A DNA stretch of 64,000 bases, taken from positions 6,561-70,560 of the forward strand of contig JBNGBT010000007.1 in the NCBI GenBank assembly GCA_049903315.1, given 5' to 3'. Source of the DNA: Candidatus Cloacimonadota bacterium (lineage in GTDB: Bacteria; Cloacimonadota; Cloacimonadia; JGIOTU-2). The notes under the pieces were generated by a model. That model did no database searches and had not been told where the DNA came from. It saw only the letters and a list, made by a program, of their open reading frames with translations. How positions within the stretch are numbered: the first letter of the stretch is position 1; every line of letters begins with the position of its first letter. Both the position numbers and the translations under genes were made by a program. This document shows, in pieces, positions 1-64,000 of this stretch.

Positions 1-1
1 G

Positions 2-448
2 ATTGCAGATTATGAATTCACGACCCTCGAGCCGTGTCTTGGTGTCGTTAAAGTGGATGATTACAAAACATTTGTTATTGCTGATATTCCAGGTATAATT
101 GAAGACGCTCACGAAGGCAAAGGACTCGGATTGCGCTTTCTTCAGCATATAGAACGCACCCGGGTACTGCTTATTCTGATTGATATTACATCAGAGAATA
201 TTCAAGATAAATATCATATTTTACAGAATGAGCTTCACTCTTATAATAAGGAACTCGATAAACGGCAGAAATTGGTCGTACTCAACAAAATTGATTTGCT
301 TGCTCCGGATAAAAAGAAAGATATAATAAAAGTTGCGAAAGATGAGCTGAATATGGTTTGTACATGTCCGATTCTTGCAATCTCAGCAGTCAGCGGCGAG
401 AATCTTGATAAACTGAAATTTGCGATCAAGGATATTTTGGAATTGTAA
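2..448 (+). CDS. obg: GTPase Obg/CgtA, C-terminal fragment (5' end outside window)
   Basis: Frame is open from position 2 (IADYEFTTLEPCLGVV...) and continues into the listed ORF 53-448; contains the NKID G4 motif and an Obg-like C-terminus; TAA stop at 446-448. Confidence 0.88.
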   Translation: MADYEFTTLEPCLGVVKVDDYKTFVIADIPGIIEDAHEGKGLGLRFLQHIERTRVLLILIDITSENIQDKYHILQNELHSYNKELDKRQKLVVLNKIDLLAPDKKKDIIKVAKDELNMVCTCPILAISAVSGENLDKLKFAIKDILEL

Positions 449-461
449 AGGATAGGGTGTC

Positions 462-1079
462 ATGCATCGTAATAGTCAAAGGAGAGTATATGGAGATCAA
501 ATTTATTTCATTACGAGTAGGGTAGAAGGTGAGTACAAATTTTTTAAACATCAAACTTTATGTGATGTTTGGATTCAAGAGTTGAGATTAACCAAAGATG
601 TTACACATATGAAATTATTTACTTTTTGTTTGAATTATGATCATTTTCATTTGTTAATAAAACCAGACATTACCGAAGCAAATTATTCGAAAATTATGCA
701 ATTTTTGAAACGCCATTCATCACGAAATATTAATATCATTTTGGGTTACAACAAACGATCAAACGAAGGCGATATTGGCCAATATCGCCTTCAAAATAAA
801 ATAAATAATGCGCATTATCGCCTTCGGAATGAATTGAAAAAAATCGATGAGTATGTTTTGAAATTGCGTGAATCGTTCAAACAAATATATGGAAAAAACC
901 ATGATATTCCCAAATTTAAATGGCAAAAATCATTTTTCGATCATGTGATACGAAATAAAAAAGATTTTGTAAAACATTTCAATTACACAATGTACAACTT
1001 TCTTAAACATGAATTGCCTGAAAAATGGAAATATACCGGACTTAGATATCATGATTTATTAGATGAATTCATTGAGTAA
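462..1079 (+). CDS. IS200/IS605-family Y1 (HUH) transposase, REP-associated tyrosine transposase (RAYT)-like
   Basis: HUH motif DHFHLLIKP and a C-terminal block WQKSFFDHVIRNKKDFVKHFNYTMYNFLKH resembling RAYT/IS200 TnpA; 205 aa; no tnpB partner and no obvious flanking GC-rich palindromes. Confidence 0.75.
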   Translation: MHRNSQRRVYGDQIYFITSRVEGEYKFFKHQTLCDVWIQELRLTKDVTHMKLFTFCLNYDHFHLLIKPDITEANYSKIMQFLKRHSSRNINIILGYNKRSNEGDIGQYRLQNKINNAHYRLRNELKKIDEYVLKLRESFKQIYGKNHDIPKFKWQKSFFDHVIRNKKDFVKHFNYTMYNFLKHELPEKWKYTGLRYHDLLDEFIE

Positions 1080-1153
1080 AATAGTTCTATGGCATAATTA
1101 TAAATAATGAATAACCATATAGAATTTATAGAGACATACAGCAAGGATACATT

Positions 1154-2260
1154 ATGAATAAATCGGAATATTATGATTGGCTTCGATTGGTGTCTGTAAA
1201 AGGTCTCGGACCAGAAACAATTCAGAAATTACTCACAAAATACTCGGCACCGGCACATATTTTTAATGCAACAAAGAACGAGCTGACAGAGCTTTCTTTT
1301 ATATCAGATAACCTCGCAGAACACATCCTCGAAAATCAAAAAGAAGAATTTATCGAGAACCAACTTACATTGATAGAAAAGTATAATGTCCACCTGCTTT
1401 CACTCCTTGATGATGAATATCCAAGATTACTCAAGTATAGCTACAATCCACCAGTTGTGCTCTATGTAAAGGGGAATATATTGCCTGAGGATGATCTGTG
1501 TTTTGCTGTGGTCGGTACGCGTAAACCAACACAATACGGTAAGATCGCAGTTCACAAGATCGTACCTAAGCTCTCTCTTGCAGGATTTACAATTGTGAGT
1601 GGACTTGCCTATGGAATCGATGCTGCAGCTCATCATGAAGCCCTGAATACAGGAGGGAGAACCATTGCTGTTTTCGGAACAGGATTAGATACTATCTATC
1701 CCACGGCAAATAGAAAACTGGCTGAAAGAATTCTTGAAAATGGAGCACTTATCTCAGAACTCCCTCTTGAAAGCAAAATTGAAGCTTGGAATTTTGCAAA
1801 CCGAAATCGTATAATCAGTGGGATGAGTAAAGGGACACTTGTAGTCGAAGGTGCTAAAACCAGTGGTGCACTTTTAACCGCCAAATATGCCCTTGAACAG
1901 AATCGAGATATTTATGCAATACCTGGTAATATTAACTCTCCTCAAAGTGAGGGTCCAAACTATCTTATCAAACTGGGTGCGAAAATCGTATGCAGTTCCG
2001 AAGATATACTCGAAGAATATCAACTTAAATTAAAGCTCGTTAACGAGAATTCATCTAAAGAGTCTAAGCCAAAAGTGGAACTTTCCGCAAGTGAGGAAAA
2101 GATTTATAAACTCCTCATTAAGAATGAGAAAAATCTCAGTCTGGATAAAATGGTCGAATTAGCTGAGCAAAGTCCTGCAGAACTTTCAAGTATTCTTCTT
2201 CAAATGGAGTTTAAGGGATTGGTAAAACGGGGAGCACAGAACAGGTACTGGCTTATATAA
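1154..2260 (+). CDS. dprA: DNA processing protein DprA (Smf)
   Basis: 368 aa; DprA Rossmann-like core (FAVVGTRKPTQYG, GLAYGIDAAAHH, EGAKTSGALLTAKYALEQNRDIYAIPG) and a C-terminal winged-helix-like tail. Confidence 0.9.
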   Translation: MNKSEYYDWLRLVSVKGLGPETIQKLLTKYSAPAHIFNATKNELTELSFISDNLAEHILENQKEEFIENQLTLIEKYNVHLLSLLDDEYPRLLKYSYNPPVVLYVKGNILPEDDLCFAVVGTRKPTQYGKIAVHKIVPKLSLAGFTIVSGLAYGIDAAAHHEALNTGGRTIAVFGTGLDTIYPTANRKLAERILENGALISELPLESKIEAWNFANRNRIISGMSKGTLVVEGAKTSGALLTAKYALEQNRDIYAIPGNINSPQSEGPNYLIKLGAKIVCSSEDILEEYQLKLKLVNENSSKESKPKVELSASEEKIYKLLIKNEKNLSLDKMVELAEQSPAELSSILLQMEFKGLVKRGAQNRYWLI

Positions 2261-2300
2261 AAAAGAGCTCTTTTAAGAATTGTTTGGGGAGGTAAATAAT

Positions 2301-2340
2301 AATATCCAATATCCAACAAGGAATATCCAATTACGAAGGA
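2301..2340. repeat. Intergenic ~40-nt element AATATCCAATATCCAA(C/A)AAGGAAT(A/T)ATC(C)AATT, copy 1
   Basis: Near-identical to 8104-8143 (tandem ATATCCA heptamers followed by GGAAT-ATCCAAT); both copies are intergenic. Confidence 0.4.
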
Positions 2341-2505
2341 GAAAGAAAAAAGCTCATAACCAAGATATCTTTTAATATTCGAGTATATTGTTTCAGAATA
2401 AGAAAAGAGAGCAATCTACAATGCTGGAGAGAAAATCCAATTGTGTGAAAAAAAATAATTACTTCTCATTCCTCAGGAAAGCTTTCGTGATTTTATCGTA
2501 CGTTA

Positions 2506-2547
2506 AGAAAAAAAAAGACCTTTGCAGCGTTATACCACAAAGGTCTT
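2506..2547 (-). terminator. Rho-independent terminator downstream of groES
   Basis: Perfect 10-bp inverted repeat AAGACCTTTG (2515-2524) / CAAAGGTCTT (2538-2547) with a 13-nt loop; on the minus strand the hairpin is followed by a U-run (plus-strand A-run 2508-2516). Confidence 0.6.
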
Positions 2548-2566
2548 AATAAATTAAATGAGTTAA

Positions 2567-2836
2567 CTATTTGATAATTCCTAAAATATCGGATCTTTGC
2601 ACAATAAGATATTTCTTGCCTTCAAGTTCTAACTCTGTGCCACCATATTTTGCATAGACTACCTTATCTCCCTCTTTGACGATTTTCTGAAGATCTTCGT
2701 CGTTTCCAACAGCAATGATCTTGCCGATTTGTGGTTTTTCTTTTGCAGTATCGGGGATGATAATGTTGCCGACTTTCTTCTCTTCAGATTCCAATGTCTC
2801 AAGAAGAACTCGATCATCAATAGGTTTAATTTTCAT
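2567..2836 (-). CDS. groES: Co-chaperonin GroES (10 kDa chaperonin)
   Basis: MKIKPIDDRVLL...GKIIAVG...VVYAKYGGTELE... typical GroES; ATG at 2836 preceded by GGAGG. The listed ORF (to 2860) extends upstream, but this ATG fits better. Confidence 0.92.
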   Translation of the reverse strand: MKIKPIDDRVLLETLESEEKKVGNIIIPDTAKEKPQIGKIIAVGNDEDLQKIVKEGDKVVYAKYGGTELELEGKKYLIVQRSDILGIIK

Positions 2837-2930
2837 TATACCTCCATGTTCTTTTTTCATTTTGATTTATAGAAAAATGTATGGTAGAGAGGAAGATGCG
2901 TCAAGAAATTTTTTGAAAGAATGCAAAATA

Positions 2931-2957
2931 TTAGCATTTAGTGCATCTGATTGCTAA
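2931..2957. promoter_or_regulatory. CIRCE-like inverted repeat (putative HrcA operator) upstream of groES
   Basis: TTAGCATTT-N9-GATTGCTAA against the CIRCE consensus TTAGCACTC-N9-GAGTGCTAA (15 of 18 arm positions); about 95 nt upstream of the groES start. Confidence 0.5.
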
Positions 2958-3137
2958 TATTATGAGTTTTGTACTTCAGTGATTTCTTATTTTATTATCA
3001 AATTGGTGACTATCTTTATTGATAAAAACCATATAAACGCTTTGATGTGCCCGTTCATTAAGGAGACTTTCGAAAAGATAAGCATAAATTCTTGACCAAA
3101 AACACTGCTCATTATTTAAGCAATCAAAAGGCAGTAT

Positions 3138-3821
3138 ATGAAATACAAGAAATTAATCATCATAGTCCTTCTTATATTGTTATTCCATTCACTATGTTAT
3201 GCAGTGACCTTGAAAGAAGTCTATGAATCAGCTTCATCATATGGTGGATATGATAAATATCTTGAATTGGAAACAGGAGTGACATATACGGGCGGTCTGC
3301 TTATAGGGAAGATATTTGACCCGATCACAGCCGAATTATCATCAGAAGAAGGGAAGGATGTGCGCATTGCAGGTAACGGTGCAATACTCGATCTGCTTGG
3401 TGAAGAGATTTGCATATCCTATTGCACAAATAAACTCGATATTGATAACTGCATTATAATCAATGGAAATATCCGGTATCGTGGCATCAATCTCCCACCT
3501 GATGAAATATATCCAACAGGATATGTGAAATACTGTACTTTTTACAAACCGCAAGATTATGGAATACGATTACAGGGAGCTGGTGGAAATATCACATTAG
3601 AGAGAAATATTTTTGTCGATGCAATCGATACAGGCTGGGATTTTCATTATCTTCATGGCACCGCTCTCGAATATTTGCCGACAGGTGCCAATATTTGCAT
3701 CAGTGTGTTTTATTCAACCTATGGTGTGCCAATCCTTCTTGATAATTGGTCATATCACTCCGATCCAATCATAAATGCTGACTCAACAAGGCATTTTGTC
3801 GCACTCTGCGAATATGGCTGA
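3138..3821 (+). CDS. Secreted beta-helix-like protein, N-terminal part (signal peptide); likely 5' half of a gene interrupted by an in-frame TGA
   Basis: Signal peptide MKYKKLIIIVLLILLFHSLCYA; no T9SS C-terminal domain; ends at TGA 3819-3821 in the same frame as the next ORF. Confidence 0.6.
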   Translation: MKYKKLIIIVLLILLFHSLCYAVTLKEVYESASSYGGYDKYLELETGVTYTGGLLIGKIFDPITAELSSEEGKDVRIAGNGAILDLLGEEICISYCTNKLDIDNCIIINGNIRYRGINLPPDEIYPTGYVKYCTFYKPQDYGIRLQGAGGNITLERNIFVDAIDTGWDFHYLHGTALEYLPTGANICISVFYSTYGVPILLDNWSYHSDPIINADSTRHFVALCEYG

Positions 3822-3833
3822 ACAATCCCACAG

Positions 3834-5285
3834 GTGGTCAGTTGGGCTGCTCCATATAACGTAATTGGCATCGATCCTCAACTCATCGATCCTGAAAATG
3901 GCGATTATCGAGTAACTCCCGGTTCGCCTTCTGAGGGTTACGGATGCCAGATATTTCCAATTGAAAGAGCACATTCTTATAAAAAACCTAACCCAATCAT
4001 TATTCCATATAAAAATATTGAGTACAACAACTCAATTGAAGTGTCAGGAATCATTGATGAACATACAACCTGGCAGGCAGACACAGTAAAGGTAATTGGA
4101 GACATCGAGATTGTGGAGCAGATAATTCTCACAATTGTAGCCGGCACAAAGGTTGAATTTCAGAACTTCTATTCTATTGACTGTAAGGGGTGTATTCGAG
4201 CGATAGGGGGAGATGATGAGCGAATTCTCTTTACCTCAGTTCATCCTGAACTCTTTGTCCCAGATTCATCATTAACTGGCGCATGGAATGGTATCAGGTT
4301 TCATAACACATCTGCACTAAATGAAAAATCGATCTTTGCGTATTGTGAGTTTGAATATTCAAAAGTGTTTGGAGATTCTATAAAAGGCGGCGTACTCTCA
4401 TTCTATAATTTTTCAAAAGCGCGTGTTGTGAATTGTTTATTTACACAGAATGTCGCAGACTACGGATCAGTAATTGGTCTTGATTATCAATCATCTCCTG
4501 AAATTATTGATTGTATTTTTACTAAGAACTATGCTTTCGTCGGTGGTTCACCAATCTATAGCGCGTACTCGTACCCTCGCTTGATTAATAACACAATGAT
4601 CGATAACTATGTACTGAATGAAGATATAAATTATAGAACCGGGGCAGTCCAATCTTTTATCTCAAAACCACAGATTACCAATAACATAATTAGGGATAAT
4701 GTGACGGATTATCTCGATCCGGGACAGCTTGCTGAGTGCAAGGATTATTATACAACTTTTAACAACATTGAATTCGGGCATGGGGGAGAGAGCAATATTG
4801 ATGAAGATCCCTTCTTTAGCTATTCAGGAGAATATCCCTATTCCTTGCTGCAGTTTTCCCCATGTATAAATGCCGGAACACCGGATACAACAGGTTTGTT
4901 TCTTCCTCTCTCAGATTTTGCTGGAAATGAGAGAATATATAATAGCAGGATCGATATCGGCGCATTCGAGTGGCAGGGCTATGCTGTTGATCCTGAAATT
5001 CCTGATGAAACACCATTTGCATGCTATCCCAATCCTTTCTCGAACTCGACAGCCCTTCAATTATCAACAACCACAGAGCACACAGAGCACATTGAGATTA
5101 AAATATTTAACATTAAGGGGCAGCTTGTCCGTAATCTCCCCCTCACATCTTCTCCTCTTCACTCCATCGAGGCTATGTGGGATGGGAAAGATGAGAAGGG
5201 GAAAGAAGTGTGTGACGGGATATATTTTATTAGATGTAAAGCCCACAATCAGTTTTTAACTCAGAAGATTTTAAAGATTTACTAA
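3834..5285 (+). CDS. Beta-helix-like protein, C-terminal part with T9SS C-terminal sorting domain; likely 3' half of the interrupted gene
   Basis: Same frame as 3138-3821; GTG start with no RBS and no signal peptide; C-terminus (YPNPFSN...IKIFNIKGQLV...GIYFIR) is a T9SS CTD; the PCINAGTPDTTGL...RIDIGAFEWQG module matches the paralog at 43629-45980. Confidence 0.62.
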   Translation: MVSWAAPYNVIGIDPQLIDPENGDYRVTPGSPSEGYGCQIFPIERAHSYKKPNPIIIPYKNIEYNNSIEVSGIIDEHTTWQADTVKVIGDIEIVEQIILTIVAGTKVEFQNFYSIDCKGCIRAIGGDDERILFTSVHPELFVPDSSLTGAWNGIRFHNTSALNEKSIFAYCEFEYSKVFGDSIKGGVLSFYNFSKARVVNCLFTQNVADYGSVIGLDYQSSPEIIDCIFTKNYAFVGGSPIYSAYSYPRLINNTMIDNYVLNEDINYRTGAVQSFISKPQITNNIIRDNVTDYLDPGQLAECKDYYTTFNNIEFGHGGESNIDEDPFFSYSGEYPYSLLQFSPCINAGTPDTTGLFLPLSDFAGNERIYNSRIDIGAFEWQGYAVDPEIPDETPFACYPNPFSNSTALQLSTTTEHTEHIEIKIFNIKGQLVRNLPLTSSPLHSIEAMWDGKDEKGKEVCDGIYFIRCKAHNQFLTQKILKIY

Positions 5286-5605
5286 GCAAAGTATCATTGG
5301 ATAAGTATCTTGTCACAAGTCGAAGAGCTTGTGATAAGTAATTTTCAGGTTTTACAACTTAAGACATACTCTCCACCTCGTCTCAATATACAACGCTACT
5401 AAGCAGCGGACAGGTCTCAAATTTTACTTTAGTATTTTAAATAAATTTGACAACAAAGGAAGGAAATTAATAAAAAGAATAAGAATTGAAGAGCATACTA
5501 TTTTTACTATTGAAATTGAGAGGAAATAGATGTGGAAACATGGAAAGATTTTATGAAAGAAACTAAAAGCAAAATCCACGCAATAGTGCGCAGATACCTA
5601 CAAAT

Positions 5606-6628
5606 TTGGTTGTATCATTGCAATATATATCCAATCATGCGTGGACTCAGACATTACGTGAAAAAAGTTTTTATAGGAGAATGATACAAAATATATCAAG
5701 GAGACATCATTTTGTTTCTGAATTTTACTTAAATGGATTTACAGAGATATTAAAAAAGAATAAAGTTCTGAATGTTTTTGATTTAGAAGAGAAAAAATAT
5801 TTTAAGACTTCTCCAGATAACGTTGCTGTAATTCGTGATTTTAATAAGTTAAGTGTTGAAAATACTGAACCTGATATCTTGGAAAAAATTATCTCAGAGC
5901 TGGAATCAAAAGTTGCTGAAGTAATAAAAAATATAAATCTAACTCACACTCTACCAAAAGGTGAAGATTTAGAAATTCTATACAATTTCATTGCATTATT
6001 CACTTGCAGGAATCCAATACAAAGAGAAATTATAAACAAATATATTTCCGATGTTTCCAACAAAATGTTAGATAATATTTATAGGTCTAAAGAAAACTGG
6101 GAAGCGTTTCATGATGAAATGAGAAAGAAAGGGCATGATGTTGATCCAAATGCAAATTACGATGACTTGAAAGCGATAGTCAAATCTGGAAAATCGAAAT
6201 GGAAAGCATCCAACAACCTAATGTTTAAACTTGATATGACAAGTATGAATGCAGTTATACATACTTTGCATTATCGAAAATGGAAATTAATTTCTAATGA
6301 TTCTAAGTTAACACCATTTATCAGTAGCGATAATCCTGTTTCACTTTATTGGACACATAATTTTAAAACTCAATATCCGCCAGGTTTTGCAATGCCTAAT
6401 ACAGAATTAATATTTCCTTTATCAAAATCCTTAGTTTTGTCAGGTACTTTTAATGATAATCCTCTAATTATTAATGCTAATCAAATGCAAGTTGCAATAA
6501 TAAATAGTAACATAATAAGTTCAGCAAATAGATTTATATTTAGCTCAAAAAAGGATTTTAAATATTTAAGTAAAAGTAATAAAATTTTATCAAGTTCTGA
6601 ATTACTAAGAAATCGCTCAAATAATTAG
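5606..6628 (+). CDS. DUF4238-like protein (hypothetical), on an AT-rich islet
   Basis: N-terminal motif RRHHFVSEFYLNGF resembles the DUF4238 signature (HH[YF][VI]PQFYL..F) and a later SSDNPV block. Start uncertain: TTG at 5606 or ATG at 5681. Very AT-rich, with ~300-bp non-coding flanks. Confidence 0.5.
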   Translation: MVVSLQYISNHAWTQTLREKSFYRRMIQNISRRHHFVSEFYLNGFTEILKKNKVLNVFDLEEKKYFKTSPDNVAVIRDFNKLSVENTEPDILEKIISELESKVAEVIKNINLTHTLPKGEDLEILYNFIALFTCRNPIQREIINKYISDVSNKMLDNIYRSKENWEAFHDEMRKKGHDVDPNANYDDLKAIVKSGKSKWKASNNLMFKLDMTSMNAVIHTLHYRKWKLISNDSKLTPFISSDNPVSLYWTHNFKTQYPPGFAMPNTELIFPLSKSLVLSGTFNDNPLIINANQMQVAIINSNIISSANRFIFSSKKDFKYLSKSNKILSSSELLRNRSNN

Positions 6629-6938
6629 AGAGAATTTATTGTATCGTAATAGTATCAAGAGTTTCTTTATAGTTATGCAGTATTATTCAAGATTTTTTCA
6701 CGTAACATGCGTGTCGTCAGTAAAGTTGATCAGTGTTTTTTGTCTGAACCTTCCGGTTCAGGGTTTAGCTGTGTGTTCAGGCTGAATCATTCTGATTCCG
6801 CCGCGCATGCCAAACATTAGCCTGCATTGCATACTGAGGAAATCAATTCTGAGAAGGTAACGGATATTGTTTTATAATAGCAACAATCAATAGGTGTATT
6901 GCTATCACACTGATCAAATCGTAATATGTTCTGAAATA

Positions 6939-8072
6939 CTACGGCAAAAACTGCAGAGGATCATACGCTCGTCCATCGAGACGCACTTCAAAATGCACAT
7001 GAGCGCCGGTAGTGTTGCCTGTCAATCCAACCTTCCCAATGATCTCACCCTTTTTAACTTTATCATCTTTATGAACAAGATTTTCCTGGTTATGTGCATA
7101 CACGGTCATAATGCTGTTGGCATGTTTGAGAATGATCACATTGCCGTAGCCGCGCTGTTTGCCGGAATAGGCAACTTCACCATCGAGGACAGCTTTAAGC
7201 GGAGTTCCTTCTGGACAGGCAATATCGAGTCCTTTATGGGGCTTTCCGTCACGTGTGCCGAACCCCGAAGTGATCTGTCCTGTACAGGGCCACATAATGC
7301 CGTATTTTTGGAATTCGGACTTCTTTATAACCGGTTTGGGAATAATATATTTTGAATTATCATCCTTTGACTGCGTTTCGAGATAGAGCTTCTGTCCCAC
7401 AAAAATATTACTTGAACTCAAACTATTATAGTTTTTCAATTCGTAAATAGAGAGACCGTAAGTCGAAGCAATTCTATAAAGTGTTTCACCCTTTTTTACT
7501 ACATGGTATTTGGGTTTTTTTATTTGCTTCGCTGGTTCTTTTAGGACTTCTGTTTTAGTTTGAGTTTGTGTGGGCTGCTCGATTTTTTCCGGCTCATATT
7601 CCTGAACTTGAGTTGACACAAGAGGAGTCTGTCCGGGTGTACCTTTCAAAAGTAATTTCTCTCCCGCTTTTATCGTATAAGACGTAAGTTGGTTCAATTC
7701 CATCAATTGCTCGATAGGAACATCATAAATCTTGGAAAGCCGGTATAATGTTTCACCTTTTTGTATCACATGATAACCGGAAGAGGGAATTTCTTTTTTT
7801 GTTACATAATATTGTTGTGGATGTTCTTTATTATGGAGGTATATTTTTTGCCCAATGAGAATTTTGTCTGAAGTAAGATTATTTATTCTTTTTAGCGCAT
7901 CGACAGTTGTACTGTATTTCTTTGCGATAGAATAGAGTGTGTCGCACTTTTTCACTATGTGGTAGTCATCGGACTCGGTAATATATTTTGGATTGGGAGA
8001 AAATCCCAGAAGAGAAAAGCACAATAATAGTATAATGAGTGTCGTTGGTTTGATCATAAATTGAATCCGCAT
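6939..8072 (-). CDS. LysM-domain M23 family metallopeptidase (murein hydrolase)
   Basis: Signal peptide; three LysM repeats (YH[IV]VKKG[DE]TLY...); C-terminal M23 motifs HKGLDIA, GYGNVIILKH, HVHFEVR. Confidence 0.88.
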   Translation of the reverse strand: MRIQFMIKPTTLIILLLCFSLLGFSPNPKYITESDDYHIVKKCDTLYSIAKKYSTTVDALKRINNLTSDKILIGQKIYLHNKEHPQQYYVTKKEIPSSGYHVIQKGETLYRLSKIYDVPIEQLMELNQLTSYTIKAGEKLLLKGTPGQTPLVSTQVQEYEPEKIEQPTQTQTKTEVLKEPAKQIKKPKYHVVKKGETLYRIASTYGLSIYELKNYNSLSSSNIFVGQKLYLETQSKDDNSKYIIPKPVIKKSEFQKYGIMWPCTGQITSGFGTRDGKPHKGLDIACPEGTPLKAVLDGEVAYSGKQRGYGNVIILKHANSIMTVYAHNQENLVHKDDKVKKGEIIGKVGLTGNTTGAHVHFEVRLDGRAYDPLQFLP

Positions 8073-8103
8073 ATTTAAACCTGAAGTTCCAATGTCCTCA
8101 AAG

Positions 8104-8143
8104 AATATCCAATATCCAAAACGGAATTATCAATTTCCAATGA
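8104..8143. repeat. Intergenic ~40-nt element, copy 2 (see 2301-2340)
   Basis: GAATATCCAATATCCAAAACGGAATTATCAATTTCCAATGAG; a partial inverted copy CATTGGATATTG lies at 8325-8336 in the same intergenic region. Confidence 0.4.
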
Positions 8144-8375
8144 GTAAATATTTTTGTGGGAGAGTTCAATTTTATTTTGTTTAATATGCATTTTTCTTTT
8201 ATGTAGTTTCTATGCTTTTAAAGATGATTGAGATCAATTCATCGTTCTCTTGTAATAAAAGGGTTAATTTTGTCTTATTATCTCTTCTCTTTTTTTCCTT
8301 CATAATTGGGCGTTCCTTGCTGGACATTGGATATTGTGTCCACTTGCCCATATAATTGAAGTTATAAAAAGAAGT

Positions 8376-8648
8376 TTAGTAAGTAATCTCAAATGAATCA
8401 TATTCAATTTGTTCCGGGTCTTCTTCAATCGTGATATCATCAATGCGTGCTGCAGGAGGTCCTAATTTAATTTTATCTAAGAAAATTTGCAGATTCGGCG
8501 AATCGCCTTGTGCTTCGATCTCTACATCGCCGTTATACAGATTCTTAGCATACCCATGTATGCCGAAGTGACGTGCATTATATGCAGCAAAATATCGAAA
8601 TGATACGCCTTGTACAACGCCTTTTACAATAATATGTAATTTTCTCAT
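8376..8648 (-). CDS. acyP: Acylphosphatase
   Basis: MRKLHIIVKGVVQGVSFRYFAAYNARHFGIHGYAKNLYNGDVEIEAQG... matches the acylphosphatase fold signature (VxGxVQGVxFR, GxxxN). ATG at 8648 lies 1 nt after the stop of the upstream gene; the listed ORF starts at a TTG further upstream. Confidence 0.85.
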   Translation of the reverse strand: MRKLHIIVKGVVQGVSFRYFAAYNARHFGIHGYAKNLYNGDVEIEAQGDSPNLQIFLDKIKLGPPAARIDDITIEEDPEQIEYDSFEITY

Positions 8649-8649
8649 A

Positions 8650-11556
8650 TTACTCAAAAACAATTATCTGAGGTCGAACGACACCAGCTCGGATCTGGGT
8701 GTGTCCGTTCATATATATTTTTTTATTCTGATATTCTTTAAAGAAATTTTCATAGACGGCATTCATTCTGAAATTGCCAAAACCTTCTGTCAATATTATC
8801 GGAAATGGTATGCTTTCGTTACCTGTGAGAGCAACACCGATCTCCTCTCCAAGAAATTCTACAAGGTCTTTATTATCTATTGATGGTGCGATAACACCTG
8901 CGACATCCTTCTCCGCACATGTTTTCAGGAAGTCATAGGAAATCTTATTGAAGCATATAAGAATTTTATCATGATACGTTGCTTTCTCATATAGAACAGG
9001 TTCATGAAAAATCTGCATATTGCTTGTTCTCTCACTCCCGAATCCTATAATTCCGTTGAGTCGGCTTCCAATATATTGTATGGTTGCGGATAGGTTTTCT
9101 TCCACATCAATTACTTTTCCGCACACATTTGCATAGATACGAAATGGCTCATTCTTGTATTGAATTGTAACTGTGCCCTTATCTGCATCAATGTTTGTAA
9201 TTACTCCGGATGTAGGAGCAGGTATCACATGACTGAAATCCTTTTCAAGACGCGATGCAAGTGGTTCGTATGTTTCTACAAAATCTCCCTCGCGTTTTTT
9301 GAGATATCCTTTGATATGCTTCGGATTTATTTTGAGTTCTTTTGCTATTTTGACCGTAAATGGCTTTGTAGAATAATCCTGGATTTCACGCAATATTATT
9401 GTTCCGGTCTCAAAGTTGATATGTTCGATCTTGCCACGGACAGGTGTTCGATACTCTCCGACTTTACCGGAAAATGCAGAGATCATACCTCGGTCGGAAA
9501 TCTCGATTATTTTTTGATTGAATTTTACCGATTCACCTTCCTTCACAAGCATGCTCTTTTCCATCAGTTCCGGATTGAGATCGAGATAGTCCATTGTGAA
9601 AAGCGAAAGCACGTAAATTTTGGGTGGAGCATATTTATTTTCACCGATGAGAGTATCAGGCGTCACTTCTTCATCTTTTGTAACAAAAATATTTCCTGAA
9701 TAGGGGAGTTCTCTTTTGATCGCATAGGTGCCGGTCTCAATTTTTTTATTTTCTATATATGATGAAAAACACTCCTCGAGAGCTATTGCGGGATTTCCCA
9801 AATCAAAAAGTTTCAACTCGCTATTGTATTGCTTGATGGAAGTATTATCACGAAAACGCGTATCAGCTAATATTGCCTGGTCAGTCTCAAACGTATATTC
9901 ATGATCATTATTTCCCAGAGAAAAGCCCTTTTCCAGATTAATAATAATTTTCTGAAGAGTATTATTTTCGTTTGGAAAATATTTTAATGAATTTGATAGT
10001 ATCGTATGAGATTCGCTTCCAATAATAATTTCCATTACTTTCTGACCGGCTTTCATCTTTTGGAAGATCGGGCGGATGCACATGCCGATTTTTTGATAAC
10101 ATTCTTTATGAAGAAGTTCGGATGCAAGTTCGCTATTCACTTCGCTTAATTTTCCTAAATGAGGTGAAATAAAATGATTGTCGCGCCAGATTTCGGTAAT
10201 TCCTTCTGGTTTGAGTCCATCGCAAATGGTAATTAAAGCATGTGTGCTCGATGGAGCATTTGAGAGCACTCCACCTGCACCTATCATGATGCCGATATCT
10301 TTCATATGAAAGGATCGTTGTTCCTGAAGTTTTTCCACATAGAAGCATTCCAGGAATTTATCAAAATCCGTATGTTTCAATCTGTCGAGGAATCCGATTT
10401 TCTGTGTATTAAAATGCATCTTCATATGATGCCTTATGGACATTTGTATCGCTTCGCGCGCAGTTGCGTGTTCAATAGCTGTTTGGGTATCATCTTGCGG
10501 GATGTAAAGAGGATAGAGCATTTTGTTTGAAATATAATTTCTTATATAGTGCTCATCCAGACTCTCGGGCAGCCATCTTTGAATCTTCTCAAAAGTAGCA
10601 TCTTTCATCACGTTTGAAATACTGTAACTCATCCCATAATTTGCACTTACTGTTCGATAATATTTGCCCATTATGTTTGAGAACACATCCGTTGTTGCAC
10701 CGCCAATATCCACTGAAATGATATTTTTCCCCATTTGTTTGCTTATCAGCCGAAGTGCATTTATAACTCCTGAAGGAGTTGGAATGATAGCGTCAGCAAC
10801 AACCTTTTTCAATGAGCCATAACCCGGTGCCTGCTCCATTACATTATCCATAAAGAGCTGATGTATTTTTTCCTGTGCTGGAGGAAGATTTTCATCCTGC
10901 AGGGTCGGGCGGATATTCGGCACTATGTAGAGTTGAAATTTCTCGGAAAAGAGGGATTGAATGAATGACTGGGCATCTTTGTTGCCGGCATATACAAGTG
11001 GGATTTCGGTTTTATCACCGAATTTTGGTTTTGGGTGTGCTAATGAAAGCAGCTCTCCCATGCGTACGATACTGCTGATATTTCCACCATCTGTTCCGCC
11101 GGAGAATAGAATAATATCAGGTCGCAGTAAGCGTATGAGCTGCATCTTCTCAACAGGAGTCCGGTTATCATTGATCGCAAAAGTATCGAGGATCACTCCG
11201 CCGGAGCCGTACGCAGCACGCTTTGCACTGCTTGCAGAATCAAAAAGTGTGAGACCAAAGACAAGTATCTGCAAGCCACCACCGGCGCTGCTCGTTGTTA
11301 AATAGAGAGTGTCTTTATTAAACCGAAGATTTTCTGAAGTAGAATCTTTATCCAAAAGTTGTATATCAGTGGCTTTTTCTATATTTTGTATGGAGTTGAA
11401 AATGCCGATTTTCACATCTTCTTGTGGACGTTCAACCGTTGTGCCGACATTTTGTAATGCAGTGAGTGTGTAGGACTCACTTCCTTTTTGAAAAAGGACC
11501 GCTTTGGTTGTTGTGCTACCAATATCTGTAATAAGAATATTTTTCTTAGTAATCAT
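8650..11556 (-). CDS. GlmL/MutL-family (hydantoinase-like ASKHA) ATPase fused to a C-terminal partner domain, 968 aa
   Basis: N-terminus ILITDIGSTTTKAV and a second phosphate motif VDIGGATTDVFS (ASKHA). Co-linear homology to the split pair 56503-58401 + 58411-59535 (STSSAGGGLQ, LRPDIILFSGGTDGG, IHQLFMDNVMEQAPGY, RTVSANYGMSYSISNV; C-terminal ILTEGFG, GHTQIRAGVVRPQII). Confidence 0.75.
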   Translation of the reverse strand: MITKKNILITDIGSTTTKAVLFQKGSESYTLTALQNVGTTVERPQEDVKIGIFNSIQNIEKATDIQLLDKDSTSENLRFNKDTLYLTTSSAGGGLQILVFGLTLFDSASSAKRAAYGSGGVILDTFAINDNRTPVEKMQLIRLLRPDIILFSGGTDGGNISSIVRMGELLSLAHPKPKFGDKTEIPLVYAGNKDAQSFIQSLFSEKFQLYIVPNIRPTLQDENLPPAQEKIHQLFMDNVMEQAPGYGSLKKVVADAIIPTPSGVINALRLISKQMGKNIISVDIGGATTDVFSNIMGKYYRTVSANYGMSYSISNVMKDATFEKIQRWLPESLDEHYIRNYISNKMLYPLYIPQDDTQTAIEHATAREAIQMSIRHHMKMHFNTQKIGFLDRLKHTDFDKFLECFYVEKLQEQRSFHMKDIGIMIGAGGVLSNAPSSTHALITICDGLKPEGITEIWRDNHFISPHLGKLSEVNSELASELLHKECYQKIGMCIRPIFQKMKAGQKVMEIIIGSESHTILSNSLKYFPNENNTLQKIIINLEKGFSLGNNDHEYTFETDQAILADTRFRDNTSIKQYNSELKLFDLGNPAIALEECFSSYIENKKIETGTYAIKRELPYSGNIFVTKDEEVTPDTLIGENKYAPPKIYVLSLFTMDYLDLNPELMEKSMLVKEGESVKFNQKIIEISDRGMISAFSGKVGEYRTPVRGKIEHINFETGTIILREIQDYSTKPFTVKIAKELKINPKHIKGYLKKREGDFVETYEPLASRLEKDFSHVIPAPTSGVITNIDADKGTVTIQYKNEPFRIYANVCGKVIDVEENLSATIQYIGSRLNGIIGFGSERTSNMQIFHEPVLYEKATYHDKILICFNKISYDFLKTCAEKDVAGVIAPSIDNKDLVEFLGEEIGVALTGNESIPFPIILTEGFGNFRMNAVYENFFKEYQNKKIYMNGHTQIRAGVVRPQIIVFE

Positions 11557-11595
11557 AGATATGATTTTTTTTAGGAGAAAAGGTTTGTAAAGTTT

Positions 11596-12585
11596 TTAAC
11601 CTTTGAGACCGCTCGTGATAAAGCTGGATATGATCTGCCTTTGTGCAAATAGGAAGAGAATAAGTAGTGGAGCAATGGAGAAAGTTGATGCCGACATGAG
11701 GAGGGCAGTGCTCGAGGACGCCTCCTGTGCGAAGTATGAAAGCCCGACCTGCAGCACACGCAGATTATCACTACTTGTCATTACAAGGGGCCACATGAAG
11801 CTGTTCCAACTCCCGATGAGTGAGAAAATAGCAGTCGTTGCAAGTATTGGTTTGGAGATGGGTAATATGATCCTCCAGAGGATGCCAAATTGAGAGCATC
11901 CATCAATAACTGCTGCATCAAAAAGGTCTTGAGGAATTGTCTTAAACTGTTGTCGCAGCAAGAAGATGCTGAATATATTTGCAATCCATGGCACAATAAG
12001 CGCTTGGTAGGTGTTTATCCAACCGAGTTTTGTAAGCAGGAAATATGAAGGAATGAGATAGATAGGCTGGGGAACCATCATCATACTGATGAACAGGTAA
12101 AAGATGAAATCCCGTCCTTTGAACTTCATACGGGCAAATGCGTATGCTGCAAGAGATGAGGTGATAAGCACACCGATAAGCACAGAAAATGATACAAAAA
12201 GTGTGTTGAGAATATACCTGCCAAAAGGCACTTTTGTAAATGCCTCTTTATAATTATCCCAATGCAATTTCAGTTTTTTGGATGATTTTATACTTTCAGC
12301 AGGAACTTTCACGTAAGATTCTTTGAAGGTTTTACCATCTTTATCATATATATTTATAACAACTTGATTTTCTTCTTCATCAACAATTTCACAAAGCTCT
12401 TTTTTCCCATCATGAGTATAATAATTTACAAAATCAATAGGAATGAATCCCACGCTGCCTTTATTTATTGCAGTTTGTGATTTCAGAGAAGTGGAAACCA
12501 TCCAAATAAACGGCACAACCATGATCAACCCACAGAGGATGAGCATGAAATAAGAGAACCCTTTGCCAAAATATTTTTTAAGCAT
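11596..12585 (-). CDS. ABC transporter permease (MalG/CUT1-like) with a large extracytoplasmic insert
   Basis: Multi-TM protein with a binding-protein-dependent permease EAA-type loop (DAAVIDGCSQFGILWRIILP); overlaps the upstream permease gene by 1 nt. Confidence 0.82.
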   Translation of the reverse strand: MLKKYFGKGFSYFMLILCGLIMVVPFIWMVSTSLKSQTAINKGSVGFIPIDFVNYYTHDGKKELCEIVDEEENQVVINIYDKDGKTFKESYVKVPAESIKSSKKLKLHWDNYKEAFTKVPFGRYILNTLFVSFSVLIGVLITSSLAAYAFARMKFKGRDFIFYLFISMMMVPQPIYLIPSYFLLTKLGWINTYQALIVPWIANIFSIFLLRQQFKTIPQDLFDAAVIDGCSQFGILWRIILPISKPILATTAIFSLIGSWNSFMWPLVMTSSDNLRVLQVGLSYFAQEASSSTALLMSASTFSIAPLLILFLFAQRQIISSFITSGLKG

Positions 12586-13526
12586 CAGTACTGAACCTTT
12601 TTCTCAAGCTGCTTTTGAAGCATGGTCAAACCAAGAATTATAACGAATAGAATAAGAGCTATTGCACTCGCATAGCTGAGATTCTGTGACTCGCCAAAGC
12701 CTATTTCAAAAATATAATACACGATCACTTTTGTTGTTCCCAGCGGTCCGCCGATTGGTGGTCCCGTCATTAAATATACCTGCGAGAAGACTTGAAAAGT
12801 TGTGATGGTCGTCATGAGTAGTACATAGAAAGTTGTAGGGGAAATAAGGGGGACAGTGATTTTAAAAAACTGTTTCCATTTGCTTGCACCATCGATATCA
12901 GCAGCTTCATAATATACTTCCGGAATATTCTGGAGTCCAGCAAGATAAATGATTGTATTATAGCCCAGACTTCTCCAGATACTTACAATTATGATCGCAA
13001 AAAGTGCGAGTGAAGGCCCACCTAATGCTTTTGGTATATTGATGCCCATTGCACCAAAAAGTAGGGTAAAAATTCCTCTTGGTTCGGAAAGCCAATCGAG
13101 TCCATGAATGCTAAAGAAACCAAGTACATGGTTCATCAATCCGCCGTGAGGTGAGAAGATCAGTTTCCAAAGAATTGAGATGGCAACGAGGGATGTGACT
13201 GTGGGGATGAAATATGTTGTTCTGAAGAGACCGGATAGTTTTTTTGTTCTGTTGAGAAGATTCGCAAAGAAAAGTGACAAAACAAGTGTTACGGGCACGA
13301 CAAAAATTACTAGGTAAAATGTATTGATCAGAGATTGCCAGAAACCGGGATCCTGGAAAAGTTTAATGTAGTTTTGGAAGCCGATAAATTTCTCTGGTCC
13401 GTGGATAGTCCATTTGAAAAAGCTAATAATGAAGGAGAGTAATATTGGTATGAAACGGAAAGCGAATACTACAAGAAATGCTGGTAAGATATACCCGAAA
13501 GGGAAATAGCTTTTTTTTGTTCTCAT
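12585..13526 (-). CDS. ABC transporter permease (MalF/CUT1-like)
   Basis: Six predicted TM segments; permease signature YEAADIDGASKWKQFFKITVPL. Confidence 0.85.
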   Translation of the reverse strand: MRTKKSYFPFGYILPAFLVVFAFRFIPILLSFIISFFKWTIHGPEKFIGFQNYIKLFQDPGFWQSLINTFYLVIFVVPVTLVLSLFFANLLNRTKKLSGLFRTTYFIPTVTSLVAISILWKLIFSPHGGLMNHVLGFFSIHGLDWLSEPRGIFTLLFGAMGINIPKALGGPSLALFAIIIVSIWRSLGYNTIIYLAGLQNIPEVYYEAADIDGASKWKQFFKITVPLISPTTFYVLLMTTITTFQVFSQVYLMTGPPIGGPLGTTKVIVYYIFEIGFGESQNLSYASAIALILFVIILGLTMLQKQLEKKVQY

Positions 13527-13544
13527 CAGCTCCTACTAAGAAAG

Positions 13545-13618
13545 TGGCTGGGGTGCAGGGATTCGAACCCCAATAGGCAGATCCAGAGTCTGCTGTCTTG
13601 CCATTAGACGACACCCCA
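13545..13618 (-). tRNA. tRNA-Gln (anticodon CUG)
   Basis: Reverse complement TGGGGTGTCGTCTAATGGCAAGACAGCAGACTCTGGATCTGCCTATTGGGGTTCGAATCCCTGCACCCCAGCCA; 7-bp acceptor with U1-A72, anticodon stem GCAGA/TCTGC, loop CTCTGGA, T-loop TTCGAAT, encoded CCA. Confidence 0.8.
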
Positions 13619-13630
13619 TGGTTAAAAAGT

Positions 13631-13705
13631 GGCTGGGTCGGGAGGATTCGAACCTCCGAATGCAGGGACCAAAACCCTGTGCCTTGCCGCTTGGCGACGA
13701 CCCAC
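13631..13705 (-). tRNA. tRNA-Gln (anticodon UUG)
   Basis: Reverse complement TGGGTCGTCGCCAAGCGGCAAGGCACAGGGTTTTGGTCCCTGCATTCGGAGGTTCGAATCCTCCCGACCCAGCCA; closely resembles bacterial tRNA-Gln; loop TTTTGGT gives anticodon TTG. Confidence 0.85.
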
Positions 13706-13717
13706 ATTTCTATAAAT

Positions 13718-13809
13718 GGCGGAGAGGCAGGGATTCGAACCCTGGGTAAGATGTTACTCCTACACACGCTTAGCAGGCGCGCACCTTAAGCCAACTCGGT
13801 CACCTCTCC
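13718..13809 (-). tRNA. tRNA-Ser (anticodon GCU)
   Basis: Reverse complement GGAGAGGTGACCGAGTTGGCTTAAGGTGCGCGCCTGCTAAGCGTG...GGTTCGAATCCCTGCCTCTCCGCCA; class II tRNA with a long variable arm; anticodon loop CTGCTAA. Confidence 0.85.
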
Positions 13810-13822
13810 AAAAAGAACAAAA

Positions 13823-13908
13823 TGGCGGAGGATGAGGGACTCGAACCCCCAAGGGCAGAGCCCGGCGGTTTTCAAGACCGCTGCCTTACCAATTAGGACT
13901 AATCCTCC
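13823..13908 (-). tRNA. tRNA-Ser (anticodon UGA)
   Basis: Reverse complement GGAGGATTAGTCCTAATTGGTAAGGCAGCGGTCTTGAAAACCGCCGGGCTCTGCCCTTGGGGGTTCGAGTCCCTCATCCTCCGCCA; anticodon stem GCGGT/ACCGC, loop CTTGAAA, long variable arm. Confidence 0.85.
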
Positions 13909-14045
13909 GTTCTATAATTCTCATATTTAGGGAATTAGGTTGATATAATCCGAAGGGCTCTTCTCAACTGTCAACATTTTCAAAAAAAATTGTATATTTC
14001 CGATTTTGTTGACATATCTGAGCATAAATCACTTTTTCTCACTCT

Positions 14046-14885
14046 ATGCAAAGAATAGGAATCTTCTATAATCCAACGTTATTTAAAAAAATTATTAAGC
14101 TGAAAGAACGCATTAAATTCCTTCAGAAAAATAAGTATTCTATCTCTTTATTAGAAAGCCAAAAGAGAGATGGATTGCAGGGAATAACCTATGTGAATAA
14201 ATTTACCAAAAAGAACATAGATCTGCTCATAGTACTTGGTGGTGATGGCACGATTCTCCTTGCTTCAAAATCAGTACTAAAGGAAGGTGTGCCCCTTCTT
14301 GGATTCAATCACGGTAAACTTGGTTTTTTGTCCGAGTGTGAAAAACATGAATTTGAACCAGTCTTTTCCAAGTTACAAGCAAAGTCGTATGAAATTGAGA
14401 AAAGAATGGTTCTTGAATGCATGTTTCCCTCGCATCCTGGCGCGGAATATTTTGCATTAAATGATTGCGTCCTCTATAAAGGGGAATATCCTAAAATGAT
14501 CACTTTCTCGATTTTCATGGATGATGAATATCTTTTTGATATCGAAGCGGACGGAATTATTGTTTCTACCCCAACTGGCTCAACAGGGTACAATATATCA
14601 GCAGGCGGCTCGATTGCTTTTCCTCACACAAATGTGCTTTTACTCACTCCGATTAATCCTCATGATCAGTTTATCAAACCCTTTATAATTTCTGCAGAAA
14701 AAAAGCTCACGATAAAATACATAAATGGTAATGAGAAAATATATGTTGCCCTCGATGGTGAAAATGTTGAAAAAATGAAGAAAGGTCAGGATGTCCAAAT
14801 TAAAAGGTCTGCATATTCATCAAAATTCATAAAATTACCAGATAAGACTTTTGCAAAAATCGTTAAGGAAAAATTCATAGACTAA
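14046..14885 (+). CDS. nadK: NAD kinase
   Basis: GGDGT motif (LIVLGGDGTILLA), NHGKLGFL, and DGIIVSTPTGSTGYNISAGG typical of NadK/PpnK. Confidence 0.9.
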   Translation: MQRIGIFYNPTLFKKIIKLKERIKFLQKNKYSISLLESQKRDGLQGITYVNKFTKKNIDLLIVLGGDGTILLASKSVLKEGVPLLGFNHGKLGFLSECEKHEFEPVFSKLQAKSYEIEKRMVLECMFPSHPGAEYFALNDCVLYKGEYPKMITFSIFMDDEYLFDIEADGIIVSTPTGSTGYNISAGGSIAFPHTNVLLLTPINPHDQFIKPFIISAEKKLTIKYINGNEKIYVALDGENVEKMKKGQDVQIKRSAYSSKFIKLPDKTFAKIVKEKFID

Positions 14886-15499
14886 TGTATACAAAAAAAG
14901 AAGGTTTTGCTAGTGCAGATTTTGACCCTAAAACAGTACTTTCTATTCCAAATATCGTAACTTTTATACGATTAGTCATTTTACCATTTGTTCTTGTCTC
15001 ACTAAATAAAGGGCAGAATATTCAGGCTTTCATCCTTATTTTATTAGCTGGCTTTACTGATGTGCTGGATGGTTTTCTGGCGAAGATATTGAATCAAGCG
15101 ACCACTATTGGCAAAATACTAGACCCGGTCATAGATAAGATATTTACTGTTACAGTATTGATATATCTCTATGCATATCGAGGTTATCCTTTCTGGGCAT
15201 TTTATTTGATCATAGCATTTGAAATATTAATTCTTTTTGGCGGTTATTGGATGATAATGAAACATCATCAAATACCGAGTTCAAGTTTATGCGGTAAAAT
15301 AGCTGTTGTGATAATCAGCCTGGCTATGTATATATACGTTGTTGATATTGACTCAATTAATTCCTTTTGCATTTTTGGTGTTAATATGAAAATTTTATTG
15401 GTACTATTAGGAGTAATCCTGTTGTTTTTTGCAACGATCAGGTATGCACAAATATCTAAAAGAGAAATTTTAAAAAATAATGAGAAAAAGGTGGATTGA
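14885..15499 (+). CDS. CDP-alcohol phosphatidyltransferase family protein (PgsA-like)
   Basis: Motif DVLDGFLAKILNQATTIGKILDPVIDK matches D-G-x2-A-[RK]-x8-G-x3-D-x3-D; multi-TM; start overlaps the nadK stop (TAATG). Confidence 0.75.
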   Translation: MYTKKEGFASADFDPKTVLSIPNIVTFIRLVILPFVLVSLNKGQNIQAFILILLAGFTDVLDGFLAKILNQATTIGKILDPVIDKIFTVTVLIYLYAYRGYPFWAFYLIIAFEILILFGGYWMIMKHHQIPSSSLCGKIAVVIISLAMYIYVVDIDSINSFCIFGVNMKILLVLLGVILLFFATIRYAQISKREILKNNEKKVD

Positions 15500-16428
15500 T
15501 GGCAGCTCTATACCTCTCCGGAAGAATCAAAAATATTATTATGATAGGTGTAGTTATTATTGCACTTATTATTGCTTTTAACAAATCAAAGATAGTCAAC
15601 TCATTTATTAAACCATCTGACATAATGGGACAGACACCAAAAAGAGCAGTAGAAATGTTCCAGAATTCAAAATATGACACAAAGATTGAATTGAAATATA
15701 CAACGAAAGATATGAATGAGATCAAACGCGCTGTAGATGATGTAATTGTTAGTAATGATCTCAATACAATATATTCAAAATCCTCGTCCAATAATGTGAC
15801 AAAACTCGTTGAAATTCCTAGAGAAGATTATAAAGAAATCATTACATCTTTGCGAGACCATGAGGAGTTGAAATCTGATGAACTTGTTCAATCCACAGAA
15901 TCAGCACCAATAGAATCTCTTAAGCAAAGAATCAATGATGAAGAGAAGGTTAAAGAGAAAATACTTTCTGACCTTGCGCAAGTACGTAGTGTATATGAGA
16001 CGGAAAGTCTTCAACAGAATCTCAAGAGACAGAATAATACCCTTGATTCATTGCGGCAATCATTAACCGCAAAACAACAGCAGATCAATAATGTTCTTGC
16101 TAAGATCGATATATCGCATTTTGTTTCTCGTGCAGATGTGACAGAGCATGCATTCAAATCCTTTCTTACGACGTTTGTAATCTCCTTACTCTTCATTTCT
16201 GTTGCACTGTTTGTAATATATTTTATCATTCTTCTTTTCACGAAACTCTTTTCTGTGCTTGGAATAAAAACCACTCATGGTCAGCCCTCAAGATATGGTT
16301 CTGGTTCCAGCTATGGCTACGGATATGATTATGGTTCAAGAAAAAAAATAAAGAGAAAATATATTAGAAAACCACGGAGTGACGAAGGAGAGAGTTCTGA
16401 GGAGAAAAAAGATAAAAACGAGAAATAA
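15499..16428 (+). CDS. Hypothetical membrane protein (N-terminal TM, coiled-coil region, second TM, Gly/Tyr-rich basic tail)
   Basis: ATG at 15499 overlaps the upstream TGA stop; no recognisable family; tail GSGSSYGYGYDYGSRKKIKRK. Confidence 0.45.
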   Translation: MAALYLSGRIKNIIMIGVVIIALIIAFNKSKIVNSFIKPSDIMGQTPKRAVEMFQNSKYDTKIELKYTTKDMNEIKRAVDDVIVSNDLNTIYSKSSSNNVTKLVEIPREDYKEIITSLRDHEELKSDELVQSTESAPIESLKQRINDEEKVKEKILSDLAQVRSVYETESLQQNLKRQNNTLDSLRQSLTAKQQQINNVLAKIDISHFVSRADVTEHAFKSFLTTFVISLLFISVALFVIYFIILLFTKLFSVLGIKTTHGQPSRYGSGSSYGYGYDYGSRKKIKRKYIRKPRSDEGESSEEKKDKNEK

Positions 16429-16436
16429 TTTGTGAT

Positions 16437-16667
16437 ATGATGATTTGGCTCGTTTTGCTTATCGTTGGACTTTTGCTTATATTTCTTGAGATTTTCTTTC
16501 ATAATCTTATCTTATTGAGTTTTGGAGTTGCAGCACTTTTCACAGGATTTATCAATATTTTGGGAATGCTAAATATTCCAATTTTAATATTAATTTATTG
16601 CCTATGTTCATTAATTAATCTATTTGTGTTGAAAAACCTTCTCAGAAGGTTGATAAGGAAGAGATAA
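16437..16667 (+). CDS. Hypothetical small membrane protein (76 aa, two TM helices)
   Basis: Open frame 9 nt after the previous stop; strongly hydrophobic; no family recognised. Confidence 0.35.
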   Translation: MMIWLVLLIVGLLLIFLEIFFHNLILLSFGVAALFTGFINILGMLNIPILILIYCLCSLINLFVLKNLLRRLIRKR

Positions 16668-16700
16668 TTCGGTGTTGCAAAGGTTGACAAATAAATACCT

Positions 16701-16729
16701 ATGACAATGTTCTTGGTCAAAATTATAAA
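16701..16729 (+). promoter_or_regulatory. Candidate sigma70-type promoter for rpsT
   Basis: ATGACA (16701-16706), 17-nt spacer, TATAAA (16724-16729); followed by RBS TAGGAG and the rpsT ATG at 16744. Confidence 0.3.
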
Positions 16730-16743
16730 TTTTAGGAGATTCA

Positions 16744-17004
16744 ATGCCAGATCATAAATCTTGTGAAAAAAGATTGCGCTCGGATAAAAAAAAGAAAGAG
16801 CGAAATCATTATGTGAAAAAGAGTATCAGCACGATCATAAAGAAGATAAAGAAGTCCACTGACAAAGCAGAGATGGCTACAATGCTGGTTCAAGCTCATT
16901 CTCTTATTGATAAAGCAGTTAAAAAGGGAGTTATACACAGGAATAATGCGGATAGAAAGAAATCAAGGTTAAATAAATTTGTAAAAAATTTTGAAGCTAA
17001 TTAG
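16744..17004 (+). CDS. rpsT: 30S ribosomal protein S20
   Basis: 86-aa basic protein with S20-like KS.EKR...KK....H.N...K block layout. Confidence 0.85.
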   Translation: MPDHKSCEKRLRSDKKKKERNHYVKKSISTIIKKIKKSTDKAEMATMLVQAHSLIDKAVKKGVIHRNNADRKKSRLNKFVKNFEAN

Positions 17005-17012
17005 CATCTACT

Positions 17013-20000
17013 TTGAATAAAAAAAGAAAATCTATTATCGTTCTACTGGTGGGTATATTTGTTACATGCCCCTTATTCGGGGACTCGCTAATATCAGTAC
17101 TACGATCCTCTTTAGATAATCTTACTATAGAATTTACACTACCAGAATATGAAATTCAATCGAAGAACGATTTTACCTACATAGAATGTCCTGAACTGAA
17201 ACGTGAGGAGATCGAAGGAAAGATTGATCTTCCGTACTACTCTTTTCTGGTGGGTGTTCCTACAAACGGAAATGCGCAGGCATCAATTGTCTCTTCAGTG
17301 GATAGTTATTTTGAATTAACTTCACCAGTTACTCCTTTCCCAAAATTTATCAAAGACGAACAAAAGGGCACATACTCTCTTGTGTATGATATCAAACAAG
17401 ATATTTATTCACTTGAAACTTCAAAGGAAATTCTGGATATATCAGAACCTTACTTATGGAGACAACAAACAGTTATCAAAGTAGTTCTGCACCCTTTTAT
17501 CGTTGAAAATGAAAAACTCAAAATCATAAAAAATCTCAAACTCTCATTCTCGCTTAGCGGCAATAAAGCATCAAGACCATTTTATGATAAGAATTTTGAA
17601 CAAGTTTTTCAAAATACAATAATCAATTTTGATATAGCACAACATTGGAGTTCGGATAGAGAACTGAAAAAACAGGATAATCCATTCTCACACGCAGATA
17701 GGTGGTTCAAAATACCTATCACTGAAAATGGGATTTGCAAACTAACCAAGCAAAAATTGTCTGATGCAGGAATTGATGTGGATAATCTCGATCCTGATGA
17801 GATCAAGGTATTTAATGGCGGAGGATATTCACAGAGCCGATCAGTCTATTCAACATTATATCCCTTTGAAGAAGTGCCAGTTTTCATAACTGAGAGCGGT
17901 TCTGATTATACAATATATTTTTATGTGAGAAATACAAATGGCATCGAATTGAACGACAATTACGAACAATATTTTAATCCTTATACAGGCGAGAATACCT
18001 ACTGGCTCACTTATAATACTGATCTTGCTTCACGCCCCAATTATCATAACCAATATTCAAGCGATCTCACAAAACGTGAAACATTCACTACATATAGTTA
18101 TTCACAACATTTTGAAGAAGATCATGTGCGATCTGATCCGCTTATGATTGAATGGTACTGGCAAAGCTTTACAGGGAGCGGATCGAGCACAAAGTATTTT
18201 GATTTTACAGTTTCAGAACTCAATACAAATGAACCTCAAGAATTAACGATTAATTTTAACTACCGTCCTTATACTTATTATATAAAAACCTATCTAAACG
18301 ACGTGTTACTTGATGATTATGTATGGACATCCTCACACGTGACTTATACTGGAAATTTTCTTCAAAATGGAACAAATACTCTCAAGGTTGTTGAAACCAC
18401 TTCCGGTTCCCAGACCTTATATTTTGATTATTATGAAATAGCATATACAAAGAATCTCAAGATGGAGAATAATTATCTTGCATTTTCACTTCCTCAGGAA
18501 AATGTGGAGTATACTGTTCATGTTTCTAATGTTGCAAACAATGAACTTCAGATATTCAAATTACGTGATTTTTATCAGGCTTCAAAGATCACAAATTATG
18601 ATATTTCAGGAACTTCTCTTTCATTCAATGCTCTTTCGGACACTGCCGGAACGCAATTCTGCATTGTCAGTAATGGTGGATATATTATTCCTGATGTAGT
18701 TGAAGAAAAATTAGAGCCGCTTGTATATTTGAATGGCACAGAAATTCGTTCATACCTGAGGGATGAAATAACTCTTGCTAATACTGAAGCAATAATTATT
18801 ACCCCTGAACAATTTTGGGATAATGCCAAAGAGCTTGCCGATGTACATTATGCAAATGATAATTTGAATGTGCTTGTCGTGAAAATAAATGATATATATG
18901 ATGAATTTGCATGGGGCTTGGTAGATGTAGTTGCTGTAAGATATTTCCTAAATTATGGATATGACTATTATGCTTCGATTCCAGACAGACAGTTATCTTA
19001 TGTAGCCCTAATGGGCGATGGAACAAATGATTTCCGAGGGTATGAGCAGGGCTCTGTAGAAAAAAATAAAATTCTTCCTTTTGTAGAAGGAACAACTGCA
19101 TCTGATGATTATTTTGTTTATTTTATTACAAAACTTAATCCTTCATTAATGATAGGTCGTTTTCCAGGTTATACTGACTCTCAAATGGAGATCATGGTCG
19201 ATAAGACTGTTGATTTTATTTCAAATCCCGAATTTGGATATTGGCGTAATCGCGTGATTCTATGTGCAGATGATTTTCTTAAACAGGGACAAAACACCGA
19301 AACAGGTCACACAACTCATGCAGAAAGTTGTTCGCGAAGAATTGAAGCCAATGTCGAACTTCTGAAAAACTATGGAATCCGGTACCCTCTTGATGAATTC
19401 CAGAACCGTCCGGAAGCTAATGAAGATTTAATAAAGATGATCAATAATGGAGCCGGAATATTTTATTACATTGGACATGGCGGTTATGATGTCATCGGGG
19501 ACGAAGAATATTTTCGAGCAAGCAGGGATATTACAAAACTCACAAACGGGAATAGACTCAACTTCTTTCTTGCAGCATCATGCGATATAGGTTTGTTTGA
19601 CTCCAATACAATTGAGTCGATGGCTGAGCGTATGATGTACAGCAAGGACAAGGGCTCGATTGCTGTATTTGCTTCTGCCCGAAAAGGTGGATACGGACCG
19701 TGTTCTGATGTTGTATCGCTTGTAGTAAATCACACAGGTGAAAGCATTACAATAGGTCAAGCAGTAATAGCTTCAAAAGGGGGAGGAGCATCGAAATCAT
19801 ATGAGAAATACTTGCTTTTCGGGGATCCGATGTTGAGAACAGCTCTCCCTGCAATAAGGGGTAATATTACAATTCCAGAAGAATTTGTCGACTCACTTCA
19901 AGCACGTCAAACAGCTTCTTTGCAAGGAGTTATCGACACAACAGGATTTTTATTTGATGAAGTATTCAATGTAGCGTATGACACTGACTATATCGTCAAA

Positions 20001-20918
20001 TATCCTTATGATTATCGCGATCCTAACACGGGAATCTGGGAAATCAGATATCTTGGTGTTGTTGAAAAGGGAAAAGCGATTTTTAAAGGACCCGTTTCAT
20101 TGCAGAATAATAATTTTGATTTTGGTTTCATTGTTCCTGATGATGTATATGGCGGAAATGAAGGGCAGGTGTTAAGTTATTCTATTGGCACATCTATTGA
20201 AAATGATGTGGATGTAGCGTTGAGGTATAATAAACGGAATAATCCCGATGATCATGAACTTATTATAAATGGGTATGCAGAATCCGAAAATGACGGACCA
20301 CCTCAGATCACTATGTGGTTGGATAATGATGCTTTTAAAAACGGAGATTACGTGTCATCATCACCTCTTGTATATATAGAAATTCTTGATAGCAACGGTG
20401 TAAATATCACTAATTATCCCGGTCATCGAATTTTATTAACAGTAGATAATGAGGATGAGTATAATATCACAGAATATTTTGTATATGATTTGGATTCTTT
20501 TATTCAAGGATCGATCGAATATCAGTTAGAGTCAATACCAACGGGCACCCACACTTTACGATTGGAGGTCTTTGATAACCTGAACGAAGTAGCATTTTAT
20601 GATGTTGAGTTTAAGATTAAAAGCCCTGATAATATTGATGTGCGGACTGTGTTGAATTATCCAAATCCTATGGATGACCATACATATTTCACTTTCTATC
20701 TTGATGGTGATGCTTCTGTTGACATTGAGATATTTACTGTGGCTGGCAGAAAGATTAAAACAATAGATGATTTAATACTTCGCACGGGTTATAATCAGGT
20801 GTTGTGGAATGGCAAAGATGAAGATGGAGATGTTCCCTCAAATGGCGTATATTTTTATAAATTGAAAGTCAATGGGAAGACGATTGATGAAATCTTTAAG
20901 ATCATTATTTTCCATTAA
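17013..20918 (+). CDS. Peptidase C25 (gingipain-like) family protein with T9SS C-terminal sorting domain, 1301 aa
   Basis: TTG start 8 nt after rpsT; signal peptide; candidate catalytic dyad context FYYIGHGGYD ... FFLAASCDIGLFD as in C25 peptidases; C-terminal T9SS CTD (YPNPMDD...IEIFTVAGRKI...GVYFYKL). Confidence 0.7.
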   Translation: MNKKRKSIIVLLVGIFVTCPLFGDSLISVLRSSLDNLTIEFTLPEYEIQSKNDFTYIECPELKREEIEGKIDLPYYSFLVGVPTNGNAQASIVSSVDSYFELTSPVTPFPKFIKDEQKGTYSLVYDIKQDIYSLETSKEILDISEPYLWRQQTVIKVVLHPFIVENEKLKIIKNLKLSFSLSGNKASRPFYDKNFEQVFQNTIINFDIAQHWSSDRELKKQDNPFSHADRWFKIPITENGICKLTKQKLSDAGIDVDNLDPDEIKVFNGGGYSQSRSVYSTLYPFEEVPVFITESGSDYTIYFYVRNTNGIELNDNYEQYFNPYTGENTYWLTYNTDLASRPNYHNQYSSDLTKRETFTTYSYSQHFEEDHVRSDPLMIEWYWQSFTGSGSSTKYFDFTVSELNTNEPQELTINFNYRPYTYYIKTYLNDVLLDDYVWTSSHVTYTGNFLQNGTNTLKVVETTSGSQTLYFDYYEIAYTKNLKMENNYLAFSLPQENVEYTVHVSNVANNELQIFKLRDFYQASKITNYDISGTSLSFNALSDTAGTQFCIVSNGGYIIPDVVEEKLEPLVYLNGTEIRSYLRDEITLANTEAIIITPEQFWDNAKELADVHYANDNLNVLVVKINDIYDEFAWGLVDVVAVRYFLNYGYDYYASIPDRQLSYVALMGDGTNDFRGYEQGSVEKNKILPFVEGTTASDDYFVYFITKLNPSLMIGRFPGYTDSQMEIMVDKTVDFISNPEFGYWRNRVILCADDFLKQGQNTETGHTTHAESCSRRIEANVELLKNYGIRYPLDEFQNRPEANEDLIKMINNGAGIFYYIGHGGYDVIGDEEYFRASRDITKLTNGNRLNFFLAASCDIGLFDSNTIESMAERMMYSKDKGSIAVFASARKGGYGPCSDVVSLVVNHTGESITIGQAVIASKGGGASKSYEKYLLFGDPMLRTALPAIRGNITIPEEFVDSLQARQTASLQGVIDTTGFLFDEVFNVAYDTDYIVKYPYDYRDPNTGIWEIRYLGVVEKGKAIFKGPVSLQNNNFDFGFIVPDDVYGGNEGQVLSYSIGTSIENDVDVALRYNKRNNPDDHELIINGYAESENDGPPQITMWLDNDAFKNGDYVSSSPLVYIEILDSNGVNITNYPGHRILLTVDNEDEYNITEYFVYDLDSFIQGSIEYQLESIPTGTHTLRLEVFDNLNEVAFYDVEFKIKSPDNIDVRTVLNYPNPMDDHTYFTFYLDGDASVDIEIFTVAGRKIKTIDDLILRTGYNQVLWNGKDEDGDVPSNGVYFYKLKVNGKTIDEIFKIIIFH

Positions 20919-21195
20919 TATATTTTGTTTATCTAATCTTTTAATAAATTTGACAAATAGGAATCTTATTTTCAATATTGGAAATGCTTATAAATAAATT
21001 AGTCTTTATATCTAAAAAAGATGAGGTTATGGTAAAAAAAGAAAATGCTATGTTAATGTCTAAGTTAGGCTTAAAACCAGTTTTATCTCATCACTTATTG
21101 GCTGGTTATACCCCCGAGGGGAACTTTATTCACTTCTATGCGAGGTTATTTATTATGTTAACGAAATCTGATTTATTAAAATCGGAGGAGACGGT

Positions 21196-24045
21196 ATGAA
21201 AAAACTTATTGGATTAACGATCGTGGCCTTGTTCATTACCTCACTTGCATTTGCAGTTAATTATACAAGTGGAGAAATGAGCAAAGGAACACCTTCAAAC
21301 TTTGAATTACACCCGAACTATACTCCTGGTGAACAGATTCACAGAGTTGCACCTAAAAATGTAGACCCTTATCGTGACGCTCCAGATCCAGAAGGTGTTC
21401 AACTTTTATATTGGGAGAACTTTGAAACCGAAGATGACATTTGGTATTACGCTAATCTTTCTTATTACTGGGTTATTCCTGTTGAAGCTTCTGAGTTCGG
21501 AACTCGTTTTACTGCCTATAGATCCGGCGACCTTGTAGGTGCATGGTTCTATTGGTATACTGGAAATGGTGGAGACGCTGATGTTCATGTCTATGCAGAT
21601 GATGGCACTGGATATCCTGGTGCTGGTTTAGGCAGTGTTTCAGTCACACCAGTTCTTAACGACTGGAACTATGTAGATCTTTCTGGTCTTGGAATTTCTG
21701 TTGATCCCTCTGCGGACTTCTTTATCACCTATAGTGTAGAAGCTGGTGATACTCTTAGTATTCTTTCAGATGATGGCGCGACTACAAATAATCGTGCACT
21801 TGAAGTACTTCCTACACTCAAAGATTGGACCTATATGGTTAACGATTGGGGTGCAGACTACGAATGGTGCCTTGAAGCAATCATCGAGCACGACACAGAC
21901 CCCTGGGTTCCTGAGATTGCAGGCAGATGGCAGTGGGTCGATACAGATTATAACAGCCCCACTCATTCATGGTGGATTGCTGATGATACAGCATATCAAG
22001 GATACAACTGGCTCAGCTCTGAACCCTTTACTATAGGTGACGACTATGCTTTGGTCCAGGTAGATTACGCATATAGAAGCAGCTTACCTGAAGCAGTGTA
22101 TTCAGATGAATATTGGTCATTCTACATTGGAAATACAGCCGATGGTATTGATTGGCATGCGTCAACCTATAATGCTTATAACGCTGGCACATCTTGGTAT
22201 GGCGGCGATGAAGTAACTCATGAATACGGTACAAGCGCAATTTATTATTTGTACACACCAGATATCGATCTTACCACTGCTTGTGAAGCTACATTAACCT
22301 GTATGCTTGATTATGATACAGAAGCACCAGGCGGAGAAGACCCACCATTCAACGGTTGGGATGTTGCAAATGTTCAGATATCAACAGATGGCTGGGCAAC
22401 TAAAGGATTCCTTGAAGATCCTTCAAATCCTTATAATGTAACTATTGCTTTTGCCGGTTGGGCAAACACTTCACTTCCTGCAGACACATTGAGCTATCCC
22501 GGTTGGGGTGGTCCAAGTCCTGCCGGCTGGTTCGCAGCTACTTTCGATCTTGCTGCATACCTTGGTGAAACAGTTCAGATCCGTTTTGCTCTTGCATCAG
22601 ATCCGTATACTGTAGCTCAGGGATTCTGGGTTGATAATCTTGATATTACCGCAGATGGCTCAGTCATATTCTCAGATTATGATGAGACCAACTTAATTCC
22701 TGCCCCTCCAGTTGTTGTTCTTGAAGAGCTCGAATACCTGGATACTTATACTGATGAAGATTGGTATGTTACTGATAAATATGACATTTCAATGTACGCT
22801 GGCGAGGAAGTAATTCTTAAGATGAAAGCTACCCTTGCAGACGATGCTGGTTCCGGAGAAGGTTTCTGGTTCGATGACATCCAGATAACCGGAGCCAATC
22901 TTCCTGTTCATGATATGGCAGCAATGTTCAATGTAATGCCGTATGGTGCGACCGAAGGATGGGATTATAGTCCCGGTATCGTTTATGGAAATTACGGAAC
23001 AACAATCGAAGGTCCACAGCTTAGAATGGATAACCTTGATTATGGTACAACTCCATTCGATTATTACAATAACAATCCTCCAGCTATTGGCTATGGTGAA
23101 TTTGATCTCGCATGGCTCACTCAACTGACAGCACTTCCTGGCGCTGGCTGGTATGATTTCTGTGGTTGGACAGAGGTTGGTGGCGATGAAGATCCCACAA
23201 ATGACTCTACCTATTTCTGGGGTGTCGAAGTATATCCCGCAGGATGGGCAGAATTCGGTAATAACTCCAGAGTATGGAGTGAAGACTTTTATACTTCTGG
23301 ATACTGTGGAAACTGGTTTGATATCTTCGATGGTGCTCGTATGACATCATTTGATATCTATTCAGTTTGGACTCAGGTTATTAACTATGGTTCGACTGGT
23401 GATGTCGATACATGGACAGTTGAGATATTCGAAGCTGTCGATGACCTTACTCCCGGAGCAAGCCTATACTACGGTTCATTTGATTGTACCGGTATTGACG
23501 GTGATGACTTTGGCTGGGTTGAATTCGTTCTTCCTACTCCATTACACATTACCGGTAATGTCATAGTTATGATCGGTGGTGTTTGGGTTGGCGGGTCTCC
23601 TGGTGTTGATGCCAGCTACTTCCCTGCATTTGATAGCATGGTCAGAAACTACCTGGGTGTCGGTGCATACTATGGACACAGTGTGTACGGTACAGAAGGC
23701 GATCCTGCAACTTGGGGACATTCCTCAGGTGACCGTTTCGTCAACATCTATGGTCGCGTAGATTATGCTACAGGTCCTGATGTTCCTGGTGATGTGAGTT
23801 ATCTCAACCAGAACGTGCCAAATCCTGTCACAAATAATGCTACTATTAGTTACCATATAAAGGGCTCTCCAATGAACAATGCAGAGATCAAGATATATAA
23901 CGTACTTGGTCAGCTTGTTGATACAGTCCAGGGCGAGAATGGTATCGCTACCTGGAATCCTGGTGATGCACCTAATGGTGTCTATTTCTACAAAGTATCA
24001 TCCGACGACTTCACTTCAGTGAAGAAAATGATCCTTATGAGATAA
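21196..24045 (+). CDS. T9SS-secreted surface protein, Trp/Tyr/Asp/Gly-rich, 949 aa
   Basis: Strong RBS GGAGGAG; signal peptide; repeated blocks ending FWVDNLDIT / FWFDDIQIT; C-terminal T9SS CTD (VPNPVTNNATISY...IKIYNVLGQLV...GVYFYKV); GC content and codon usage visibly differ from neighbours. Confidence 0.8.
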   Translation: MKKLIGLTIVALFITSLAFAVNYTSGEMSKGTPSNFELHPNYTPGEQIHRVAPKNVDPYRDAPDPEGVQLLYWENFETEDDIWYYANLSYYWVIPVEASEFGTRFTAYRSGDLVGAWFYWYTGNGGDADVHVYADDGTGYPGAGLGSVSVTPVLNDWNYVDLSGLGISVDPSADFFITYSVEAGDTLSILSDDGATTNNRALEVLPTLKDWTYMVNDWGADYEWCLEAIIEHDTDPWVPEIAGRWQWVDTDYNSPTHSWWIADDTAYQGYNWLSSEPFTIGDDYALVQVDYAYRSSLPEAVYSDEYWSFYIGNTADGIDWHASTYNAYNAGTSWYGGDEVTHEYGTSAIYYLYTPDIDLTTACEATLTCMLDYDTEAPGGEDPPFNGWDVANVQISTDGWATKGFLEDPSNPYNVTIAFAGWANTSLPADTLSYPGWGGPSPAGWFAATFDLAAYLGETVQIRFALASDPYTVAQGFWVDNLDITADGSVIFSDYDETNLIPAPPVVVLEELEYLDTYTDEDWYVTDKYDISMYAGEEVILKMKATLADDAGSGEGFWFDDIQITGANLPVHDMAAMFNVMPYGATEGWDYSPGIVYGNYGTTIEGPQLRMDNLDYGTTPFDYYNNNPPAIGYGEFDLAWLTQLTALPGAGWYDFCGWTEVGGDEDPTNDSTYFWGVEVYPAGWAEFGNNSRVWSEDFYTSGYCGNWFDIFDGARMTSFDIYSVWTQVINYGSTGDVDTWTVEIFEAVDDLTPGASLYYGSFDCTGIDGDDFGWVEFVLPTPLHITGNVIVMIGGVWVGGSPGVDASYFPAFDSMVRNYLGVGAYYGHSVYGTEGDPATWGHSSGDRFVNIYGRVDYATGPDVPGDVSYLNQNVPNPVTNNATISYHIKGSPMNNAEIKIYNVLGQLVDTVQGENGIATWNPGDAPNGVYFYKVSSDDFTSVKKMILMR

Positions 24046-24059
24046 TAGATTACAAATAT

Positions 24060-24097
24060 AGCCCTACTTCGTTTATTCGGAGTGGGGCTTTTTTTTT
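24060..24097 (+). terminator. Rho-independent terminator after the 949-aa gene
   Basis: AGCCCTACTTCG / CGGAGTGGGGCT stem (12 bp with two G-U pairs), 6-nt loop, then T8. Confidence 0.7.
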
Positions 24098-24106
24098 ATA
24101 AGATCC

Positions 24107-25975
24107 ATGGAAAAAACTCCCACTAATAATTCATATAAAATTCAACCTCTGATTTATTTAATTGCGCTTCTAATTTTAATTAATCCATTATTCATTTCTG
24201 TTCAAAAATATCTTATTTTCTCAACAAAAATATTAATACAGCAGATATTTATCATAACTATACTTTTCGTATATTTAATAGCAAAGGATTACAAAAAGCT
24301 CAAACTTTCTTTTCCGGTAATTATAATTTCTACCTATATATTGTATCTTTTTGTACGAACATTGTTACAACCGGTTTCAGCGTTTGGATTTCAGCAGTTG
24401 TATTATCTCTTCCCTTATACATTACTTTTTATTATAATATTGCAGCTTCATATCAACGATAATGAAAAGATATTCTTAAGTAATAGCTTCCTTTTAAGTT
24501 TCATTATTTCGATCGCATTTGGTGTATTTTTACAGAACAAGTATTCCACTTTTTCAAATTTTTCCCGACTGCAATTGTCATGGGCAAATGCAAACTATCT
24601 CGCAAGCTATCTACTCGTCACAATTGGATTTATTCTCTATACATGGAAAAGCACAAAAAAGAAATGGATTCATATCACAGCATTGATAAGTCTGATAGCC
24701 GCACTCGCATTTTTGTTCTGGACACAATCCAGAGGGGGAATGCTCAGTCTCATTTTAGTGCTTCTTATTGTATACATCATTTATGCGATAAAAAAACAAA
24801 AAAAATTACATATATTTATTTCATTTACAATTTTGATACTTTTACTATTAAGTTTTAACTATGTTTTCAGAACAATACGTCCTCAGACAATTACATTTCG
24901 TGAGCGTGTCTATAAGGCAAATGTAGAATATATTAAACATAACTGGTTATTTGGAAGCGGATTAGGCACATTCATAAATGAATTCCCCCGATATAGACTC
25001 AAGGATTATAAACTCCTTGGACAGGAGGACATCATTTCTCATGCCCATAATGAATTCGTTGAGATATGGGTGGAAACAGGTATTCTCGGGCTTGCTTTAT
25101 TTATTGCCTTCCTCTTTGCGTTAATAAGACAATATAAAAGAAAAATACATTCAAAGGATAAATATTTTATCTATGTTACTGCATTCTCTCTCGTACTTTT
25201 ATTGATACATAATTTATTCTCCATCACGATGCGGATTCCGCCAATTCTCATCTATTTTTTTATTCTTGCAGGTTTTCTCTCAGCTGATTATTCCAAAGAA
25301 ACAGAAAAGGAAACCTACTCCATATCTAAATATATTTTGTTAGTATTTATTTTTGGTTTGGTAATCTGTGCGGTTAACCAATATCGAACTATCCGGGGAC
25401 TTGATCATTTCTCTAAATCAGAGAGTTATTACGCATCAAAAGACAATAAGTTGCTCCCAAATGCAATTCTTGAAGCTGAAATCGCACAAAAATTTATTCC
25501 AAATAATACAGACTTGCTCTATCATCAAGGATTGCTCTATACAATAAGTGAGAATCATTCAAGTGCACTTCAAACATATAAAATGCTGGAGCGAATTTCT
25601 CCAAACTATCCGCAACTCCATTTCTGGAAAGGCTATTTACTCTCTCTTTCTGGTGCGTGGACACTCTCAGTGAAAGAATATAAAAAAGAAATAAGGTATA
25701 ACGAATACCCGAAGGTTTATTTCAATTTGGCAATTGCATACCATTATCTTGCCGATGAGAGTAATTCGATGATGAATTTCCTGATCTTTGCAGAAAAAAT
25801 CAAGCAGAAAACGGAACGGCATCTTATAAAAGATAAAGACAGGATTATGAAAGAAGAGGGTAGGAATCTGAAATTTGCACTTGATAATCTGGCTAAATAT
25901 TACGAAGGCAATCAATCTATGATTGACAGAATTGATTATTTGAGACAGTATTTTTTTGCTGAAAACAGTAATTAA
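24107..25975 (+). CDS. O-antigen ligase (Wzy_C)-like polytopic membrane protein fused to C-terminal TPR repeats
   Basis: About 10 TM helices with a Wzy_C-like block (SHAHNEFVEIWVETGILGLALFIAFLFALI); C-terminal ~230 aa TPR-like. Confidence 0.65.
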   Translation: MEKTPTNNSYKIQPLIYLIALLILINPLFISVQKYLIFSTKILIQQIFIITILFVYLIAKDYKKLKLSFPVIIISTYILYLFVRTLLQPVSAFGFQQLYYLFPYTLLFIIILQLHINDNEKIFLSNSFLLSFIISIAFGVFLQNKYSTFSNFSRLQLSWANANYLASYLLVTIGFILYTWKSTKKKWIHITALISLIAALAFLFWTQSRGGMLSLILVLLIVYIIYAIKKQKKLHIFISFTILILLLLSFNYVFRTIRPQTITFRERVYKANVEYIKHNWLFGSGLGTFINEFPRYRLKDYKLLGQEDIISHAHNEFVEIWVETGILGLALFIAFLFALIRQYKRKIHSKDKYFIYVTAFSLVLLLIHNLFSITMRIPPILIYFFILAGFLSADYSKETEKETYSISKYILLVFIFGLVICAVNQYRTIRGLDHFSKSESYYASKDNKLLPNAILEAEIAQKFIPNNTDLLYHQGLLYTISENHSSALQTYKMLERISPNYPQLHFWKGYLLSLSGAWTLSVKEYKKEIRYNEYPKVYFNLAIAYHYLADESNSMMNFLIFAEKIKQKTERHLIKDKDRIMKEEGRNLKFALDNLAKYYEGNQSMIDRIDYLRQYFFAENSN

Positions 25976-26051
25976 CGAAAAACTCTTTAATTTTCTTTAC
26001 TATCCTAGAGGTGCCCTTTTTAAATAGGTATTTTTAAGGAACTTAGAGATA

Positions 26052-27695
26052 ATGCATAAAAAGAAATATGAAGATCTTGTAAAGAAGTTAAGAGAGAAAT
26101 ATCCTGAGCGCCAGAAAGAATTTATTACAGGCTCCTCAGAAGAAGTACAACGTCTATATACACCAGAAGATACAAAAGAAATAGATTATGACAGGGATAT
26201 TGGATATCCCGGACTCTATCCTTTCACGCGCGGTGTCCAGCCAACAATGTACAGAGGAAGGTTGTGGACAATGCGCCAGTATGCTGGATTCGGTACAGCA
26301 GAAGAATCGAACCAACGATATAAATTTCTCCTCTCACAAGGTCAGACCGGTTTATCCATTGCTTTTGACCTTTGTACACAAATTGGGTATGATTCTGATG
26401 ATCCGATATGTGTTGGGGAAGTGGGGAAGGTAGGAGTGGCAATTGACTCTCTCGCAGATATGGAAATTCTTTTTGACGGTATCCCACTTGATAAAGTATC
26501 AACTTCTATGACCATCAACGCTCCTGCTGCGATCGTTCTTGCAATGTATATAGCTGTTGCAGAAAAACAAGGCGTCGCACTGGATCAATTAACAGGTACG
26601 ATCCAGAATGATATTCTCAAAGAATACATCGCTCGTGGCACCTATATATTTCCTATAAAACCTTCAATGAGGCTCATCACGAATATTTTTGAGTATTGCT
26701 CGAAACATGTGCCAAATTGGAACACGATCTCCGTATCTGGCTATCATATCAGAGAAGCTGGTTCAACTGCAGCAGAGGAAATTGCATTTACTCTTGCTGA
26801 TGGTATTGCATATGTACAGGCAGCTATAGATGCAGGATTGGAAGTTGATGACTTCGCTCCCCGAATCTCGTTCTTTTTCAATGCTCAGAACGATCTCTTT
26901 GAAGAGGTTGCTAAATTCCGTGCTGCAAGGCGGTTATGGGCGCAAATCATGAAAGACAGATTTCATTCGAATAATCCTAAATCTCAAATGTTACGCTTTC
27001 ATACACAAACAGGCGGCTCTACGCTTACTGCTCAACAATCCGACAATAATATCGTAAGGATCACGATTCAAGCTCTTGCAGCGGTTCTTGGAGGCACACA
27101 ATCCCTTCATACAAACTCACGGGACGAAGCACTCGCGCTTCCTACTGAGGAATCTGTTCGGATCGCACTTCGGACACAGCAAATACTTGGATTTGAAAGT
27201 GGTGTTACAAATACTATCGATCCACTCGCGGGTTCATATTTTGTAGAAAAAATGACTGAAGAAATCGAAAAAAAAGCAAAAAAACACATTCGGCGAATTG
27301 ATGAACTTGGTGGAATGGTTGAAGCTATTGAAAAGGGATATGTACAAAAACAAATCCAGGATAGCGCTTACAAGTATCAGAAGCAGATCGAGAAAAATGA
27401 ACGAATAATTGTCGGAGTTAATAAATTTACTACTGAAAAGGAATCACCAAAAAACTTACTTCGAGTTGATGAAAAAGTTGAACAACTACAAGTTAAAAAA
27501 TTGCACAAGATAAAAGCTCAAAGAGATGAGAAAAAAGTGCATGAAAATCTAGAAAAAATACGTAAAATTTCTCGAACTGAAGAGAACCTCATTCCGTCAA
27601 TTCTCGAAGCTGTGAAGACCTATGCCACTCTTGGTGAAATTTGTAATGTGTTACGTGAGGAATTTGGTGAATATAGCGAACAAATTGTTTTTTAA
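26052..27695 (+). CDS. Methylmalonyl-CoA mutase family, large (substrate-binding) subunit without B12 domain
   Basis: [56 protein letters not shown]; MCM-like Tyr and Arg positions appear retained (alignment by eye). Confidence 0.85.
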
Positions 27696-27710
27696 GAGAA
27701 TCGTAATAAT

Positions 27711-28106
27711 ATGAAAAAAATAAAAATATTAATTGCAAAACCTGGCCTTGATGGACATGACAGGGGAGCGAAATTTGTTTCTCAAGTCCTCAGGAATGCC
27801 GGTTATGAAGTCATATATACAGGCATTCGTCAAACACCAGAACAAATAGTCACTTCTGCGATACAAGAGGACGTAGATTTTCTTGGAATGAGTATCCTGT
27901 CCGGTGCACATAATGTGCTCTTCAAAAAAGTTATGGATATCCTCCGAAATGAAAATACGGATGATATAATTGTGTTTGCCGGGGGCGTTATACCTGAGGA
28001 TGATATACCGTATTTGAAATCGCTGGGTATCAAAGAAATTTTCACGCCCGGAACCTCTTCGAAAAAAATAATTGAATTTATTGAAAACAATGCATCAAAA
28101 GAGTAA
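27711..28106 (+). CDS. Cobalamin (B12)-binding small subunit of acyl-CoA mutase
   Basis: 131 aa; DxHxxG motif (LDGHDRGAKFV) and Rossmann-like B12-binding fold signature. Confidence 0.85.
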   Translation: MKKIKILIAKPGLDGHDRGAKFVSQVLRNAGYEVIYTGIRQTPEQIVTSAIQEDVDFLGMSILSGAHNVLFKKVMDILRNENTDDIIVFAGGVIPEDDIPYLKSLGIKEIFTPGTSSKKIIEFIENNASKE

Positions 28107-28124
28107 TAAATTATAGGAGATCTT

Positions 28125-29504
28125 ATGGTTAAATATCCTGTTGAACCGTTTAAAATAAAGATGGTCGAACCCATTAAAATATTGGATAGAGAACAAAGGA
28201 TCAAAAAGATCAAGCAGGCAAAATATAATCTTTTCAATCTAAAAGCTGAGGATATTTTTATCGATCTTCTTACCGACAGCGGAACTTCTGCTATGAGCGA
28301 CTCACAATGGGCTGGTATCATGCGGGGTGATGAATCCTATGCAGGAAGCAGGAGTTATTTGCATTTCGAGCGATCAGTCAAAAATATCTTCGGTTATGAA
28401 AATATCATTCCAACCCATCAGGGAAGAGCTGCAGAAGCAATTTTATTTTCGACTATTCTCAAGCCCGGTGATTATGTGCCAAGCAATATTCATTTTGATA
28501 CCACTGAGGGAAACATACGCAATAATGGTGGAATTCCAGTGGCGTGTGTGATTGATGAAGGATTGGATCCAGCAAGTATTTATCCATTCAAAGGAAATAT
28601 CGATCTTAATAAATTACAAAAGCTGGTAGATGAAGTTGGCGTTGAGAATATCCCAATTGCTATGATCACAATTACCAATAACAGTGGGGGTGGTCAGCCG
28701 GTTTCGTTGGAAAATATCAAACAGGTTTATCATTTTTGGAAAAAACTGAACGTCCCGTTCTTTATTGATGCGTGCCGTTATGCAGAGAATGCGTATTTCA
28801 TAAAGATGAGAGAAAAGGAATACGAAAATTCATCAATTGAAGAAATTGCAAAAGAAATATTTGCGCACGCTGATGGTGCGACTATGTCAGCAAAAAAGGA
28901 TGCATTGGTGAATATTGGCGGCTTTATCACATTGAAAGACAGTGAGCTTGCTCAAAGACTCATAAGCAAACTCATTATCACAGAAGGTTTTAAAACCTAT
29001 GGAGGATTATCCGGACGCGATCTCGAGGCTGTTGCAATCGGTTTACAGGAAGGATTGAACGAAGATTACTTGAGATATAGGATCGAGCAAACTGCATATC
29101 TCGGTGAAAGTCTATTGGAGAAGGGCATCCCAATTGTACGCCCTCCCGGGGGTCATGCGATTTATATCGACGCACTCTCTGTACTTCCAGATATCCCTCA
29201 GAAATATTTCCCTGCACAAGCCCTTGCTATAGCATTGTACATTGAAGGTGGAATACGCGGAGTTGAGATTGGCAGTATCATGTTTGCATATAATGATGAA
29301 AAAACTGGAGAAACCATCTATCCCAAACTAGAACTTGTGCGCCTTGCAATACCGCGCCGTGTATATACGAGAGCGCATCTCGATTGTGTTGTTAAAACTG
29401 TGAAGAAAGTCATGGATAACAGACATCACCTGAAGGGATTACGTATAACTTATCAACCAAAATTACTCAGACATTTTACTGTTGAGTTAGAAGAAATTTC
29501 ATAG
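28125..29504 (+). CDS. tnaA: Tryptophanase / tyrosine phenol-lyase family (PLP beta-eliminating lyase)
   Basis: 459 aa; PLP-lysine context GATMSAKKDALVNIGG matches the TnaA/TPL family; RBS AGGAG. Confidence 0.82.
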   Translation: MVKYPVEPFKIKMVEPIKILDREQRIKKIKQAKYNLFNLKAEDIFIDLLTDSGTSAMSDSQWAGIMRGDESYAGSRSYLHFERSVKNIFGYENIIPTHQGRAAEAILFSTILKPGDYVPSNIHFDTTEGNIRNNGGIPVACVIDEGLDPASIYPFKGNIDLNKLQKLVDEVGVENIPIAMITITNNSGGGQPVSLENIKQVYHFWKKLNVPFFIDACRYAENAYFIKMREKEYENSSIEEIAKEIFAHADGATMSAKKDALVNIGGFITLKDSELAQRLISKLIITEGFKTYGGLSGRDLEAVAIGLQEGLNEDYLRYRIEQTAYLGESLLEKGIPIVRPPGGHAIYIDALSVLPDIPQKYFPAQALAIALYIEGGIRGVEIGSIMFAYNDEKTGETIYPKLELVRLAIPRRVYTRAHLDCVVKTVKKVMDNRHHLKGLRITYQPKLLRHFTVELEEIS

Positions 29505-29512
29505 GACAAAAA

Positions 29513-30742
29513 ATGGGTAAAACAATTGTAGAAAAAATAATTCAGCTCCATTCTGAAGAAGAAGCCGTAGCTGGTAAGATAGTATGGATGAAACTCGATG
29601 TTCGTACTGCCCGTGATTTTGGCGGACCAAATGTGGTTAAAAATTTAGAAAAACACTATCCTGACGCAGAATTGCCGGACAAAGAAAACGTATTTTTTAC
29701 TTTCGATACTGTCGCACCTGCCAAAACAATTCCTTATGCAAATAATCAGCAAATTTGCCGTGAGTTTGCGAACAAGAACGGGCTCAAAGTTTATGATGTG
29801 GATGCAGGTATCGGCACACATATTCTTATGGAAAAAGGATTTGCACGACCCGGCAGAACTCTGGTCGGAACCGACAGCCATTTTAACATTCTTGGAGCAG
29901 TTAATGCTTTTGGACAAGGCATGGGTGATCAGGATATTGCATTCGGATTCAGTACAGGGAGAACATGGTTTGAAGTTCCGGAAACCATAAAAGTAAATCT
30001 TAAAGGCACATTCTCGTATCCTGCCACAGGGAAGGACCTTGTTCTCTACATTCTTAAAAGGATCGGCAGTAAAGGGGCACTTGGCAAATGTATTGAATAT
30101 TATGGTGAGTGCTTGCAGGATTTGACTTTTTCCGATTATATAACTTTGTGCAGCATGATGACTGAAATGGGTGGTATCGTTGCATTTCCCGAGCAAAATG
30201 CTCAAGTCAGTCAATGGCTGAAAGAACGAACAGGCGAAAATCTTCAATTCATTATTGCTGATAATGATGCTCAATATACTGAAGAAATTGAAATCGATGT
30301 TTCGGGATTACAACCTCAAATCGCATGCCCGCCAAAACCGGATAATGTTAAAGATGTTTCTGAACTTAAAGGATTAAAAGTCGGCTCAATTTTTGTGGGC
30401 TCTTGTACGAATGGTCGTATTGAGGATATGCGTTATCTTGCCGATATTCTGAAAGATAATCATGTTGCAGAAGGTATAATGCTTCGAGTCGTTCCTGCCA
30501 CACGAGAGGTTTATGGGCAAATGCTCAAAGAAGGTCTGATAGATATTCTTTTCAACGCCGGTGCTATTGTATCGAATCCGGGATGTGGCGGCTGTGCATC
30601 AGGACAGATTGGTATGACTGGTAAAGGTGAAGTTCAAATCTCTACATCAAATAGAAATTTCAAAGGCAAACAAGGTGATGGTGAAACCTATCTGGCAAGT
30701 CCTGTCACTGCAGCATTTGCCGCAATAAAAGGGGAGTTATAA
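29513..30742 (+). CDS. Aconitase-family hydro-lyase large subunit, archaeal-type LeuC/homoaconitase-like
   Basis: 409 aa; VGTDSHF, Fe-S cysteines in GSCTNGR and NPGCGGC, STSNRNFKGKQG; LeuC-like throughout. Confidence 0.85.
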   Translation: MGKTIVEKIIQLHSEEEAVAGKIVWMKLDVRTARDFGGPNVVKNLEKHYPDAELPDKENVFFTFDTVAPAKTIPYANNQQICREFANKNGLKVYDVDAGIGTHILMEKGFARPGRTLVGTDSHFNILGAVNAFGQGMGDQDIAFGFSTGRTWFEVPETIKVNLKGTFSYPATGKDLVLYILKRIGSKGALGKCIEYYGECLQDLTFSDYITLCSMMTEMGGIVAFPEQNAQVSQWLKERTGENLQFIIADNDAQYTEEIEIDVSGLQPQIACPPKPDNVKDVSELKGLKVGSIFVGSCTNGRIEDMRYLADILKDNHVAEGIMLRVVPATREVYGQMLKEGLIDILFNAGAIVSNPGCGGCASGQIGMTGKGEVQISTSNRNFKGKQGDGETYLASPVTAAFAAIKGEL

Positions 30743-30750
30743 ATAAACAT

Positions 30751-31977
30751 ATGAAGAACCTGTTTTTATTACTGCCACTGGTCATCGTTTTGTTTTCGTG
30801 CACACACAAAGACCAGGTTACCGAAATTGAAACTCCAGATCCCTACGATCATGTGTATGGAAAACTCAAAACCGGTAAATCACTTTATTCTATCCTTCTT
30901 GATAATGATATCTCCTATCAGGATGCATACAAAATCACAAAAGAGTTAAATACCCTTTATGATTTGAGATATTCACATCCAAATGATAGTTTTCATCTGA
31001 AGATTGATAGTCTCGGAGTTGTACAAATCATTGAATATTCTCCAAATAAAATTGATAAATATATTGTTGCCCGGGATTCGACTGATGAATTTGACGTATT
31101 TCAGGAGAAGCTTGTGCTTGAAAAAGATATCCTGTTACATACGACTATTCTGAAATCATCTCTCTATGAAACATTAGTTGATGGAGGATTAGATCCGCAA
31201 TTGGTTATGAAGTTCAGTGATATTTTTCAGTGGGATATTGATTTTTTTATTGATCCCCGCGAAGGTGACACCTGCTCTATAATATATGAAGCTTTCAGTC
31301 ATGATGGGGAAATCCTGAAATATGGAAATATTTTGGGAGCATCTTACCAAGGTAAACTCTTTGATCTCACTGCTTATTACTATGATAACGGCGGGAAAGA
31401 GCACGGATATTACGCCCGTGATGGTGAATCCTTCCAAAAAGCATTCCTGCGATCTCCATTAAATTACTCATACATCAGCTCATATTTTGGAATGCGGCTT
31501 CATCCGATAACAAAACAGGTATGGTTACACAGCGGTGTAGATTATGCTGCACCTCTTGGAACTCCTGTTGTCAGTTCCGCAGATGGAACAGTAATTCATA
31601 AAGGCTGGAAGGGTGGACATCCCACGCCAAAAGGAAACACCGGAGGTTATGGCAACACTGTGATGATCCGCCATACTAACGGTTTTAAAACACTCTATGG
31701 CCACTTGAATGCGTATGCCAGAAATCTCTACGTCGGCAAACGGGTGCTTCAGGGAGAAGTGATAGGGTATGTTGGCTCAACCGGTTGGTCCACAGGTCCA
31801 CACTTGCATTACACGATCTATCAGCATGATAGCCCAATTGATCCTCTCTCACTAAATAATGTTTCGGGTCCTCCCATCCCAAAAGAATATTTGGATGAAT
31901 TCATGGATTCTGTACATCATATTGACACACTCTTCAAAGAATCGAGAAAAACGTTTCTGCAATCAATTTTTGGATAA
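30751..31977 (+). CDS. M23 family metallopeptidase lipoprotein
   Basis: Lipobox LFSC; M23 motifs HSGVDYAAP, GYGNTVMIRH, HLHYTIY. Confidence 0.8.
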   Translation: MKNLFLLLPLVIVLFSCTHKDQVTEIETPDPYDHVYGKLKTGKSLYSILLDNDISYQDAYKITKELNTLYDLRYSHPNDSFHLKIDSLGVVQIIEYSPNKIDKYIVARDSTDEFDVFQEKLVLEKDILLHTTILKSSLYETLVDGGLDPQLVMKFSDIFQWDIDFFIDPREGDTCSIIYEAFSHDGEILKYGNILGASYQGKLFDLTAYYYDNGGKEHGYYARDGESFQKAFLRSPLNYSYISSYFGMRLHPITKQVWLHSGVDYAAPLGTPVVSSADGTVIHKGWKGGHPTPKGNTGGYGNTVMIRHTNGFKTLYGHLNAYARNLYVGKRVLQGEVIGYVGSTGWSTGPHLHYTIYQHDSPIDPLSLNNVSGPPIPKEYLDEFMDSVHHIDTLFKESRKTFLQSIFG

Positions 31978-32066
31978 AATGAACATGTTTGGAAAAATAG
32001 AGCATCTTAGGGATTTAATAAGCAAAAAATTTGACAGTTTATCAAGAGGAGCACGTTTTATCTATA

Positions 32067-32582
32067 ATGCAAAAGAATTGTAAAATAACTGGTAAGATTT
32101 GGCTCATTATTGACTATCAAAATACTCTTATTAATGACATTGACACTGATATGATATTTCATAATCAGTATCTTGCAATCACGGATATCAATAAAATGGG
32201 GCAATATACTTTTGATAATCTCGATGGTTGGAAAGATTTTTCACATAAAGCTCAGAAAGGTGATATCGTTGTAGTTGGGAAAAATTTTGGTGCAGGATCC
32301 TCACGGCAGCAAGCTGTAGATTGCTTTGCATCTCTTGGTATTCAAGCCATTCTCGCAGAATCCTTTGGAGCAATCTATAAAAGGAATGCTATTAACTCAG
32401 GATTACCAATCTTAACTATTACAGATATTGATCTTTCAAAACTATCACAACGGGAAGAGATCACTATTGACCTTAAAAAGGGAACTGTTTCAAATCCACA
32501 CATTCGGATTGAACCATTTTCTAAAGTACAACTTGATATTTATCAAGCAGGCAATTTGTTTGCTTTTGGCAAAAGAAATTAG
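32067..32582 (+). CDS. Aconitase-family hydro-lyase small subunit, archaeal-type LeuD-like
   Basis: KITGKIW N-terminus and GKNFGAGSSRQQAV ... AESFGAIYKRNAIN typical of short LeuD. ATG at 32067 preferred over the TTG at 32031 used by the listed ORF. Confidence 0.8.
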   Translation: MQKNCKITGKIWLIIDYQNTLINDIDTDMIFHNQYLAITDINKMGQYTFDNLDGWKDFSHKAQKGDIVVVGKNFGAGSSRQQAVDCFASLGIQAILAESFGAIYKRNAINSGLPILTITDIDLSKLSQREEITIDLKKGTVSNPHIRIEPFSKVQLDIYQAGNLFAFGKRN

Positions 32583-32617
32583 AGAAATAAAAAAACATAA
32601 AGAAAGGAGCAACAAAA

Positions 32618-35422
32618 GTGAAAGTTTGTAGTAAATTTGGACTATTACTTTTGATGTTCATGCTGCTACTGGTGAGTTCTGCATTTGGGATATTGCTTCC
32701 CAATAATGAACCTGTTGAAGGGCTGAGAGTTGAAGATGTTCCTCATGATGATGGTGGAGGGCTCATGCTGAGCTGGAAGCCTCTCCCAAAAGAAAAGCGC
32801 ATCATTGAATACCGTATTTACCGCGGCTATACTCCCGATAGTTTATTCTATATCGGAAAGATCCCGGTAGATGCCAAAACAGGTGTTGCAGCTGATACAA
32901 TGAGATATATTGATCAGGGTTGGACATTTTTTGTCGATGCAACCTCACATGCCAAGCTGAAACATGAAAAGGGGCAGAAAAAAGGAACAATAGGAGCAGA
33001 AGTGCTCTTTCGTACCGTTCCTCGTGACATGAAAATCTATGGTCCTATGATGGATCATTATCGCATGCTTGCCGTTATCCCTGATAAAGAATATGTTTAT
33101 CACACGAAGATGAGAGAGTTCACTGATATTGATACAACTGAGGATGGCACTATTGATACGACATCTACGATTCTTGCAGGAATGAAACTTGAGCAGGTCA
33201 AGTATATTCTTACTAAACTGACAGTTGGTAAAGACTATTATTATGCAATTCAAGCACTCAATATGAACCGTAGTGCATCACCTCTTTCTGAAATAGCAAC
33301 TGGACAAACGGTCGATGATCCTCCAGAAAAATTAAAAGAATTCTATGCAGTTGCTGTGACCGATAAGGAGCAGCTTCAGTTCGAATGGTCGTTGCCAGTA
33401 TTTACTTCCGACCAAAAACAATTTAATATTTACCTTTATGATGAATTCGATGATCAGCATCTTATATTTACCCGTCCGGATGCATATCCATACACTCCCC
33501 AGACCAATGCTATTGTTCCTTTCGATTCTATCGCAGCACGTTTTGAAGCATTTAATTCCGCAAATATGAAGTGGTATAAATTCAATATCGGAGAACAGGA
33601 TAGACAGGATCAGGAAACCCTTGCAAAAGATGAACCTATCCCAGCTGAAATCATCACTTCTTCTATGCTGCCCAAACCTCCTATTCATTTCACCGTAAAA
33701 GATCAGCCAAATGATAAAGGTGATCAATTGCAGGTTTTCTTTGGATATCCATATTATGGTCTTTCAAAATTATCCTATAATGATGCTTTTACAAAACTGA
33801 CGGTTAATTATTTCATTACTGAAAATTCCATGTACGAAGTAGACCGACTTATCCTTTCAATCAATGGAATAACGAAAACTGAATATGTGCTTGATAATAA
33901 ACTCGATTTCAAGGTCAATTGGGATTATAGTAAGCCAATGAAGATCACAGGAAGTTTTGTCTGTAAACATAAAGGACAAGCACCCTTACCGGAAGATTAT
34001 ACAATAACTCATACCTTTATTTTTGATCAGGAAATGCAGGTGGTCCTCGTTGACACTCCTCCTAATGAGCAGATGAAGGAATTTGAAGATTATTACTTCC
34101 AAGTTTACAAGATAAATCATACAAGTGATGTGTATAGATATGCAAAACAGATGTCTTTTAGAGAGCGGGAATATATAGATAAAGTGTCATATGAAACCGT
34201 TCAATTTCGTGGAAGACCCCGTTTCTCTCTCGAAGAAAAGCGACTTTATTTCAGTACATATTTAAGCATTGAAAATTATAAAGATCAGTATCCCTTCTAC
34301 ACTCAAGCGCTCTATCTCGATCAACTCAAACAACAGGATGAAGAAATTAAAGAAGAAATCGCAAAACTACAAGCAGAGTTAGAAACCGAAACTGATAAAG
34401 TAGAGATAGAGAAAATTGAAGATCGTATAGATCTTTTCACTGATTATCTTAATGAAAAACCAGCGATCGTCAAAGAAGCAAATCTCTTAAATACTGATAA
34501 AGAAAGAATGAAAATGCTCTATGATGTTCATTGCAAAAATATTCGTTCTTTCAAATATTATATCAGAAAGACTGACGGACGAGGGCACTTTATCGATACT
34601 CCTGTATATACAGATCCTAATGGCGAACAGTATATCTCTCCCAAACAGAATTGGTTCAACACTGATGAAATAATCACTTTCATTGCAGTGCTTTTATTTG
34701 GAGCGCTCGTGTACTTTATGATCAAAGCAGCGCGCAAAGGAAAGAGGTTATATATCAGACCTATCGCAGGTATTCAGGAGATTGATAATGCGATTGGACG
34801 AGCTACAGAAATGGGAAGACCAATCCTCTTCGTTCCAGGTTTAAGCGGCATCAGTGACGTGGCAACACTTGCAGGATTAGCGATTCTTAGCAAAGTTGCG
34901 AAGAAAGCTGCTGAATACGACACAAAAATACTCGTTCCATGCCGCGATTTCATCGTACTTCCTATTGCTCAGGAAACTGTAAAAGAAGCACACTATGAAG
35001 CTGGTCGTCCTGATACGTATGATAAAAACAGCGTATTCTTCATCACACAAGCACAGTTCGCTTTTGTAGCTGGTGTGAACGGCATAATGATTCGTGAAAA
35101 AACAGCAACGAACTTCTATATGGGAATGTTCTGGGCTGAATCTCTTCTTATGACAGAAACCGGAAGTATGACAGGTGCAATTCAGATTGCTGGAACTGAT
35201 GCAGTCAATCAGCTGCCTTTCTTCATCACAACATGTGACTATACTCTTATTGGCGAAGAACTCTATGCAGCAAGCGCTTATCTCTCAAATCAACCGCTGA
35301 TTCTTGGTACTCTCAAAGCTCAAGACTATATGAAACTGATTATTGTTCTTACCGTGATCCTTGGCACTATCCTCTCAACTGTTCACCTTACGTTCTTTAT
35401 GAACTGGTTCCCGACCAAATAG
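32618..35422 (+). CDS. Hypothetical large envelope protein (signal peptide, FN3-like region, C-terminal TM segments), 934 aa
   Basis: GTG start with RBS AAAGGAG; signal peptide; hydrophobic segments near the C-terminus; no family recognised. Confidence 0.55.
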   Translation: MKVCSKFGLLLLMFMLLLVSSAFGILLPNNEPVEGLRVEDVPHDDGGGLMLSWKPLPKEKRIIEYRIYRGYTPDSLFYIGKIPVDAKTGVAADTMRYIDQGWTFFVDATSHAKLKHEKGQKKGTIGAEVLFRTVPRDMKIYGPMMDHYRMLAVIPDKEYVYHTKMREFTDIDTTEDGTIDTTSTILAGMKLEQVKYILTKLTVGKDYYYAIQALNMNRSASPLSEIATGQTVDDPPEKLKEFYAVAVTDKEQLQFEWSLPVFTSDQKQFNIYLYDEFDDQHLIFTRPDAYPYTPQTNAIVPFDSIAARFEAFNSANMKWYKFNIGEQDRQDQETLAKDEPIPAEIITSSMLPKPPIHFTVKDQPNDKGDQLQVFFGYPYYGLSKLSYNDAFTKLTVNYFITENSMYEVDRLILSINGITKTEYVLDNKLDFKVNWDYSKPMKITGSFVCKHKGQAPLPEDYTITHTFIFDQEMQVVLVDTPPNEQMKEFEDYYFQVYKINHTSDVYRYAKQMSFREREYIDKVSYETVQFRGRPRFSLEEKRLYFSTYLSIENYKDQYPFYTQALYLDQLKQQDEEIKEEIAKLQAELETETDKVEIEKIEDRIDLFTDYLNEKPAIVKEANLLNTDKERMKMLYDVHCKNIRSFKYYIRKTDGRGHFIDTPVYTDPNGEQYISPKQNWFNTDEIITFIAVLLFGALVYFMIKAARKGKRLYIRPIAGIQEIDNAIGRATEMGRPILFVPGLSGISDVATLAGLAILSKVAKKAAEYDTKILVPCRDFIVLPIAQETVKEAHYEAGRPDTYDKNSVFFITQAQFAFVAGVNGIMIREKTATNFYMGMFWAESLLMTETGSMTGAIQIAGTDAVNQLPFFITTCDYTLIGEELYAASAYLSNQPLILGTLKAQDYMKLIIVLTVILGTILSTVHLTFFMNWFPTK

Positions 35423-35436
35423 AAAGGAGTATCATA

Positions 35437-36060
35437 ATGAAAAGACAAATACCTTTATTTATAGTTTTGATACTTGGTTTACTTTTCGTAGCTCATGTAT
35501 TTATTCCAAGCAAGCTCTCTTCTGACTACCTTGACTGGTTCATGAAATGGACGAAAGTCATTGGTCCTTTCGCAATCGTACTTGGTGTATTCAGTCTTGT
35601 ACTTGTACACTATAATAAAATAAAACGTAAAGCTCCAAACTGGGGATATAGTATTGTGACACTTGCAGCGTTGGTGATAACAACATCGGTTGGCTTCATC
35701 TGGGGTATCCAGGAGGGTACTCCATATATGTGGATTTTTGAAAACTTCAATGTTCCACTCGGGGCGACTATGTTCTCATTGCTGGCTTTTTATATAGCAT
35801 CTGCAGCATACAAAGCGTTCCGTGCTCGATCTGTCGAAGCAACTGTGCTGCTTATCGCAGCTATAATTGTCATGCTTGGTCGTGTTTCCATCGGACAGGC
35901 AATTACTCATTGGATTCCGGACATTACAGAATGGATCCTTAATGTTCCTAATCTCGCAGCTAAGCGCGGTATTGCGCTTGGTGTAGGACTTGGTATGACT
36001 GCAACGTCCCTTAAGATCATGCTTGGGATTGAGCGATCATATCTTGGTGGAAGGGATTAA
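35437..36060 (+). CDS. Hypothetical polytopic membrane protein (207 aa)
   Basis: RBS AAGGAG; about five TM helices; 14 nt after the previous gene. Confidence 0.5.
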   Translation: MKRQIPLFIVLILGLLFVAHVFIPSKLSSDYLDWFMKWTKVIGPFAIVLGVFSLVLVHYNKIKRKAPNWGYSIVTLAALVITTSVGFIWGIQEGTPYMWIFENFNVPLGATMFSLLAFYIASAAYKAFRARSVEATVLLIAAIIVMLGRVSIGQAITHWIPDITEWILNVPNLAAKRGIALGVGLGMTATSLKIMLGIERSYLGGRD

Positions 36061-36069
36061 GGGGGTATA

Positions 36070-37023
36070 ATGAAATTCGCAGATAGTATTCAAAAAGTAG
36101 ATAGAAGAATAATCTATGGAATCCTTGCCATTGCAGTCATTCTCCCTCTGGTTTTCCGTCTTGGATTAAAGACCTATACAACCACACCTGTTGAAGACTT
36201 ATATCGTCACATTGACGCTGCTGCCGGTAAAGATGACATGGCAATCCTTATGGATTTCACACATGACCCGGGCGTCCTTCCAGAGTTATATCCTATGGAC
36301 CTGGCAATCCTCAGACATTGTTTTCAAAGGAATATCAAAGTATTCACGATCTCATTCCTTCCGCAGGGAGCAGCAATTATTCAATTGGCACTTTCTGAAG
36401 TAAAAGAAGACTACCCGAACATTGAAGCTAATGTTGATTATTGCAACTTCGGTTTTAAGCCATGGAGTTTGAAACTTCCTATTATGCTTGGTATGGGTGA
36501 TGATATTGCAGAAGCGGTTGAAACAAACAGTGAGGGACTCTCGCTTGAGAATCTTCCTATTATGCAGAATCTGAAAAATTATGATAACATACAAGTTGTT
36601 GTAGAGATTTCAGGTTCTTCAATGGGGCAGTTCTGGGTTACGTATGCACGCGCAAAATTTGGTGTTGATGTTGCAGTTGGTCTTACAGCGGTTATGGCTG
36701 CAGACGTGTATCCTTTCCTGCAGACTGGTCAATTTGTTGGTAGTCTTGGCGGGTTGAAAGGTGCCGCAGAGTATGAGCAGCTTGTAGATATCTTTGCGAT
36801 GAATGGTACTGAGTTCAGCAAGAAAAATGCACGTAATATGGCGTGGGTCGAAGCACAATATGAAGAGTTGCCGGAATTAGCAAAACTCTATAAGTATAAT
36901 AAAGCTCGTATCGGCATGGATGCACAGGCAATTGTTCACGTTCTTATCATTCTCTTCATTATTCTTGGTAATATTGGCTACTTTCTTGATCGACGTGCAC
37001 AGAAAAAAAAGTTTGGTAAATAA
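36070..37023 (+). CDS. Hypothetical membrane-anchored protein (317 aa)
   Basis: N-terminal TM, large soluble domain, C-terminal TM; 9 nt after the previous gene. Confidence 0.5.
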   Translation: MKFADSIQKVDRRIIYGILAIAVILPLVFRLGLKTYTTTPVEDLYRHIDAAAGKDDMAILMDFTHDPGVLPELYPMDLAILRHCFQRNIKVFTISFLPQGAAIIQLALSEVKEDYPNIEANVDYCNFGFKPWSLKLPIMLGMGDDIAEAVETNSEGLSLENLPIMQNLKNYDNIQVVVEISGSSMGQFWVTYARAKFGVDVAVGLTAVMAADVYPFLQTGQFVGSLGGLKGAAEYEQLVDIFAMNGTEFSKKNARNMAWVEAQYEELPELAKLYKYNKARIGMDAQAIVHVLIILFIILGNIGYFLDRRAQKKKFGK

Positions 37024-37033
37024 GGAGTAAAAA

Positions 37034-37633
37034 ATGACTGAAACAATTGGAATCTGGATTGCTGCATTTTTGACACTCTGCATGTTTTCTTTCCTGTACA
37101 AGGATAATCCTTTCTACAAATTTGCAGAGCATCTCTTCGTAGGCGTTTCGATGGGTTATTATATTCCTTATACATTTTATAATGCCTTCATACCGTACGC
37201 ATACGAACCTTTGTTCCTAAAAAAGGAATACATTCTTATCATACCCTTTATCATTGGTATCATGTATTGGTTCAGGTTTTCTTCAAAATATAGCTGGATC
37301 AGCCGCTATCCCATTGCGTTTGGCATGGGTATAGTTGGTATGGGTGTTCCAATGGGTATGCATGCAAATGTGCTGGTACAAATGAGGACTATGATGCTCC
37401 CCCTCAATAATATCAACATCATATTGATTTTTGTCGGAACGATCAGCATCTTATTGTATTTCTTCTTCTCCAAAGCCCATAAAGGGGTGTACGGAAAGTT
37501 CACGTCCATTGGTATCTGGTTCATGATGGTCGGATTCGGAGCATCCTTCGGTTACACTGTGATGGCTCGTATCTCGCTACTCATTGGACGAGTGCAATTC
37601 CTTCTTGGTGATTGGTTAGGATTGATAAAGTAA
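37034..37633 (+). CDS. Hypothetical polytopic membrane protein (199 aa)
   Basis: RBS AAGGAG; about five TM helices; 10 nt after the previous gene. Confidence 0.5.
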   Translation: MTETIGIWIAAFLTLCMFSFLYKDNPFYKFAEHLFVGVSMGYYIPYTFYNAFIPYAYEPLFLKKEYILIIPFIIGIMYWFRFSSKYSWISRYPIAFGMGIVGMGVPMGMHANVLVQMRTMMLPLNNINIILIFVGTISILLYFFFSKAHKGVYGKFTSIGIWFMMVGFGASFGYTVMARISLLIGRVQFLLGDWLGLIK

Positions 37634-37704
37634 AAATTCTCATTATATAAAAGCACAAAGATTATGATAGGATGTCATGGCTTTGTGCTTTTTCTTCTTT
37701 GAAC

Positions 37705-38736
37705 ATGAAAAGAAAAATAATTCAAATCGGATTTCTCATAATACTTCTCGTCGTAATTTATGTGAGGATCTCACACGAGAAAAGCAAACCAATTAAGGAA
37801 ACGCGTTTTGCACTCGGTACTTTTGTAACCATAGATATTCAAGAAAGAAATAGGCATAACAATGCAATTATTGATTCCGCATTTACGCTTATTCAAACCT
37901 TAGAAAAGCAGTTCTCACTTACGTATCTTAGAAGTGAGACCAACAAAATAAATATTTGTAAAGATTCAATACACATCTCAGAAGATATGCAGGACTTGCT
38001 GCAAATTGCACACCAGACAAGCAAGGAGACCGAAGGTGCATTTGATGTGACAGTAGGCAAGATAATATACATGTATGATTTTGTTGATGAAATCATGCCC
38101 ACAGCCGAAGAGATAGATTCTGCTCTTTTTTTTGTTGGACATGAGAAAATTGTCTGTAACAATGATAATTTCATCAAGGATGATCCAGAAATTTTCATTG
38201 ATCTCGGAGGAATAGCAAAGGGATTTATCGTTGATAAAGCTATTCGATATATAATAGAAAATGGCATAAATTATGCGGCAATAAATGCAGGGGGCGACCT
38301 CTTTGTGTTGAGTAATCCAGAGACAGAAACCTGGAAGATTGGCATTCAACATCCCCGAAATCAATCAGCATTATTTGGTTCGATCGAAGTCAAAGATAGG
38401 GCTGTAGTAACTTCCGGAGATTATGAACAATTTTTTATAAAAGAGGGAAAGCGTATTCATCACATTATCGATCCCAAGACCGGACTTCCTTCCTATAATT
38501 CTGTGAGTGTTACTGTTATAGCACGAAATGCTACAATTGCAGATGCATTATGTACAGCACTTTTTGTGATAGGACCAAATCTGGGCATCAAACTTGTGGA
38601 TCAGAAAGTTGATATCGAAGCGCTTATTATTTTTGAACAAGATGGGGAACTTTGCTATGTTATTTCAGATAATTTTGACAAATTTAACTTCACTTTGTTA
38701 GACTCAACTGCACTTTTTATAAAGGATTTGCAATGA
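37705..38736 (+). CDS. apbE: FAD:protein FMN transferase (ApbE family), membrane-anchored
   Basis: GGIAKGFIVDKA, NAGGDLFVL, VVTSGDYEQFF, IADALCTALFV; N-terminal TM anchor; ATG at 37705 chosen over the longer listed ORF. Confidence 0.8.
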   Translation: MKRKIIQIGFLIILLVVIYVRISHEKSKPIKETRFALGTFVTIDIQERNRHNNAIIDSAFTLIQTLEKQFSLTYLRSETNKINICKDSIHISEDMQDLLQIAHQTSKETEGAFDVTVGKIIYMYDFVDEIMPTAEEIDSALFFVGHEKIVCNNDNFIKDDPEIFIDLGGIAKGFIVDKAIRYIIENGINYAAINAGGDLFVLSNPETETWKIGIQHPRNQSALFGSIEVKDRAVVTSGDYEQFFIKEGKRIHHIIDPKTGLPSYNSVSVTVIARNATIADALCTALFVIGPNLGIKLVDQKVDIEALIIFEQDGELCYVISDNFDKFNFTLLDSTALFIKDLQ

Positions 38737-39503
38737 AATTGAATGATATTCAAAACCAGAAAGACACAAGAAAAATTCCGATTAATAAAGTTGGCGTCAA
38801 AGGACTCAAATATCCTGTAGTGCTTCAGGACAAATCAAATGGCACCCAGAATTCCGTTGCTGATATCAATATGTATGTTGAACTTCCTCACGATTTCCGT
38901 GGTACTCATATGAGCAGGTTTATAGAGATACTTCACCATTATCATCAGGAAACGATCATTGATAATCTTGAAAAGCTGCTTCAAGAGATGAAAACGAAAC
39001 TTGATGCTGATGTTGCATATCTCGAAATGGAATTTCCTTATTTTATAAAAAAAGCAGCACCTGTGACAAAAGCAGAATCTCTTTCATCTTATCAATGCGG
39101 CTTCAAAGCAAGTCTGGGCAAAAAATTTATTTTTGAAATGTATGCAAAAGTGCCGGTCCTTTCTTTATGCCCTTGTTCGAAAGAAATCAGCACGAATAGC
39201 GCTCATAATCAGAGAGCATATGTGACGGTGAGTATTTTATACAAAGATTTTGTGTGGCTTGAAGAACTTATAGAGCTCATCGAAAAATCCGCAAGCTGTG
39301 AAGTGTATTCATTGTTGAAAAGACCAGATGAGAAATATGTCACAGAGAAAAGCTATGATAATCCAAAATTTGTCGAAGATATAGCGCGGGATATAGCTCT
39401 TGCGCTTAAGAAGGATGTACGAATTTCCAATTTTACCGTTGAAGCTGAAAGCATTGAGTCAATCCATAATCATAATGCTTTTGCTATGATCACAAACTCA
39501 TAA
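38733..39503 (+). CDS. folE2: GTP cyclohydrolase FolE2/MptA family
   Basis: Conserved PVLSLCPCSKEIS block and overall FolE2 layout; start overlaps the apbE stop (ATGA). Confidence 0.78.
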   Translation: MKLNDIQNQKDTRKIPINKVGVKGLKYPVVLQDKSNGTQNSVADINMYVELPHDFRGTHMSRFIEILHHYHQETIIDNLEKLLQEMKTKLDADVAYLEMEFPYFIKKAAPVTKAESLSSYQCGFKASLGKKFIFEMYAKVPVLSLCPCSKEISTNSAHNQRAYVTVSILYKDFVWLEELIELIEKSASCEVYSLLKRPDEKYVTEKSYDNPKFVEDIARDIALALKKDVRISNFTVEAESIESIHNHNAFAMITNS

Positions 39504-39512
39504 GGAAAAATT

Positions 39513-40277
39513 ATGATTAAAAGAGAAAAAATCGTAAAATTTTGTAATGAATATTTGAAGGTAGATACTTTTAAAGATTATTGTTATAATGGACTGCAGA
39601 TTGAGGGGAAAGAAGATATTTCTAAGATTGTGACCGGTGTGAGTCTTTCCAGACAGTTTATTGAAAAAGCAATTGAGGAAAAAGCTGATATGATAGTGGT
39701 CCATCACGGTTTATTTAAGAATCAGCTTGGCGATCCACCTCGAATAATCGGCATTTTTAAGAATAGAATTAAATTACTGATGCAACACGACATAAACCTC
39801 TGTGGCTATCATCTCCCCCTTGATGCGCATCCTGAAATAGGTAATAATATCAGTCTTGCGCGACTTTTAAAACTCATAAACCTCGAACATCTGATTTCCC
39901 CATATTATGGTGAGATTGGATATATTGGAGACATGAAGGTTGAAATGAAATTCATTGATTTTATCTCATATGTTAATAAAATGCTTCATACACAATCATT
40001 TATCATTGCGGCAGGTCATGAATGGGTAAAAAAGGTTGGCATCATATCCGGTGGAAGTGCTATTGAATATTCTGAAGCATTTGCACAAGGCGCAGATACA
40101 TTCATTACTGGAGAAATAAAAGAGAATATCGTGCGTGAAGTTGAAGAAACAGGAATGAATTTTATTAATGCAGGACACTATAATACCGAAAAACTCGGCA
40201 TACAAAACCTGGGGAAACTTGTGTCAGAGAAGTTCAACATTCAGATGAAATTCATTGATATTCCATGTGAGGTATAA
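39513..40277 (+). CDS. Nif3 family dinuclear metal-centre protein (YqfO/YbgI-like)
   Basis: MIVVHHGLFK, HLPLDAHPEIGNN, INAGHYNTE conserved His clusters of the NIF3 family. Confidence 0.8.
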   Translation: MIKREKIVKFCNEYLKVDTFKDYCYNGLQIEGKEDISKIVTGVSLSRQFIEKAIEEKADMIVVHHGLFKNQLGDPPRIIGIFKNRIKLLMQHDINLCGYHLPLDAHPEIGNNISLARLLKLINLEHLISPYYGEIGYIGDMKVEMKFIDFISYVNKMLHTQSFIIAAGHEWVKKVGIISGGSAIEYSEAFAQGADTFITGEIKENIVREVEETGMNFINAGHYNTEKLGIQNLGKLVSEKFNIQMKFIDIPCEV

Positions 40278-40346
40278 TTTTTGACACATTATTGACAGAA
40301 AAATTTTCTATTTATAAATGTTGATTATTCACATTTAGGAGATACA

Positions 40347-41618
40347 ATGATTGGCGGTCCTTCAAAGAAAAAGGTCATGGAAGAGCTCGAGCAGAAGAAT
40401 AAGCGTATTCGAGAACTCGAAATAATGGAGAGTAAATATCAACAAACACGTGAGAATTTGCTCCAAATTGCTCGAAATCTTAATCAAAGAATCAGTGAAG
40501 TCAAATGTCTTTATAATATAACAAGTCTCGTAGAAAAACCGAACATCACAATTGAAGGTGTTTTAAAGGGAACAATCGAACAAGTACCAAAAGCATGGCA
40601 ATTTCCAGAAATAACTTGTGCAAAAGTTACTTGGGGTGAAAAGGAATTTCAAACCGAGAATTACCATACACCGATTTCTTATCTCAAAGCTGAAATTAAA
40701 GTTTACGGAGAATCCGTCGCAACAATCGAGGTTGGTTATCTTGAGAAGAAACCGACGAGTTTTGAAGGTCCCTTTACAAAAGATGAGAGGGAACTCCTCA
40801 ACTCTATTGCAAAGCAGCTTGGTCGGATCATCGAACAAAAACAAGCCGAACAGGGTTTGATCAGATTGCAGAAAGCAATACAAACCATGCGCCTTGGAGT
40901 TACTATTACTGATCAGGATAGAAATATTGTCTATACGAATCCTGCAGATGCAAAGATGCATGGATATACTGTTGAGGAATTGATTGGAAAGGATGTGCGC
41001 CTTTTCTCTCCAAAGGAAAACATCTCTCCTGTAGATGAAATCGATAAGTGGAAAGGAATGACGCGGGAAAGCGTCAATTTACGTAAAGATGGTTCTTCTT
41101 TCCCGGTAAGGCTTGTCTCTGATGTAGTGAAAGATAATGAAGGTGAGACTGTTGGATTTGTAACAATCTCAGAAGATCTCACTGAGCGTATGAGTGCAGA
41201 ACATGCAAAAAAAGCTTTCGAAACTATGCGCCTTGGTGTCACCCTTACAGATACCGACAGAAGAATTATATACACAAATCCCGCAGACGCACTTATGCAT
41301 GGATACGAAGTCGCTGAACTCCTTGGCAAGGACGTGCGGCTATTTTCCCCGCCTGATCTTCATAAATACACCACAAAGGGTGAAATCACTAAATGGAAGG
41401 GCAAAGTTCGTGAGAGTATAAATATCCGCAAGGATGGCACATTATTCGCAGTACGCCTTATTACTGATGTTGTGAAAAATATGCGGGGAGAAACCATTGC
41501 TTTTGTCACAATATCTGAAGATATTTCTGACAGGGTAACAATACACGAGGTTGATCCTGAATCTGAAAGTAAAGAAAAGATCGATTTCGGAGAAACAGGA
41601 CATCCATTAAAAAGTTAA
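40347..41618 (+). CDS. Tandem PAS-domain protein with N-terminal coiled coil and no recognisable output domain
   Basis: Two ~65%-identical PAS-like repeats (MRLGVT[IL]TD.DR.I[VI]YTNPADA.MHGY.V.EL[IL]GKDVRLFSP ... KWKG..RES[VI]N[LI]RKDG..F.VRL..DVVK...GET..FVTISED). Confidence 0.7.
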   Translation: MIGGPSKKKVMEELEQKNKRIRELEIMESKYQQTRENLLQIARNLNQRISEVKCLYNITSLVEKPNITIEGVLKGTIEQVPKAWQFPEITCAKVTWGEKEFQTENYHTPISYLKAEIKVYGESVATIEVGYLEKKPTSFEGPFTKDERELLNSIAKQLGRIIEQKQAEQGLIRLQKAIQTMRLGVTITDQDRNIVYTNPADAKMHGYTVEELIGKDVRLFSPKENISPVDEIDKWKGMTRESVNLRKDGSSFPVRLVSDVVKDNEGETVGFVTISEDLTERMSAEHAKKAFETMRLGVTLTDTDRRIIYTNPADALMHGYEVAELLGKDVRLFSPPDLHKYTTKGEITKWKGKVRESINIRKDGTLFAVRLITDVVKNMRGETIAFVTISEDISDRVTIHEVDPESESKEKIDFGETGHPLKS

Positions 41619-41643
41619 AGATATTCCTATTTATATATTAAAT

Positions 41644-41674
41644 GAACCTCTCAGCCTGAGAGGTTCTTTTTTTT
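41644..41674. terminator. Bidirectional rho-independent terminator between convergent genes
   Basis: GAACCTCTCAG / CTGAGAGGTTC inverted repeat followed by T8 on the plus strand; lies just past the stop of the minus-strand gene. Confidence 0.6.
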
Positions 41675-42470
41675 ATTCAATAATTTCTAAAAGGGAAGCT
41701 TTGTAGTGTAAATTTTCATCACCGGACAACCATTTATCCAACCCATGATACAATGCTTTTTTCCATGAACCATGCATCGGATTTGGTAAAATGATGAATT
41801 TTCGTCCCCATTCTGTACGAAGTGAATCTGTAATATTTTTTCGTTCATCAATGGATTCATTATAATAATCACCAAGAAAATCAACACAATTATCACCTAT
41901 AAATAGAATGACAACATAATCTTCACTTACCTTGTCGCGTCTCTGTTGTTTAGTATCATCTGAGTCCCGCATAAGTAGGTGATTATTATCAGCTTGGGGA
42001 AGTTCCAGATCTACAATCTGCTGAAGTGTGATGTCAGTAGAATTATCCCTTCTGTTCGTTACATAGAAAATACTGTAACCTTCTTTATCAAGATACTCTA
42101 AGAACTCACCCGCTCCCGGAATGAGTGTTGCGTCACCGGACGCAATCCATTCATAGAATTCCTTAGGATATTCTTGCTCTCTTATCACACCGGTAGCATT
42201 ATATTTTGCATTGAATAAGACCGTCTCATCTAGATCAATAATGACAGCACGTGGTTTAGGCCATTCTTTCATCAGATCAATATGGATTCTGTCATATGCG
42301 ACATTGAATGCCTGGTAACACAGCGCTCGGTATTCGGATGACGTTTGCTGCCACAATGCAGCAGTGAGACTTTCTTTCTCATTGAAACCATCATCTTCTG
42401 CAATGACAAATGAGGGAAATGAGCATAATATGATAAAAGTTATAATACCAAAAATTAAATATTTTTTCAT
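41673..42470 (-). CDS. HAD-superfamily class B acid phosphatase / 5'-nucleotidase, lipoprotein e(P4)-like
   Basis: Signal peptide; DxDET motif (VIIDLDETVLFN); FYVTNRRD; IGDNCVDF. Confidence 0.72.
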   Translation of the reverse strand: MKKYLIFGIITFIILCSFPSFVIAEDDGFNEKESLTAALWQQTSSEYRALCYQAFNVAYDRIHIDLMKEWPKPRAVIIDLDETVLFNAKYNATGVIREQEYPKEFYEWIASGDATLIPGAGEFLEYLDKEGYSIFYVTNRRDNSTDITLQQIVDLELPQADNNHLLMRDSDDTKQQRRDKVSEDYVVILFIGDNCVDFLGDYYNESIDERKNITDSLRTEWGRKFIILPNPMHGSWKKALYHGLDKWLSGDENLHYKASLLEIIE

Positions 42471-42484
42471 GATTATCCTTATTT

Positions 42485-43429
42485 TTAAAACCATTTCCGT
42501 TTTATAAAAATTATCACACCCACCAATGCAAGCAATACCGATGCTACCATTAAGATCGCAAATGCGTGTGCAGATCGGGCAAAAGGAAGGGCAATATTCA
42601 TTCCATAAATGCTTGATATGAGAGTGGGAAGCATGAGTATAATTGTGACTGAAGTAAGGAACTTCATTACTTTATTCAGGTTATTGGAAATCATCGAAGC
42701 AAATGCATCCATGGTACTTCGCAGAATATTTGCATGGATCGAGGTCATTTCCAGCGCCTGCTTATTATCAATGATCATATCTTCGAGAAGATCAGCATCT
42801 TCTTCAAATTTGGTGAAAGTACCTACGCGTGACAGCTTCTCCATGACAGATTCGTTTGATCTTAAAGATGTGGCAAAATACACCAAACTTTTCTGCAAGT
42901 CCAGCAGATCCATGAGGCGTTCATTATTCATTGAATCCTCGAGTTGATCTTCAATAGCATTGGATATTTTGTTGATTCTTTTGAGATAGTTTAAATAAAC
43001 CGTTGCAGTTCGCGACAAGATCTGAAGTATCAAGCGGTTTCTCTTCGCAATGGAAAAATTTTTCACCCTTCCTTTGACAAAGTTTTGAAGTACATCATCA
43101 TCCTTTGAAGAAACTGTAATGATGCATTTTTCCGTGAGTATTATCCCTAAAGGAAAGGTAATAAATTGGATCGCAGCTTCTTCATCATCCTGGAAATAGG
43201 GGGTCTGGATAATAAGCAGTCTTTTTCCATCTTCAAGCTCCATACGGGGACTCTCATTTTCGTCGAGAGGATCTTCGATGAAATCTTTAGGAATATCAAA
43301 AGTTGTAGTTATCATCTCGATCTCTTCCTGTGTAGGGGAGACAAGATATACCCAGATATTTTCTTCGAGAAGATCGTACTGTTCTTTCTCAGTAAATTTT
43401 CCATCTACAGTTTTAAATACTTTTATCAT
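42485..43429 (-). CDS. corA: CorA-family magnesium/cobalt transporter
   Basis: YGMN signature (ISSIYGMNIALPF) before two C-terminal TM helices. Confidence 0.85.
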   Translation of the reverse strand: MIKVFKTVDGKFTEKEQYDLLEENIWVYLVSPTQEEIEMITTTFDIPKDFIEDPLDENESPRMELEDGKRLLIIQTPYFQDDEEAAIQFITFPLGIILTEKCIITVSSKDDDVLQNFVKGRVKNFSIAKRNRLILQILSRTATVYLNYLKRINKISNAIEDQLEDSMNNERLMDLLDLQKSLVYFATSLRSNESVMEKLSRVGTFTKFEEDADLLEDMIIDNKQALEMTSIHANILRSTMDAFASMISNNLNKVMKFLTSVTIILMLPTLISSIYGMNIALPFARSAHAFAILMVASVLLALVGVIIFIKRKWF

Positions 43430-43628
43430 ATTGACCTACCAAAACCTAGGTTATGAAGAAATCAGAATGAGTGGTTTTCGTTGTCAAGGAAATGAAAGAT
43501 GGCACACCGTTAACTATTAATACTGAGCCAATTTAAACCACCGAGAACACAGAGAATCACAGAGAAAGTCTAATGAAAAACATTTTCAATCCTCTTGCTT
43601 TCATTTCCTCTCCTTGCCAAAGAGAGGT

Positions 43629-45980
43629 TTATGGTGAGGTTAGTTTCACTATCTTCCTCACAACCGCAGTATCTTCAAACTCAAGTGAACAAAAATACAC
43701 TCCTGGTGCAGTGATGTTCCCATCCATATCCTTGCCATACCACACTATTTCATTTATTGCCCAGAAATGCTCATCTGGTCCGTAAAACCTTCGTACAAGC
43801 TGTCCTCGAGAATTGTAGATTGAAACCTGGTATTCTCTCACTCTGTCATAATCCAATGATGTAAAAGAAATTGTTGTTTGATCTTTGAAAGGATTTGGGG
43901 TGTTCTTAAAGAAATACAGGTTATTTACCACATTCGTATCTGGATCTACACTGTATCCCTGCCATTCCAGAGCTCCCATGTCGATTCTTCCTCCATAAAT
44001 ACGAGGATTTCCTGCAACATCCACCCAGGGAAGATGCAATCCGGTTGTATCCGGTGTGCCTGCATCGATACAGGGAGAAGTGCTCGATAAATAATAAGGA
44101 TAATCTCCCGTACCTGTAAACTGTGGATAATCATCGATATTTCCGTCCAGCCAGTTTACGATATTAGCATTGTGCTCATTCCAAACACCATCTTCTCCAT
44201 TTTTAATATCATTGTATTGAAGATTGAGTGTTGATATGATCCCATAATTGGATAAATCCCACACAAATATCTCAGCAGGTGTATTGTCGTTCCACATAAT
44301 ATTATTAGATATCTCGACATTTCCTCCTACAGTTAAAGCTGCTCTTTGTGCCTCATTCCCAGAAAAAGTATTATTGGTGATGAAAACATCTCCCATTGGA
44401 TCGGTCGATGAACACGACATAATAGACACCGACGGTGTTGAATTATTAGAAATAACTGAATTTCTTACTTCTAATGTAGGATTGCAGAATTGGTCATAAC
44501 TGAGTATAAACAAAGTAATATCTGCATTATTATTACTATTATTATCGAAAATACAATTTTTTATTTTTCCATATTCATGTGCATTTATCTTTAAGATAAA
44601 TGAAAAAACACCATGCGAATAGTTATTCGAAAAAACACAATTTTCTATCTTCGCATTATATTTCCAATGTAATATACTATTTACCCAATTGGTTTGAATA
44701 TTATTAAACAACAAATTTTTATATAATACTGAATCAGAGTAATTTATATAAAAAATGCTTCCATTTTCGCATATTATATCATTAAACTTTAAATTCTCAA
44801 ACTTATAATTTTTATTTTTTCCCTTTGAGGAATAAATTACATTATTGATAGTACATTCTGCCCAAAAAGTAAAATTTATAATACTTATATTTTTTTTCAT
44901 ATTTGTAGAAAAGACCGTTGTCGAAAAAAAATCATCGTCATGTATAATCTTCGTATCGATATTCTCACCAATGAGTGATGTATTGCTTTTCATAGATATC
45001 GGAAATAACTGGTCATTAATAATTTTTGAATAAATCCCTTCTGCCACATGAACCACCTTCGGACTTAAGCTGTCATTTGCAATTCGATAGGTCGCCAATG
45101 CAATAGTTTTTAAAGGATCATCTGGTGACAATCCGCTGTTATTGTCATCACCGTCTGGGGCAACATACAAATCGTGGTTTATCTCTTCCATCCATACGTT
45201 TTGAATATCAAATAAAAATTCACCCGAATATCCATAATTACAAATGTATTCTGCAAAATATCCATCTGGATTAAATACAGTAAATGTATCTACAAAAACA
45301 TGCACTTTACATGAATCATACGCATACATATCCTGTCCTAAACCAGCATGATTATTATAGAAATTGCATAAGTTATTAGGATCAAAAATAGGTTTAGCAG
45401 AAAAATCAAATATTCCCCCCCCAACGTTTGCATAATTTTGCCTCATTGTTACGCCAGATAAATAGATTGGAAATATGTTGTGAGGAACACCGCCAGCAAA
45501 TATCCCACCTCCTTCACATGCAATATTTTCTTTTATTATACAATTAATTACATTCAGTTCAGTATCATCCGCATACCAATTTGATACCAGTATACCCCCT
45601 CCTCTTGAGAAATATATTGGCCATACTGTTCCTTTACCATTAGTAATAGTAAATCCTTGTATTACTGCATTCTCATTGTTTAATACTGTTACACAACTCC
45701 CTGATCGGTCTCCATCGATTATTGTCGAATCAATAAATACCTTATTTCTAGTTGTGAGTTCTAAACTCGCTAATGTAATACTATGCCCGTTAAAATTTAC
45801 ATTCTCGATATATCTCCCGGGATATACTAAAACAACATCTCCATCTACAGAATTGTCTATTCCATCCTGAATAGTTAAATAATCCCCTGTACCGTCAATA
45901 TCGACGGTTATTGTATCTGAATATATATCTGAGAGTATAAGAATTATAAGTAATATTTGTAGTAATATTATTTTTTTCAT
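43629..45980 (-). CDS. Right-handed beta-helix repeat protein with T9SS C-terminal sorting domain, 783 aa
   Basis: Signal peptide; many NxxGGGI-type beta-helix repeats; PCIDAGTPDTTGLHLP...RIDMGALEWQG; C-terminal CTD (TPNPFKDQTTISF...GVYFCSL). Confidence 0.75.
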   Translation of the reverse strand: MKKIILLQILLIILILSDIYSDTITVDIDGTGDYLTIQDGIDNSVDGDVVLVYPGRYIENVNFNGHSITLASLELTTRNKVFIDSTIIDGDRSGSCVTVLNNENAVIQGFTITNGKGTVWPIYFSRGGGILVSNWYADDTELNVINCIIKENIACEGGGIFAGGVPHNIFPIYLSGVTMRQNYANVGGGIFDFSAKPIFDPNNLCNFYNNHAGLGQDMYAYDSCKVHVFVDTFTVFNPDGYFAEYICNYGYSGEFLFDIQNVWMEEINHDLYVAPDGDDNNSGLSPDDPLKTIALATYRIANDSLSPKVVHVAEGIYSKIINDQLFPISMKSNTSLIGENIDTKIIHDDDFFSTTVFSTNMKKNISIINFTFWAECTINNVIYSSKGKNKNYKFENLKFNDIICENGSIFYINYSDSVLYKNLLFNNIQTNWVNSILHWKYNAKIENCVFSNNYSHGVFSFILKINAHEYGKIKNCIFDNNSNNNADITLFILSYDQFCNPTLEVRNSVISNNSTPSVSIMSCSSTDPMGDVFITNNTFSGNEAQRAALTVGGNVEISNNIMWNDNTPAEIFVWDLSNYGIISTLNLQYNDIKNGEDGVWNEHNANIVNWLDGNIDDYPQFTGTGDYPYYLSSTSPCIDAGTPDTTGLHLPWVDVAGNPRIYGGRIDMGALEWQGYSVDPDTNVVNNLYFFKNTPNPFKDQTTISFTSLDYDRVREYQVSIYNSRGQLVRRFYGPDEHFWAINEIVWYGKDMDGNITAPGVYFCSLEFEDTAVVRKIVKLTSP

Positions 45981-46037
45981 TACGATCCTTTTTTATAAAG
46001 GGTGCACCACACAAGTGATGCACCCTCACTGTTTGTG

Positions 46038-48785
46038 CTATCTCATCAACAGCAGCTTTTTAACAATATCTTTTTCGGAAGTAGATAATTTGTAGAAATA
46101 TACTCCATTTGGTACGAGTTTTCCCTGTTCGTCTGTTCCATTCCATGTAACTGAATGAATTCCGCTTGATTGCTCGCCATCCTTAAGTGAGGTAACGTAT
46201 TGACCTTTACAGTTATAGATCGATAGATTAATCTTGACCTGATCCGGTAATGAATACTTTATCGTAACGTTATTACATACGGGATTGGGAAAATTCATAA
46301 TTTTGTAATCAGGGGGAGTAAATGAATGTTCTCCATTTGTAAGAGAAACCATATAATAATCTTTTACTCCGTCTATATGAACAGTTCCTTGATGTAACTC
46401 CATTGAGACCGGATCGTAGGTGTAGTAATCCACTACTTTTATATTTCCTGCTTTACCACCATAATACATTTCGAATGTCATATCTCCTGAAGTGCCGTCA
46501 TTCATGTATGCACGGATATCCATCTCATCATTGGTTACAATTTCCGCTCCCTTGCATACATCATCTATATATACCGCTACTTCAAGAGGTAGCTCTTCAG
46601 GATCGAGTTCAACGTAGATGGGTATATAGTCCGCTTTCTCTTCAAAATCGAAATTCTGTGCTTTTCCTCTCTCTTCAGGAGGTTCGCCTCCACCCGTATA
46701 ACTCCATACAAAATCTTCATCTTCAAAGCATTTTACTACAACACAATCTCCATAATTCAGAACTCTTCTATCTTGAGGTCTCACCCAGGGGCTTTCCGGT
46801 TCAGGTTCTTCTCTCTGGTATGTCCAATTTTGCGTCTGTATGAAGTACATATTATCTATTGAGTTCTCAAAAGCGTCATTGACATCCTGTGTTTCGTCGA
46901 TGAAATACCCGATCCAATTTTCGAGATTGTCTGCCACTAAAGGTATTTCAGTATCAGGATCTGCCAGAAATCCGGGCACATCGATCGTGACTGGCTCTTC
47001 ATTCAGCATCTTGAATTTGTAACCCTGTCTGCTGGTGAAAATATGTTCTTTATTTTCCCAATCTCCCTGATAATAATAAATCATATTTAAATCCTCAGGA
47101 TCTCCAACGGTTCGCCAAAAACAGGTATCAAGATTTGTTTGAGCAGGATTTATTATATCATACAATAAATATTGAGCCATATCCCCAACATAATCTTTTG
47201 CATCGGTCAGTGTGTCGAGTACAGGATAACACATCCACCGCCATTCATAGCCATATATTGGCAGATCCCAATCATTCCATTGGTGTGTAATTGCAGGAAG
47301 AGCGCCCATGTCAGAGGGGGTTCCATCGGTATCGTTGTATAAGGAATCAGGATTGCCGGTATCTATGCACGGAGAAAAACCGTTCACATCCCATTTCAAT
47401 GAATAGTCACTACTGTCTGGTTTGTTGAATTTAGGATTCACTTCTAGACATCCATCACCTTCAATAACTCCAGAATAGTTATTAGAATCATTTCCATGGG
47501 AATTACAATATATTACTTCAATTTGCGTTTCACTTACAATTCCCGTTTCATTATTAGCTACAATATTATTAAAGATAATATCATTATTATTCCCAGAAGT
47601 TGAGCAAATATAAATTCCAGATTCATTTTCATTATTCACTATTGTGTTGTTTATTACTTCAATATCAGTAACATTATAACCTAAACAAATAGCACCACCA
47701 TCATCTCCTGAACCATCCATAATAATATTATTACTAATTACTACTTCATCGCATTCTACTCCAATGGCACTTGCATAAGAAAAAGTAGATGATCCGGCTC
47801 CCATTGTATTACCAATAAATTCATTTCCTATTATTTCTGCTCCTTCATACCATCTAATTGTTACAGCTCCACCAGTTTCCGATGAGTTATCTTCAAATAG
47901 ATTGCTGTGAATGTATCCACCATCTAATATTGCTCCGCTATAACCTCCCCAATCTATTTCATCATCTACTGCAGTAGATGAACATCGTCTTACTGTGTTA
48001 CACTCGATTGACGAACCACCGTATATTCCAGCACCTCCCCAACCTTCTGTTTCACAATCTTCTATAGTATTTTCATACACAATGGCTTGAACTGCATATA
48101 TCCCCCCACCTTCATTGGCAGAACAATCAGAAATTGTATTATAGCTTATGGTCATATCCTCATGTGTAGCCCAAATACCGCCACCTTTCCCAAAGTAATT
48201 ATTTTGGGTTGATGTGCAATGCTCGATAGTGTTGTGTGAAATTAATCCGGGGGAATCGATTGATATACCTCCTCCATTGCGATATTGTTCAGTACAATAA
48301 CAACTATCAATATCATTATATGTGATAAGACAGTAATCGCAGTCATTGATAAATATACCGTGACTATTACAGTTTTTTATTACATTATTATAAATCAATA
48401 AACCTGAACTTTCTGTACATAATATTCCAATATTAAAGTTATTTAAAGTAAAACCAATTATCTTATCCTGAGGATATTCAGTCTCAGCTTCATCTAGATC
48501 AAAAGCAGTTTCGGTTCCGGTACCTTGTATTATACAACTATCAGCTCCATTCTGAGATGTAACTGTAATATTTTTCTCTGTTCCATCCCAGTATAGGTTT
48601 ATGTTATTAGCACCAGTATATATTCCGTCCTTAACAAGAACGATGTCACCATCATCTGCTGCATTTATACCAGCTTGTATTGTGAGATAATCTCCACCGC
48701 CATTGCAATCTACTACTATTGTATCAGTAAATCCTAATGCTGATATTAACAGTATAAATACTGCTATCACAATTATTTTTTTCAT
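46038..48785 (-). CDS. Right-handed beta-helix repeat protein with T9SS C-terminal sorting domain, ~915 aa
   Basis: ATG at 48785 preceded by AGGAGA; signal peptide; beta-helix repeats; C-terminal CTD (FPNPVCNNVTIKY...GVYFYKL). Confidence 0.75.
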   Translation of the reverse strand: MKKIIVIAVFILLISALGFTDTIVVDCNGGGDYLTIQAGINAADDGDIVLVKDGIYTGANNINLYWDGTEKNITVTSQNGADSCIIQGTGTETAFDLDEAETEYPQDKIIGFTLNNFNIGILCTESSGLLIYNNVIKNCNSHGIFINDCDYCLITYNDIDSCYCTEQYRNGGGISIDSPGLISHNTIEHCTSTQNNYFGKGGGIWATHEDMTISYNTISDCSANEGGGIYAVQAIVYENTIEDCETEGWGGAGIYGGSSIECNTVRRCSSTAVDDEIDWGGYSGAILDGGYIHSNLFEDNSSETGGAVTIRWYEGAEIIGNEFIGNTMGAGSSTFSYASAIGVECDEVVISNNIIMDGSGDDGGAICLGYNVTDIEVINNTIVNNENESGIYICSTSGNNNDIIFNNIVANNETGIVSETQIEVIYCNSHGNDSNNYSGVIEGDGCLEVNPKFNKPDSSDYSLKWDVNGFSPCIDTGNPDSLYNDTDGTPSDMGALPAITHQWNDWDLPIYGYEWRWMCYPVLDTLTDAKDYVGDMAQYLLYDIINPAQTNLDTCFWRTVGDPEDLNMIYYYQGDWENKEHIFTSRQGYKFKMLNEEPVTIDVPGFLADPDTEIPLVADNLENWIGYFIDETQDVNDAFENSIDNMYFIQTQNWTYQREEPEPESPWVRPQDRRVLNYGDCVVVKCFEDEDFVWSYTGGGEPPEERGKAQNFDFEEKADYIPIYVELDPEELPLEVAVYIDDVCKGAEIVTNDEMDIRAYMNDGTSGDMTFEMYYGGKAGNIKVVDYYTYDPVSMELHQGTVHIDGVKDYYMVSLTNGEHSFTPPDYKIMNFPNPVCNNVTIKYSLPDQVKINLSIYNCKGQYVTSLKDGEQSSGIHSVTWNGTDEQGKLVPNGVYFYKLSTSEKDIVKKLLLMR

Positions 48786-49053
48786 TATTCTCCTTATTTT
48801 CTGTGAACACATTAACTCTCAAAAGAGAAGCCCATAATTATTATCCCTAACATCATAATCAGCCCAGTCTGCGAAAGCAACTCTCATATTCCGATAACCT
48901 CACTATTCCCGGGAAACGGAATAGTAAGGTAGGAATTAAGGAATTTATTTTTCCCGAGAATTGATAATGTTGTATTTGTGTTGTATTTTGCCTTATTAAA
49001 ATATGCCAAATTGTAGTAACTTGCATAATATATGTCAGTTACTAAATTCAAAT

Positions 49054-49063
49054 GGGGGGGGGG
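49054..49063. repeat. G10 homopolymer tract in the divergent intergenic region
   Basis: Ten consecutive G in an otherwise AT-rich intergenic region between the 46038-48785 gene (minus) and purL (plus). Confidence 0.9.
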
Positions 49064-49261
49064 TAAGTCCTCCCAAAATATTCTTCCAATTTTCTTTCGT
49101 TGCCATCATATTTTTTCCTTTGGATTGAATTGTTGAAAATAATTTATAGGTGTCAAATTTTTTGGAAAAATTCACTTCTCATCAGTTTTCTTGACGAGTA
49201 AAAGGCTACTAAATTTTTAGTGAATATAGCGTTTTATGCTAATAATAGCTGCTGAGGATAC

Positions 49262-51484
49262 ATGAATCTGGAAATCACAGATAAACTCGTAAAAGAACAT
49301 GGTCTTTCAAAAGAAGAGCACACACGCATCCTATCGATTTTAGGACGAGATCCCACAATAACTGAACTCGGAATTTTCTCTGTTATGTGGTCTGAACACG
49401 CCAGTTACAAGAATTCAATTCTACAACTGAAAACTCTTCCGCGATCCGGTGAGTGTCTTCTTAAAGATGCAGGTGAAGAGAATGCCGGTGTGGTCGATAT
49501 TGGAGACGGGCTTGCCGTTGCGTTCAAGATCGAGAGTCATAATCATCCTTCTGCACTGGAGCCATACCAGGGTGCAGCAACGGGAGTTGGAGGTATTCTC
49601 AGGGATGTTTTTACCATGGGTGCGCGTCCAATTGCATCGTTGAATTCACTTCGCTTCGGTTCGCTGGATAATCCTCATGTAAAGCATCTTCTCAAAGGTG
49701 TGGTAAAAGGTATTGCAGATTATGGCAACTGCATGGGCATTCCAACGGTTGCCGGAGAAATTTATTTCGACGACAGCTATGAAGGAAATCCGCTTGTAAA
49801 TGCGATGACAGTCGGGACTATCAAGCATGAACATATTGCGACAGCTGCTGCGTACGGTGTGGGAAATTACGTCCTGTATGTCGGATCATCAACAGGAAGA
49901 GACGGCATTCATGGCGCAACGTTTGCATCGGTCGAACTGACTGAGGAATCTGCAGAAAAGCGAACTTCCGTGCAGGTAGGGGATCCGTTCATGGAAAAAC
50001 TTCTCCTCGAAGCCACCCTCGATGTGATCAAGCAAAACCTCGTTGTGGGCATACAGGATATGGGAGCTGCCGGATTGACCTGTTCGTCATCGGAAATGGC
50101 TGCCAAAGCAGGAACCGGAGTGGATATCGATGTCTCACTCGTGCCCAAAAGAGAAAAGGGAATGACACCTTATGAGATCATGCTCTCGGAATCACAGGAG
50201 CGCATGCTGTTGGTTATCGAACCTCAAAACTTCAAGAAAGTTCAAGAAATATATGAGAAATGGGATCTGCATGTCGTGAAGATCGGCGAAGTGACTGAGA
50301 ATGGAAATCTGCGTGTGCGCGAAAATGGCATTATTGTTGCTGATATACCAGCCCAAACACTTGTACTCGGTGGTGAAGCTCCGGTTTATAACCGAGAAGT
50401 GCAATATCCATCATATCTGGATTCTCTCCATTCCTTTGATCAAGCAAAAATCAAGGAACCATCGGATTATAACGAAGTTTTAAAACGACTTATTTCATCA
50501 CCGAATATTGCAAGCAAAAATTATGTTTACACACAGTACGATCATATGGTGAGGATAAATTCAGTGATCGAACCTGGTTCAGATGCGGCAGTTGTAAGAA
50601 TAAAAGTTACAAACAAAGCACTTGCAATGACCACAGATTGCAATGGAAAATATTGTTATCTCGATCCTTATGAAGGAACAAAGGGAGCTGTTGCAGAAGC
50701 AGCACGGAATATTGTATGCTCAGGTGGAAAACCTCTTGCCATTACGAATTGCCTGAATTTTGGAAACCCCTATAAAAAGGATGTTTATTGGTATTTTTCA
50801 GAATGTATCCGCGGCATGGGGGATGCATGCAGATTTTTCAAAACGCCGGTAACAGGTGGTAATGTCAGTTTCTACAATGAAACTGTGAAGAGCGCCGTGT
50901 ATCCAACACCGGTTATTGGCATGATCGGACTTCTTGATGATGTAAAATACGCGACATCTCAATATTTTAAGGATACGGGAGATGTGATCTTTCTCTTGGG
51001 AAAATCCTGTGATATTATTAGCGGATCAGAATATCTGGAAGTTGAGCATCATATGATCGTCGGACATGCACCTAAAGTAGATTTCGAATTGGAACAAAAA
51101 ATCCAGGATATTTGTTATGAAGCTATTCGAGAAGGAATCGTAAAATCTGCGCATGATTGTTCTGAAGGTGGACTTGCAGTTGCTTTAGCCGAATCCTGTT
51201 TTAATCCGGATGGATTACTTGGAGCTCATATCAATATGGAATTCGTGAATCGCACCGATTTCGGACTTTTTGGCGAATCTCACTCGCGAATTATCGTGTC
51301 TGTCGAAGAAAAAGATATTCCTTCCTTTGTTCGAATAATTAAAAAACATGATGCTCCTTATAAACTCCTAGGAAAAGTTACTGATAAGAAATTTCAAATA
51401 AATGACCTTATATCGTCTGATACCAATGAGTTATATGAGCTATGGCACAATGCCATTCGACTAAAAATGGAGTCAGTTACATGA
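49262..51484 (+). CDS. purL: Phosphoribosylformylglycinamidine synthase subunit PurL
   Basis: 740 aa; AIR-synthase-related tandem domains ([35 protein letters not shown]); TGA stop. Confidence 0.93.
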
Positions 51485-52320
51485 TACCTTTTCCGGAAAT
51501 AAATCCATCACTCGCAACCATTCCCGAATTCTCGGTTTGGTCTCTTACCATCGGACCTTTCGAAATACGATGGTATGCGCTTATGTACCTAATTTCATTT
51601 GCTATTGGCTATTTCCTTTTGAGAAAACTCTACAAGAAACGGGATATTCACATCAAAAGAACTGATTTTGAAAACCTTTTTTTCTACCTTATGCTCGGAG
51701 TCATTATTGGAGGCAGACTTGGTTATATGCTTTTCTACAATTTCCAGGAAATATTTCGACATCCTCTTGAAATCTTTGCTGTGTGGCATGGGGGGATGTC
51801 ATTCCATGGAGGATTGATCGCAGCAATAATTTTCGGGTACTTATTTTGCAGAAAATATCATTATGATTTTTATAAATTAGCTGATCCAACCGTCGTAGTC
51901 GCACCGATCGGGCTTGCGCTTGGAAGACTTGGAAATTTCATCAATGGAGAGCTTTACGGAAGAGCGACCAGTCTTCCGTGGGGTATGCTTTTCCCCGGAG
52001 AAGAGGTTCCGCGACATCCTTCTCAACTCTATGAATTATCCCTTGAAGGCATTTTACTTTTCATCATATTATTTATATTGATTAAAAAGAATGTACGAAA
52101 AGGATTTGTATTCTGGAGCTTCATCTTTTTGTATGGATTATTTAGATTCCTGGTGGAATTTGTTCGCGAACCGGATGCACACCTCGGGCATCTCATTGGC
52201 TTCATGACAATGGGGCAGATTCTGAGTTCACTCATGATGATCGCGGGAATAATCGGCTATATCTCTATTTTTAGGAAAAAACAGGTGCCTGTTATACAAG
52301 AGGATCAAAACAATGAATAA
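51481..52320 (+). CDS. lgt: Prolipoprotein diacylglyceryl transferase
   Basis: [35 protein letters not shown]; start overlaps the purL stop (ATGA). Confidence 0.88.
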
Positions 52321-53017
52321 AGTCATTACAGGAGTAGCTGTTATATTTTTTCTTGTTGGCTGCAGTTCCGTGAAATCAGGCAGATACAGCACATTTGAAA
52401 TTCAAAATAAGATCATTGAAAACCTGAATTATTTAAAGGAATGCAAAGCTGAAGGTTTAGCAAATATCAACTATGAGGGTTTTGAAATAAAGACAAATTT
52501 CCTATTGCGGAAAAAGGATTCAAATGTGAGAGTAGATGTCTTCTCAGGTGGTATTTTAGGTCTTTCACCAGCTCCCAAAGCCCAGATCGTTCTTCAGAAT
52601 AATTTCGTGAATGTGTTTATTCCTGACCAGAAACGGCTTACCATAACCCGCTTAATTCCAGTAGATTCGCTTCTTAATGTGCAAAGCATTGCTGCCAGTC
52701 ATGATGTCGTTGAGAATTTCGGATATTACATGACCTCCCCTTTCAATGGAGTGTATTACATCTTTGATAAAAAATTTCATCTTGAAGTTGTGCAGATTCG
52801 TGAAATTCGTATCCAGTTCTCAAACTATAAAAAAAATCTTCCATATCACATCACAGTGCTTCAGGATAAAATCGAAATAATCTCGCTTGAGATTGATAAA
52901 TGGGATTTTTCTCATTATCCGGATAGCATCTTTGATTTCGAAGTGCCTAAAGATGTTCAGATCGAAGCAAATGAGATCGATCTGACTATACCGATAGAAG
53001 TAATAGAAGACGAATAG
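52313..53017 (+). CDS. Hypothetical lipoprotein
   Basis: Lipobox LVGCSS; no family recognised with confidence. Confidence 0.45.
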   Translation: MNKVITGVAVIFFLVGCSSVKSGRYSTFEIQNKIIENLNYLKECKAEGLANINYEGFEIKTNFLLRKKDSNVRVDVFSGGILGLSPAPKAQIVLQNNFVNVFIPDQKRLTITRLIPVDSLLNVQSIAASHDVVENFGYYMTSPFNGVYYIFDKKFHLEVVQIREIRIQFSNYKKNLPYHITVLQDKIEIISLEIDKWDFSHYPDSIFDFEVPKDVQIEANEIDLTIPIEVIEDE

Positions 53018-53024
53018 AGGATCT

Positions 53025-54320
53025 ATGATTTCACGATATACATTACCGGAAATGACTCAATTGTGGAGTCTTGAAAACAAGTTTCAAACCTGGCTGAATG
53101 TCGAGATCGCAGCTGCTGAAGCCATGAACAAACTGGGATTAGTTCCCGAAACTGATCTGAAAAACATTCAACAGAAAGCACGGTTCAAGGTTTCTGAAAT
53201 TAACGAAATTGAGAATGAAGTTCATCATGATGTCATTGCCTTTCTGACAAATGTGGCTGAGTATGTAGGTCCTTCCGCACGCTATATTCATCTTGGCATG
53301 ACATCTTCAGACGTAATCGATACAGCAAATTCACTCTTGATGAAACAAGCAGGAGAAATAATACTGGCCTCAATCAAATCTTGTATGAATGTGCTCAAAC
53401 AGAGCGCTTATAAGTATAAAGATACCCTCTGCATAGGGCGTTCACACGGCATCCATGCTGAGCCAACAACTTTCGGACTGAAATTTGCACTGTGGTATGA
53501 TGAAATGCACAGAAATCTGATTCGCTGGGAAAGAGCAATTGAAACAATTTCAGTTGGGCAAATTTCGGGTGCTGTTGGTAATTATGCCCACCTTTCTATG
53601 GAAGTGGAAACGTATGTATGTAAAAAACTTGGACTGAAACCGGTAAATATTTCCACACAAGTCATACAAAGAGACCGTTATTCTGAATATTTGTCATCTA
53701 TAGCAATCATAGGAAGCACACTCGAGAAGATCGCACTTGAAATACGGCATCTCCAGCGTACTGAGGTGCATGAAGTAGAGGAAAATTTCTCAAAAGGACA
53801 AAAAGGTTCTTCTGCAATGCCGCATAAGAAAAATCCGATAATTGCTGAACGTATCTGCGGTCTTGCACGTATTCTGCGAAGTAATGCAATGACGGCTTTC
53901 GAGAATAATGCACTCTGGCATGAACGTGATATCAGCCATTCCTCTGCTGAAAGAATAATAATTCCTGACTCAACTTCGCTGATTCATTACTTACTATTTA
54001 AAACAATTGCGCTTATTGAAAATCTTGTAGTGTTTCCCGAAAAGATGGCTGAAAATATAGAACTCACACATGGATTGATTTATAGTCAGTCGGTGCTCCT
54101 TGCACTTGCTCAAAAAGGTATCTCGCGAGAAAAAGCTTATGAAATCGTGCAGAAAGCTGCAATGGAATGCTGGAAGACAAATGAAGATTTTAAAGATATT
54201 TTGATGAGAAATAATGAATTTAACTCCTCTATGAGCAAAGATGAGATTAACTCAATATTCAGTATGGATAAATTTTCCGATAATGTCGATGCGATATTTT
54301 CCAGAGTATTTGATATGTAG
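53025..54320 (+). CDS. purB: Adenylosuccinate lyase
   Basis: Fumarate-lyase signature GSSAMPHKKNP and overall PurB layout. Confidence 0.92.
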   Translation: MISRYTLPEMTQLWSLENKFQTWLNVEIAAAEAMNKLGLVPETDLKNIQQKARFKVSEINEIENEVHHDVIAFLTNVAEYVGPSARYIHLGMTSSDVIDTANSLLMKQAGEIILASIKSCMNVLKQSAYKYKDTLCIGRSHGIHAEPTTFGLKFALWYDEMHRNLIRWERAIETISVGQISGAVGNYAHLSMEVETYVCKKLGLKPVNISTQVIQRDRYSEYLSSIAIIGSTLEKIALEIRHLQRTEVHEVEENFSKGQKGSSAMPHKKNPIIAERICGLARILRSNAMTAFENNALWHERDISHSSAERIIIPDSTSLIHYLLFKTIALIENLVVFPEKMAENIELTHGLIYSQSVLLALAQKGISREKAYEIVQKAAMECWKTNEDFKDILMRNNEFNSSMSKDEINSIFSMDKFSDNVDAIFSRVFDM

Positions 54321-54453
54321 GAGAAATATTATGAATTATGAAATAAATAAAAAATTAATAAATCCAATTTTCCGAGATTTTCGCCTGCCTCGGCGTAATG
54401 CAATGGAGACGGGTGTTTTTCGTGGTTAAATTTATTAATATGTAGGAGTAAAT

Positions 54454-54702
54454 GTGCGAAAAGCAACCATATATGTCACACTAAAACCGGAAGTGCTCGA
54501 TCCGCAGGGTAAGGTTATTATGAATGCCCTGCATACACTTGGATATAATAATGTTACTGAAGTTCGTGCAAGTAAAATGTTCGAATTGACAGTAAAAACT
54601 AAAAAAGGTGCTGACATCGCAAAAGAAATTGATGAGATCTGCGATAAAGTCCTGGCAAATCCAAATATTGAGACTTATCGATACGATATACATGACGAAT
54701 AA
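54454..54702 (+). CDS. purS: Phosphoribosylformylglycinamidine synthase subunit PurS
   Basis: 82 aa, PurS-like (VTLKPEVLDPQGKVI); GTG start preceded by TAGGAG. Confidence 0.85.
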   Translation: MRKATIYVTLKPEVLDPQGKVIMNALHTLGYNNVTEVRASKMFELTVKTKKGADIAKEIDEICDKVLANPNIETYRYDIHDE

Positions 54703-54739
54703 TGTAACTCAATCGAAATCGGCAATTTAGAGTTAAAAT

Positions 54740-55432
54740 ATGAAGTATAATATAATTATTTTCCCCGGCTCAAACTGCGACTATGATGCATATTTTGTGA
54801 CGAAAAATCTTATGAGCGATGAAGTGGAATATGTCTGGCATAAGAACACAGCCCTCAAAAATCCGGACTGCATAATCATACCCGGTGGATTTTCTTATGG
54901 AGATTATCTTCGCGCCGGTGCCATTGCAAAGTTCAGTCCTATTATGAAAGAAGTTATATCCTTTGCAAAAAAAGGTGGTTTGGTTATCGGTATTTGTAAT
55001 GGATTCCAAGTTTTAACAGAGACGCAACTACTACCGGGAGCACTCCTACAAAACAAATCACTTCTTTTTATTTGTAAACATCAATTTGTACAAGTAATGA
55101 ATACCTCAACACCTTTTACGAATGCAATGAAAGTAGATACCATTCTGGATATTCCCATTGCTCATAATGAAGGAAATTATTTTATTGATCCAGACGGGCT
55201 GAAATCATTGCAGGATAACCAGCAAATCGTGTTCCAGTACTGCAACAAAAAAGGTGATGTAAATGATACTTCAAATCCCAATGGTTCTCTTCTTAATATT
55301 GCAGGCATAGTGAATAGGAAAGGCAATGTCCTCGGTATGATGCCGCATCCCGAACGCACCTCCGATCCGATTTGCGGTGTTACAGATGGTCAGCAGATTT
55401 TCCTCTCTATTAAGAAATTTATTGAGAAATGA
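54740..55432 (+). CDS. purQ: Phosphoribosylformylglycinamidine synthase subunit PurQ (glutaminase)
   Basis: GFSYGDYLRAG, catalytic Cys in ICNGFQVL, HPER. Confidence 0.9.
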   Translation: MKYNIIIFPGSNCDYDAYFVTKNLMSDEVEYVWHKNTALKNPDCIIIPGGFSYGDYLRAGAIAKFSPIMKEVISFAKKGGLVIGICNGFQVLTETQLLPGALLQNKSLLFICKHQFVQVMNTSTPFTNAMKVDTILDIPIAHNEGNYFIDPDGLKSLQDNQQIVFQYCNKKGDVNDTSNPNGSLLNIAGIVNRKGNVLGMMPHPERTSDPICGVTDGQQIFLSIKKFIEK

Positions 55433-56124
55433 ACATACTGAACTCTCTATCCAATCTTTTCTTTCCCAATCAATGTTTTTCCTGTAATAAACGAATCGAG
55501 AATTCATCTTTGCTCTGCGAACAATGCCTGGAAGATCTCATTCAGATGCCAAATAACACATGCACTTTCTGTAATAATGATACAATACATAGTCTCATTT
55601 GCGAAGAATGCAAAAAGGAATATCCTTTTGATGAAGTGGTGTGTGCGTATACATTTAACCTGCCTATCCAACGAATGATACATCATTTCAAATATAATGA
55701 ATTCAAAAAGATTGGAGCGTATCTTGGAGCTGAGCTTGCCGAACTTATTTCATCTTATTCATTCATAACTGAGACGGATTATATCATCCCTGTTCCACTT
55801 CATAAAACAAAGAGAAGATTCCGCGGATTCAATCAAGCTGAAATAATAGCAAAAGCATTATCTGTGAAATTGGATATCCCTATTTTAAAAAATGTGCTGA
55901 GTAGAAAAAAATTTACACAAACACAAACACAATTAAAAAAACATGAACGTGAGAAAAATGTTGCGAACGCATTTCATGTAAAAAATATTGGCACTATTAA
56001 AAATAAATCTCTTTTATTAGTTGACGATGTTTTGACAACTGGATCAACTATGAAATCAATCGCACTTTTATTAAAGAAAAATTTTGCGAAGCATATTTAC
56101 GTATGCACATTAGCGAGAGCGTAA
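55429..56124 (+). CDS. comF: ComF-family phosphoribosyltransferase-domain protein
   Basis: N-terminal Cys clusters (CFSC...CEQC, CTFC...CEEC) plus PRTase motif LLVDDVLTTGSTM; overlaps the purQ stop. Confidence 0.8.
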   Translation: MNILNSLSNLFFPNQCFSCNKRIENSSLLCEQCLEDLIQMPNNTCTFCNNDTIHSLICEECKKEYPFDEVVCAYTFNLPIQRMIHHFKYNEFKKIGAYLGAELAELISSYSFITETDYIIPVPLHKTKRRFRGFNQAEIIAKALSVKLDIPILKNVLSRKKFTQTQTQLKKHEREKNVANAFHVKNIGTIKNKSLLLVDDVLTTGSTMKSIALLLKKNFAKHIYVCTLARA

Positions 56125-56127
56125 AGC

Positions 56128-56490
56128 ATGGCAGATGTTATAGTAGAAGTTTCAAAAGATGATGCCCATGAATTAATGGACAGAACGGCAAAATTCATTG
56201 CTGAAAGACGCATGGGTTCTGCTGCGATTTTATTAATAGAATCACTAAAGCCGTTGAATTTTATTGCGAGCCAGATCCTCTATATGATCGCTCCTTTTGC
56301 AGAGCTCATATTTAAGCCGGAAGAATATCAAAAATTTGCATGTTCCCTTGAAAATAGAGATAATGTAAAATATCTTATCAATAAGATTGACGAAGAGGAT
56401 GCAAATTTCCATAGAGAGTTGAAAGCTGAAAAGAAAAAAGCAAAAGAATTGAAAAAGAAGAAAAAATTATTAAAAAATAAAGTGAAATAA
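56128..56490 (+). CDS. Hypothetical protein (120 aa, Lys-rich tail)
   Basis: Tightly packed between comF and the GlmL-like gene; no family recognised. Confidence 0.4.
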   Translation: MADVIVEVSKDDAHELMDRTAKFIAERRMGSAAILLIESLKPLNFIASQILYMIAPFAELIFKPEEYQKFACSLENRDNVKYLINKIDEEDANFHRELKAEKKKAKELKKKKKLLKNKVK

Positions 56491-56502
56491 ATCGGAGGAA
56501 AT

Positions 56503-58401
56503 ATGGCAAAAGAGCTACGTTCAATATTGGCTACCGACTGTGGTAGCACAACAACGAAAGCCATATTAATTAAGAAAATCGATGATGTATATCGTTTGAT
56601 CGTACGAGGTGAAGCACCAACAACAGTGGAAGCTCCCTTTGATGATGTGACAAAAGGTGTTCTGAATGCGGTCGAAGAAGTTCAGGACCTCGTTCATATT
56701 CGAGGAGAAAAAGATAGGTCTATCATCAAAGATGAAACAATAGAAGTACCTCAGGATGGCGATAAAGGTGTTGATGCATATGTGTCTACGAGCAGCGCCG
56801 GTGGGGGACTTCAAATGATGGTTGCCGGCGTCGTAAAAAGCATGACTGGTGAAAGTGCAGAACGTGCAGCACTCGGTGCAGGAGCTATTGTTATGGATGT
56901 GCTTGCAAGCAATGACAAGCGCCTTCCTCACCAAAGGATCGAAAGAATACGGCATCTGCGTCCCGATATGATACTTCTGTCAGGAGGTATCGATGGGGGA
57001 ACGACCAAGCATGTGGTCGAACTCGCAGAGATTATTGCTGCTGCAGATCCCAAACCCCGTCTTGGATCAGAATACAAATTACCAGTCATCTATGCGGGAA
57101 ACAAGGACGCTCGTGATGCAGTGAAAGAGACACTGGGGAGCAAGGTCGATCTTATCATAACAGATAATATCCGACCTGTGCTTGAAAGAGAAAATCTCGG
57201 ACCTGCGCGTGATAAAATACACGATCTTTTTATGGAGCATGTGATGGCTCAAGCGCCAGGATACAAAAAGCTTATGGCTTGGGCGAGGGCAGAAACAGAA
57301 AACGGAAAAATCGAAGAAGTGCCTATCATGCCTACACCTGGAGCTGTCGGAAACATCATGCAGACAATTGCGCGGCTGGAAAACATCGAGGTCGTGGGTG
57401 TGGATATCGGCGGAGCTACAACTGATGTCTTTTCGGTGTTCTCTGAGGATAAAGTATTCAACAGAACAGTAAGTGCAAACCTGGGAATGAGTTATAGTAT
57501 TTCAAACGTGCTCGCTTCGACAGGTATAAAAAATATTTTACGCTGGGTGCCTTTCGATATTCCGGAAACTCAACTGCGTAATATGATCAAAAATAAAATG
57601 ATCAGGCCTACCACGATTCCTTTCCTTGCAGAAGAACTTATGCTGGAACAGGCAATCGCAAAAGAAGCGCTTCGTCTTGCTTTTGAACAGCATAAAGAAT
57701 TTGCCGTTACTCTGAAAGGCACACAGAGAGAAAGAGAAATTTCTGAAGCATTCTCGCAATCAACATCAGGTGAAACAATTGTAAATATGATGACTCTTGA
57801 TATATTGGTTGGCAGCGGTGGTGTACTTTCTCACGCACCTCGAAGAAACCAGTCTGCGATGATGATGATCGATGCATTTCTTCCCGAAGGCATCACACGC
57901 CTTGCGGTTGATAGTATATTCATGATGCCGCAGCTTGGTGTACTGTCAACGATCAGTGAAAAGGCAGCACAAGAAGTATTTGAAAGAGATTGTCTTATCC
58001 ATCTAGGAACCTGCATCGCGCCAAAAGGTAAGTATAAACAAGGTAAAACAGCGCTTAATGCGAGGATCGAACTGCCAAATGGAGAGATCTACGAAGAGAG
58101 TATCCCGTTTGGAGAGATCGTCAGATTGAATCTTGGTGTTGGTGAAAATGCAAAAGCAATTTTAAAACCATCAAGTGGATGCGATCTTGGTACAGGGAAG
58201 AATACTGAAGTTGAAACTACGATTTCTGGTGGTGTTGTTGGTATTATTATTGATACTCGCGGAAGAGAATTGTATTTTGATGAAAAGCTGAACAAAGAAA
58301 CAATGAGCGCTCATATTCCATCGGATAATGCAGCACGAGTCGAATCGTTGAAAAAGTGGATGAAAGCTCTCGAAGTCTATCCCCAAGAATGGTTATCATA
58401 G
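56503..58401 (+). CDS. GlmL/MutL-family (hydantoinase-like ASKHA) ATPase, 632 aa
   Basis: RBS GGAGG; ILATDCGSTTTKAI and VDIGGATTDVFS phosphate motifs; paralog of the N-terminal two-thirds of 8650-11556. Confidence 0.75.
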   Translation: MAKELRSILATDCGSTTTKAILIKKIDDVYRLIVRGEAPTTVEAPFDDVTKGVLNAVEEVQDLVHIRGEKDRSIIKDETIEVPQDGDKGVDAYVSTSSAGGGLQMMVAGVVKSMTGESAERAALGAGAIVMDVLASNDKRLPHQRIERIRHLRPDMILLSGGIDGGTTKHVVELAEIIAAADPKPRLGSEYKLPVIYAGNKDARDAVKETLGSKVDLIITDNIRPVLERENLGPARDKIHDLFMEHVMAQAPGYKKLMAWARAETENGKIEEVPIMPTPGAVGNIMQTIARLENIEVVGVDIGGATTDVFSVFSEDKVFNRTVSANLGMSYSISNVLASTGIKNILRWVPFDIPETQLRNMIKNKMIRPTTIPFLAEELMLEQAIAKEALRLAFEQHKEFAVTLKGTQREREISEAFSQSTSGETIVNMMTLDILVGSGGVLSHAPRRNQSAMMMIDAFLPEGITRLAVDSIFMMPQLGVLSTISEKAAQEVFERDCLIHLGTCIAPKGKYKQGKTALNARIELPNGEIYEESIPFGEIVRLNLGVGENAKAILKPSSGCDLGTGKNTEVETTISGGVVGIIIDTRGRELYFDEKLNKETMSAHIPSDNAARVESLKKWMKALEVYPQEWLS

Positions 58402-58410
58402 GAGGTTCAC

Positions 58411-59535
58411 ATGGCACAAGCATATACTCCCGGATTGACAATAACAAAAAGTATTATTCTGAGAAAAGATAGAATCCTTCCTCTCAAAGGTGAAGTTGTG
58501 GTAAAAGTAGGGGACAAGGTCACTGCAGATGACAATGTCGCAAAAACCGATTTACCAGGTGACGTTATCGCAATCAATATCGGCAATAAACTCGGAGTCC
58601 CGCCCTCTGATGTTTTGTCAAAAATGCAGAAAAAAGAAGGTGAAAAAATAAAAAAAGATGAACCTCTCGCAATGAGCCAGAGTATGTTCGGTCTTTTTAA
58701 ATCTATTGTGAAATCACCGATTACCGGCACAGTCGAGAATATTTCGAGTATCACAGGACAAGTTCTTCTTCGAGAACCTCCGGTCCCAATAACCGTGAAA
58801 GCATTTATTGATGGCGTCGTCAGCAAGGTTTATGAAAATGAAGGCGTCCAGATAGAGAATAAATCTGCCTATATACAGGGAATCTTCGGCATTGGTGGTG
58901 AGATTACTGGTGAAATCAAAGTTCTTGTTGATGGACCAGATGCCGAACTCCTGCCTGAACAGATTGATAATTCATGTAAGGATAAGATCATAGTGGGCGG
59001 TTCTATGGTGCGCCTGCCGGCTATTAAGAAAGCAATTCAAGTTAATGCAAAAGGCATTGTTATAGGCGGTATTGATGACCAGGATCTTAAAGACCTGCTT
59101 GGCTATGATATCGGTGTTGCAATAACCGGACATGAGGAGATTGGGTTGACTCTCGTTCTCACAGAAGGTTTTGGCCCAATTAAAATGGCTGCAAAAACGT
59201 ATGAAATATTAAAAGAATTCGAGGGTTATAAGACTTCCATGCACGGCAAAACCCAGATCAGAGCCGGTGTGATGAGACCAGAGATAATTATTCCAATTCC
59301 ATTTAAAGAAGAAGAGTTGAAAGCCAAAGAGAAAGAAATCTCAGGACTGAAAATTGGTAGTATAATTCGAATTATCCGAGAACCTCATTTCGGAGAGATC
59401 TGTGAAGTGACGGCACTTCCCGAAGAACTTGTTGTAGTTGAATCTGAAACAAAAGTGCGTGTACTCAAGGCAAAAATGGACGATGGCATTGAAGTTACAG
59501 TTCCACGTGCAAATGTTGAAGCTATTGAAGATTAA
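58411..59535 (+). CDS. Partner protein of the GlmL-like ATPase (homologous to the C-terminal third of the 968-aa fusion)
   Basis: RBS GGAGG; shares VLTEGFG and GKTQIRAGVMRPEII with the C-terminus of 8650-11556. Confidence 0.65.
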   Translation: MAQAYTPGLTITKSIILRKDRILPLKGEVVVKVGDKVTADDNVAKTDLPGDVIAINIGNKLGVPPSDVLSKMQKKEGEKIKKDEPLAMSQSMFGLFKSIVKSPITGTVENISSITGQVLLREPPVPITVKAFIDGVVSKVYENEGVQIENKSAYIQGIFGIGGEITGEIKVLVDGPDAELLPEQIDNSCKDKIIVGGSMVRLPAIKKAIQVNAKGIVIGGIDDQDLKDLLGYDIGVAITGHEEIGLTLVLTEGFGPIKMAAKTYEILKEFEGYKTSMHGKTQIRAGVMRPEIIIPIPFKEEELKAKEKEISGLKIGSIIRIIREPHFGEICEVTALPEELVVVESETKVRVLKAKMDDGIEVTVPRANVEAIED

Positions 59536-59556
59536 TTGATATTAGTATAAAATATT

Positions 59557-59584
59557 AAAGGGCACCGTCGAGTGCCCTTTTTTA
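59557..59584. terminator. Rho-independent terminator between convergent genes
   Basis: AAAGGGCAC-CGTCGA-GTGCCCTTT hairpin followed by a T-run. Confidence 0.65.
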
Positions 59585-59602
59585 TTACTTGAAATTGTTT
59601 AA

Positions 59603-60946
59603 CTAAAACTCTGTTCCGCTTGAGAAATTAAAATTACTGATTTTCATTGCAGGAACAAGGAAACCACCGCCAAAGAAAGCACCTGCGATCTCAGCAGTAT
59701 CTCCAATCTCTTCTATATTTGAGAAAATATTAATAACACTATCCGTAAAACGCATGTTCTTCAGAGGTTTAGTTATCTTGCCATTCTCTACCATAAAGAA
59801 TCCGTCTCGCGTCATACCAGTTACTAACAATGCAATAGGATCGATAATATTTGAATAGTGGAAATGAGTGACCAGCACACCTTTTTCGGTATTCTTGATC
59901 ATTTTTTCGACCGAACTCTTTCCTGTTTCAAACCTCATTGCAAAAGGATATGCTGCTTGTGTGGGTAGTGGGATTGCATGTCCGTTATTCTCGACACCTG
60001 TCTCTTTTGCAATCCACCTATTCGTTGCAAAACCTTTAGGAATACCTTTGTGAATGAGCGTCATTGGCTTCACGGGCATTCCCTCAAAATCAAAGGGCTG
60101 CGAGCCGATAATAGGACTATAGGGATCTTCAAAAACATTGAGTTTTTCTGAAAACACTTTTTTATTCAATCCATCTTTGAGGAAAGATGTTCCTTCGATA
60201 TAGTCCATGCCGTTGAATCCTCTCCACAGAAGGAAAAGAACAAATTCAGCTACTGCTGCCGGCTCCATTATGACAGTATATTTTCCGGGCTTCAAATTCT
60301 CAGGATATTTGCTCTTCAGCGCTTTTTCGACCGCTATATTTCCCGCTTTTTCCACATCGATCTGACGAACATCCTTTTTGATGATCTCATGCCAACCGGA
60401 AGCAGCGCCATCCATTGCGGTAATACTAAATTCTGCGTTCGTAGAGATATCATAAGCAAAAAGTCCTTTGCTGTTTGCAAGTGCAATCTCAGAGGTTGAG
60501 TTTGAAAATATTCCTGCTCCCTCAAGATTGTTTTTCTTGCATATATTGACTGCTTTTGTAATACTTTCTGCACGCTGCTGTGGTGAAAATTCATCAGTAG
60601 ATTTGCAGAAATTATCAACCTTTTGATATTTCTGCTGTTTCGGAAGTGGAAGAAGTTTATCATTATCTCTTTGCATTCTTGTCGCATCAATAGCCGCTTG
60701 AAGTGTTTGTTTAAGGGAATCATCATCTAATTTATTCGTGGTCGCAGTTGCAGTTTTTTTACCTATGATCGTTCGTATCCTGATATGATAGGATGTATCG
60801 CTTACATTTTGATGTATATAATTATCAGCATATCTTGTAAGCGCACTTTTATTTTTAAAGATCATGACCTCAGTTTCAACTTCTCGGGAAAGAGAACAAA
60901 TTTTCTGGGCTAATTCCCGCATCTCTGCGATATTATTCTGTCTCAT
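59603..60946 (-). CDS. TldD/PmbA family metallopeptidase-like protein
   Basis: 447 aa with a PmbA/TldD-like N-terminal region (RYADNYIHQN...IRIRTIIGKK...ATTN); family call by overall resemblance. Confidence 0.7.
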   Translation of the reverse strand: MRQNNIAEMRELAQKICSLSREVETEVMIFKNKSALTRYADNYIHQNVSDTSYHIRIRTIIGKKTATATTNKLDDDSLKQTLQAAIDATRMQRDNDKLLPLPKQQKYQKVDNFCKSTDEFSPQQRAESITKAVNICKKNNLEGAGIFSNSTSEIALANSKGLFAYDISTNAEFSITAMDGAASGWHEIIKKDVRQIDVEKAGNIAVEKALKSKYPENLKPGKYTVIMEPAAVAEFVLFLLWRGFNGMDYIEGTSFLKDGLNKKVFSEKLNVFEDPYSPIIGSQPFDFEGMPVKPMTLIHKGIPKGFATNRWIAKETGVENNGHAIPLPTQAAYPFAMRFETGKSSVEKMIKNTEKGVLVTHFHYSNIIDPIALLVTGMTRDGFFMVENGKITKPLKNMRFTDSVINIFSNIEEIGDTAEIAGAFFGGGFLVPAMKISNFNFSSGTEF

Positions 60947-61089
60947 ATGAACTCCTGAATTTATTAATCGAATGTTTTTTCATCGCAGCTTATGTTTGTG
61001 TCAAGACTTTCATGTCTCACCACGATTTTGTTGACACAGAGTGATGTGCCTATGATAAATATTCAAGAATATTTAAAAAGAGGTTTCAA

Positions 61090-62358
61090 ATGCCAGTAAC
61101 TGTCGTCCTGGGGGCAATATGGGGAGATGAGGCAAAGGCAAAGATAGTCGATGCGCTTGCAGAAAACATGGATGCAATTGTGCGCTTCCAGGGTGGATGC
61201 AATGCAGGTCATACAGTCGTTCACGGCGATATAACATATAAATTTCACATAATCCCCGTTGGTATCCTTGATCCGGATATGATATGTATTATTGGAAATG
61301 GCGTTGTGATAAATCTTGAAAGATTATTAGAAGAAATTCAGAATATTGAGTCAAAAGGGATTCATCTTGCTGAAAGATTTTTCATAAGTTCGCAGGCGCA
61401 CCTCACACTCCCTGTTCAGACCTATCTCGATGAGCTGGGTGAAAAACTGAGCGGAAAACAAGCAATCGGAACGACGAAATCAGGTATTGGACCAACCTAT
61501 TCTGATAAAGCTGCACGGCTTGGACTGCGCATGAGTGATTTGCTCGACAAGGAATACCTTGCCTACAGATTATCAAATCTTATCAATAATAAAAGAGACA
61601 TACTCGGTTCATGGCTCGAGAATATCAGCTTGGAAGATTCTGTTGATATGCTATATGAGGTTGGAATTCAGCTCAAACCTTATATCAGCAACACTCCGTA
61701 TATGATCAACAATATGATCAAAGAAAATAAAAATATTCTTTTCGAGGGTGCTCAGGGAACACTCCTTGATATTGATTTCGGGACATATCCATTCGTCACA
61801 TCTTCAAACTCAACCATTGGCGGAGCTTTGACTGGTGCCGGTATTAATCCAAGAAGTATTAATAAAATAATTGGCGTTATGAAGGCATATTTTACCCGTG
61901 TAGGAAACGGACCTTTCCCAACTGAACTGCATGATAAGATTGGGGAATACATTCGTGAAAAAGGGCATGAATACGGCACGACGACCGGGCGTCCGCGCAG
62001 ATGCGGGTGGTTTGATGCAGTTGCCGCAAGTTTCTCTGTAATGCTCAATGGTTTTGACGAAATTGCACTTACTTTACTTGATGTCTATTCCGGCTTAGAT
62101 ACGATCGAGATCTGCACAAGTTATACATTAGATGGTCTCAAGCTCGAGGAATATCCCGTTGAAACACGGCTATTACAAAAGGTTCAACCCACATATATTT
62201 CTCTTCCAGGGTGGAAAGAAGATATTTCATCAGTGAAAATATTTGAAGAACTACCTGAAAATGCCCGGAATTTTGTCCAGACTATAGAAGAACTGCTCGG
62301 TATTCCAATTAAGATCATTTCTGTTGGTGCAAAACGCAGCCAGACAATCTTTAGATAA
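61090..62358 (+). CDS. purA: Adenylosuccinate synthetase
   Basis: GGCNAGHT, GTTKSGIGP, FEGAQGTLLDIDFGTYPFVTSSN, TTGRPRRCGWFD; P-loop reads GDEAKAK instead of the canonical GDEGKGK. Confidence 0.9.
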   Translation: MPVTVVLGAIWGDEAKAKIVDALAENMDAIVRFQGGCNAGHTVVHGDITYKFHIIPVGILDPDMICIIGNGVVINLERLLEEIQNIESKGIHLAERFFISSQAHLTLPVQTYLDELGEKLSGKQAIGTTKSGIGPTYSDKAARLGLRMSDLLDKEYLAYRLSNLINNKRDILGSWLENISLEDSVDMLYEVGIQLKPYISNTPYMINNMIKENKNILFEGAQGTLLDIDFGTYPFVTSSNSTIGGALTGAGINPRSINKIIGVMKAYFTRVGNGPFPTELHDKIGEYIREKGHEYGTTTGRPRRCGWFDAVAASFSVMLNGFDEIALTLLDVYSGLDTIEICTSYTLDGLKLEEYPVETRLLQKVQPTYISLPGWKEDISSVKIFEELPENARNFVQTIEELLGIPIKIISVGAKRSQTIFR

Positions 62359-62366
62359 AACAGTGC

Positions 62367-63008
62367 ATGAGTATCATCTGTCAAAACCTCACCTTTAGTT
62401 ACTCAAAGAAAACATCCAATCCTCGACTTATTGAAAATTTCGATTTAGAGTTGAAAAAACAAGATACACTATGTCTTTACGGCGGAACCGGTTCAGGAAA
62501 AACAACTCTATTCAATTTATTCTTTAGAATATTAGAACCAGTAAAAGGAAAAATTCTCATTGATACTATGTCATTGCATAAAGAAAAAAAACTATCCGAC
62601 AAAGTTGCATTTCTGTTTCAGGATTCGGAAAGACAATTTGTTTTCCCGTCGATAAAAGATGAATATGATTTTTTAACAAATCAAAATGAGAATATAAATA
62701 TCACACAAAATATCAGAGAGTTATGCGAAATATTCAATGTAAAAATTGGAGATCTTTTTAATAATGATATATATGAACTCTCTATGGGTGAACTCCGATT
62801 GCTTCAGATCATTTTTTCCTTTTCTGCGAATACAGAATATTTGATTGTTGATGAACCTGGAGATCATCTCGAGGATAAACTTCGCAATAAATTATTCGAT
62901 CTCATAAAATCAACCAACAATAAAGGAATACTGATCCTTACCAAATATCCGGATTTGTATGATGCTGTTGCTAATACGAGTATTCCTATTAATTCAAGAC
63001 ATACATGA
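62367..63008 (+). CDS. ABC-type ATPase-like protein (short, degenerate motifs)
   Basis: Walker A GGTGSGKTT, signature-like LSMGELRLL, Walker B LIVDEP; only 213 aa and no clear H-loop. Confidence 0.55.
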   Translation: MSIICQNLTFSYSKKTSNPRLIENFDLELKKQDTLCLYGGTGSGKTTLFNLFFRILEPVKGKILIDTMSLHKEKKLSDKVAFLFQDSERQFVFPSIKDEYDFLTNQNENINITQNIRELCEIFNVKIGDLFNNDIYELSMGELRLLQIIFSFSANTEYLIVDEPGDHLEDKLRNKLFDLIKSTNNKGILILTKYPDLYDAVANTSIPINSRHT

Positions 63009-63016
63009 GGTTTGTT

Positions 63017-64000
63017 ATGAAAAAACTACTTATATTATTAATGATACTTTTTTTGAGTTCAGTGCTTAATGCAGGTGTACAGGAAGAATTTGATTTCGCA
63101 AAAAAGATGTATGATGATACTCTTTACGAAGAAGCAATAGGAAAATTCCAGAATATTATTCAGAAATATCCGGCTTCAACTCTTGCAGAGGAAGCTCAAT
63201 TTTATTTAGGTAATTCCTATATGGAGCTCGAGCAATATGTGAATGCATCCTTTACTTATAAACGTCTTCTGGATGATTATCCTGAGACAACACTCTACCC
63301 ACAAACTGTTTTCAAGCTCGCAGAAAGTCTTTTTGAAAGTAAAAATTATTTTGAAGCAGCACAGTATTACCAGGACCTGATTTATAACTATCCTCAAAGT
63401 CCTTTTGCACTGCAATCTCTTAACAAGATCATTACTGCATTGAAAAATGCCGGTATGTATAATGAAGCGATTCTCATATCAATGGATATCGTAGAAAGCT
63501 TTACAGGCAAAGCCCAGATCCCGACTATCTTGCTCTCACTCGCATCTGTGTATCAACTCCATAATATGCCGGTCGAATATGAACAAACCCTTCTGGAAAT
63601 TGTTGAAATGTATCCTCAATCTGATGAAAAATGGGAAGCAATACAGGAATTATCACAGTATTATTACAATAATGAAATGCCCGATCAAGCCCTACAATTA
63701 CTCAAAAATGGGCTTACTGATACTATTCCTCGAGAATTTGAACAATCGCTGCTATTACTCTATGCAGAACTCCTTGAGCGGAGCGGGGAAAAGCATAAAT
63801 CTCTGGAACAATATATGGAATTTTATCGAAAATTCGACACATACCCACAACGGAATAAAATCGCTTATAAGATTGCTTCTCTCCAATTTGCACTTGAAGA
63901 ATATAAGAATACAATCCTCACCTGCAATGAATTTGAGCAAAATTTCCCTATGGACGAGGTTACTCCGCAAATCCAATACCTGCTTGCATTTGCACAATAT
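63017..64000 (+). CDS. TPR-repeat protein with signal peptide (3' end outside window)
   Basis: ATG at 63017; open to the window end (328 codons); signal peptide MKKLLILLMILFLSSVLNA; repeated TPR-like helices. Confidence 0.6.
   Translation, partial: MKKLLILLMILFLSSVLNAGVQEEFDFAKKMYDDTLYEEAIGKFQNIIQKYPASTLAEEAQFYLGNSYMELEQYVNASFTYKRLLDDYPETTLYPQTVFKLAESLFESKNYFEAAQYYQDLIYNYPQSPFALQSLNKIITALKNAGMYNEAILISMDIVESFTGKAQIPTILLSLASVYQLHNMPVEYEQTLLEIVEMYPQSDEKWEAIQELSQYYYNNEMPDQALQLLKNGLTDTIPREFEQSLLLLYAELLERSGEKHKSLEQYMEFYRKFDTYPQRNKIAYKIASLQFALEEYKNTILTCNEFEQNFPMDEVTPQIQYLLAFAQY

Follow-up and report, generated by a model that had tools for sequence, protein, structure and literature searches.

The question raised by this locus is whether a mutase, a lyase and a hydro-lyase encoded in one tight string, together with a peptidase, serve a single pathway. 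The string occupies positions 26052-32582 of the window (the 64 kb stretch of DNA that was analyzed) in the genome of an uncultured marine-clade Cloacimonadota, a relative of Ca. Celaenobacter. It comprises six intact open reading frames that encode the two subunits of a split methylmalonyl-CoA mutase (MCM), a tryptophanase, a LeuC-like protein, an M23 lipoprotein and a LeuD-like protein; these and all other features given below lie on the plus strand. We consider it moderately probable that the string is a lineage-specific juxtaposition rather than one pathway, and that the LeuC-like and LeuD-like proteins (here LeuC' and LeuD') form a conserved subfamily that is most likely a tricarboxylate hydro-lyase and not an isopropylmalate isomerase (IPMI).

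The five metabolic genes do lie on one strand, as originally predicted, but the spacing given there (9-36 nt) was slightly off. The gaps before the B12-binding subunit, tryptophanase, LeuC' and M23 genes are 15, 18, 8 and 8 nt, and the M23 gene is followed by 53 nt to a TTG start of LeuD' or 89 nt to the ATG at 32067. A strong intrinsic-terminator-like hairpin with a T-run (24060..24089) ends the upstream T9SS protease gene, and none comparable occurs inside 24107-35422. GC and GC3 are uniform over the whole gene string, which is probably co-transcribed. Its conserved upstream neighbor in the lineage encodes a Wzy_C/O-antigen-ligase-like membrane protein with TPR repeats (24107..25975). The arrangement is not due to chance, because the same gene order recurs in independent Cloacimonadota assemblies. 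Tight spacing and the lack of an internal terminator fit an operon, which often implies a common function.

The mutase has a catalytic large subunit of the split archaeal type (547 aa; 26052..27695; MM_CoA_mutase; TIGR00641, 826 bits), in which PF01642 is covered from 2 to 512 of its 512 model positions (786 bits), and a B12-binding small subunit (131 aa; 27711..28106; TIGR00640, 159 bits) with the DxHxxG motif DGHDRG and His16. Separate catalytic and B12-binding subunits are also found in split archaeal-type MCM (KEGG K01848/K01849). Tyr77 (RQYAGF), Arg195 (YIARGTY) and Tyr231-His232 align with RQYAGF, MVRNTYIFP and SGYHMQEAG of human MCM, which bears out the prediction that the Tyr and Arg specifying methylmalonyl-CoA are kept. 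The same substrate residues occur in the P. shermanii enzyme, in whose numbering we take the carboxylate-binding Tyr89 and Arg207, together with Tyr243-His244, to be diagnostic of MCM; Tyr89 is replaced by Ile in 2-hydroxyisobutyryl-CoA mutase (HCM) and by Phe in isobutyryl-CoA mutase (ICM), Arg207 is replaced by Gln, and HCM has Asp117. Judged by its specificity residues, the mutase is MCM-type, and it probably interconverts (R)-methylmalonyl-CoA and succinyl-CoA within the propionate/succinate route already proposed for Cloacimonadota.

HCM and ICM were considered as identities for the mutase and rejected. HcmA of HcmAB (4R3U) gives the top overall score (575 bits) because both proteins belong to the split clade; however, the window mutase has Tyr77, Ala104 and Arg195 where HcmA has Ile, Asp and Gln, and is therefore not an HCM. 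Neither meaB nor an epimerase gene adjoins the mutase or occurs elsewhere in the 64 kb window, and the clade-level counts in marine Cloacimonadota are 24 for MeaB (K07588) and 24 for the epimerase (K05606).

The predicted tryptophanase-family lyase is a tryptophanase (tryptophan indole-lyase; 459 aa; 28125..29504; Beta_elim_lyase). It passes the 'tryptophanase' subfamily model NF009709 (694 bits against a cut-off of 285) and falls under both TnaA equivalog cut-offs (NF053783, 600 against 750; TIGR02617, 533 against 826). Its specificity residues are tryptophanase-type, namely HFDTT (Asp125), GVEIG (the Val-Glu-Ile motif) and LRHFT (His450), where C. freundii tyrosine phenol-lyase (TPL) has FTTT, SMERG and LRFFT. 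We take the TPL-to-tryptophanase differences to be Thr124 to Asp, Met379/Arg381 to Val/Ile and Phe448 to His. With TnaA of E. coli and P. vulgaris (PDB 8SIJ, 'Tryptophanase 1') the lyase shares the beta-eliminating lyase fold and the PLP lysine (here in SAKKD), and it matches E. coli TnaA with Asp at the Asp137 position, Val-x-Ile at 394/396 and His at 463. Unlike known tnaA systems, the window contains neither a tnaC leader nor a tnaB permease. Tyrosine phenol-lyases score almost as high (about 495-500 bits); that identity was rejected on the three determinants.

The slot between the mutase and LeuC' is variable. It holds tnaA in the window, in L007 and in L017, where tnaA-LeuC' is kept and the mutase is reduced to a 102 aa remnant; an unknown protein is encoded there in L018, and Band_7, BioY and an unknown protein in L019, while in L009 the slot is empty. 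Probably, tnaA is an accessory gene, whose product would convert tryptophan to indole, pyruvate and ammonia.

The gene between those for LeuC' and LeuD' (30751..31977) encodes a MepM/ShyC-like M23/LytM peptidoglycan endopeptidase lipoprotein of 408 aa (Peptidase_M23, PF01551, 108 bits). The expected features are present: a lipobox, LFSC at 14-17 (Cys17), and the zinc motifs HSGVD at 260 and HLH at 351. The LytM domain and the HxxxD and HxH motifs are common to MepM/ShyC-type DD-endopeptidases, and orthologues of the protein have a Csd3_N2-like N-terminal region. Unlike MepM/ShyC, it is a lipoprotein heading a Cloacimonadota-specific DUF6754 operon, and in the window lineage it is flanked by both hydro-lyase subunit genes. 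Downstream of the string lies a gene for a large DUF6754 membrane protein (32618..35422), the partner of M23 that is conserved across Cloacimonadota, followed by genes for three unknown proteins of 207, 317 and 199 aa (35437..37633); with these, the ancestral M23-DUF6754 operon is complete. In Ca. Tenebribacter (L097) and in L098, the M23 gene stands directly before DUF6754 and the same three unknowns, without LeuC'/LeuD'. The M23 gene had been described as an interruption; it is rather the resident first gene of the older operon, to which the genes for LeuC' and LeuD' are additions. Its product would be an exported peptidoglycan endopeptidase, and the gene the original head of an M23-DUF6754-unk207-unk317-unk199 envelope operon. 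Most likely, an adjacent leuC'-leuD' pair arrived ahead of M23, after which leuD' and M23 exchanged positions.

The only unusual part of the string is the two-subunit Fe-S enzyme. LeuC' (409 aa; 29513..30742) is the large subunit, and LeuD' (32067..32582; Aconitase_C, LEUD_arch) the small (swivel) subunit, of a distinct Fe-S hydro-lyase in the aconitase superfamily. The mechanically called LeuD' frame begins at TTG 32031; ATG 32067 is the likelier start, with GAGGAG upstream and a 171 aa product as called on public contigs. Outside Cloacimonadota the two genes are usually adjacent. The prediction that they encode partner subunits, split here by an unrelated M23 gene, is supported. Together they probably form a single cytoplasmic [4Fe-4S] hydro-lyase.

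LeuC' has DSHF at 121-124 where DSHT is usual (GTDSHFNILGA against GADSHTCTHGA in the M. jannaschii isopropylmalate isomerase). This had been noted as an oddity, but DSHF belongs to a coordinated set of active-site changes by which a separate, widespread subfamily is defined; the residues characteristic of that subfamily in the window are Arg34, Thr66, Thr102-His103, DSHF(121-124)-Asn125, Ser214 and Lys386. In a comparison of 75 LeuC' with 23 canonical sequences, all 75 LeuC' have Arg at position 34, His at 103, Ser at 214 and Lys at 386, whereas canonical sequences have His at 34, Asn at 214 and Arg at 386. Position 66 is Leu, Cys or Thr in LeuC' and His in 23/23 canonical sequences, and position 102 is Ser or Thr as opposed to His. 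Equivalents of aconitase His101, His147, Asn258 and Arg452 are found in 23/23 canonical and 0/75 LeuC' sequences, the window protein having Thr66, Thr102 (adjoining His103), Ser214 and Lys386 instead (roles of aconitase residues, including His101 as acid catalyst, are from PMC8184944). Median identity is 57% within LeuC' and 36% between LeuC' and the canonical family.

The general aconitase-superfamily set is complete in LeuC'/LeuD': the three Cys that ligate the [4Fe-4S] cluster, the equivalents of Asp165-Ser166-His167, Glu262 and Asn446-Arg447, and the small-subunit Ser-Ser-Arg. Cys298/358/361, Asp121-Ser122-His123, Glu218 and Asn380-Arg381 of LeuC' are invariant in the 75 family members, and LeuD' has GSSR at position 77, in which Ser is the general base. 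The LeuD' loop FHNQYLAIT (family consensus I[FY]HN.[YHF]L[AH][IV]T) matches none of IPMI YLVY, homoaconitase YLRT and aconitase Arg580. The proteins pass broad subfamily models (NF001614, 434 against 385; TIGR02086, 414 against 410; TIGR02087, 122 against 109) and fall below the LEU2/leud equivalog cut-offs (TIGR02083, about 346 against 611; TIGR02084, 99 against 246). LeuC'/LeuD', which occurs in the genomes of at least 592 species of bacteria and archaea, is a discrete, strongly conserved subfamily of the aconitase superfamily.

The best solved-structure matches are M. jannaschii IPMI (MJ0499/MJ1277; PDB 4KP1, 3VBA) and homoaconitase (MJ1003/MJ1271; 4KP2, 2PKP), with 311 and 279 bits for LeuC' and 83 and 81 bits for LeuD'. 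These enzymes likewise have two subunits (about 410 + 170 aa), three Cys ligands, Asp-Ser-His, equivalents of Glu262 and Asn-Arg (446/447), and GSSR. However, identity to them is at most 41%; their equivalents of His101, His147, Thr168, Asn258 and Arg452 are Thr, Thr (+His), Phe, Ser and Lys in LeuC'; they have His where LeuC' has Arg34; their small-subunit loops read YLVY or YLRT rather than FHNQYLAIT; and LeuC'/LeuD' has no leuA/leuB or aks context. With aconitase (mitochondrial/AcnA, and the fused 650 aa bacterial 'putative aconitase') LeuC'/LeuD' shares the superfamily and Fe-S chemistry, but its subunits are split, several mutagenesis-proven aconitase residues are missing and the loop has no Arg580-type Arg.

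The LeuC' family co-occurs with isocitrate-dehydrogenase-like and citrate-cleaving enzymes both in other phyla and in marine Cloacimonadota. Neighbors of LeuC' at 76 non-Cloacimonadota species loci include IsoDH (36), citryl-CoA lyase (32), HD (32) and CCS subunits (25 and 21), and this IsoDH most resembles the NAD-isocitrate and homoisocitrate dehydrogenases. Neither leuA nor leuB is near LeuC' in any of 96 loci, and both are missing from the 64 kb window, as predicted. Counts reported for marine Cloacimonadota (10.1101/2025.11.11.687785, Table S8) are 39 for leuC, 22 for leuD, 22/22 for split MCM, 17 for K00030, 26 for citF and 30 for citE, compared with 1 for leuB, 2 for leuA, 1 for cimA, 0 for homocitrate synthase and 4 for ACO.

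From these residues and neighborhoods, the likeliest function of LeuC'/LeuD' is that of a tricarboxylate (citrate/isocitrate-type) hydro-lyase. It would (de)hydrate a citrate/cis-aconitate/isocitrate-type tricarboxylate, in partnership with an NAD-isocitrate/homoisocitrate-dehydrogenase-like enzyme and a citryl-CoA-cleaving system. Some observations run against a tricarboxylate substrate: LeuC' lacks the hydroxyl-protonating His101 and carboxylate-binding Arg452 of aconitase, the LeuD' loop lacks the Arg of the aconitase/homoaconitase loop, which recognizes the distal carboxylate, and the large LeuC' operons of other phyla also contain a canonical DSHT LeuCD pair.

Isopropylmalate isomerase activity is not supported by residues, genomic context or clade-level gene content. 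For LeuC'/LeuD' to be a genuine isopropylmalate/citramalate isomerase of leucine/isoleucine biosynthesis, its partners leuA and leuB being encoded outside the window, seems very unlikely, even though its top solved-structure match is M. jannaschii IPMI (311 bits, 41% identity), broad NCBIfam subfamily cut-offs are passed and the LeuD' loop is hydrophobic without Arg. The LeuC and LeuD equivalog cut-offs are missed (about 345 against 610; 99 against 246), the His101, His147, Asn258 and Arg452 equivalents that are invariant in canonical IPMI/homoaconitase are all replaced, the marine clade carrying LeuC'/LeuD' has almost no leuA, leuB or cimA, and the linked dehydrogenase in other phyla is nearer isocitrate/homoisocitrate dehydrogenases than IPMDH. 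A substrate or role other than citrate/isocitrate is conceivable but rather doubtful; it could be a single half-reaction, that of a dedicated (homo)citrate dehydratase, a different 2-hydroxy di- or tricarboxylate of the maleate/D-malate, dimethylmalate or methylcitrate type, or a non-catalytic role. Loss of the acid catalyst together with gain of Arg34, His103 and Lys386 suggests altered chemistry or binding mode, a canonical LeuCD pair is present in the same operons, and there is precedent: the homoaconitase of Thermus is limited to the hydration half-reaction, and PrpD and AcnD serve as dehydratases only. Against this, the genomic context is consistently tricarboxylate-related, and the Fe-S ligands, Asp-Ser-His, Glu218, Asn380-Arg381 and the LeuD' GSSR with its general-base Ser are all kept, which argues for an active hydro-lyase. 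We tentatively entertain the stronger form of the tricarboxylate interpretation, in which LeuC'/LeuD' is an unrecognized functional class of the superfamily with a remodeled active site, spread over at least 592 species-level genomes from uncultured anaerobic Bacteria and Archaea. Partnered by an NAD-IDH/homoisocitrate-DH-like enzyme and by citryl-CoA lyase/synthetase or CitEF, it would catalyze citrate <-> isocitrate or half of this reaction, which would close the 'missing aconitase' gap of many metabolic reconstructions. A possible role in marine Cloacimonadota is to link citrate cleavage to succinyl-CoA/2-oxoglutarate derived from the mutase.

The original prediction also implied a co-localized metabolic cluster, which the comparative data do not support: the mutase, B12 subunit, TnaA, M23, Wzy and DUF6754 genes occur within 10 kb of LeuC' at 0/81 loci from other phyla, the tnaA slot is variable and the mutase is lost in one relative. 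The notion that all five metabolic genes belong to one dedicated catabolic operon, such as amino-acid/organic-acid degradation via the B12 mutase, the beta-eliminating lyase and the hydro-lyase, draws on the shared strand, gaps of 8-18 nt, lack of a terminator within and recurrence of the order in several assemblies. It is largely refuted, and we regard it as extremely improbable, because tnaA is absent or replaced in the close relatives L009, L018 and L019, the mutase is decayed in L017, the residues point to ordinary MCM and tryptophanase specificities, and the association is missing in the 81 other-phyla loci; moreover, we know of no chemistry that connects the substrates of the mutase, tryptophanase and hydro-lyase.

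A looser metabolic link is possible, since both the split mutase and LeuC'/LeuD' are confined to the marine clade and lie side by side in several genera. In such a carbon route, with tnaA and M23 as passengers, methylmalonyl-CoA <-> succinyl-CoA (MCM) <-> 2-oxoglutarate (2-oxoglutarate:ferredoxin oxidoreductase) <-> isocitrate (K00030-type dehydrogenase) <-> citrate (LeuC'/LeuD') <-> acetate + oxaloacetate (CitEF) would be connected, and the adjacency would be functional. Split MCM and leuD are marine-clade-only (22 counts each), K00030 (17), citF (26) and citE (30) are marine-enriched as well, the mutase-LeuC' neighborhood is retained down to 76% LeuC' identity, and succinyl-CoA -> 2-oxoglutarate has been proposed to belong to propionate metabolism (10.1101/2025.11.11.687785). 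We nevertheless judge a shared route unlikely: mutase and LeuC' are never neighbors in the 81 loci outside Cloacimonadota, their slot is variable, with L017 retaining tnaA-LeuC' and only a mutase remnant, and the LeuC'/LeuD' substrate is itself inferred. The retained mutase-LeuC' neighborhood reflects synteny of the lineage, since clearly unrelated flanking genes (Wzy, T9SS proteases, DUF6754) are equally syntenic.

As a gene string the locus is ordinary, and reading it as a pathway would mislead annotation. LeuC'/LeuD' is routinely annotated as '3-isopropylmalate dehydratase' (KEGG K01703/K01704) in hundreds of uncultured anaerobes, a label that its residues, neighbors and occurrence without leuA/leuB indicate to be wrong. 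If the enzyme is citrate/isocitrate-type, many 'incomplete TCA' reconstructions would need revising, among them those for Cloacimonadota, Anaerolineae, Aminicenantes, Bipolaricaulota and Thermoplasmatota, and the aconitase superfamily would gain a member that functions without His101, the classical acid catalyst. A 650 aa aconitase is encoded within an ACL-Acn-Icd cluster in Ca. Celaenobacter, and LeuC'/LeuD' therefore need not be 'the' aconitase there. In Omnitrophota, LeuCD-like proteins have been suggested as aconitase substitutes (Williams et al. 2021).

Six intact ORFs lie on the + strand at window 26052-32582. They encode an acyl-CoA mutase catalytic subunit (26052-27695; 547 aa, full-length PF01642, TIGR00641 at 826 bits), a B12-binding subunit (27711-28106; 131 aa, TIGR00640), a beta-eliminating lyase (28125-29504; 459 aa, NF009709 'tryptophanase' subfamily at 694 bits), a large subunit of the aconitase family, archaeal LeuC/HacA type (29513-30742; 409 aa), an M23 peptidase (30751-31977; 408 aa) and a LeuD-type small subunit (32031-32582; 183 aa). 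The intergenic gaps are, in order, 15, 18, 8 and 8 nt, and 89 nt upstream of the LeuD-like gene if it starts at ATG 32067, which has GAGGAG in front of it and yields the 171 aa protein annotated on public contigs. Given a strong terminator-like hairpin at 24060-24089 and none comparable inside 24107-35422, co-transcription of the string is plausible, with operon structure inferred from spacing. An Rfam scan of the whole window returned only four tRNAs, with no cobalamin riboswitch or leader; these tRNA genes (Gln-CTG, Gln-TTG, Ser-GCT and Ser-TGA) are clustered at 13545-13908 on the - strand. A promoter scan, uninformative in this phylum, found fewer sigma-70-like sites than in shuffled sequence. 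We dropped recent horizontal transfer of tnaA or the M23 gene, since neither GC nor GC3 varies along the string. A GC content of 37.6% and the many T9SS-sorted proteins both fit the Cloacimonadota assignment. An identical copy of the LeuC-like protein is encoded in the NCBI MAG GCA_964530025.1, and its close homologues are named Candidatus Cloacimonetes or Cloacimonadota, one at 92% identity being from Ca. Celaenobacter.

The aconitase-family pair (29513-30742 and 32067-32582), here LeuC' and LeuD', is the unusual element of the string. As originally predicted, the LeuC-like protein has DSHF in place of DSHT (GTDSHFNILGA), and this is one of several changes. We set 75 distinct LeuC' relatives against a canonical group of 23 archaeal-type LeuC/HacA proteins; of these 23, 21 came from the same loci, and the other two were the isopropylmalate isomerase (IPMI) and the homoaconitase of M. 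jannaschii. The groups separate cleanly, with median identities of 57% within LeuC' and 36% between groups (maximum 43%). Common to both are the three Cys ligands, Asp-Ser-His and the equivalents of Glu262 and Asn446-Arg447. With aconitase numbering mapped by alignment, the Gln72 position is His in 22 of the 23 canonical sequences (one has a gap) and Arg in all 75 LeuC' (Arg34 in the window protein). Other positions are invariant in the canonical set (23/23) and replaced throughout LeuC' (75/75): His101 by Leu, Cys or Thr (window Thr66), His147 by Ser or Thr, after which His is invariant (Thr102, His103), Thr168 by Leu, Met, Phe or Tyr, after which Asn is invariant (Phe124, Asn125), Asn258 by Ser (Ser214) and Arg452 by Lys (Lys386). 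In aconitase, the leaving hydroxyl is protonated by His101, His147 is part of the water network at Fe4, and Ser642 acts as general base (PMC8184944). LeuD' keeps GSSR, and its specificity loop has the signature I[FY]HN.[YHF]L[AH][IV]T, where IPMI has YLVY, homoaconitase YLRT and the canonical LeuD partners in the same operons PGKYTY. At residue level LeuC'/LeuD' falls outside IPMI, homoaconitase and aconitase. It clearly belongs to the aconitase superfamily, and we class it there as an uncharacterised variant; we found no characterised member of the LeuC' family in the searchable literature.

Scanning a single genome from each species with two family-specific peptide patterns placed LeuC' in at least 592 species genomes. 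Among the matches listed, bacterial carriers include Anaerolineae, Aminicenantes, Bipolaricaulota, Acidobacteriota, Planctomycetota and Thermotogaceae, archaeal carriers include Thermoplasmatota, Methanomassiliicoccales and Hodarchaeota, and identity to the window protein is 54-60%. Neighbourhoods were defined by clustering the ORFs of all loci, followed by a tblastn check. By tblastn, 72 of 81 non-Cloacimonadota loci carry a LeuD-like gene no more than 10 kb from LeuC', usually immediately downstream of it. Among the neighbours in 76 species loci from outside Cloacimonadota, the commonest are Iso_dh (36 loci), a citryl-CoA lyase of the short, citrate-synthase-like kind (32; NF004869 at 268 bits, where 212 is the cut-off), an HD protein (32) and citryl-CoA-synthetase-type subunits (SucD-like 25, SucC-like 21). 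A recurrent order is CCSbeta-CCSalpha-CCL-HD-LeuC(DSHT)-LeuD-IsoDH-LeuC'-LeuD'-tsaB-rimI, where CCS and CCL are citryl-CoA synthetase and lyase and IsoDH is an isocitrate/homoisocitrate-dehydrogenase-like protein; the searchable literature gave nothing specific on a CCS-CCL-LeuCD-IsoDH operon. This operon occurs at L050 3182-12958 and at L032, L054, L064, L073, L076, L080, L091 and L094 (comparison loci), in Aminicenantes, 'Eubacteriales', Acidobacteriota and others, and a weak ferredoxin-like extension is present at the C-terminus of its CCS-like beta subunit. In 17 loci IsoDH adjoins LeuC' and no ORF for a canonical LeuC was detected close by. The LeuC'-linked IsoDH scores highest against NAD-isocitrate dehydrogenases (260 bits), then against Thermus homoisocitrate dehydrogenase (234 bits), and reaches at most 205 bits with isopropylmalate dehydrogenases.

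Gene content by clade bears on the role of the pair. In Table S8 of 10.1101/2025.11.11.687785, the marine clade (2C, in which housekeeping genes count about 18-32) has leuC (K01703) 39, leuD (K01704) 22, split methylmalonyl-CoA mutase (MCM; K01848/K01849) 22/22, the NAD-IDH type (K00030) 17 and citF 26, all 0 in other clades, and citE 30 (11, 2 and 1 elsewhere). The same clade has leuA 2, leuB 1, cimA 1, no homocitrate synthase KOs, aconitase (K01681) 4 and citrate synthase 5 (10.1101/2025.11.11.687785). The predicted absence of leuA and leuB holds throughout the 64 kb window, and the clade counts (leuC 39 and leuD 22 versus leuA 2 and leuB 1) rule out a role in leucine synthesis at clade level. 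The counts also show that, at this level, LeuC'/LeuD' goes together with an IDH-like enzyme and a system for cleaving citrate. A cluster of ACL, a 650 aa aconitase and Icd was described in Ca. Celaenobacter, and LeuCD-like proteins were suggested as a possible aconitase in Omnitrophota without AcnA (Williams et al. 2021, PMC8542988). From the retained ligands, Asp-Ser-His, Glu, Asn-Arg and general-base Ser, we propose that LeuC'/LeuD' would be an active heterodimeric [4Fe-4S] hydro-lyase. Context and phyletic pattern tentatively point to a citrate/cis-aconitate/isocitrate-type tricarboxylate as its substrate, beside an IDH/HICDH-like dehydrogenase, an assignment that we hold with slightly less than even confidence. 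With His101 missing and a canonical pair co-occurring, the enzyme perhaps performs one half-reaction only.

The original prediction treated the string as a co-localised metabolic cluster, and comparison with other loci argues against this. The mutase, B12 subunit, TnaA, M23, Wzy and DUF6754 genes were found within 10 kb of LeuC' in none of 81 loci of other phyla (tblastn). Cloacimonadota loci with as little as 76% LeuC' identity still have the backbone Wzy-mutase-...-LeuC'-M23-LeuD'-DUF6754-three unknowns-ApbE-FolE2, and its obviously unrelated flanks are conserved equally well. The slot between mutase and LeuC' is variable: the window, L007/L008 and L017 have tnaA there, L018 has an unknown protein, L019 has Band_7 and BioY together with an unknown protein, and L009 has nothing. 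In L017 (Ca. Cloacimonas sp. 4484_140) the mutase appears to have decayed to a 102 aa C-terminal remnant of the large subunit between Wzy and tnaA (3741-4049), beside intact tnaA and LeuC'. A looser link, running from the mutase through 2-oxoglutarate oxidoreductase and the IDH-like enzyme to LeuC'/LeuD' and CitEF, seems to us unlikely; we propose that the mutase, tryptophanase and M23 protein each do their ordinary job independently. Divergent Cloacimonadota LeuC' proteins (69% identity, also DSHF) are encoded at L012 913-2160 and L013 488-1735, on 6 kb contigs with a CDP-alcohol phosphatidyltransferase gene downstream and no LeuD' or M23; they may represent a second paralogue or a further rearrangement.

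The M23 gene does sit between the two subunits, as predicted, but it is the older resident. M23 orthologues are present throughout the phylum. At L097 (Ca. Tenebribacter davisii) and L098 (a different lineage), the orthologue stands directly before DUF6754 and the same 207, 317 and 199 aa unknowns, with a divergent rseP-tgt block upstream and no LeuC', LeuD', mutase or TnaA. This arrangement (window 30751-37633, L097 7001-13450, L098 7001-13423) is a conserved, presumably envelope-related operon across distant genera, with a DUF6754 membrane protein of 930-975 aa and downstream genes that are 45-71% identical. Since the unit exists at L097 and L098 without LeuC'/LeuD', M23 is the head of an older operon that LeuC' and LeuD' later came to flank, and we reject its insertion into a leuCD operon. 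In the simplest scenario, the pair would have landed upstream of M23 and undergone one adjacent-gene swap. M23, a further example of a known protein kind with intact HxxxD and HxH motifs, is by sequence an exported lipoprotein, which excludes it as a component of a cytoplasmic Fe-S enzyme.

The mutase and lyase are further examples of known enzyme kinds. Among solved structures the mutase large subunit best matches 2-hydroxyisobutyryl-CoA mutase (HcmA; 575 bits, versus 525 for human MCM), and despite this its residues rule out that identity. Alignment with both enzymes bears out the predicted Tyr and Arg of methylmalonyl-CoA specificity: Tyr77 (RQYAGF), Ala104 and Arg195 stand where HcmA has Ile, Asp and Gln, and Tyr231-His232 is present, so the MCM-type assignment is correct. 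We equate Tyr77, Arg195 and His232 with Tyr89, Arg207 and His244, the MCM determinants known from P. shermanii. The small subunit has the DGHDRG motif. MCM is already in the proposed propionate route of the phylum, with the split form (K01848/K01849) confined to marine genomes (10.1101/2025.11.11.687785). The 64 kb window has no meaB or epimerase gene; the marine clade counts 24 of each (10.1101/2025.11.11.687785). The lyase scores about equally with tryptophanases and tyrosine phenol-lyases (TPL) and lies below the NCBIfam tryptophanase equivalog cut-offs. TPL is nevertheless excluded by three tryptophanase-type determinants: Asp125 (HFDTT; FTTT in TPL), Val-Glu-Ile (Met379-Glu-Arg381) and His450 (LRHFT; LRFFT). 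On these residues the lyase is a tryptophanase.

Elsewhere in the window are two paralogous systems of the GlmL/MutL-like family (PF13941), which is associated with B12-dependent mutases, at 56503-59535 (+) and 8650-11556 (-). One is a split pair (632 aa and 374 aa) with a weak lipoyl-like domain; in the other, both parts are fused in one 968 aa protein, with 39% and 31% identity to the members of the pair. Neither system adjoins a B12 enzyme in the window. The ORF at 462-1079 is probably a transposase remnant: its match to the IS200-like Y1 family (PF01797) is partial and confined to residues 41-91. Several very large secreted proteins with T9SS C-terminal sorting and FlgD-Ig domains are encoded at 17013-24045, 43629-48812 and 3834-5285. 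The T9SS-sorted set includes a C25 gingipain-like peptidase, beta-helix proteins and an InhA-like metalloprotease, whose gene has raised GC (0.44) and normal GC3.

What the first reader, a model, noticed from the sequence alone, without database searches (positions are those of the whole stretch)
32618..38736. Four-gene cluster of unrecognised membrane/envelope proteins followed by apbE
Four same-strand genes at 9-14 nt spacing, each with its own RBS: a 934-aa signal-peptide protein with C-terminal TM segments, a 207-aa polytopic protein, a 317-aa bitopic protein and a 199-aa polytopic protein. None resembles a family I can name. A membrane-anchored ApbE flavin transferase follows, which hints at an extracytoplasmic redox or assembly complex, although I found no [ST]GA[ST] flavinylation motif in the four proteins.
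Basis: partly seen in the sequence, partly recalled or inferred. Interest (0 to 1): 0.55.

Follow-up and report, generated by a model that had tools for sequence, protein, structure and literature searches.

The report
Conserved four-subunit membrane complex, function unknown
Four adjacent genes in this Cloacimonadota genome encode a membrane-protein complex that keeps the same gene order in at least six bacterial phyla but matches no characterised system; the flavin transferase gene next to it is an unrelated neighbour.

Summary
There are four same-strand ORFs of 934, 207, 317 and 199 aa, spaced 9-14 nt apart, each with a Shine-Dalgarno site, followed by an ApbE gene.

The ApbE link does not hold. 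A strong hairpin plus U-tract terminator sits between gene 4 and apbE. ApbE follows the cluster in only four or five of the closest relatives among 75 Cloacimonadota loci, and never in other phyla. None of the four proteins carries a flavinylation motif.

The four genes form a real and ancient module. The order DUF6754 protein, 6-TM protein, TM-Rossmann-TM protein, 6-TM protein recurs in Cloacimonadota, Fermentibacterota, Planctomycetota, Zixibacteria and Bacillota MAGs (Hydrothermota is known from a protein name only), and it is often tandemly multiplied. Each family has thousands of members, all labelled hypothetical (one stray name aside). Only the first has a Pfam entry, and that is a DUF. 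AlphaFold models of the two bitopic subunits show generic Rossmann-like domains with no close PDB relative.

The recurrent neighbours elsewhere are a split GlmL/MutL-family actin-fold ATPase with a small protein I call e0, and M20 peptidases. The cognate e0-GlmL operon lies 19 kb downstream in this window.

My best guess, at moderate-to-low confidence, is a new multi-subunit uptake transporter.

The parts
32618..35422 (+). P1, 934 aa. Signal peptide (about res 1-24); exported region with two Fn3-like 'DxPNDxG' modules (about res 24-69 and 354-375) and a probable coiled coil (about 567-640); TM 684-702; cytoplasmic Rossmann-like domain; C-terminal TM 907-925.
   Evidence: AF2 model of res 640-934
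34640..35410 (+). DUF6754 (PF20539) region of P1 (res 675-931): TM, Rossmann-like alpha/beta domain, TM. This is the only part of P1 conserved in all phyla. Motifs: GRATEMG, AESLxxAE, GAIQIAGTD, QxPFF, CDYTLIGEExxAA.
35437..36060 (+). P2, 207 aa, six predicted TM segments, N-in/C-in by the positive-inside rule. No family in Pfam or NCBIfam.
   Evidence: 6311 homologues, all 'hypothetical' but one stray JGI name
36070..37023 (+). P3, 317 aa. N-terminal TM (conserved DRR before it), extracytoplasmic Rossmann-like alpha/beta domain, C-terminal TM with a K/R-rich tail. No family in Pfam or NCBIfam.
37034..37633 (+). P4, 199 aa, about six TM segments, N-terminus outside. Relatives carry an extra signal-anchor plus ectodomain in front of the core, and large insertions in the outside loop near res 124-127. 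No family in Pfam or NCBIfam.
   Evidence: (2154 50% clusters)
37649..37700 (+). Intrinsic-terminator-like hairpin (37649-37692) plus U-rich tract. It closes the P1-P4 operon.
   Evidence: -20.8 kcal/mol, z -4.63, 0 of 200 shuffles as stable; sequence. The consensus scan missed it because it looks only for short stem-loops (loop 3-8, stem pairs interrupted by the bulge here).
37672..38736 (+). ApbE flavin transferase gene (probable true start 37705). Listed because it is in the finding, but NOT part of the module.
   Evidence: Pfam ApbE 6.8e-75; adjacency in only four or five of the closest relatives
56128..56490 (+). e0, a 120-aa protein. It is a homologue of the small protein that precedes the GlmL-like ATPase next to the module in other phyla, and that directly precedes P1 in L085. 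Probable partner (inferred).
56503..58401 (+). GlmL/MutL-family (PF13941) actin-fold ATPase, split type ('MutLN'). 62% identical to the copy adjacent to the module in Planctomycetota L081 and 51% to L131. Probable cognate partner (inferred).
58411..59535 (+). 'MutLC', 374 aa, with a biotin-lipoyl/barrel-sandwich-hybrid-like region. It is the second half of the split GlmL-like protein. Probable partner (inferred).

Best explanation
P1-P4 are the four subunits of one conserved integral-membrane complex, expressed as a single operon that ends at an intrinsic terminator before apbE. Shown: the operon structure, the gene order conserved across phyla, the domain architecture, and the lack of any characterised relative. 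Predicted from sequence: about 16 TM helices in total. These are two 6-TM subunits with opposite orientation (P2 N-in, P4 N-out) and two bitopic subunits that each hold a Rossmann-like domain between two TM helices, one facing the cytoplasm (P1, DUF6754) and one facing outward (P3). Inferred, and what I commit to: the complex is a new kind of multi-subunit uptake transporter. P2 and P4 form the membrane pathway. The tethered outer domain of P3 binds or gates the substrate. The cytoplasmic domain of P1 couples or regulates, probably through contact with a dedicated GlmL-family actin-fold ATPase pair (e0-MutLN-MutLC), which in this genome is encoded 19 kb downstream. Neighbourhoods in Bacillota-type lineages suggest peptides or amino-acid derivatives as substrates. 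The Fn3-rich ectodomain of the Cloacimonadota P1 is a lineage-specific addition.
Against: No subunit shows sequence or fold similarity to any known transporter. No internal repeats were found in P2 or P4, and there are no conserved mid-membrane acidic residues that would indicate ion coupling. The neighbourhood evidence is heterogeneous: in Cloacimonadota and Fermentibacterota the flanking genes are unrelated housekeeping genes. The GlmL-like genes are not adjacent in this window or in most Cloacimonadota. GlmL relatives are otherwise tied to B12-mutase reactivation, not to transport. The M20 association may reflect only a few related lineages.
Confidence: 0.4

Rival explanations
1. An envelope-biogenesis or envelope-anchoring machine. 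The complex anchors or moves something in the cell envelope, and the long Fn3/coiled-coil ectodomain of P1 reaches into the periplasm.
For: Exported Fn3-like modules and a coiled-coil stalk in P1. An M23 peptidase is upstream in 27 Cloacimonadota loci. A second P1 paralogue plus a phosphatidylserine decarboxylase lies after P4 in about 17 Cloacimonadota loci. A MacB/FtsX-type permease follows P4 in 6 metagenome loci. Outside loops of P2, P3 and P4 carry variable insertions.
Against: The ectodomain is absent from the minimal modules of Bacillota and Zixibacteria (P1 257-271 aa). Up to four module copies per locus is unusual for a housekeeping envelope machine. The envelope-related neighbours are lineage-specific.
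Confidence: 0.2
2. The membrane partner of a GlmL-type ATP-dependent chaperone or enzyme. The complex would hold or deliver a cofactor, for example a corrinoid on its Rossmann-like domains, or a substrate for the cytoplasmic e0-MutLN-MutLC system. It would not be a classical transporter.
For: Strong same-strand adjacency with the GlmL-family ATPase across four phyla. GlmL relatives are annotated as accessory proteins of B12-dependent mutases. Rossmann-like domains anchored by TM helices. B12-binding-domain genes lie near the module in the window (27711-28106) and in L131.
Against: P1C and P3 have no conserved DxHxxG-type or other cofactor motif. About 60% of the loci sampled lack GlmL-like genes nearby. 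One Rossmann domain is predicted to lie outside the cell. The window GlmL-like proteins score far below the GlmL equivalog cut-off (214 vs 475 bits).
Confidence: 0.2
3. One reading: an extracytoplasmic redox or flavoprotein complex matured by the neighbouring ApbE.
For: ApbE lies 38 nt downstream of P4 on the same strand and is membrane-anchored. P2 and P4 resemble RnfA/RnfE in size, TM count and opposite orientation; that resemblance is from my own knowledge and was not tested by alignment.
Against: A terminator lies between P4 and apbE. ApbE adjacency occurs in only four or five of the closest relatives among 75, and never in other phyla (and the Pfam-labelled loci). No [ST]GA[ST] motif. No Rnf-Nqr or FMN_bind hit, even at E<=5 for 62 diverse P4 members. 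P2 and P4 have no conserved cysteines.
Confidence: 0.04

Closest known systems
Pfam DUF6754 (PF20539)
   Same: P1 residues 675-931 are a full-length, high-scoring member (2.8e-120).
   Different: The family is only a catalogued domain of unknown function. No paper in the searchable library mentions it. Its three obligate operon partners have no family entry at all.
SBP-dependent secondary transporters (TRAP, TTT)
   Same: Functional analogy only: a multi-subunit membrane part with no ABC ATPase in the module, plus an extracytoplasmic alpha/beta domain that could bind substrate.
   Different: No sequence or profile similarity. The outer domain is tethered by two TM helices. A second, cytoplasmic Rossmann-like domain is present. 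Subunit sizes and TM counts differ.
Rnf / Na+-NQR membrane subunits (RnfA/E, NqrD/E) with ApbE
   Same: Two roughly 200-aa six-TM subunits with opposite membrane orientation, and an ApbE gene next door in this window.
   Different: No Pfam Rnf-Nqr or FMN_bind hit, no flavinylation motif, no conserved Cys, and ApbE is not syntenic.
GlmL/MutL family (PF13941; accessory protein of glutamate mutase)
   Same: The recurrent neighbour, and the window genes 56503-58401 and 8650-11556, match PF13941 at 1e-100 to 1e-125.
   Different: They score well below the NCBIfam GlmL/Or-4 equivalog cut-offs. They carry an extra C-terminal or split 'MutLC' part and a small e0 protein, and they sit next to membrane proteins rather than B12 mutases.
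Universal stress protein / HUP-class Rossmann domains

Membership tests
Pfam DUF6754 (PF20539) | Match to the family HMM above the gathering score (27 bits) | tested here: met
   400.7 bits, E 2.8e-120, profile positions 1-257 of 257
Rnf / Na+-NQR type flavin-dependent membrane complex | RnfA/E-NqrD/E type polytopic subunits (Pfam Rnf-Nqr) | tested here: not met
   No hit for P2 or P4 at E<=0.1. No hit in 62 diverse P4 relatives at E<=5.
Rnf / Na+-NQR type flavin-dependent membrane complex | A subunit with the ApbE target motif [ST]GA[ST] or an FMN_bind domain | tested here: not met
   The regex finds no motif in P1-P4. No FMN_bind hit.
Rnf / Na+-NQR type flavin-dependent membrane complex | Conserved linkage to apbE | tested here: not met
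   ApbE follows P4 in only four or five of 75 Cloacimonadota loci (L001, L003-L005) and in no other phylum. A terminator lies between them.
ABC transporter | Walker A/B nucleotide-binding subunit and a recognised ABC membrane domain | tested here: not met
   No ABC_tran, BPD_transp or ABC2 hit in P1-P4. No GxxxxGK[ST] in P1C (sequence).
TRAP / TTT SBP-dependent secondary transporters | DctQ/DctM or TctA/TctB membrane subunits and a DctP/TctC binding protein | tested here: not met
   No Pfam or NCBIfam hit. The resemblance is functional only.
Universal stress protein / adenine-nucleotide alpha-hydrolase-like fold (for the P1 cytoplasmic domain) | Fold match with significant score and a nucleotide-binding motif | tested here: inconclusive
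ApbE family (fifth gene of the finding) | Match to Pfam ApbE above the gathering score | tested here: met
   252.5 bits, 6.8e-75. The NCBIfam equivalog cut-off is not reached (136.8 vs 498).
GlmL/MutL family (putative partner genes at 56503-58401 and 8650-11556) | Match to PF13941; equivalog-level match to GlmL | tested here: inconclusive
   PF13941 at 1.5e-125 and 3.4e-100. NCBIfam GlmL scores 214 bits against a cut-off of 475. So they belong to the family but are not the characterised equivalog.

The most novel reading that the evidence does not exclude
The module, together with e0-MutLN-MutLC, is a previously undescribed class of membrane transport or translocation machine. It would be built from two oppositely oriented 6-TM subunits and two TM-anchored Rossmann domains on opposite faces of the membrane, and it would be driven or serviced by an actin-fold (GlmL-type) ATPase instead of a P-loop ATPase. 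It is widespread in uncultured anaerobic phyla.
Probability: 0.25. Interest if true: 0.85.

Novelty: categorically new. Interest (0 to 1): 0.68.

Why it matters
Three of the four proteins belong to large families with no entry in Pfam or NCBIfam, and the fourth is only a DUF. These families have thousands of members and stay up to about 60% identical between phyla. Such conservation, with a fixed gene order across at least five phyla (a sixth by protein name only), implies a tightly constrained machine whose function is unknown. Cloacimonadota, Fermentibacterota and Zixibacteria are abundant in anaerobic digesters and sediments. If the module is an uptake system for peptides or amino-acid derivatives, it bears on how these uncultured fermenters feed. 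If it really couples to a GlmL-type actin-fold ATPase, that would be a new way of energising a membrane complex, and it would give a function to the wider GlmL family beyond B12-mutase reactivation. The work also removes a misleading cue: the ApbE neighbour.

Tried and rejected
1. ApbE/redox link: rejected on the terminator, the lack of synteny, the absence of the motif and the absence of Rnf/Nqr hits.

2. P1C and P3, or P2 and P4, as ancient paralogues, i.e. a duplicated two-gene unit with inverted topology. By eye the last beta-alpha unit and the C-terminal glycine motifs look similar and the orientations are opposite. However, BLASTP and hhalign with small and with large diverse alignments give probabilities below 6%, so the idea is unsupported.

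3. Internal repeats in P2 and P4: none found.

4. Profile searches of P2, P3 and P4 alignments against PDB sequences: nothing.

5. PHROGs: nothing relevant.

6. Pfam scan of 62 diverse P4 relatives at E<=5: no consistent family.

7. Insertions in long P4 relatives: no common domain, only EF-hand-like or HHH/CheB-like in single cases.

8. Fusions of P4 with other module members among 150 representatives: none.

9. A B12 motif (DxHxxG) in P3: the His is conserved only within Cloacimonadota.

10. PAP2 and acyltransferase weak hits of P2: the supposed motif residues are not conserved.

11. AFDB fold search: the library was not available.

12. Literature searches for DUF6754, PF20539, PF13941 and GlmL: nothing relevant.

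13. My first ORF-overlap filter produced antisense artefacts in high-GC loci. I redid the analysis with priority given to HMM-labelled genes.
Full report
**Observation**

The window comes from a Cloacimonadota bacterium; the best related loci are Cloacimonadota MAGs at 95% identity. The ORF table shows, on the + strand:
- P1, 32618-35422 (GTG start, 934 aa)
- P2, 35437-36060 (207 aa)
- P3, 36070-37023 (317 aa)
- P4, 37034-37633 (199 aa)
- an ORF at 37672-38736 that is ApbE (Pfam 6.8e-75)

The gaps between P1-P4 are 14, 9 and 10 nt, and each gene has a good Shine-Dalgarno sequence.

Hydropathy and charge distribution give these topologies:
- P1: a cleavable-looking signal peptide, about 650 exported residues, a TM helix (684-702) followed by a K/R cluster, a roughly 200-residue domain and a last TM helix (907-925).
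- P2: six TM segments, N-in.
- P3: one TM helix at each end, both termini K/R-rich and therefore cytoplasmic, so the domain lies outside.
- P4: about six TM segments.

No [ST]GA[ST] motif occurs in any of the four. One correction is needed: the C-terminal 257 residues of P1 match Pfam DUF6754 (PF20539, 2.8e-120).

**ApbE is not part of the unit**

Directly after the P4 stop codon there is a 44-nt hairpin (37649-37692). Its free energy is -20.8 kcal/mol with z = -4.6, and none of 200 shuffles was as stable. A U-rich tract follows it. The ORF-listed ApbE start lies inside this hairpin, so the in-frame ATG at 37705 is the likelier start.

Among 75 Cloacimonadota loci fetched with the DUF6754 domain, P1-P2-P3-P4 are present in this order wherever the contig is long enough; two loci have P4 before P3. 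ApbE, FolE2 and NIF3 follow only in L001 and L003-L005, the closest relatives. No Pfam-labelled locus from another phylum has ApbE nearby. The redox/flavin hint is therefore a local accident of gene order.

**What the module is**

All four families are large:
- DUF6754 domain: at least 8000 clusters at 90% identity
- P2: 6311
- P3: 4163
- P4: 2154 clusters at 50% identity with E<=1e-3

Apart from one stray JGI label on a P2 relative, every source name is 'hypothetical protein', 'DUF6754 domain-containing' or 'fibronectin type III domain-containing'. P2, P3 and P4 have no family in Pfam, NCBIfam or PHROGs, and 62 diverse P4 relatives give no consistent Pfam hit even at E<=5. No paper in the library mentions DUF6754 or PF20539.

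The same four-gene order occurs in:
- Fermentibacterota: L076-L078
- Bacillota MAGs: L080, L132, L133
- Planctomycetota: L081
- Zixibacteria: L084
- unassigned lineages: L082, L083, L085, L130, L131
- 44 metagenome loci, where the order appears whenever the contig is long enough

Source names also place P4 relatives in Hydrothermota. Conservation is striking. The DUF6754 domain is 60-65% identical between Cloacimonadota and Fermentibacterota, and the motifs GRATEMG, AESLxxAE, GAIQIAGTD, QxPFF and CDYTLIGEExxAA are nearly invariant across ten modules from distant lineages.

The minimal P1 is 257-271 aa and consists only of TM, domain and TM. The Fn3-type ectodomain of the window protein contains two 'DxPNDxG' modules, each matching the single module of the Fermentibacterota protein, plus a coiled-coil-like stretch. 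It is a lineage-specific addition.

**Structure**

The AlphaFold2 model of P1 residues 640-934 has pLDDT 75.7. The P3 model has pLDDT 88.1 and pTM 0.85. Both show a TM helix, a Rossmann-like (beta-alpha)5-6 domain and a C-terminal TM helix.

Foldseek finds nothing at E<=1e-3 for P1C; the best probability is 0.77, for a universal stress protein. Profile searches of P2, P3 and P4 against PDB sequences find nothing. The most conserved stretch of P1C is the part modelled with pLDDT <50. That is what one expects of a surface that needs partner subunits to fold, although this is an inference.

P4 relatives that carry an extra N-in signal-anchor plus a roughly 100-aa segment in front of the core indicate that the P4 core N-terminus lies outside. 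Large insertions in the loop near residue 125, some with EF-hand- or HHH-like motifs, are consistent with this. P2 is N-in. The complex is therefore predicted to have two 6-TM subunits of opposite orientation and two Rossmann-like domains on opposite faces of the membrane.

I tested whether P1C/P3 and P2/P4 are ancient inverted paralogues. Neither BLASTP nor hhalign supports this.

**Context and likely function**

Flanking genes in Cloacimonadota and Fermentibacterota vary and are mostly housekeeping genes. An M23 peptidase is often upstream, and in about 17 loci a second P1 paralogue plus a phosphatidylserine decarboxylase lies downstream.

Three patterns stand out in the other lineages.

1. 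*The whole module is often multiplied in tandem.* There are two copies in L081, L092, L093, L101 and L110, and four copies within 20 kb in L130.

2. *An M20 peptidase is adjacent in 7-9 loci.* In L132/L133 it starts 18 nt after P4. In L080 the module sits in a string of GntR regulator, saccharopine dehydrogenase, M20, module, amidohydrolase, peptide SBP, two permeases and a GlmL-like gene.

3. *The commonest neighbour is a GlmL/MutL-family (PF13941) actin-fold ATPase.* It is either fused (about 950-1050 aa) or split into MutLN (about 600 aa) and MutLC (about 375 aa, with a barrel-sandwich-hybrid-like region). A small protein, e0, often precedes it. It is usually on the same strand and close to the module, often directly before P1 or after P4.
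   - It occurs in 21 of 57 non-Cloacimonadota loci, many of which are short contigs, and in 7 of 15 loci with at least 3 kb on both sides.
   - It also occurs next to the module in three Cloacimonadota loci.
   - In L085, e0 directly precedes P1.
   - The window carries the complete split set at 56128-59535 (e0, MutLN, MutLC). Its MutLN is 62% identical to the module-adjacent copy of the Planctomycetota locus and 51% identical to that of L131, which is as conserved as the module itself.
   - A second, fused GlmL-like gene (8650-11556, minus strand) follows two CUT1-type ABC permease genes.

Putting this together, I am confident (about 0.85) that P1-P4 form one membrane complex that is independent of ApbE. 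For its function I commit, at about 0.4, to a new multi-subunit uptake transporter:
- P2 and P4 form the pathway.
- P3 is a tethered outer binding or gating domain.
- The P1 cytoplasmic domain is the coupling or regulatory element, probably working with the GlmL-type ATPase.
- Peptides or amino-acid derivatives are plausible substrates.

The arguments are the all-membrane architecture, the tandem paralogue expansion, and the catabolic and transport neighbourhoods. The weaknesses are that no subunit resembles a known transporter, that P2 and P4 could not be modelled, and that the neighbourhood evidence is heterogeneous.

The rivals are an envelope machine (0.2), a membrane partner of a GlmL-type chaperone or enzyme system (0.2) and the ApbE-dependent redox complex (0.04).

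**Novelty and score**

Nothing tested places the module in any characterised system, and only one subunit has even a DUF entry. I rate it categorically new, with a caveat: a future fold match of P2/P4 to a known transporter superfamily would lower this to a new variant. I score interest at 0.68. The conservation, breadth and complete lack of annotation would surprise a specialist, and the GlmL link gives a concrete, testable lead. The function is not established here.

Noticed in passing
window 8650-13526 (minus strand): Three-gene string: two CUT1-type ABC permease genes (UgpA/UgpE-like, BPD_transp_1) followed by a fused 968-aa GlmL/MutL-family protein. No binding protein or ABC ATPase lies in the string. 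GlmL-like genes also sit next to SBP/permease genes without an ATPase in L080 and L081.
   Followed up: partly
window 56128-59535 (+): e0 (120 aa, no family), MutLN (632 aa, PF13941) and MutLC (374 aa) form their own operon after purine-synthesis genes. Orthologues (51-62% identity) lie directly next to the DUF6754 module in other phyla.
   Followed up: yes
window 29513-32582 (+): The large (aconitase-family, 409 aa) and small (LeuD/HacB-like, 183 aa) subunits of a homoaconitase/isopropylmalate-isomerase-type enzyme are separated by an M23 peptidase gene (30751-31977). In other Cloacimonadota the M23 gene lies directly upstream of P1.
   Followed up: partly
window 37649-37700 (+): Strong terminator hairpin whose 3' arm overlaps the first ATG of the ApbE ORF. 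The ApbE start is probably 37705, and no Shine-Dalgarno site precedes it.
   Followed up: yes
L130 (NCBI GCA_028280325.1 contig), 7745-20347: Four complete copies of the four-gene module within 13 kb, one on the + strand and three in tandem on the - strand. An M20/M28 peptidase and an epimerase are nearby.
   Followed up: partly
about 17 Cloacimonadota loci (e.g. L034 13074-15932; L052 9743-13854) and L076-L078: A second, solo DUF6754 paralogue without its own P2-P4. In Cloacimonadota it comes right after P4 and is followed by a phosphatidylserine decarboxylase gene. In Fermentibacterota it is flanked by GNAT acetyltransferase genes. This suggests exchangeable P1 subunits on one P2-P3-P4 core.
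   Followed up: partly
window 43629-45980 (minus strand): A 783-aa secreted protein with a weak Por/T9SS C-terminal sorting domain (26.7 bits, just under the cut-off of 27). This is typical of FCB-group surface proteins.
   Followed up: no
window 27711-29504 (+): A stand-alone B12-binding-domain protein (131 aa) directly followed by a beta-eliminating lyase (tryptophanase/tyrosine phenol-lyase type). A beta-eliminating lyase also lies near the module in L085.
   Followed up: no

What the first reader, a model, noticed from the sequence alone, without database searches (positions are those of the whole stretch)
49054..49063. G10 homopolymer in the divergent promoter region of a T9SS beta-helix gene and purL
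A run of ten G in an AT-rich intergenic region, about 270 nt upstream of the 46038-48785 surface protein gene and about 200 nt upstream of purL. Such tracts are classic slipped-strand phase-variation switches for surface proteins, but are also error-prone in sequencing.
Basis: partly seen in the sequence, partly recalled or inferred. Interest (0 to 1): 0.42.

Follow-up and report, generated by a model that had tools for sequence, protein, structure and literature searches.

The report
Hypervariable poly-C tract in leader ORF
The run of ten G (ten C on the other strand) is real and sits not in a promoter but inside a small, conserved upstream reading frame that precedes secreted surface-protein genes in an uncultivated Cloacimonadota bacterium; its length differs between related copies and shifts that frame, so it looks like a slipped-strand on/off switch of an unusual design.

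Summary
The G10 run at 49054-49063 is real. It is the only G/C run longer than 8 in the window, about 0.01 are expected by chance, and four independent assemblies show the same run.

It is not in a promoter. On the minus strand it is a C10 tract that starts 46 nt into a small leader ORF (ATG 49109). That ORF has its own invariant TTGACA promoter and ribosome-binding site. It lies at the head of an operon of two type IX secretion (T9SS) cargo genes.

The roughly 400-nt leader module recurs in at least 12 other distinct loci from related Cloacimonadota. It always precedes signal-peptide genes, mostly T9SS cargo, and two copies occur in one MAG.

Module geometry is fixed. All frame-changing length variation sits at the tract, which is C6 to C11, or CCTTCTCCC in one tract-less copy. 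Two contigs that are 99.93% identical differ by a single indel, and it is in the tract.

- In-frame copies give a 74-codon ORF.
- The window (C10) is +1 out of frame and gives a 24-aa peptide.
- The long frame stays open in all copies but one, yet pN/pS is about 1.

Best reading: a slipped-strand phase switch acting through translation of a leader ORF. This is a new variant of a known kind. The effect on cargo expression is inferred, not shown. purL is not involved.

The parts
49151..49156 (-). -35 hexamer TTGACA of the leader/T9SS operon promoter
   Evidence: Promoter scan. TTGACA is present in all 12 module copies whose sequences were read, while the spacer sequence varies.
49129..49134 (-). 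-10-like hexamer AACAAT, 16 nt after the -35
   Evidence: The other copies have AT-rich hexamers (ATTAAT, ATAAAT and similar) 16-18 nt after TTGACA. The transcription start is inferred, not mapped.
49116..49121 (-). Ribosome-binding site AAAGGA of the leader ORF
   Evidence: A purine-rich AAGG/AGGA ribosome-binding motif lies a few nt upstream of the ATG in the copies read.
49035..49109 (-). Leader ORF as it stands with C10: MMATKENWKNILGGLTPPPFEFSN*, 24 aa, stop TGA at 49037-49035
   Evidence: The same 24-25 aa product is found in L094, L096, L095 and L092.
49054..49063 (-). Poly-C tract (G10 on the + strand). It starts at nt 47 of the leader ORF, in codons 16-19.
48884..49051 (-). Continuation of the leader ORF in the long frame. 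It is reached only with C9 or C12, giving 74 codons in total, with stop TGA at 48886-48884.
   Evidence: The frame is open in all copies but one. The exception is L102-L105, which has a premature TAG that cuts the product to 58 aa. The other five frames carry 1-8 stops in the seven copies counted. In-frame 74-aa homologues are P0005, P0006, P0011 and P0012. Lengths are fixed outside the tract.
49014..49044 (-). Hairpin 2, directly after the tract. It contains the stop codon of the 24-aa frame.
   Evidence: Inverted repeat I9. Fold energy -10.1 kcal/mol, z = -4.75. Predicted in the consensus fold.
48897..48930 (-). Hairpin 3 (13-14 bp), near the 3' end of the long frame. It is the most conserved block of the module.
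   Evidence: Inverted repeat I11. Fold energy -20.1 kcal/mol, z = -4.24. Kept through G-U changes, and through a 1-nt deletion in L090. Assemblies break here.
48786..48883 (-). Conserved untranslated spacer with the Shine-Dalgarno sequence AAGGAGA (48795-48789) of the cargo gene
46038..48785 (-). T9SS cargo gene 1 (915 aa: signal peptide, beta-helix, C-terminal sorting domain)
   Evidence: The start at 48785 is fixed by the conserved SD and ATGAAAAAA in most copies (L100 and L102 start differently).
43629..45980 (-). T9SS cargo gene 2 (783 aa), 57 nt downstream of gene 1 on the same strand

Best explanation
The tract is a hypermutable poly-C run inside a translated leader ORF. That ORF opens an operon of two T9SS cargo genes in a Cloacimonadota genome.

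Proposed mechanism:
- Transcription starts from a conserved TTGACA promoter, divergent from purL.
- Ribosomes load at a conserved ribosome-binding site and ATG (49109) and meet the tract 46 nt later.
- Slipped-strand mispairing during replication changes the tract length, and that sets the reading frame.

The three frame states for this locus:
- C9 or C12: the ribosome reads a 74-codon frame through two strong hairpins and stops about 100 nt before the cargo gene.
- C10 (the state in this window): a 24-aa peptide ends inside hairpin 2.
- C11: a 20-aa peptide.

Whether ribosomes traverse the leader is proposed to decide whether the downstream cargo genes are expressed. Possible routes are polarity, or unfolding of the hairpins and the Shine-Dalgarno region.

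Because the same module heads several different cargo operons per genome, independent switching would give combinatorial variation of surface proteins.

Shown here: the tract, its position in the ORF, its length polymorphism across copies, the frame consequences, and the conserved module.

Inferred: that the ORF is translated, that switching is frequent and reversible, and that it controls cargo expression.
For: **The tract is real and far above chance**.

**The leader is a conserved module.**
- It comprises TTGACA, a 16-18 nt spacer, an AT-rich -10, a purine-rich ribosome-binding site, ATG, the tract at +47, hairpin 2, hairpin 3, a stop, and in most copies a spacer ending in SD AAGGAGAA before the downstream gene.
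- It is found at 12 further distinct loci: L088, L089/L095, L090/L091, L092/L093, L094, L096, L097-L099, L100/L101, L102-L105, L106, L107, plus remnants in L046/L010.
- Every downstream gene starts with a signal peptide. Por_Secre_tail/FlgD_ig sorting domains were found where a complete downstream gene was scanned, but not in L090/L107.

**Length variation is confined to the tract.**
- Tract lengths are 6, 7, 8, 9, 9, 9, 9, 10, 10, 10, 11 and 11.
- ATG-to-tract is 46 nt in all tract-bearing copies (47 in L102, whose tract is preceded by an extra T), and CTCGG-to-stop is 75 nt wherever the canonical stop is used. All frame-changing length variation among tract-bearing copies is at the tract.
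- L089 and L095 are 99.93% identical over 4125 nt, and the only indel is C11 versus C10.

**Both frame states exist.**
- In frame: L088, L097, L100, L102, L106, L107 and L090.
- Out of frame: window, L094, L096, L092, L089 and L095.
- L106 (in frame) and L089/L095 (out of frame) head orthologous cargo genes.

**The long frame is kept open.**
- All copies are open except one with a late stop. The other five frames carry 1-8 stops in the seven copies counted.
- P(open) is about 0.01 from composition, and 0.10-0.36 per lineage given the observed substitution sites.
- Four independent members have exactly 74 aa.

**The homopolymer itself appears selected, not proline coding.** CCC makes up only 17% of Pro codons, and no PPP occurs in 17.7k codons of the window.

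**The module is multicopy in one MAG.** L100 and L106 both come from GCA_977971115.1. Assemblies also break in its conserved blocks.

**The leader is 81-85% nt identical where cargo proteins are only 29-31% identical**.
Against: - **No variation at this locus.** The window and four other assemblies all have G10. Four other multi-sample loci are also invariant.
- **The near-clonal pair is not an on/off pair.** L089 and L095 differ between two out-of-frame states.
- **The peptide is not conserved.** pN/pS of the long frame is 0.97, no lower than in the two other frames at 0.89 and 0.80. Conservation could lie at the RNA or DNA level, with the open frame partly inherited among related copies.
- **Out-of-frame alleles dominate the unbiased sample.** All five DNA-pattern hits (four distinct loci) and the window are out of frame, and most fall in the same +1 frame. 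This could equally mean that the 24-aa form is the functional default.
- **No experimental data.** There is no evidence on transcription start, translation or cargo expression.
- **Weak structural predictions.** The anti-SD pairing is a 6-bp helix with almost no covariation (a single pair), and the whole leader does not fold better than shuffles, z = -0.87.
Confidence: 0.5

Rival explanations
1. The conserved leader works as an RNA or DNA element, through hairpins 2 and 3 and the conserved blocks. The poly-C run is then just a mutation-prone stretch in it with no switching role, and the 74-codon open frame is a by-product.
For: - pN/pS is about 1 in all three frames.
- Hairpin 3 survives a 1-nt deletion that changes the reading frame in L090 and L107.
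- Hairpins 2 and 3 are strongly non-random.
- Out-of-frame alleles dominate the unbiased DNA sample.
Against: - Stop-codon avoidance holds in the long frame across divergent copies.
- Four members have exactly 74 aa.
- There are no frame-breaking indels outside the tract among tract-bearing copies.
- A ribosome-binding site and ATG are conserved.
- The run stays uninterrupted in most copies despite 15-30% divergence around it.
Confidence: 0.2
2. The functional product is the 24-aa peptide. Its three prolines (TPPP) stall the ribosome, making a regulatory arrest or attenuation leader that senses EF-P or proline supply. This would resemble known proline-rich leader peptides. The homopolymer is then a side effect of proline coding.
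For: - Five of six out-of-frame alleles give the same 24-25 aa frame, ending F-x-F-S/C-N-stop.
- The change in L088 (E to D in that frame) and the changes in L092 (F to W, S to C) look conservative.
- The stop codon sits in hairpin 2.
Against: - All prolines use CCC, which makes up 17% of Pro codons. There are no synonymous interruptions in most copies.
- Several copies are in the long frame with only PP.
- The tract-less copies L090 and L046 read PSP in the long frame.
- Length varies by single nucleotides.
Confidence: 0.1
3. RNA polymerase slippage or ribosomal frameshifting on the C run produces the 74-aa product from 'out-of-frame' templates. On this view the DNA length matters little.
For: Most alleles are exactly +1 (226 versus 225 nt). 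This pattern is seen in programmed frameshift genes. The run is long enough for slippage.
Against: - In-frame alleles with C6-C9 exist.
- From general knowledge, bacterial transcriptional slippage is best documented on A/T runs.
- There is no stimulatory signature beyond a hairpin.
Confidence: 0.08
4. The tract tunes a promoter, either for the T9SS gene (an internal CTGACA-17-TACAAT at 49038-49010 lies just downstream of it) or for purL, by changing spacing or an upstream element.
For: A 10/12 promoter-like match lies 16 nt downstream of the tract on the minus strand.
Against: - That match is not conserved in L088 or L092.
- The tract is not between a -35 and a -10.
- The purL promoter block is conserved in relatives without the module, and lies about 130 nt away.
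Confidence: 0.05
5. Sequencing or assembly artefact at a homopolymer.
For: G/C homopolymers are error-prone. The L089/L095 difference is a single base.
Against: Five assemblies of this locus give the same G10. Tracts occur at the same position in at least 11 other loci from different projects.
Confidence: 0.02

Closest known systems
Homopolymer/SSR contingency loci within the 5' coding region of surface-protein genes. Examples are Neisseria opa and pilC and Campylobacter poly-G genes (from general knowledge), and the L. monocytogenes inlA poly-A tract (PMC2831843).
   Same: An uninterrupted repeat near the 5' end of an ORF. Length changes shift the frame. The repeat is linked to surface proteins, and a multigene family shares a conserved 5' region.
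   Different: Here the tract is not in the surface-protein gene. It lies in a separate 74-codon leader ORF that ends about 100 nt upstream of the cargo gene. The peptide itself shows no amino-acid conservation signal (pN/pS about 1).
SSRs transcribed in a 5' UTR. Examples are the H. influenzae hmw1A heptamer repeats, which pair with a G-rich region (PMC12721329), and the M. catarrhalis uspA1 poly-G (from memory).
   Same: The repeat lies between the promoter and the regulated gene and is transcribed. A G-rich stretch (GGGAGG) lies 5 nt upstream and is predicted to pair with the tract.
   Different: Here the repeat is inside a translated frame with a ribosome-binding site and ATG, and the G-rich/poly-C hairpin is not better than shuffles. 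RNase III processing was not tested.
Promoter-spacer homopolymer switches. Examples are Bordetella fim poly-C, Neisseria porA and opc, and T. pallidum tpr poly-G (from general knowledge; Bordetella tracts in PMC1891110).
   Same: A G/C homopolymer of 8-15 nt upstream of surface-protein genes. A conserved upstream region is shared by a gene family.
   Different: The tract is downstream of the conserved -35 and -10, not between or just upstream of them.
Regulatory leader peptides: attenuation or arrest peptides, and proline-rich leaders (from general knowledge).
   Same: A short ORF at the 5' end of the operon, followed by hairpins and a long spacer before the structural genes. Consecutive Pro codons are present.
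   Different: No terminator with a U-run is present. The length-variable homopolymer, and the coexistence of 20-, 24- and 74-codon forms, are not features of those systems.

Membership tests
Slipped-strand (SSR/homopolymer) phase-variable contingency locus | Uninterrupted simple repeat much longer than expected by chance | tested here: met
   G10 is the only G/C run longer than 8 in 64 kb. Shuffles give a mean of 0.08 matches for a G9 pattern. There is no G/C run of 6 or more in 64.8 kb of related loci.
Slipped-strand (SSR/homopolymer) phase-variable contingency locus | Repeat length differs among closely related strains or gene copies while flanks stay fixed | tested here: met
   C6-C11 across homologous modules with fixed geometry. 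L089 versus L095: 99.93% identity, with the only indel in the tract.
Slipped-strand (SSR/homopolymer) phase-variable contingency locus | Length heterogeneity at this very locus, within or between populations | tested here: not met
   The window and four Logan assemblies all have G10. These are consensus sequences only. Read-level heterogeneity could not be tested.
Slipped-strand (SSR/homopolymer) phase-variable contingency locus | Length change alters expression, by reading frame or promoter geometry | tested here: inconclusive
   The frame of the leader ORF changes among 24-aa, 20-aa and 74-aa products. The effect on the cargo genes is inferred only.
Slipped-strand (SSR/homopolymer) phase-variable contingency locus | High-frequency, reversible switching in a clonal population | not testable with these tools
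   This needs reads or cultures.
Slipped-strand (SSR/homopolymer) phase-variable contingency locus | Association with surface-exposed or secreted products | tested here: met
   Por_Secre_tail, FlgD_ig and beta-helix cargo lie downstream in the window and in L088, L089, L094, L100 and L102.
Promoter-spacer homopolymer switch | Tract between the -35 and -10, or directly abutting the -35, of the regulated promoter | tested here: not met
   The conserved TTGACA/-10 pair lies at 49156-49129. The tract is 66 nt downstream of the -10 and 46 nt inside the ORF.
Intragenic tract in the structural surface-protein gene | Tract within the coding sequence of the regulated protein | tested here: not met
   The tract is 269 nt upstream of the cargo ATG, in a separate ORF.
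5'-UTR SSR with structured RNA partner (hmw type) | Repeat pairs with a G-rich arm in a stable 5'-UTR hairpin | tested here: inconclusive
   The consensus fold pairs GGGAGG with the tract, with one compensatory change. The energy is only -7 to -8 kcal/mol, z -0.7 to -1.3.
Polyproline or arrest leader peptide | Conserved short peptide whose amino-acid sequence, not its nucleotides, is selected | tested here: inconclusive
   The 24-aa frame recurs in 5 of 6 out-of-frame alleles. However, all Pro codons are CCC, against 17% usage, and the frame varies between copies.
Any Rfam RNA family | Match at or above the gathering score | tested here: not met
   No hit in the intergenic region at gathering score, and only chance-level hits at E up to 10.
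Known protein family for the leader ORF product | Pfam match | tested here: not met
   No Pfam family for P0003, P0004 or the frame-corrected window product. Precomputed Pfam is '-' for all members.

The most novel reading that the evidence does not exclude
A clade of free-living, uncultivated Cloacimonadota carries a multi-locus switch system. A conserved, recombining roughly 400-nt leader module heads many divergent T9SS cargo operons. A poly-C tract in its 74-codon leader ORF stochastically decides whether ribosomes traverse the leader. The act of translation, not the peptide, gates the downstream surface-protein genes by melting conserved hairpins or preventing polarity. This gives combinatorial surface variation outside any host-pathogen setting.
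Probability: 0.35. Interest if true: 0.75.

Novelty: new variant of a known kind. Interest (0 to 1): 0.6.

Why it matters
Homopolymer phase variation is textbook for host-adapted pathogens. It is hardly documented for environmental, uncultivated phyla. Full-text searches found no paper linking Cloacimonadota with phase variation, or homopolymeric tracts with type IX secretion.

If the model holds, it would matter in three ways:
- Sediment and brine anaerobes would be diversifying their T9SS-secreted surface proteins by bet-hedging, plausibly against phages, grazers or changing substrates.
- It would add a design in which the switch sits in a translated leader ORF shared by a gene family, rather than in the promoter or in the structural gene.
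- It is directly testable in existing metagenomes, because tract-length spectra at a dozen defined loci can be read from raw reads.

The module also has a practical consequence. It is a repeat that breaks assemblies at T9SS cargo loci in these genomes.

Tried and rejected
- **Rfam scans.** The whole window at gathering score, and the intergenic region at E up to 10, gave nothing relevant.
- **tRNA/tmRNA scan.** Only a distant tRNA cluster was found.
- **First metagenome scan.** A pattern with the exact 20-mer flanks and a variable tract found 0 hits, because relatives differ in the flanks.
- **Intrinsic terminator reading.** The scan flags TGGGGGGGGGGTAAGTCCTCCCA as terminator-like on the + strand. 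It has no proper U-run, nothing upstream on that strand needs terminating, and the G-rich/C-rich pairing is no better than shuffles. I rejected this reading.
- **Invertible promoter idea,** raised by contig breaks inside the region. No long flanking inverted repeats were found, and the breaks coincide with the most conserved blocks of a multicopy module. I rejected it in favour of repeat-induced breaks.
- **The L046 91-aa ORF as the true homologue.** It is a deletion chimera that fuses the leader-ORF start to the distal leader.
- **Other copies in the window.** None were found.
- **Protein-level selection on the leader ORF.** pN/pS is 0.97, so it is not supported.
- **Global RNA structure of the leader.** z = -0.87, so it is not supported.
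- **Search for an in-frame (C9/C12) allele of the window's own locus.** None was found in the 5.8-billion-protein set. The word-based search is not exhaustive.

Full report
**1. Observation**

Positions 49054-49063 are ten consecutive G on the + strand.
- It is the only G or C run longer than 8 in the 64-kb window (GC 37.6%).
- Run-length counts fall off steeply: G5 occurs 18 times, G6 once, and then G10 once.
- A G9 pattern matches only here, against a mean of 0.08 matches in 100 dinucleotide-preserving shuffles.
- Base composition predicts about 0.006 G/C runs of 10 or more in the window.
- Eight related loci totalling 64.8 kb have no G/C run of 6 or more.

Four independent Logan assemblies that encode an identical PurL all read G10. 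The run is therefore real and not a one-off assembly error.

- 46038-48785 (minus strand) is a 915-aa protein with Beta_helix, NosD, FlgD_ig and Por_Secre_tail matches.
- A second, 783-aa T9SS-tail protein follows at 43629-45980.
- purL is at 49262-51484 (plus strand), followed by lgt, an unknown ORF and purB.

PurL relatives place the organism in Candidatus Cloacimonadota. The best match is 91% to 'Ca. Cloacimonas sp. 4484_140', with 82-87% to other marine, vent and brine MAGs. From the literature, T9SS may also be present in this phylum (PMC11285876).

**2. Where the tract really sits**

Relatives in which corA lies directly next to purL (L008, L009, L013) share with the window only the purL-proximal block, starting at CAGTTTTCTTGACG (window 49184 onward). 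That block is the purL promoter and leader. It lies about 130 nt from the tract and does not need it.

Two closer relatives (L046, L010) share more sequence, and the shared part reads on the minus strand. It consists of:
- a TTGACA/-10 pair (window 49156-49129, also found by the promoter scan);
- a ribosome-binding site AAAGGA;
- an ATG (49109);
- about 28 codons.

In the window this small ORF reads MMATKENWKNILGGLTPPPFEFSN*. The tract is C10 at nt 47-56 of it. At the same place L046 and L010 read CCTTCTCCC and CCTTCTCAC.

**3. A recurrent leader module**

I searched proteins with the small ORF in both frames, and then looked up the contigs that encode the hits. I also ran a DNA pattern scan of JGI metagenomes, a full HMMER search and a second word-based search. 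Together these recovered the same roughly 400-nt module at these loci:
- L088
- L089/L095
- L090/L091
- L092/L093
- L094
- L096
- L097-L099
- L100/L101
- L102-L105
- L106
- L107

The order of elements is constant:
- TTGACA, always present
- a 16-18 nt variable spacer
- an AT-rich -10
- a purine-rich ribosome-binding site and ATG
- the tract at +47
- hairpin 2
- about 30 variable codons
- the block TTCTCGGGAAAAATAAATT
- hairpin 3 (ACTATTCCGTTTCCCGGGAATAGT)
- a stop codon
- a spacer of roughly 100 nt (about 70-130), conserved among the close copies
- a Shine-Dalgarno sequence (AAGGAGAA in most copies) and the ATG of a gene that begins with a signal peptide

The downstream genes are large T9SS cargo proteins, usually two in a row. 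In the L090/L107 subfamily the downstream gene is instead a 221-223 aa protein.

The module is multicopy:
- L100 and L106 are two contigs of one MAG, GCA_977971115.1.
- L094 and L096 come from one metagenome and have unrelated flanks.

Multicopy status also explains why assemblies of the window's own organism break inside the module. The breaks fall exactly at its most conserved blocks (48901-48930, 48953, 48960), and not at the tract. No second copy lies within the window.

**4. The tract is the variable point**

Module geometry is fixed:
- ATG to tract is 46 nt in all tract-bearing copies, except L102 at 47 nt, where a T precedes the run.
- CTCGG to the stop is 75 nt wherever the canonical stop is used.

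All frame-changing length differences among tract-bearing copies fall at the tract or its immediate edge. The tract-less L090 has indels of -1 and -2 that sum to -3, plus a 1-nt deletion in hairpin 3.

| Locus | Tract |
|---|---|
| L107 | C6 |
| L102 | C7 |
| L100 | C8 |
| L097, L106, L092 | C9 |
| L096 | C9 followed by T |
| window, L094 | C10 |
| L095 | CCA-C10-TCC |
| L088 | C11 |
| L089 | CCA-C11-TCC |
| L090 | CCTTCTCCC (no homopolymer) |

L089 and L095 come from different samples and align over 4125 nt. They differ by two substitutions and one indel, and the indel is in the tract. Orthologous cargo genes carry different states: L106 is in frame, while L089 and L095 are out of frame.

Set against this, loci sampled several times mostly show the same length each time. 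This holds for the window (five assemblies), L092/L093, L097-L099, L100/L101 and L102-L105. All of these are consensus sequences, so minority alleles would not be visible.

**5. Frame consequences**

In-frame copies give a 225-nt ORF of 74 aa. These are L097 (P0005), L100 (P0006), L106 (P0012) and L107 (P0011).
- L090 gives 75 aa.
- L088 gives 84 aa, because its usual stop is mutated.
- L102 gives 58 aa, because of an extra stop.

The window, L094, L096 and L092 measure 226 nt, which is +1, and yield 24-aa peptides that end at a stop inside hairpin 2. L095 is also +1 (25 aa) and L089 is +2 (20 aa). For the window, C9 or C12 would restore the 74-codon frame ending at TGA 48886-48884.

Note a sampling bias. 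Copies found through protein searches are in frame by construction. All five hits from the DNA pattern scan (four distinct loci) are out of frame, as is the window.

**6. Is the leader ORF translated?**

For translation:
- A ribosome-binding site and ATG are conserved.
- The long frame has no stop in the seven copies counted, while the other five frames have 1-8 stops. P(open) is about 0.01 from composition.
- With random substitutions placed at the observed variable sites, each lineage would stay open with probability 0.10-0.36. For five roughly independent lineages the product is of order 10^-4 to 10^-3.
- There are no frame-breaking indels outside the tract among tract-bearing copies.
- Four members have identical length.

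Against a conserved protein:
- pN/pS is 0.97 in the long frame, against 0.89 and 0.80 in the other two frames.
- There is no Pfam family.
- The L090/L107 subfamily changes frame within hairpin 3 yet keeps the hairpin.

The simplest reconciliation is that passage of ribosomes matters, and not the peptide itself.

The homopolymer is not explained by proline coding. CCC makes up 17% of Pro codons, and no PPP occurs in 17.7k codons of the window's long ORFs.

**7. RNA features**

- Hairpin 2 (49044-49014) folds at -10.1 kcal/mol, z = -4.75.
- Hairpin 3 (48930-48897) folds at -20.1 kcal/mol, z = -4.24.
- Both hairpins appear in the consensus fold, with only one-sided changes in hairpin 3.
- The pairing of GGGAGG with the tract is predicted but is no better than shuffles.
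- A 6-bp pairing is predicted between UUCUC, inside the long frame, and the cargo Shine-Dalgarno GGAGAA. It shows almost no covariation (a single pair), so it is only a suggestion.
- The leader as a whole is not unusually stable, z = -0.87.
- No Rfam family matches.

**8. Evolutionary pattern**

- The leader is 81-85% nt identical between the window and L088/L089. The cargo proteins behind them are only 29-31% identical.
- Conversely, L106 and L089 share 85-97% identical cargo DNA but only 70-78% identical leaders.
- Leaders and cargo genes therefore have discordant histories. This is expected if module copies recombine.
- Relative to the corA-purL arrangement in L008, L009 and L013, the window carries the module plus two cargo genes as an insertion. 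L046 and L010 keep only a deleted remnant.

**9. Interpretation**

The best-supported reading is a slipped-strand phase switch that acts on the reading frame of a translated leader ORF at the head of T9SS cargo operons. The state in this window is out of frame.

The rivals, with my confidence in each, are:
- a neutral mutation-prone stretch in a structured leader (0.2);
- a polyproline arrest peptide (0.1);
- transcriptional or translational slippage (0.08);
- a promoter effect (0.05);
- an artefact (0.02).

**10. Comparison with known systems**

Known systems place such repeats in promoter spacers, in 5' UTRs (for example hmw, PMC12721329), or in the 5' coding region of the surface-protein gene itself (see PMC2831843 for 5' homopolymers in general). 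A repeat in a separate, family-wide leader ORF is a variant I did not find described. Searches for Cloacimonadota with phase variation, and for homopolymeric tracts with type IX secretion, returned no papers. The library searched is incomplete, so this is not proof of absence.

**11. Verdict**

- This is a new variant of a known kind.
- Interest is 0.6.
- Confidence in the best explanation is 0.5.
- The key missing evidence is read-level tract heterogeneity, and any expression data.

Noticed in passing
window 45415-45422 (C8 on +; G8 in the sense strand of the 783-aa cargo gene 43629-45980); also L088 3671-3679 (G9): The second cargo gene has its own in-frame G8 run (GTT GGG GGG GGA), which encodes the beta-helix 'GGGI' motif. 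The corresponding second gene in L088 has a G9. GGG makes up only 9.6% of Gly codons, so these could be secondary frameshift-prone sites. All observed copies are in frame.
   Followed up: partly
window 48897-48960; L001-L007: Independent assemblies (Logan, NCBI GCA_049903205.1) end inside the intergenic region at 48901/48930, 48953 and 48960. These are the most conserved blocks of the multicopy leader module, and not the homopolymer. The k-1 overlap of 30 nt points to a de Bruijn graph branch at a repeat.
   Followed up: yes
window 43629-49190 versus L008, L009, L013, L046, L010: In several relatives corA lies directly divergent from purL. The window has the leader module plus two T9SS cargo genes inserted there. 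L046 and L010 keep a deleted remnant of the module, which produces a chimeric 91-aa ORF (P0001). The corA-purL junction is a variable spot.
   Followed up: partly
window 49184-49232 (+): The purL upstream block CAGTTTTCTTGACGAGTAAAAGG.ACTAAATTTTTAGTGAATATAGC is almost invariant across species whose PurL is only 82-91% identical. This is more conserved than a plain promoter needs. A regulatory site or leader element for purine genes is possible.
   Followed up: no
L106 versus L089; window versus L089/L088: Leader and cargo similarity are discordant. Near-identical leaders sit in front of cargo proteins that are 29-31% identical, and 70-78% identical leaders sit in front of 85-97% identical cargo DNA. 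This suggests recombination or gene conversion among module copies.
   Followed up: partly
L102-L105 (Logan SRR32816591-SRR32816594): This copy has a C7 tract and is in frame, but it carries a TAG at codon 59, just before hairpin 3. The long frame is therefore truncated to 58 aa in four samples. It is the only copy in which the long frame is interrupted.
   Followed up: no
window 13545-13908 (-): A cluster of four tRNA genes: Gln-CTG, Gln-TTG, Ser-GCT and Ser-TGA.
   Followed up: no
window 52313-53017 (+): A 234-aa ORF between lgt and purB has no Pfam match. It is conserved in position in the Logan contigs.
   Followed up: no

Follow-up and report, generated by a model that had tools for sequence, protein, structure and literature searches.

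Among the closest described systems are GlmL and Or-4, listed by NCBIfam as accessory proteins of amino-acid mutases that depend on a cofactor. What GlmL-type proteins do biochemically has long been obscure, and a nucleotide-switched accessory role has been proposed for GlmL. Hydantoinase A, oxoprolinase and the acetone and acetophenone carboxylases, which also have ASKHA subunits, carry out ATP-dependent activation chemistries. The reactivases of diol and glycerol dehydratases are built from an ATPase, a swivelling domain and a ~14-kDa small subunit, and act by subunit swapping and an ATP-driven conformational switch (PMC7674605).

The window (the whole stretch of 64,000 nucleotides that was analysed) holds an operon for an ASKHA ATPase of the GlmL/MutL family, as well as a fused paralog, with the following features:

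8650..11556, - strand: fused paralog of 968 aa, with GlmL-like ASKHA and β domains, a linker, and BSH and swivel domains (from the ORF and alignments)
53025..55432, + strand: purB, purS and purQ, the co-directional upstream context (from ORF translations)
55429..56124, + strand: comF, encoding a ComF-family protein (Pfam Pribosyltran and DZR_2)
56128..56490, + strand: p120, encoding a Lys-tailed protein of 120 aa
56503..58401, + strand: p632, encoding the 632-aa ASKHA ATPase (Pfam MutL/GlmL family)
56770..57168, + strand: flavodoxin/CheY-like α/β domain within ASKHA subdomain I (p632 residues ~90-222)
57994..58317, + strand: all-β C-terminal domain of p632, then two helices (residues ~498-605)
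58411..59535, + strand: p374, encoding the 374-aa partner subunit of p632
58432..58935, + strand: N-terminal β-rich region of p374 with barrel-sandwich-hybrid (BSH) motifs, lipoyl/biotinyl- and RnfC/NqrA-N-like (predicted model)
58936..59298, + strand: swivelling β/β/α domain of p374, with invariant GVAxTGxE, TEGFG and TQIRAGVxRP
59356..59532, + strand: C-terminal KOW/SH3-like barrel of p374, without counterpart in the fused paralog
59557..59580, no strand assigned: bidirectional, intrinsic-terminator-like hairpin that closes the operon (sequence inspection)

The four genes that the initial annotation placed in a tight array (comF, p120, p632 and p374) are all present, with a 4-nt overlap of purQ and comF and spacings of 3 nt (comF/p120), 12 nt (p120/p632) and 9 nt (p632/p374), and GGAGG ribosome-binding sites precede p632 and p374. 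The strong terminator claimed for the operon end is likewise found, 22 nt past the p374 stop codon, as a hairpin with a stem of 9-10 pairs, 5 of them G-C, and a T-run after it; it is terminator-like in both directions and common to the convergent TldD/PmbA gene. The co-directional string begins farther upstream, in the order purL, lgt, lipoprotein, purB, purS, purQ and then comF, and purQ (n=27), purS (n=25) and purB (n=18) are found upstream in Cloacimonadota loci.

The 632-aa protein belongs to the Pfam MutL/ASKHA superfamily (PF13941, 420 bits over residues 8-497) and has an actin-like ATPase fold, and its ATP-binding motifs are intact (phosphate-1 DCGSTTTK, phosphate-2 DIGGATTD, adenosine GSGGVLSHAP). 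The inserted α/β domain bears the invariant Gly-rich loops TSSAGGGLQ and SGGxDGG, and the all-β C-terminal domain, outside the Pfam model, has a weak likeness to the fused paralog (DTRGR/DTRFR). The description 'GlmL-like' is apt for the Pfam family but not at the equivalog level, where p632 and the fused paralog fall below three curated NCBIfam cut-offs, with 214.4 and 214.5 bits, respectively, for the GlmL equivalog NF040745 (cut-off 475), 164.4 and 152.6 bits for the subfamily TIGR01319 (204.05), and 200 and 184.8 bits for NF040744 Or-4 (600). Furthermore, no mutase gene lies next to the module at the window locus, and across 80 loci no mutase family turns up repeatedly in the neighbouring genes. 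The label "glutamate mutase L" is a family resemblance only, and when metabolism is reconstructed for Cloacimonadota and related candidate phyla, such labels can wrongly imply a glutamate-fermentation pathway.

Nevertheless, where members of the two ATPase families examined bear a name in the source annotations, it is "glutamate mutase L" or "methylaspartate mutase"; together with the MutL score, these names are suggestive of the glutamate (methylaspartate) mutase accessory GlmL of the databases, or of a reactivase for a B12-dependent mutase. A candidate client for the latter would be the split methylmalonyl-CoA mutase at 26052-28106 (MM_CoA_mutase 786 bits, B12-binding 82.7 bits), which has no adjacent MeaB-like gene, and the inserted domain of p632 resembles B12-binding and flavodoxin folds. 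This mutase is the sole one in the window and lies 28 kb from the operon, and an explanation of this kind is improbable.

Similarity between the split and fused loci spans the whole ATPase and the partner core. Residues 6-507 of p632 align with residues 5-496 of the fused protein at 39% identity (E 2e-120), and residues 53-294 of p374 with residues 733-966 at 31% identity (E 4e-36). Identical residues occur in every 50-residue block of the ATPase (8-30 per block over 1-600, and 2 of 18 aligned in the last partial block) rather than in the generic ASKHA phosphate motifs alone, bearing out the common ancestry that had been proposed. Four of the five motifs given as shared are present in both copies, the exception being STSSAGGGLQ, which is found in p632 only and reads TTSSAGGGLQ in the fused copy. 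The split operon is not, however, a second copy as had been supposed, but the widely conserved form, with p632-type ATPases sharing 60-71% identity between phyla and ~40% with every fused protein; within the GlmL/MutL family, p632 forms a deep branch that is conserved separately. The KOW domain is missing from the fused paralog, as is a p120-like neighbour. The two diverged copies do lie within 50 kb, at ~45 kb, but this closeness is incidental: on a 3.10-Mb contig, apparently the chromosome that bears split locus L049, the fused copy lies at 0.11 Mb but the split one at 2.58 Mb. Both paralogs are of ancient origin, and the long-term keeping of both would fit distinct roles.

The partner, p374, has >8000 homologs, of which nearly all lack a name or are annotated 'hypothetical protein', with 52-56% identity between phyla; homologs were located on 586 genome stretches. 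It belongs to no Pfam or NCBIfam family model, and its AF2 model (pLDDT 86.7) contains barrel-sandwich-hybrid, swivelling β/β/α and KOW-like domains. Because the two proteins are fused in the paralog, and their genes are separated by 9-16 nt in nearly all genomes, gene arrangement shows p374 to be physically and functionally coupled to the ATPase as an obligate partner. The match of p374 to the lipoyl/biotinyl family PF00364 (22.1 bits) is exactly equal to the cut-off, and the β-hairpin tip, G94-L95-F96, lacks the invariant modifiable lysine of a lipoyl/biotinyl carrier. The nearest lysine column is at position 90, the sole near-conserved one by the hairpin, which is Q in p374 and R in locus L079, whereas K97 and K101 vary. 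No invariant His or Cys is found in the partner across the compared homologs, the sole near-conserved His (H241) being S, T or N in other phyla and N in the fused paralog.

These residues bear on the possibility that the module works as an ATP-dependent metabolic enzyme akin to hydantoinase, oxoprolinase and acetone carboxylase, in which the ASKHA protein would phosphorylate a small substrate or bicarbonate, and the BSH and swivelling domains of the partner would move as carriers or catalysts, in the manner of PEP-utilising enzymes and biotin carboxylases. Such an enzyme might feed glycine synthase/cleavage, consistent with the module lying inside the gcv operon in several lineages. Both domains are classic carrier modules, and the best full-length Foldseek matches of p632 are acetophenone carboxylase (E 2e-10), followed by N-methylhydantoinase and acetone carboxylase β, ranging to 1e-7. 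However, TM-scores to the carboxylases are only 0.26-0.30. Weak secondary Pfam matches to Hydantoinase_A and Hydant_A_N in the ATPases point the same way as Foldseek, but for Hydantoinase_A p632 scores 20.9 against a cut-off of 22.9, and the fused paralog scores 33.4, yet over 55 of the 291 profile positions. A Hydantoinase_B-type subunit is absent from the operon, placing it outside the hydantoinase/oxoprolinase/acetone carboxylase class. The invariant polar motifs and the metabolic-enzyme level of conservation of the ATPase also favour an enzyme, as does an acylphosphatase gene that overlaps the stop codon of the fused paralog both in the window and in close relatives, a link that is lost in more distant genomes. 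The absence from the partner of an invariant His or Cys and of a conserved hairpin lysine also speaks against catalysis of this kind, which is an unlikely explanation, if one to be taken seriously.

The small protein, p120, consists of an N-terminal helix, a moderately hydrophobic conserved core at residues 28-64 (...IESLKPLNFIASQ...PFAE...) and a Lys/Arg-rich tail, and has no match in Pfam, NCBIfam or PDB. Its family numbers 856 cluster representatives at E<=1e-3, with a median net charge of +11 in the last 35 aa and a maximum Kyte-Doolittle hydropathy of 1.48. The initial annotation had suggested looking for counterparts near other family members, and these are present beside split-type members, with p120 in synteny 5' of the ATPase in five or more lineages of phylum rank; it is a third, split-system-specific component of the module. 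The order p120-ATPase-partner is found across Cloacimonadota and in Fermentibacteria, Aegiribacteria, Edwardsbacteria and UBP2, and also, with a gap, in Zixibacteria-type loci. Outside Cloacimonadota, p120 is often preceded by a membrane protein, C1, which adjoins p120 in 65 of 80 metagenomic loci, lies upstream of it in five triad loci, and is naturally fused to it in P0428. The module is an uncharacterised set of ATPase, partner and small protein in several candidate phyla, and, judging from sequence identities, is conserved there at a housekeeping-like level. The PADLOC defence-system models match none of p120, p632, p374 and the fused copy.

The comF product has the N-terminal double zinc ribbon and type-I phosphoribosyltransferase (PRTase) domain with PRPP loop (LLVDDVLTTGST) of the ComF/ComFC (GntX) family, with Pfam scores above the cut-offs (Pribosyltran 41.4 bits, DZR_2 35.2 bits). 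On the TIGR00201 comF profile it scores below the cut-off (123.7 against 233.55), and its PADLOC matches are to the PRTase toxins PsyrT and ShosT only, through the PRTase domain. Calling the operon comF-linked is correct for this locus, but the gene order is specific to Cloacimonadota: comF is directly 5' of p120 in 47 of the 80 loci, all of them Cloacimonadota, and the linkage is not seen elsewhere among the 80. comF is a lineage-specific neighbour and no part of the module. Chances are slim that the operon encodes a membrane-associated FtsA/PilM-like scaffold, with p120 recruiting the ASKHA protein to the membrane, much as PilM binds PilN and FtsA binds FtsN, and with ComF as its fellow worker in DNA uptake or some other process of the envelope.

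In four loci (L062, L068, L071 and L076), gcvT-gcvH-gcvPA-gcvPB-C1-p120-ATPase-partner form a single tightly packed string, gcvT-gcvH (L079) or gcvPB (L066) lie upstream of the module in two others, and an LplA-like ligase is encoded downstream in L056, L058, L066 and L073. No lpd gene was seen in the module-linked gcvT-H-PA-PB operons, which would fit a redox module standing in for the L-protein (dihydrolipoamide dehydrogenase), its flavodoxin-like insert binding a flavin and its SH3-like domain docking ferredoxin. The flavodoxin-like, NqrA/RnfC-N-like and NdhS/PsaE-like fold matches would suit such a role, but all three folds are generic, no conserved Cys, recognisable flavin/NAD motif or redox Pfam match is present, and no ASKHA ATPase lacking Fe-S clusters is known to carry electrons, making this explanation highly improbable. 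Alternatively, (C1)-p120-ATPase-partner could be an unrecognised ATP-dependent accessory machine of glycine cleavage/synthase, or of glycine/one-carbon metabolism more broadly, in which the BSH domain, lacking the lipoyl-lysine, would dock P-, T- or H-protein as DdrB mimics its client subunit. So specific a role is speculative and rather unlikely; if true, the GlmL family would in general serve as ATP-driven 'activases' for amino-acid enzymes that need a cofactor.

The best explanation, to which we assign a probability of roughly 0.4, is that the operon encodes an accessory or "activase" complex, driven by ATP, that serves a cofactor enzyme whose gene is unlinked. The machine would have three subunits (p120, the 632-aa ATPase and the 374-aa partner), often with C1 as a fourth component outside Cloacimonadota. 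ATP binding and hydrolysis in the ASKHA cleft would reposition the swivelling domain of the partner, whose invariant TEGFG and TQIRAGVxRP are a candidate contact surface, and because the ATP cycle would move this domain, the complex may act as a nucleotide-switched accessory (chaperone or 'activase'). Through its hydrophobic core and basic tail, p120 may tether or localise the complex, probably to the membrane through C1 where present. The client would be encoded elsewhere, with the glycine cleavage/synthase system (PLP and lipoyl-H protein) the best candidate because of gene context, and a B12 mutase the alternative. The BSH-swivel-KOW partner and the 120-aa protein are two widespread families without a Pfam or NCBIfam model, and C1 a third family-less protein of the wider module; partner fusion, a small third subunit and recurrent gcvTHP linkage provide concrete handles on the GlmL-type role.

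Compared with GlmL/MutL and Or-4 (PF13941, NF040745/NF040744/TIGR01319), p632 shares the ASKHA core, the inserted α/β domain with Gly-rich loops and intact ATP-binding motifs, but its scores are under half of the equivalog cut-offs and it has an extra C-terminal β domain of ~130 aa. The module also differs in having a dedicated partner and the p120 subunit, in never adjoining a mutase, and in occurring in FCB-type candidate phyla, stand-alone or gcv-linked. The ASKHA subunits of hydantoinase A, oxoprolinase and the carboxylases, although the best full-length structural matches, give TM-scores of ~0.3 and are accompanied by other accessory domains. The swivelling β/β/α fold of p374 is that of the phosphohistidine domains of PEP-utilising enzymes, of RraA and of the AcnX small subunit, but p374 seems to lack a conserved phospho-acceptor His and has no PEP/pyruvate or ATP-grasp domain; the loop matched by eye only to GG-x-T-S-H reads GG[IFLV][DNS]DxDL. 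As for the dehydratase reactivases, DdrA is no closer a fold match than other ASKHA proteins, p632 is not a DdrA/GdrA-type α subunit with an inserted swivelling domain, and no dehydratase genes are found among the neighbours of the 80 loci. In contrast to DdrB/GdrB, the sequence of p120 does not suggest a mimic of the dehydratase β subunit. What the module has in common with DdrAB/GdrAB is an ASKHA/Hsp70-like ATPase, a swivelling β/β/α domain and a small subunit of ~120 aa (PMC7674605), the swivelling domain being inserted in the ATPase chain in DdrA, whereas here it is a separate protein or, in the fused paralog, appended.

The split operon consists of comF followed by genes for a 120-aa Lys-tailed protein (p120), a 632-aa ASKHA ATPase (p632) and its 374-aa partner (p374), and all four ORFs were found exactly where the initial annotation had placed them.

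Features of the split operon (window positions, strand, feature)
55429-56124, + strand, comF, 231 aa
56128-56490, + strand, p120 gene, 120 aa, C-terminus KAEKKKAKELKKKKKLLKNKVK
56503-58401, + strand, p632 gene, 632 aa
58411-59535, + strand, p374 gene, 374 aa
59557-59580, hairpin of 9-10 pairs with a T-run, serving the split operon and the convergent TldD/PmbA gene

comF overlaps purQ by 4 nt, the subsequent intergenic distances are 3, 12 and 9 nt, and GGAGG sites precede the p632 and p374 genes. The co-directional string starts upstream with purL (49262-51484), lgt, a lipoprotein gene, purB, purS and purQ, and purA is located after TldD, such that the split operon is embedded in a purine cluster. 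The comF product is a ComF-type protein with a zinc ribbon and a PRTase domain. This product (55429-56124, +) also matches the PADLOC PRTase toxins PsyrT (E 1e-15) and ShosT (E 1e-14), matches that reflect common PRTase-domain homology, and no defence partner genes lie near comF. A defence role for the module formed by p120, ATPase and partner was rejected, as PADLOC gave no matches to it and its conservation is housekeeping-like.

In tblastn searches, the four proteins matched only one further locus in the window, an ORF of 968 aa at 8650-11556 (-) that encodes ATPase and partner in a single chain. Residues 6-507 of p632 align with residues 5-496 of this fused paralog at 39% identity (E 2e-120), and residues 53-294 of p374 align with residues 733-966 at 31% identity (E 4e-36). 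The common ancestry proposed for the two loci is borne out, with ATPase identities found in all 50-residue blocks rather than restricted to the ASKHA phosphate motifs. Four of the five motifs quoted as shared are present in both copies, the exception being STSSAGGGLQ, which reads TTSSAGGGLQ in the fused copy. The last ~80 residues of p374 are absent from the fused paralog, and in longer fused homologs elsewhere a Zn_ribbon_2 domain takes their place at the C-terminus; for instance, many fused paralogs of ~1040-1060 aa (P0138-P0185) end in Zn_ribbon_2 (PF12674) where the split partner has a KOW-like barrel. The end module is interchangeable.

Split-type ATPases share 60-71% identity between phyla, and every fused protein is ~36-43% identical to every split one, irrespective of phylum. 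Both types occur together on the same large contigs, including one of 783,864 bp with all three window proteins. In another genome, the fused copy lies at 0.11 Mb of a 3.10-Mb contig and the split locus at 2.58 Mb, apparently on the same chromosome, and on these positions we rejected the closeness of the two paralogs as meaningful. The identity pattern, the co-occurrence and the distant positions elsewhere together indicate that the paralogs are ancient and their 45-kb spacing in the window incidental. The initial annotation had called the split operon the second copy, a label that suits the fused gene better, and had taken two copies within 50 kb to suggest sub-functionalisation; the retention of both copies fits different roles.

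At its stop codon, the fused paralog overlaps by 14 nt with an acylphosphatase gene (8376-8663, -; PF00708, 92.8 bits). This overlap and the Foldseek ranking both favour a module that would act as an enzyme of the hydantoinase/carboxylase type, dependent on ATP and equipped with mobile carrier domains, a reading that we consider rather unlikely. Directly upstream of the fused paralog, two genes for sugar-type ABC permeases (11596-13526) belong to a string that lacks an ABC ATPase gene, and a cluster of four tRNA genes (13548-13908, -) comes immediately before them. The order of acylphosphatase, fused paralog and permease recurs in the Celaenobacter-like locus L084, and not in the more distant L081-L083; acylphosphatase and sugar-ABC-permease neighbours were therefore rejected as a general functional link.

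The partner family is large, with more than 8000 database matches, nearly all unnamed or annotated as hypothetical protein, and at least 586 matches among species-representative genomes. The closest genomes to the window's organism, a Cloacimonadota bacterium, are NIOZ-UU3 and Ca. Celaenobacter, and partners at 52-56% identity are also found in Poribacteria, Fermentibacteria, Aegiribacteria, Latescibacterota, Edwardsbacteria and UBP2. When the window proteins were compared with 80 fetched loci by tblastn, p120, ATPase and partner were contiguous in nearly all Cloacimonadota loci and, outside that phylum, in Fermentibacteria, Aegiribacteria, Edwardsbacteria, UBP2 and unclassified lineages. In the case of Poribacteria (L063-L065, L069, L070, L074, L075, L078, L080), the full-length partner (53-55% identity) stands alone, with no ATPase or p120 within 7 kb. 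No recurrent downstream neighbour of the module was seen among the 80 loci, and comF is immediately upstream of p120 in Cloacimonadota only. An FtsA/PilM-like membrane scaffold linked to ComF is an improbable reading of the module.

All triad loci of the genome scan outside Cloacimonadota and Poribacteria adjoin glycine cleavage (gcv) and/or lipoylation genes. Four of them (L062 at 2-8125, L068, L071 and L076) present one tight string, gcvT-gcvH-gcvPA-gcvPB-C1-p120-ATPase-partner, where C1 encodes a membrane protein. In other cases, gcvT-gcvH lie immediately upstream of the module (L079), gcvPB lies upstream and an LplA/LipB-family ligase gene downstream (L066), or such a ligase gene is found downstream (L056, L058, L073). 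Since about five deep lineages are involved, this linkage is unlikely to be due to chance. No lpd gene was seen in the gcv- or ligase-linked loci. A redox replacement for L-protein is a very improbable reading of the module. The Cloacimonadota loci and the window gave no gcv or lplA match. Purine synthesis uses up glycine and one-carbon units, and the purine cluster of the window may thus represent a thematic tie to glycine/one-carbon metabolism.

p120 has no relatives in Pfam, NCBIfam or PDB, and is a real family nonetheless, with 856 cluster representatives at E<=1e-3. Its core is conserved and moderately hydrophobic, and its tail is strongly basic. Counterparts, which the initial annotation had proposed to look for near other family members, are present beside split-type ATPases; no p120-like protein was found next to or within the fused copy, whether that of the window or those at four other fused loci (L081-L084). 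As a third component, p120 is peculiar to the split form. Of the 80 loci (L085-L164) that a Zixibacteria-type p120 alignment retrieved in a metagenome scan, 65 have C1 directly before p120 (for instance, L101:7465-8465), as do five triad loci (L062 at 4377-4847, L068, L071, L076 and L079). C1 is ~155-200 aa long and combines a transmembrane hairpin with a conserved NGVLLSPF..RPSRLENFRG domain; it has no Pfam family, and no homolog was found in the window or in Cloacimonadota. One natural C1+p120 fusion was found (P0428), and P0445 is p120 fused to an additional ~230-aa C-terminal region. Most C1-p120 pairs of the metagenome scan come after pth-rpsF-rpsR-rplI, with neither an ATPase nor a partner gene within 8 kb.

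p632 matches Pfam MutL (PF13941) at 419.9 bits and falls below the NCBIfam curated cut-offs for GlmL (214 vs 475), Or-4 (200 vs 600) and glmL_fam (164 vs 204), as does the fused copy. A split methylmalonyl-CoA mutase within the window (26052-28106) would favour a genuine GlmL or B12-mutase reactivase, an improbable reading. This B12-dependent acyl-CoA mutase (+) comprises an MM_CoA_mutase catalytic subunit (786 bits) and a 131-aa B12-binding subunit with a DGHDRG motif; no MeaB-like gene adjoins it, and a beta-eliminating lyase gene and an aconitase-family gene lie downstream. The window also encodes several large proteins that are secreted and bear T9SS sorting domains at the C-terminus (Por_Secre_tail; 17013-24045, + and 43629-48812, -), a 1301-aa C25 (gingipain-like) peptidase among the genes of these regions, and a 934-aa DUF6754 protein (32618-35422).

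The AlphaFold model of p632 (pLDDT 84.0, pTM 0.78) is made up of an ASKHA core, a C-terminal β domain and, inserted in subdomain I, a flavodoxin/CheY-like α/β domain (~residues 90-222) that bears invariant Gly-rich loops. The ATPase site is intact. p374 is predicted to contain an N-terminal, NqrA/RnfC-N-like barrel-sandwich-hybrid, a swivelling β/β/α domain resembling those of rifampin phosphotransferase, RraA, Enzyme I and the AcnX small subunit, and a KOW/SH3-like barrel. Sequence and profile searches of p632, p374 and p120 against solved structures returned nothing except weak lipoyl/BCCP matches, and the barrel-sandwich-hybrid compared with H-protein by hhalign was non-significant (probability 0.95%). 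GVAxTGxE, TEGFG and TQIRAGVxRP are the invariant motifs of p374, and no Lys, His or Cys is invariant; p374 was rejected as a lipoylated or biotinylated carrier, the invariant Lys being absent, and is unlikely to be a phosphohistidine carrier, H241 being unconserved. The natural fusion and the 9-16-nt gene coupling make p374 an obligate companion of the ATPase.

The reading that we favour, at a probability of roughly 0.4, is that the module is an ATP-driven accessory complex whose client is encoded elsewhere, with glycine cleavage/synthase the best candidate from gene context. The swivelling domain of p374 would move against the ATPase in an ATP-driven conformational cycle, and p120 would act as a tether or localising factor for the complex, via C1 where C1 exists. 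A machine with a moving swivelling domain is suggested by analogy with the diol/glycerol dehydratase reactivases DdrAB/GdrAB, which unite an Hsp70-like ATPase with a swivelling domain and a small subunit that can dissociate (PMC7674605); the accessory role proposed for GlmL and Or-4 is in line with this.

Paralogy alone is ordinary; of interest here is a deeply conserved, mis-annotated module of three or four genes, with a natural fusion and repeated linkage to gcv operons, which provides a concrete lead toward the function of GlmL-type proteins. p374, p120 and C1 are without family models, and literature searches yielded no account of the module. For none of GlmL proper, DdrAB, hydantoinases, lipoyl/biotinyl carriers and phosphohistidine domains could the defining features be established in it. 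p632 belongs to the broad Pfam MutL family and to no narrower one, whereas in its working the module is closest to the GlmL/reactivase class of ASKHA accessories.
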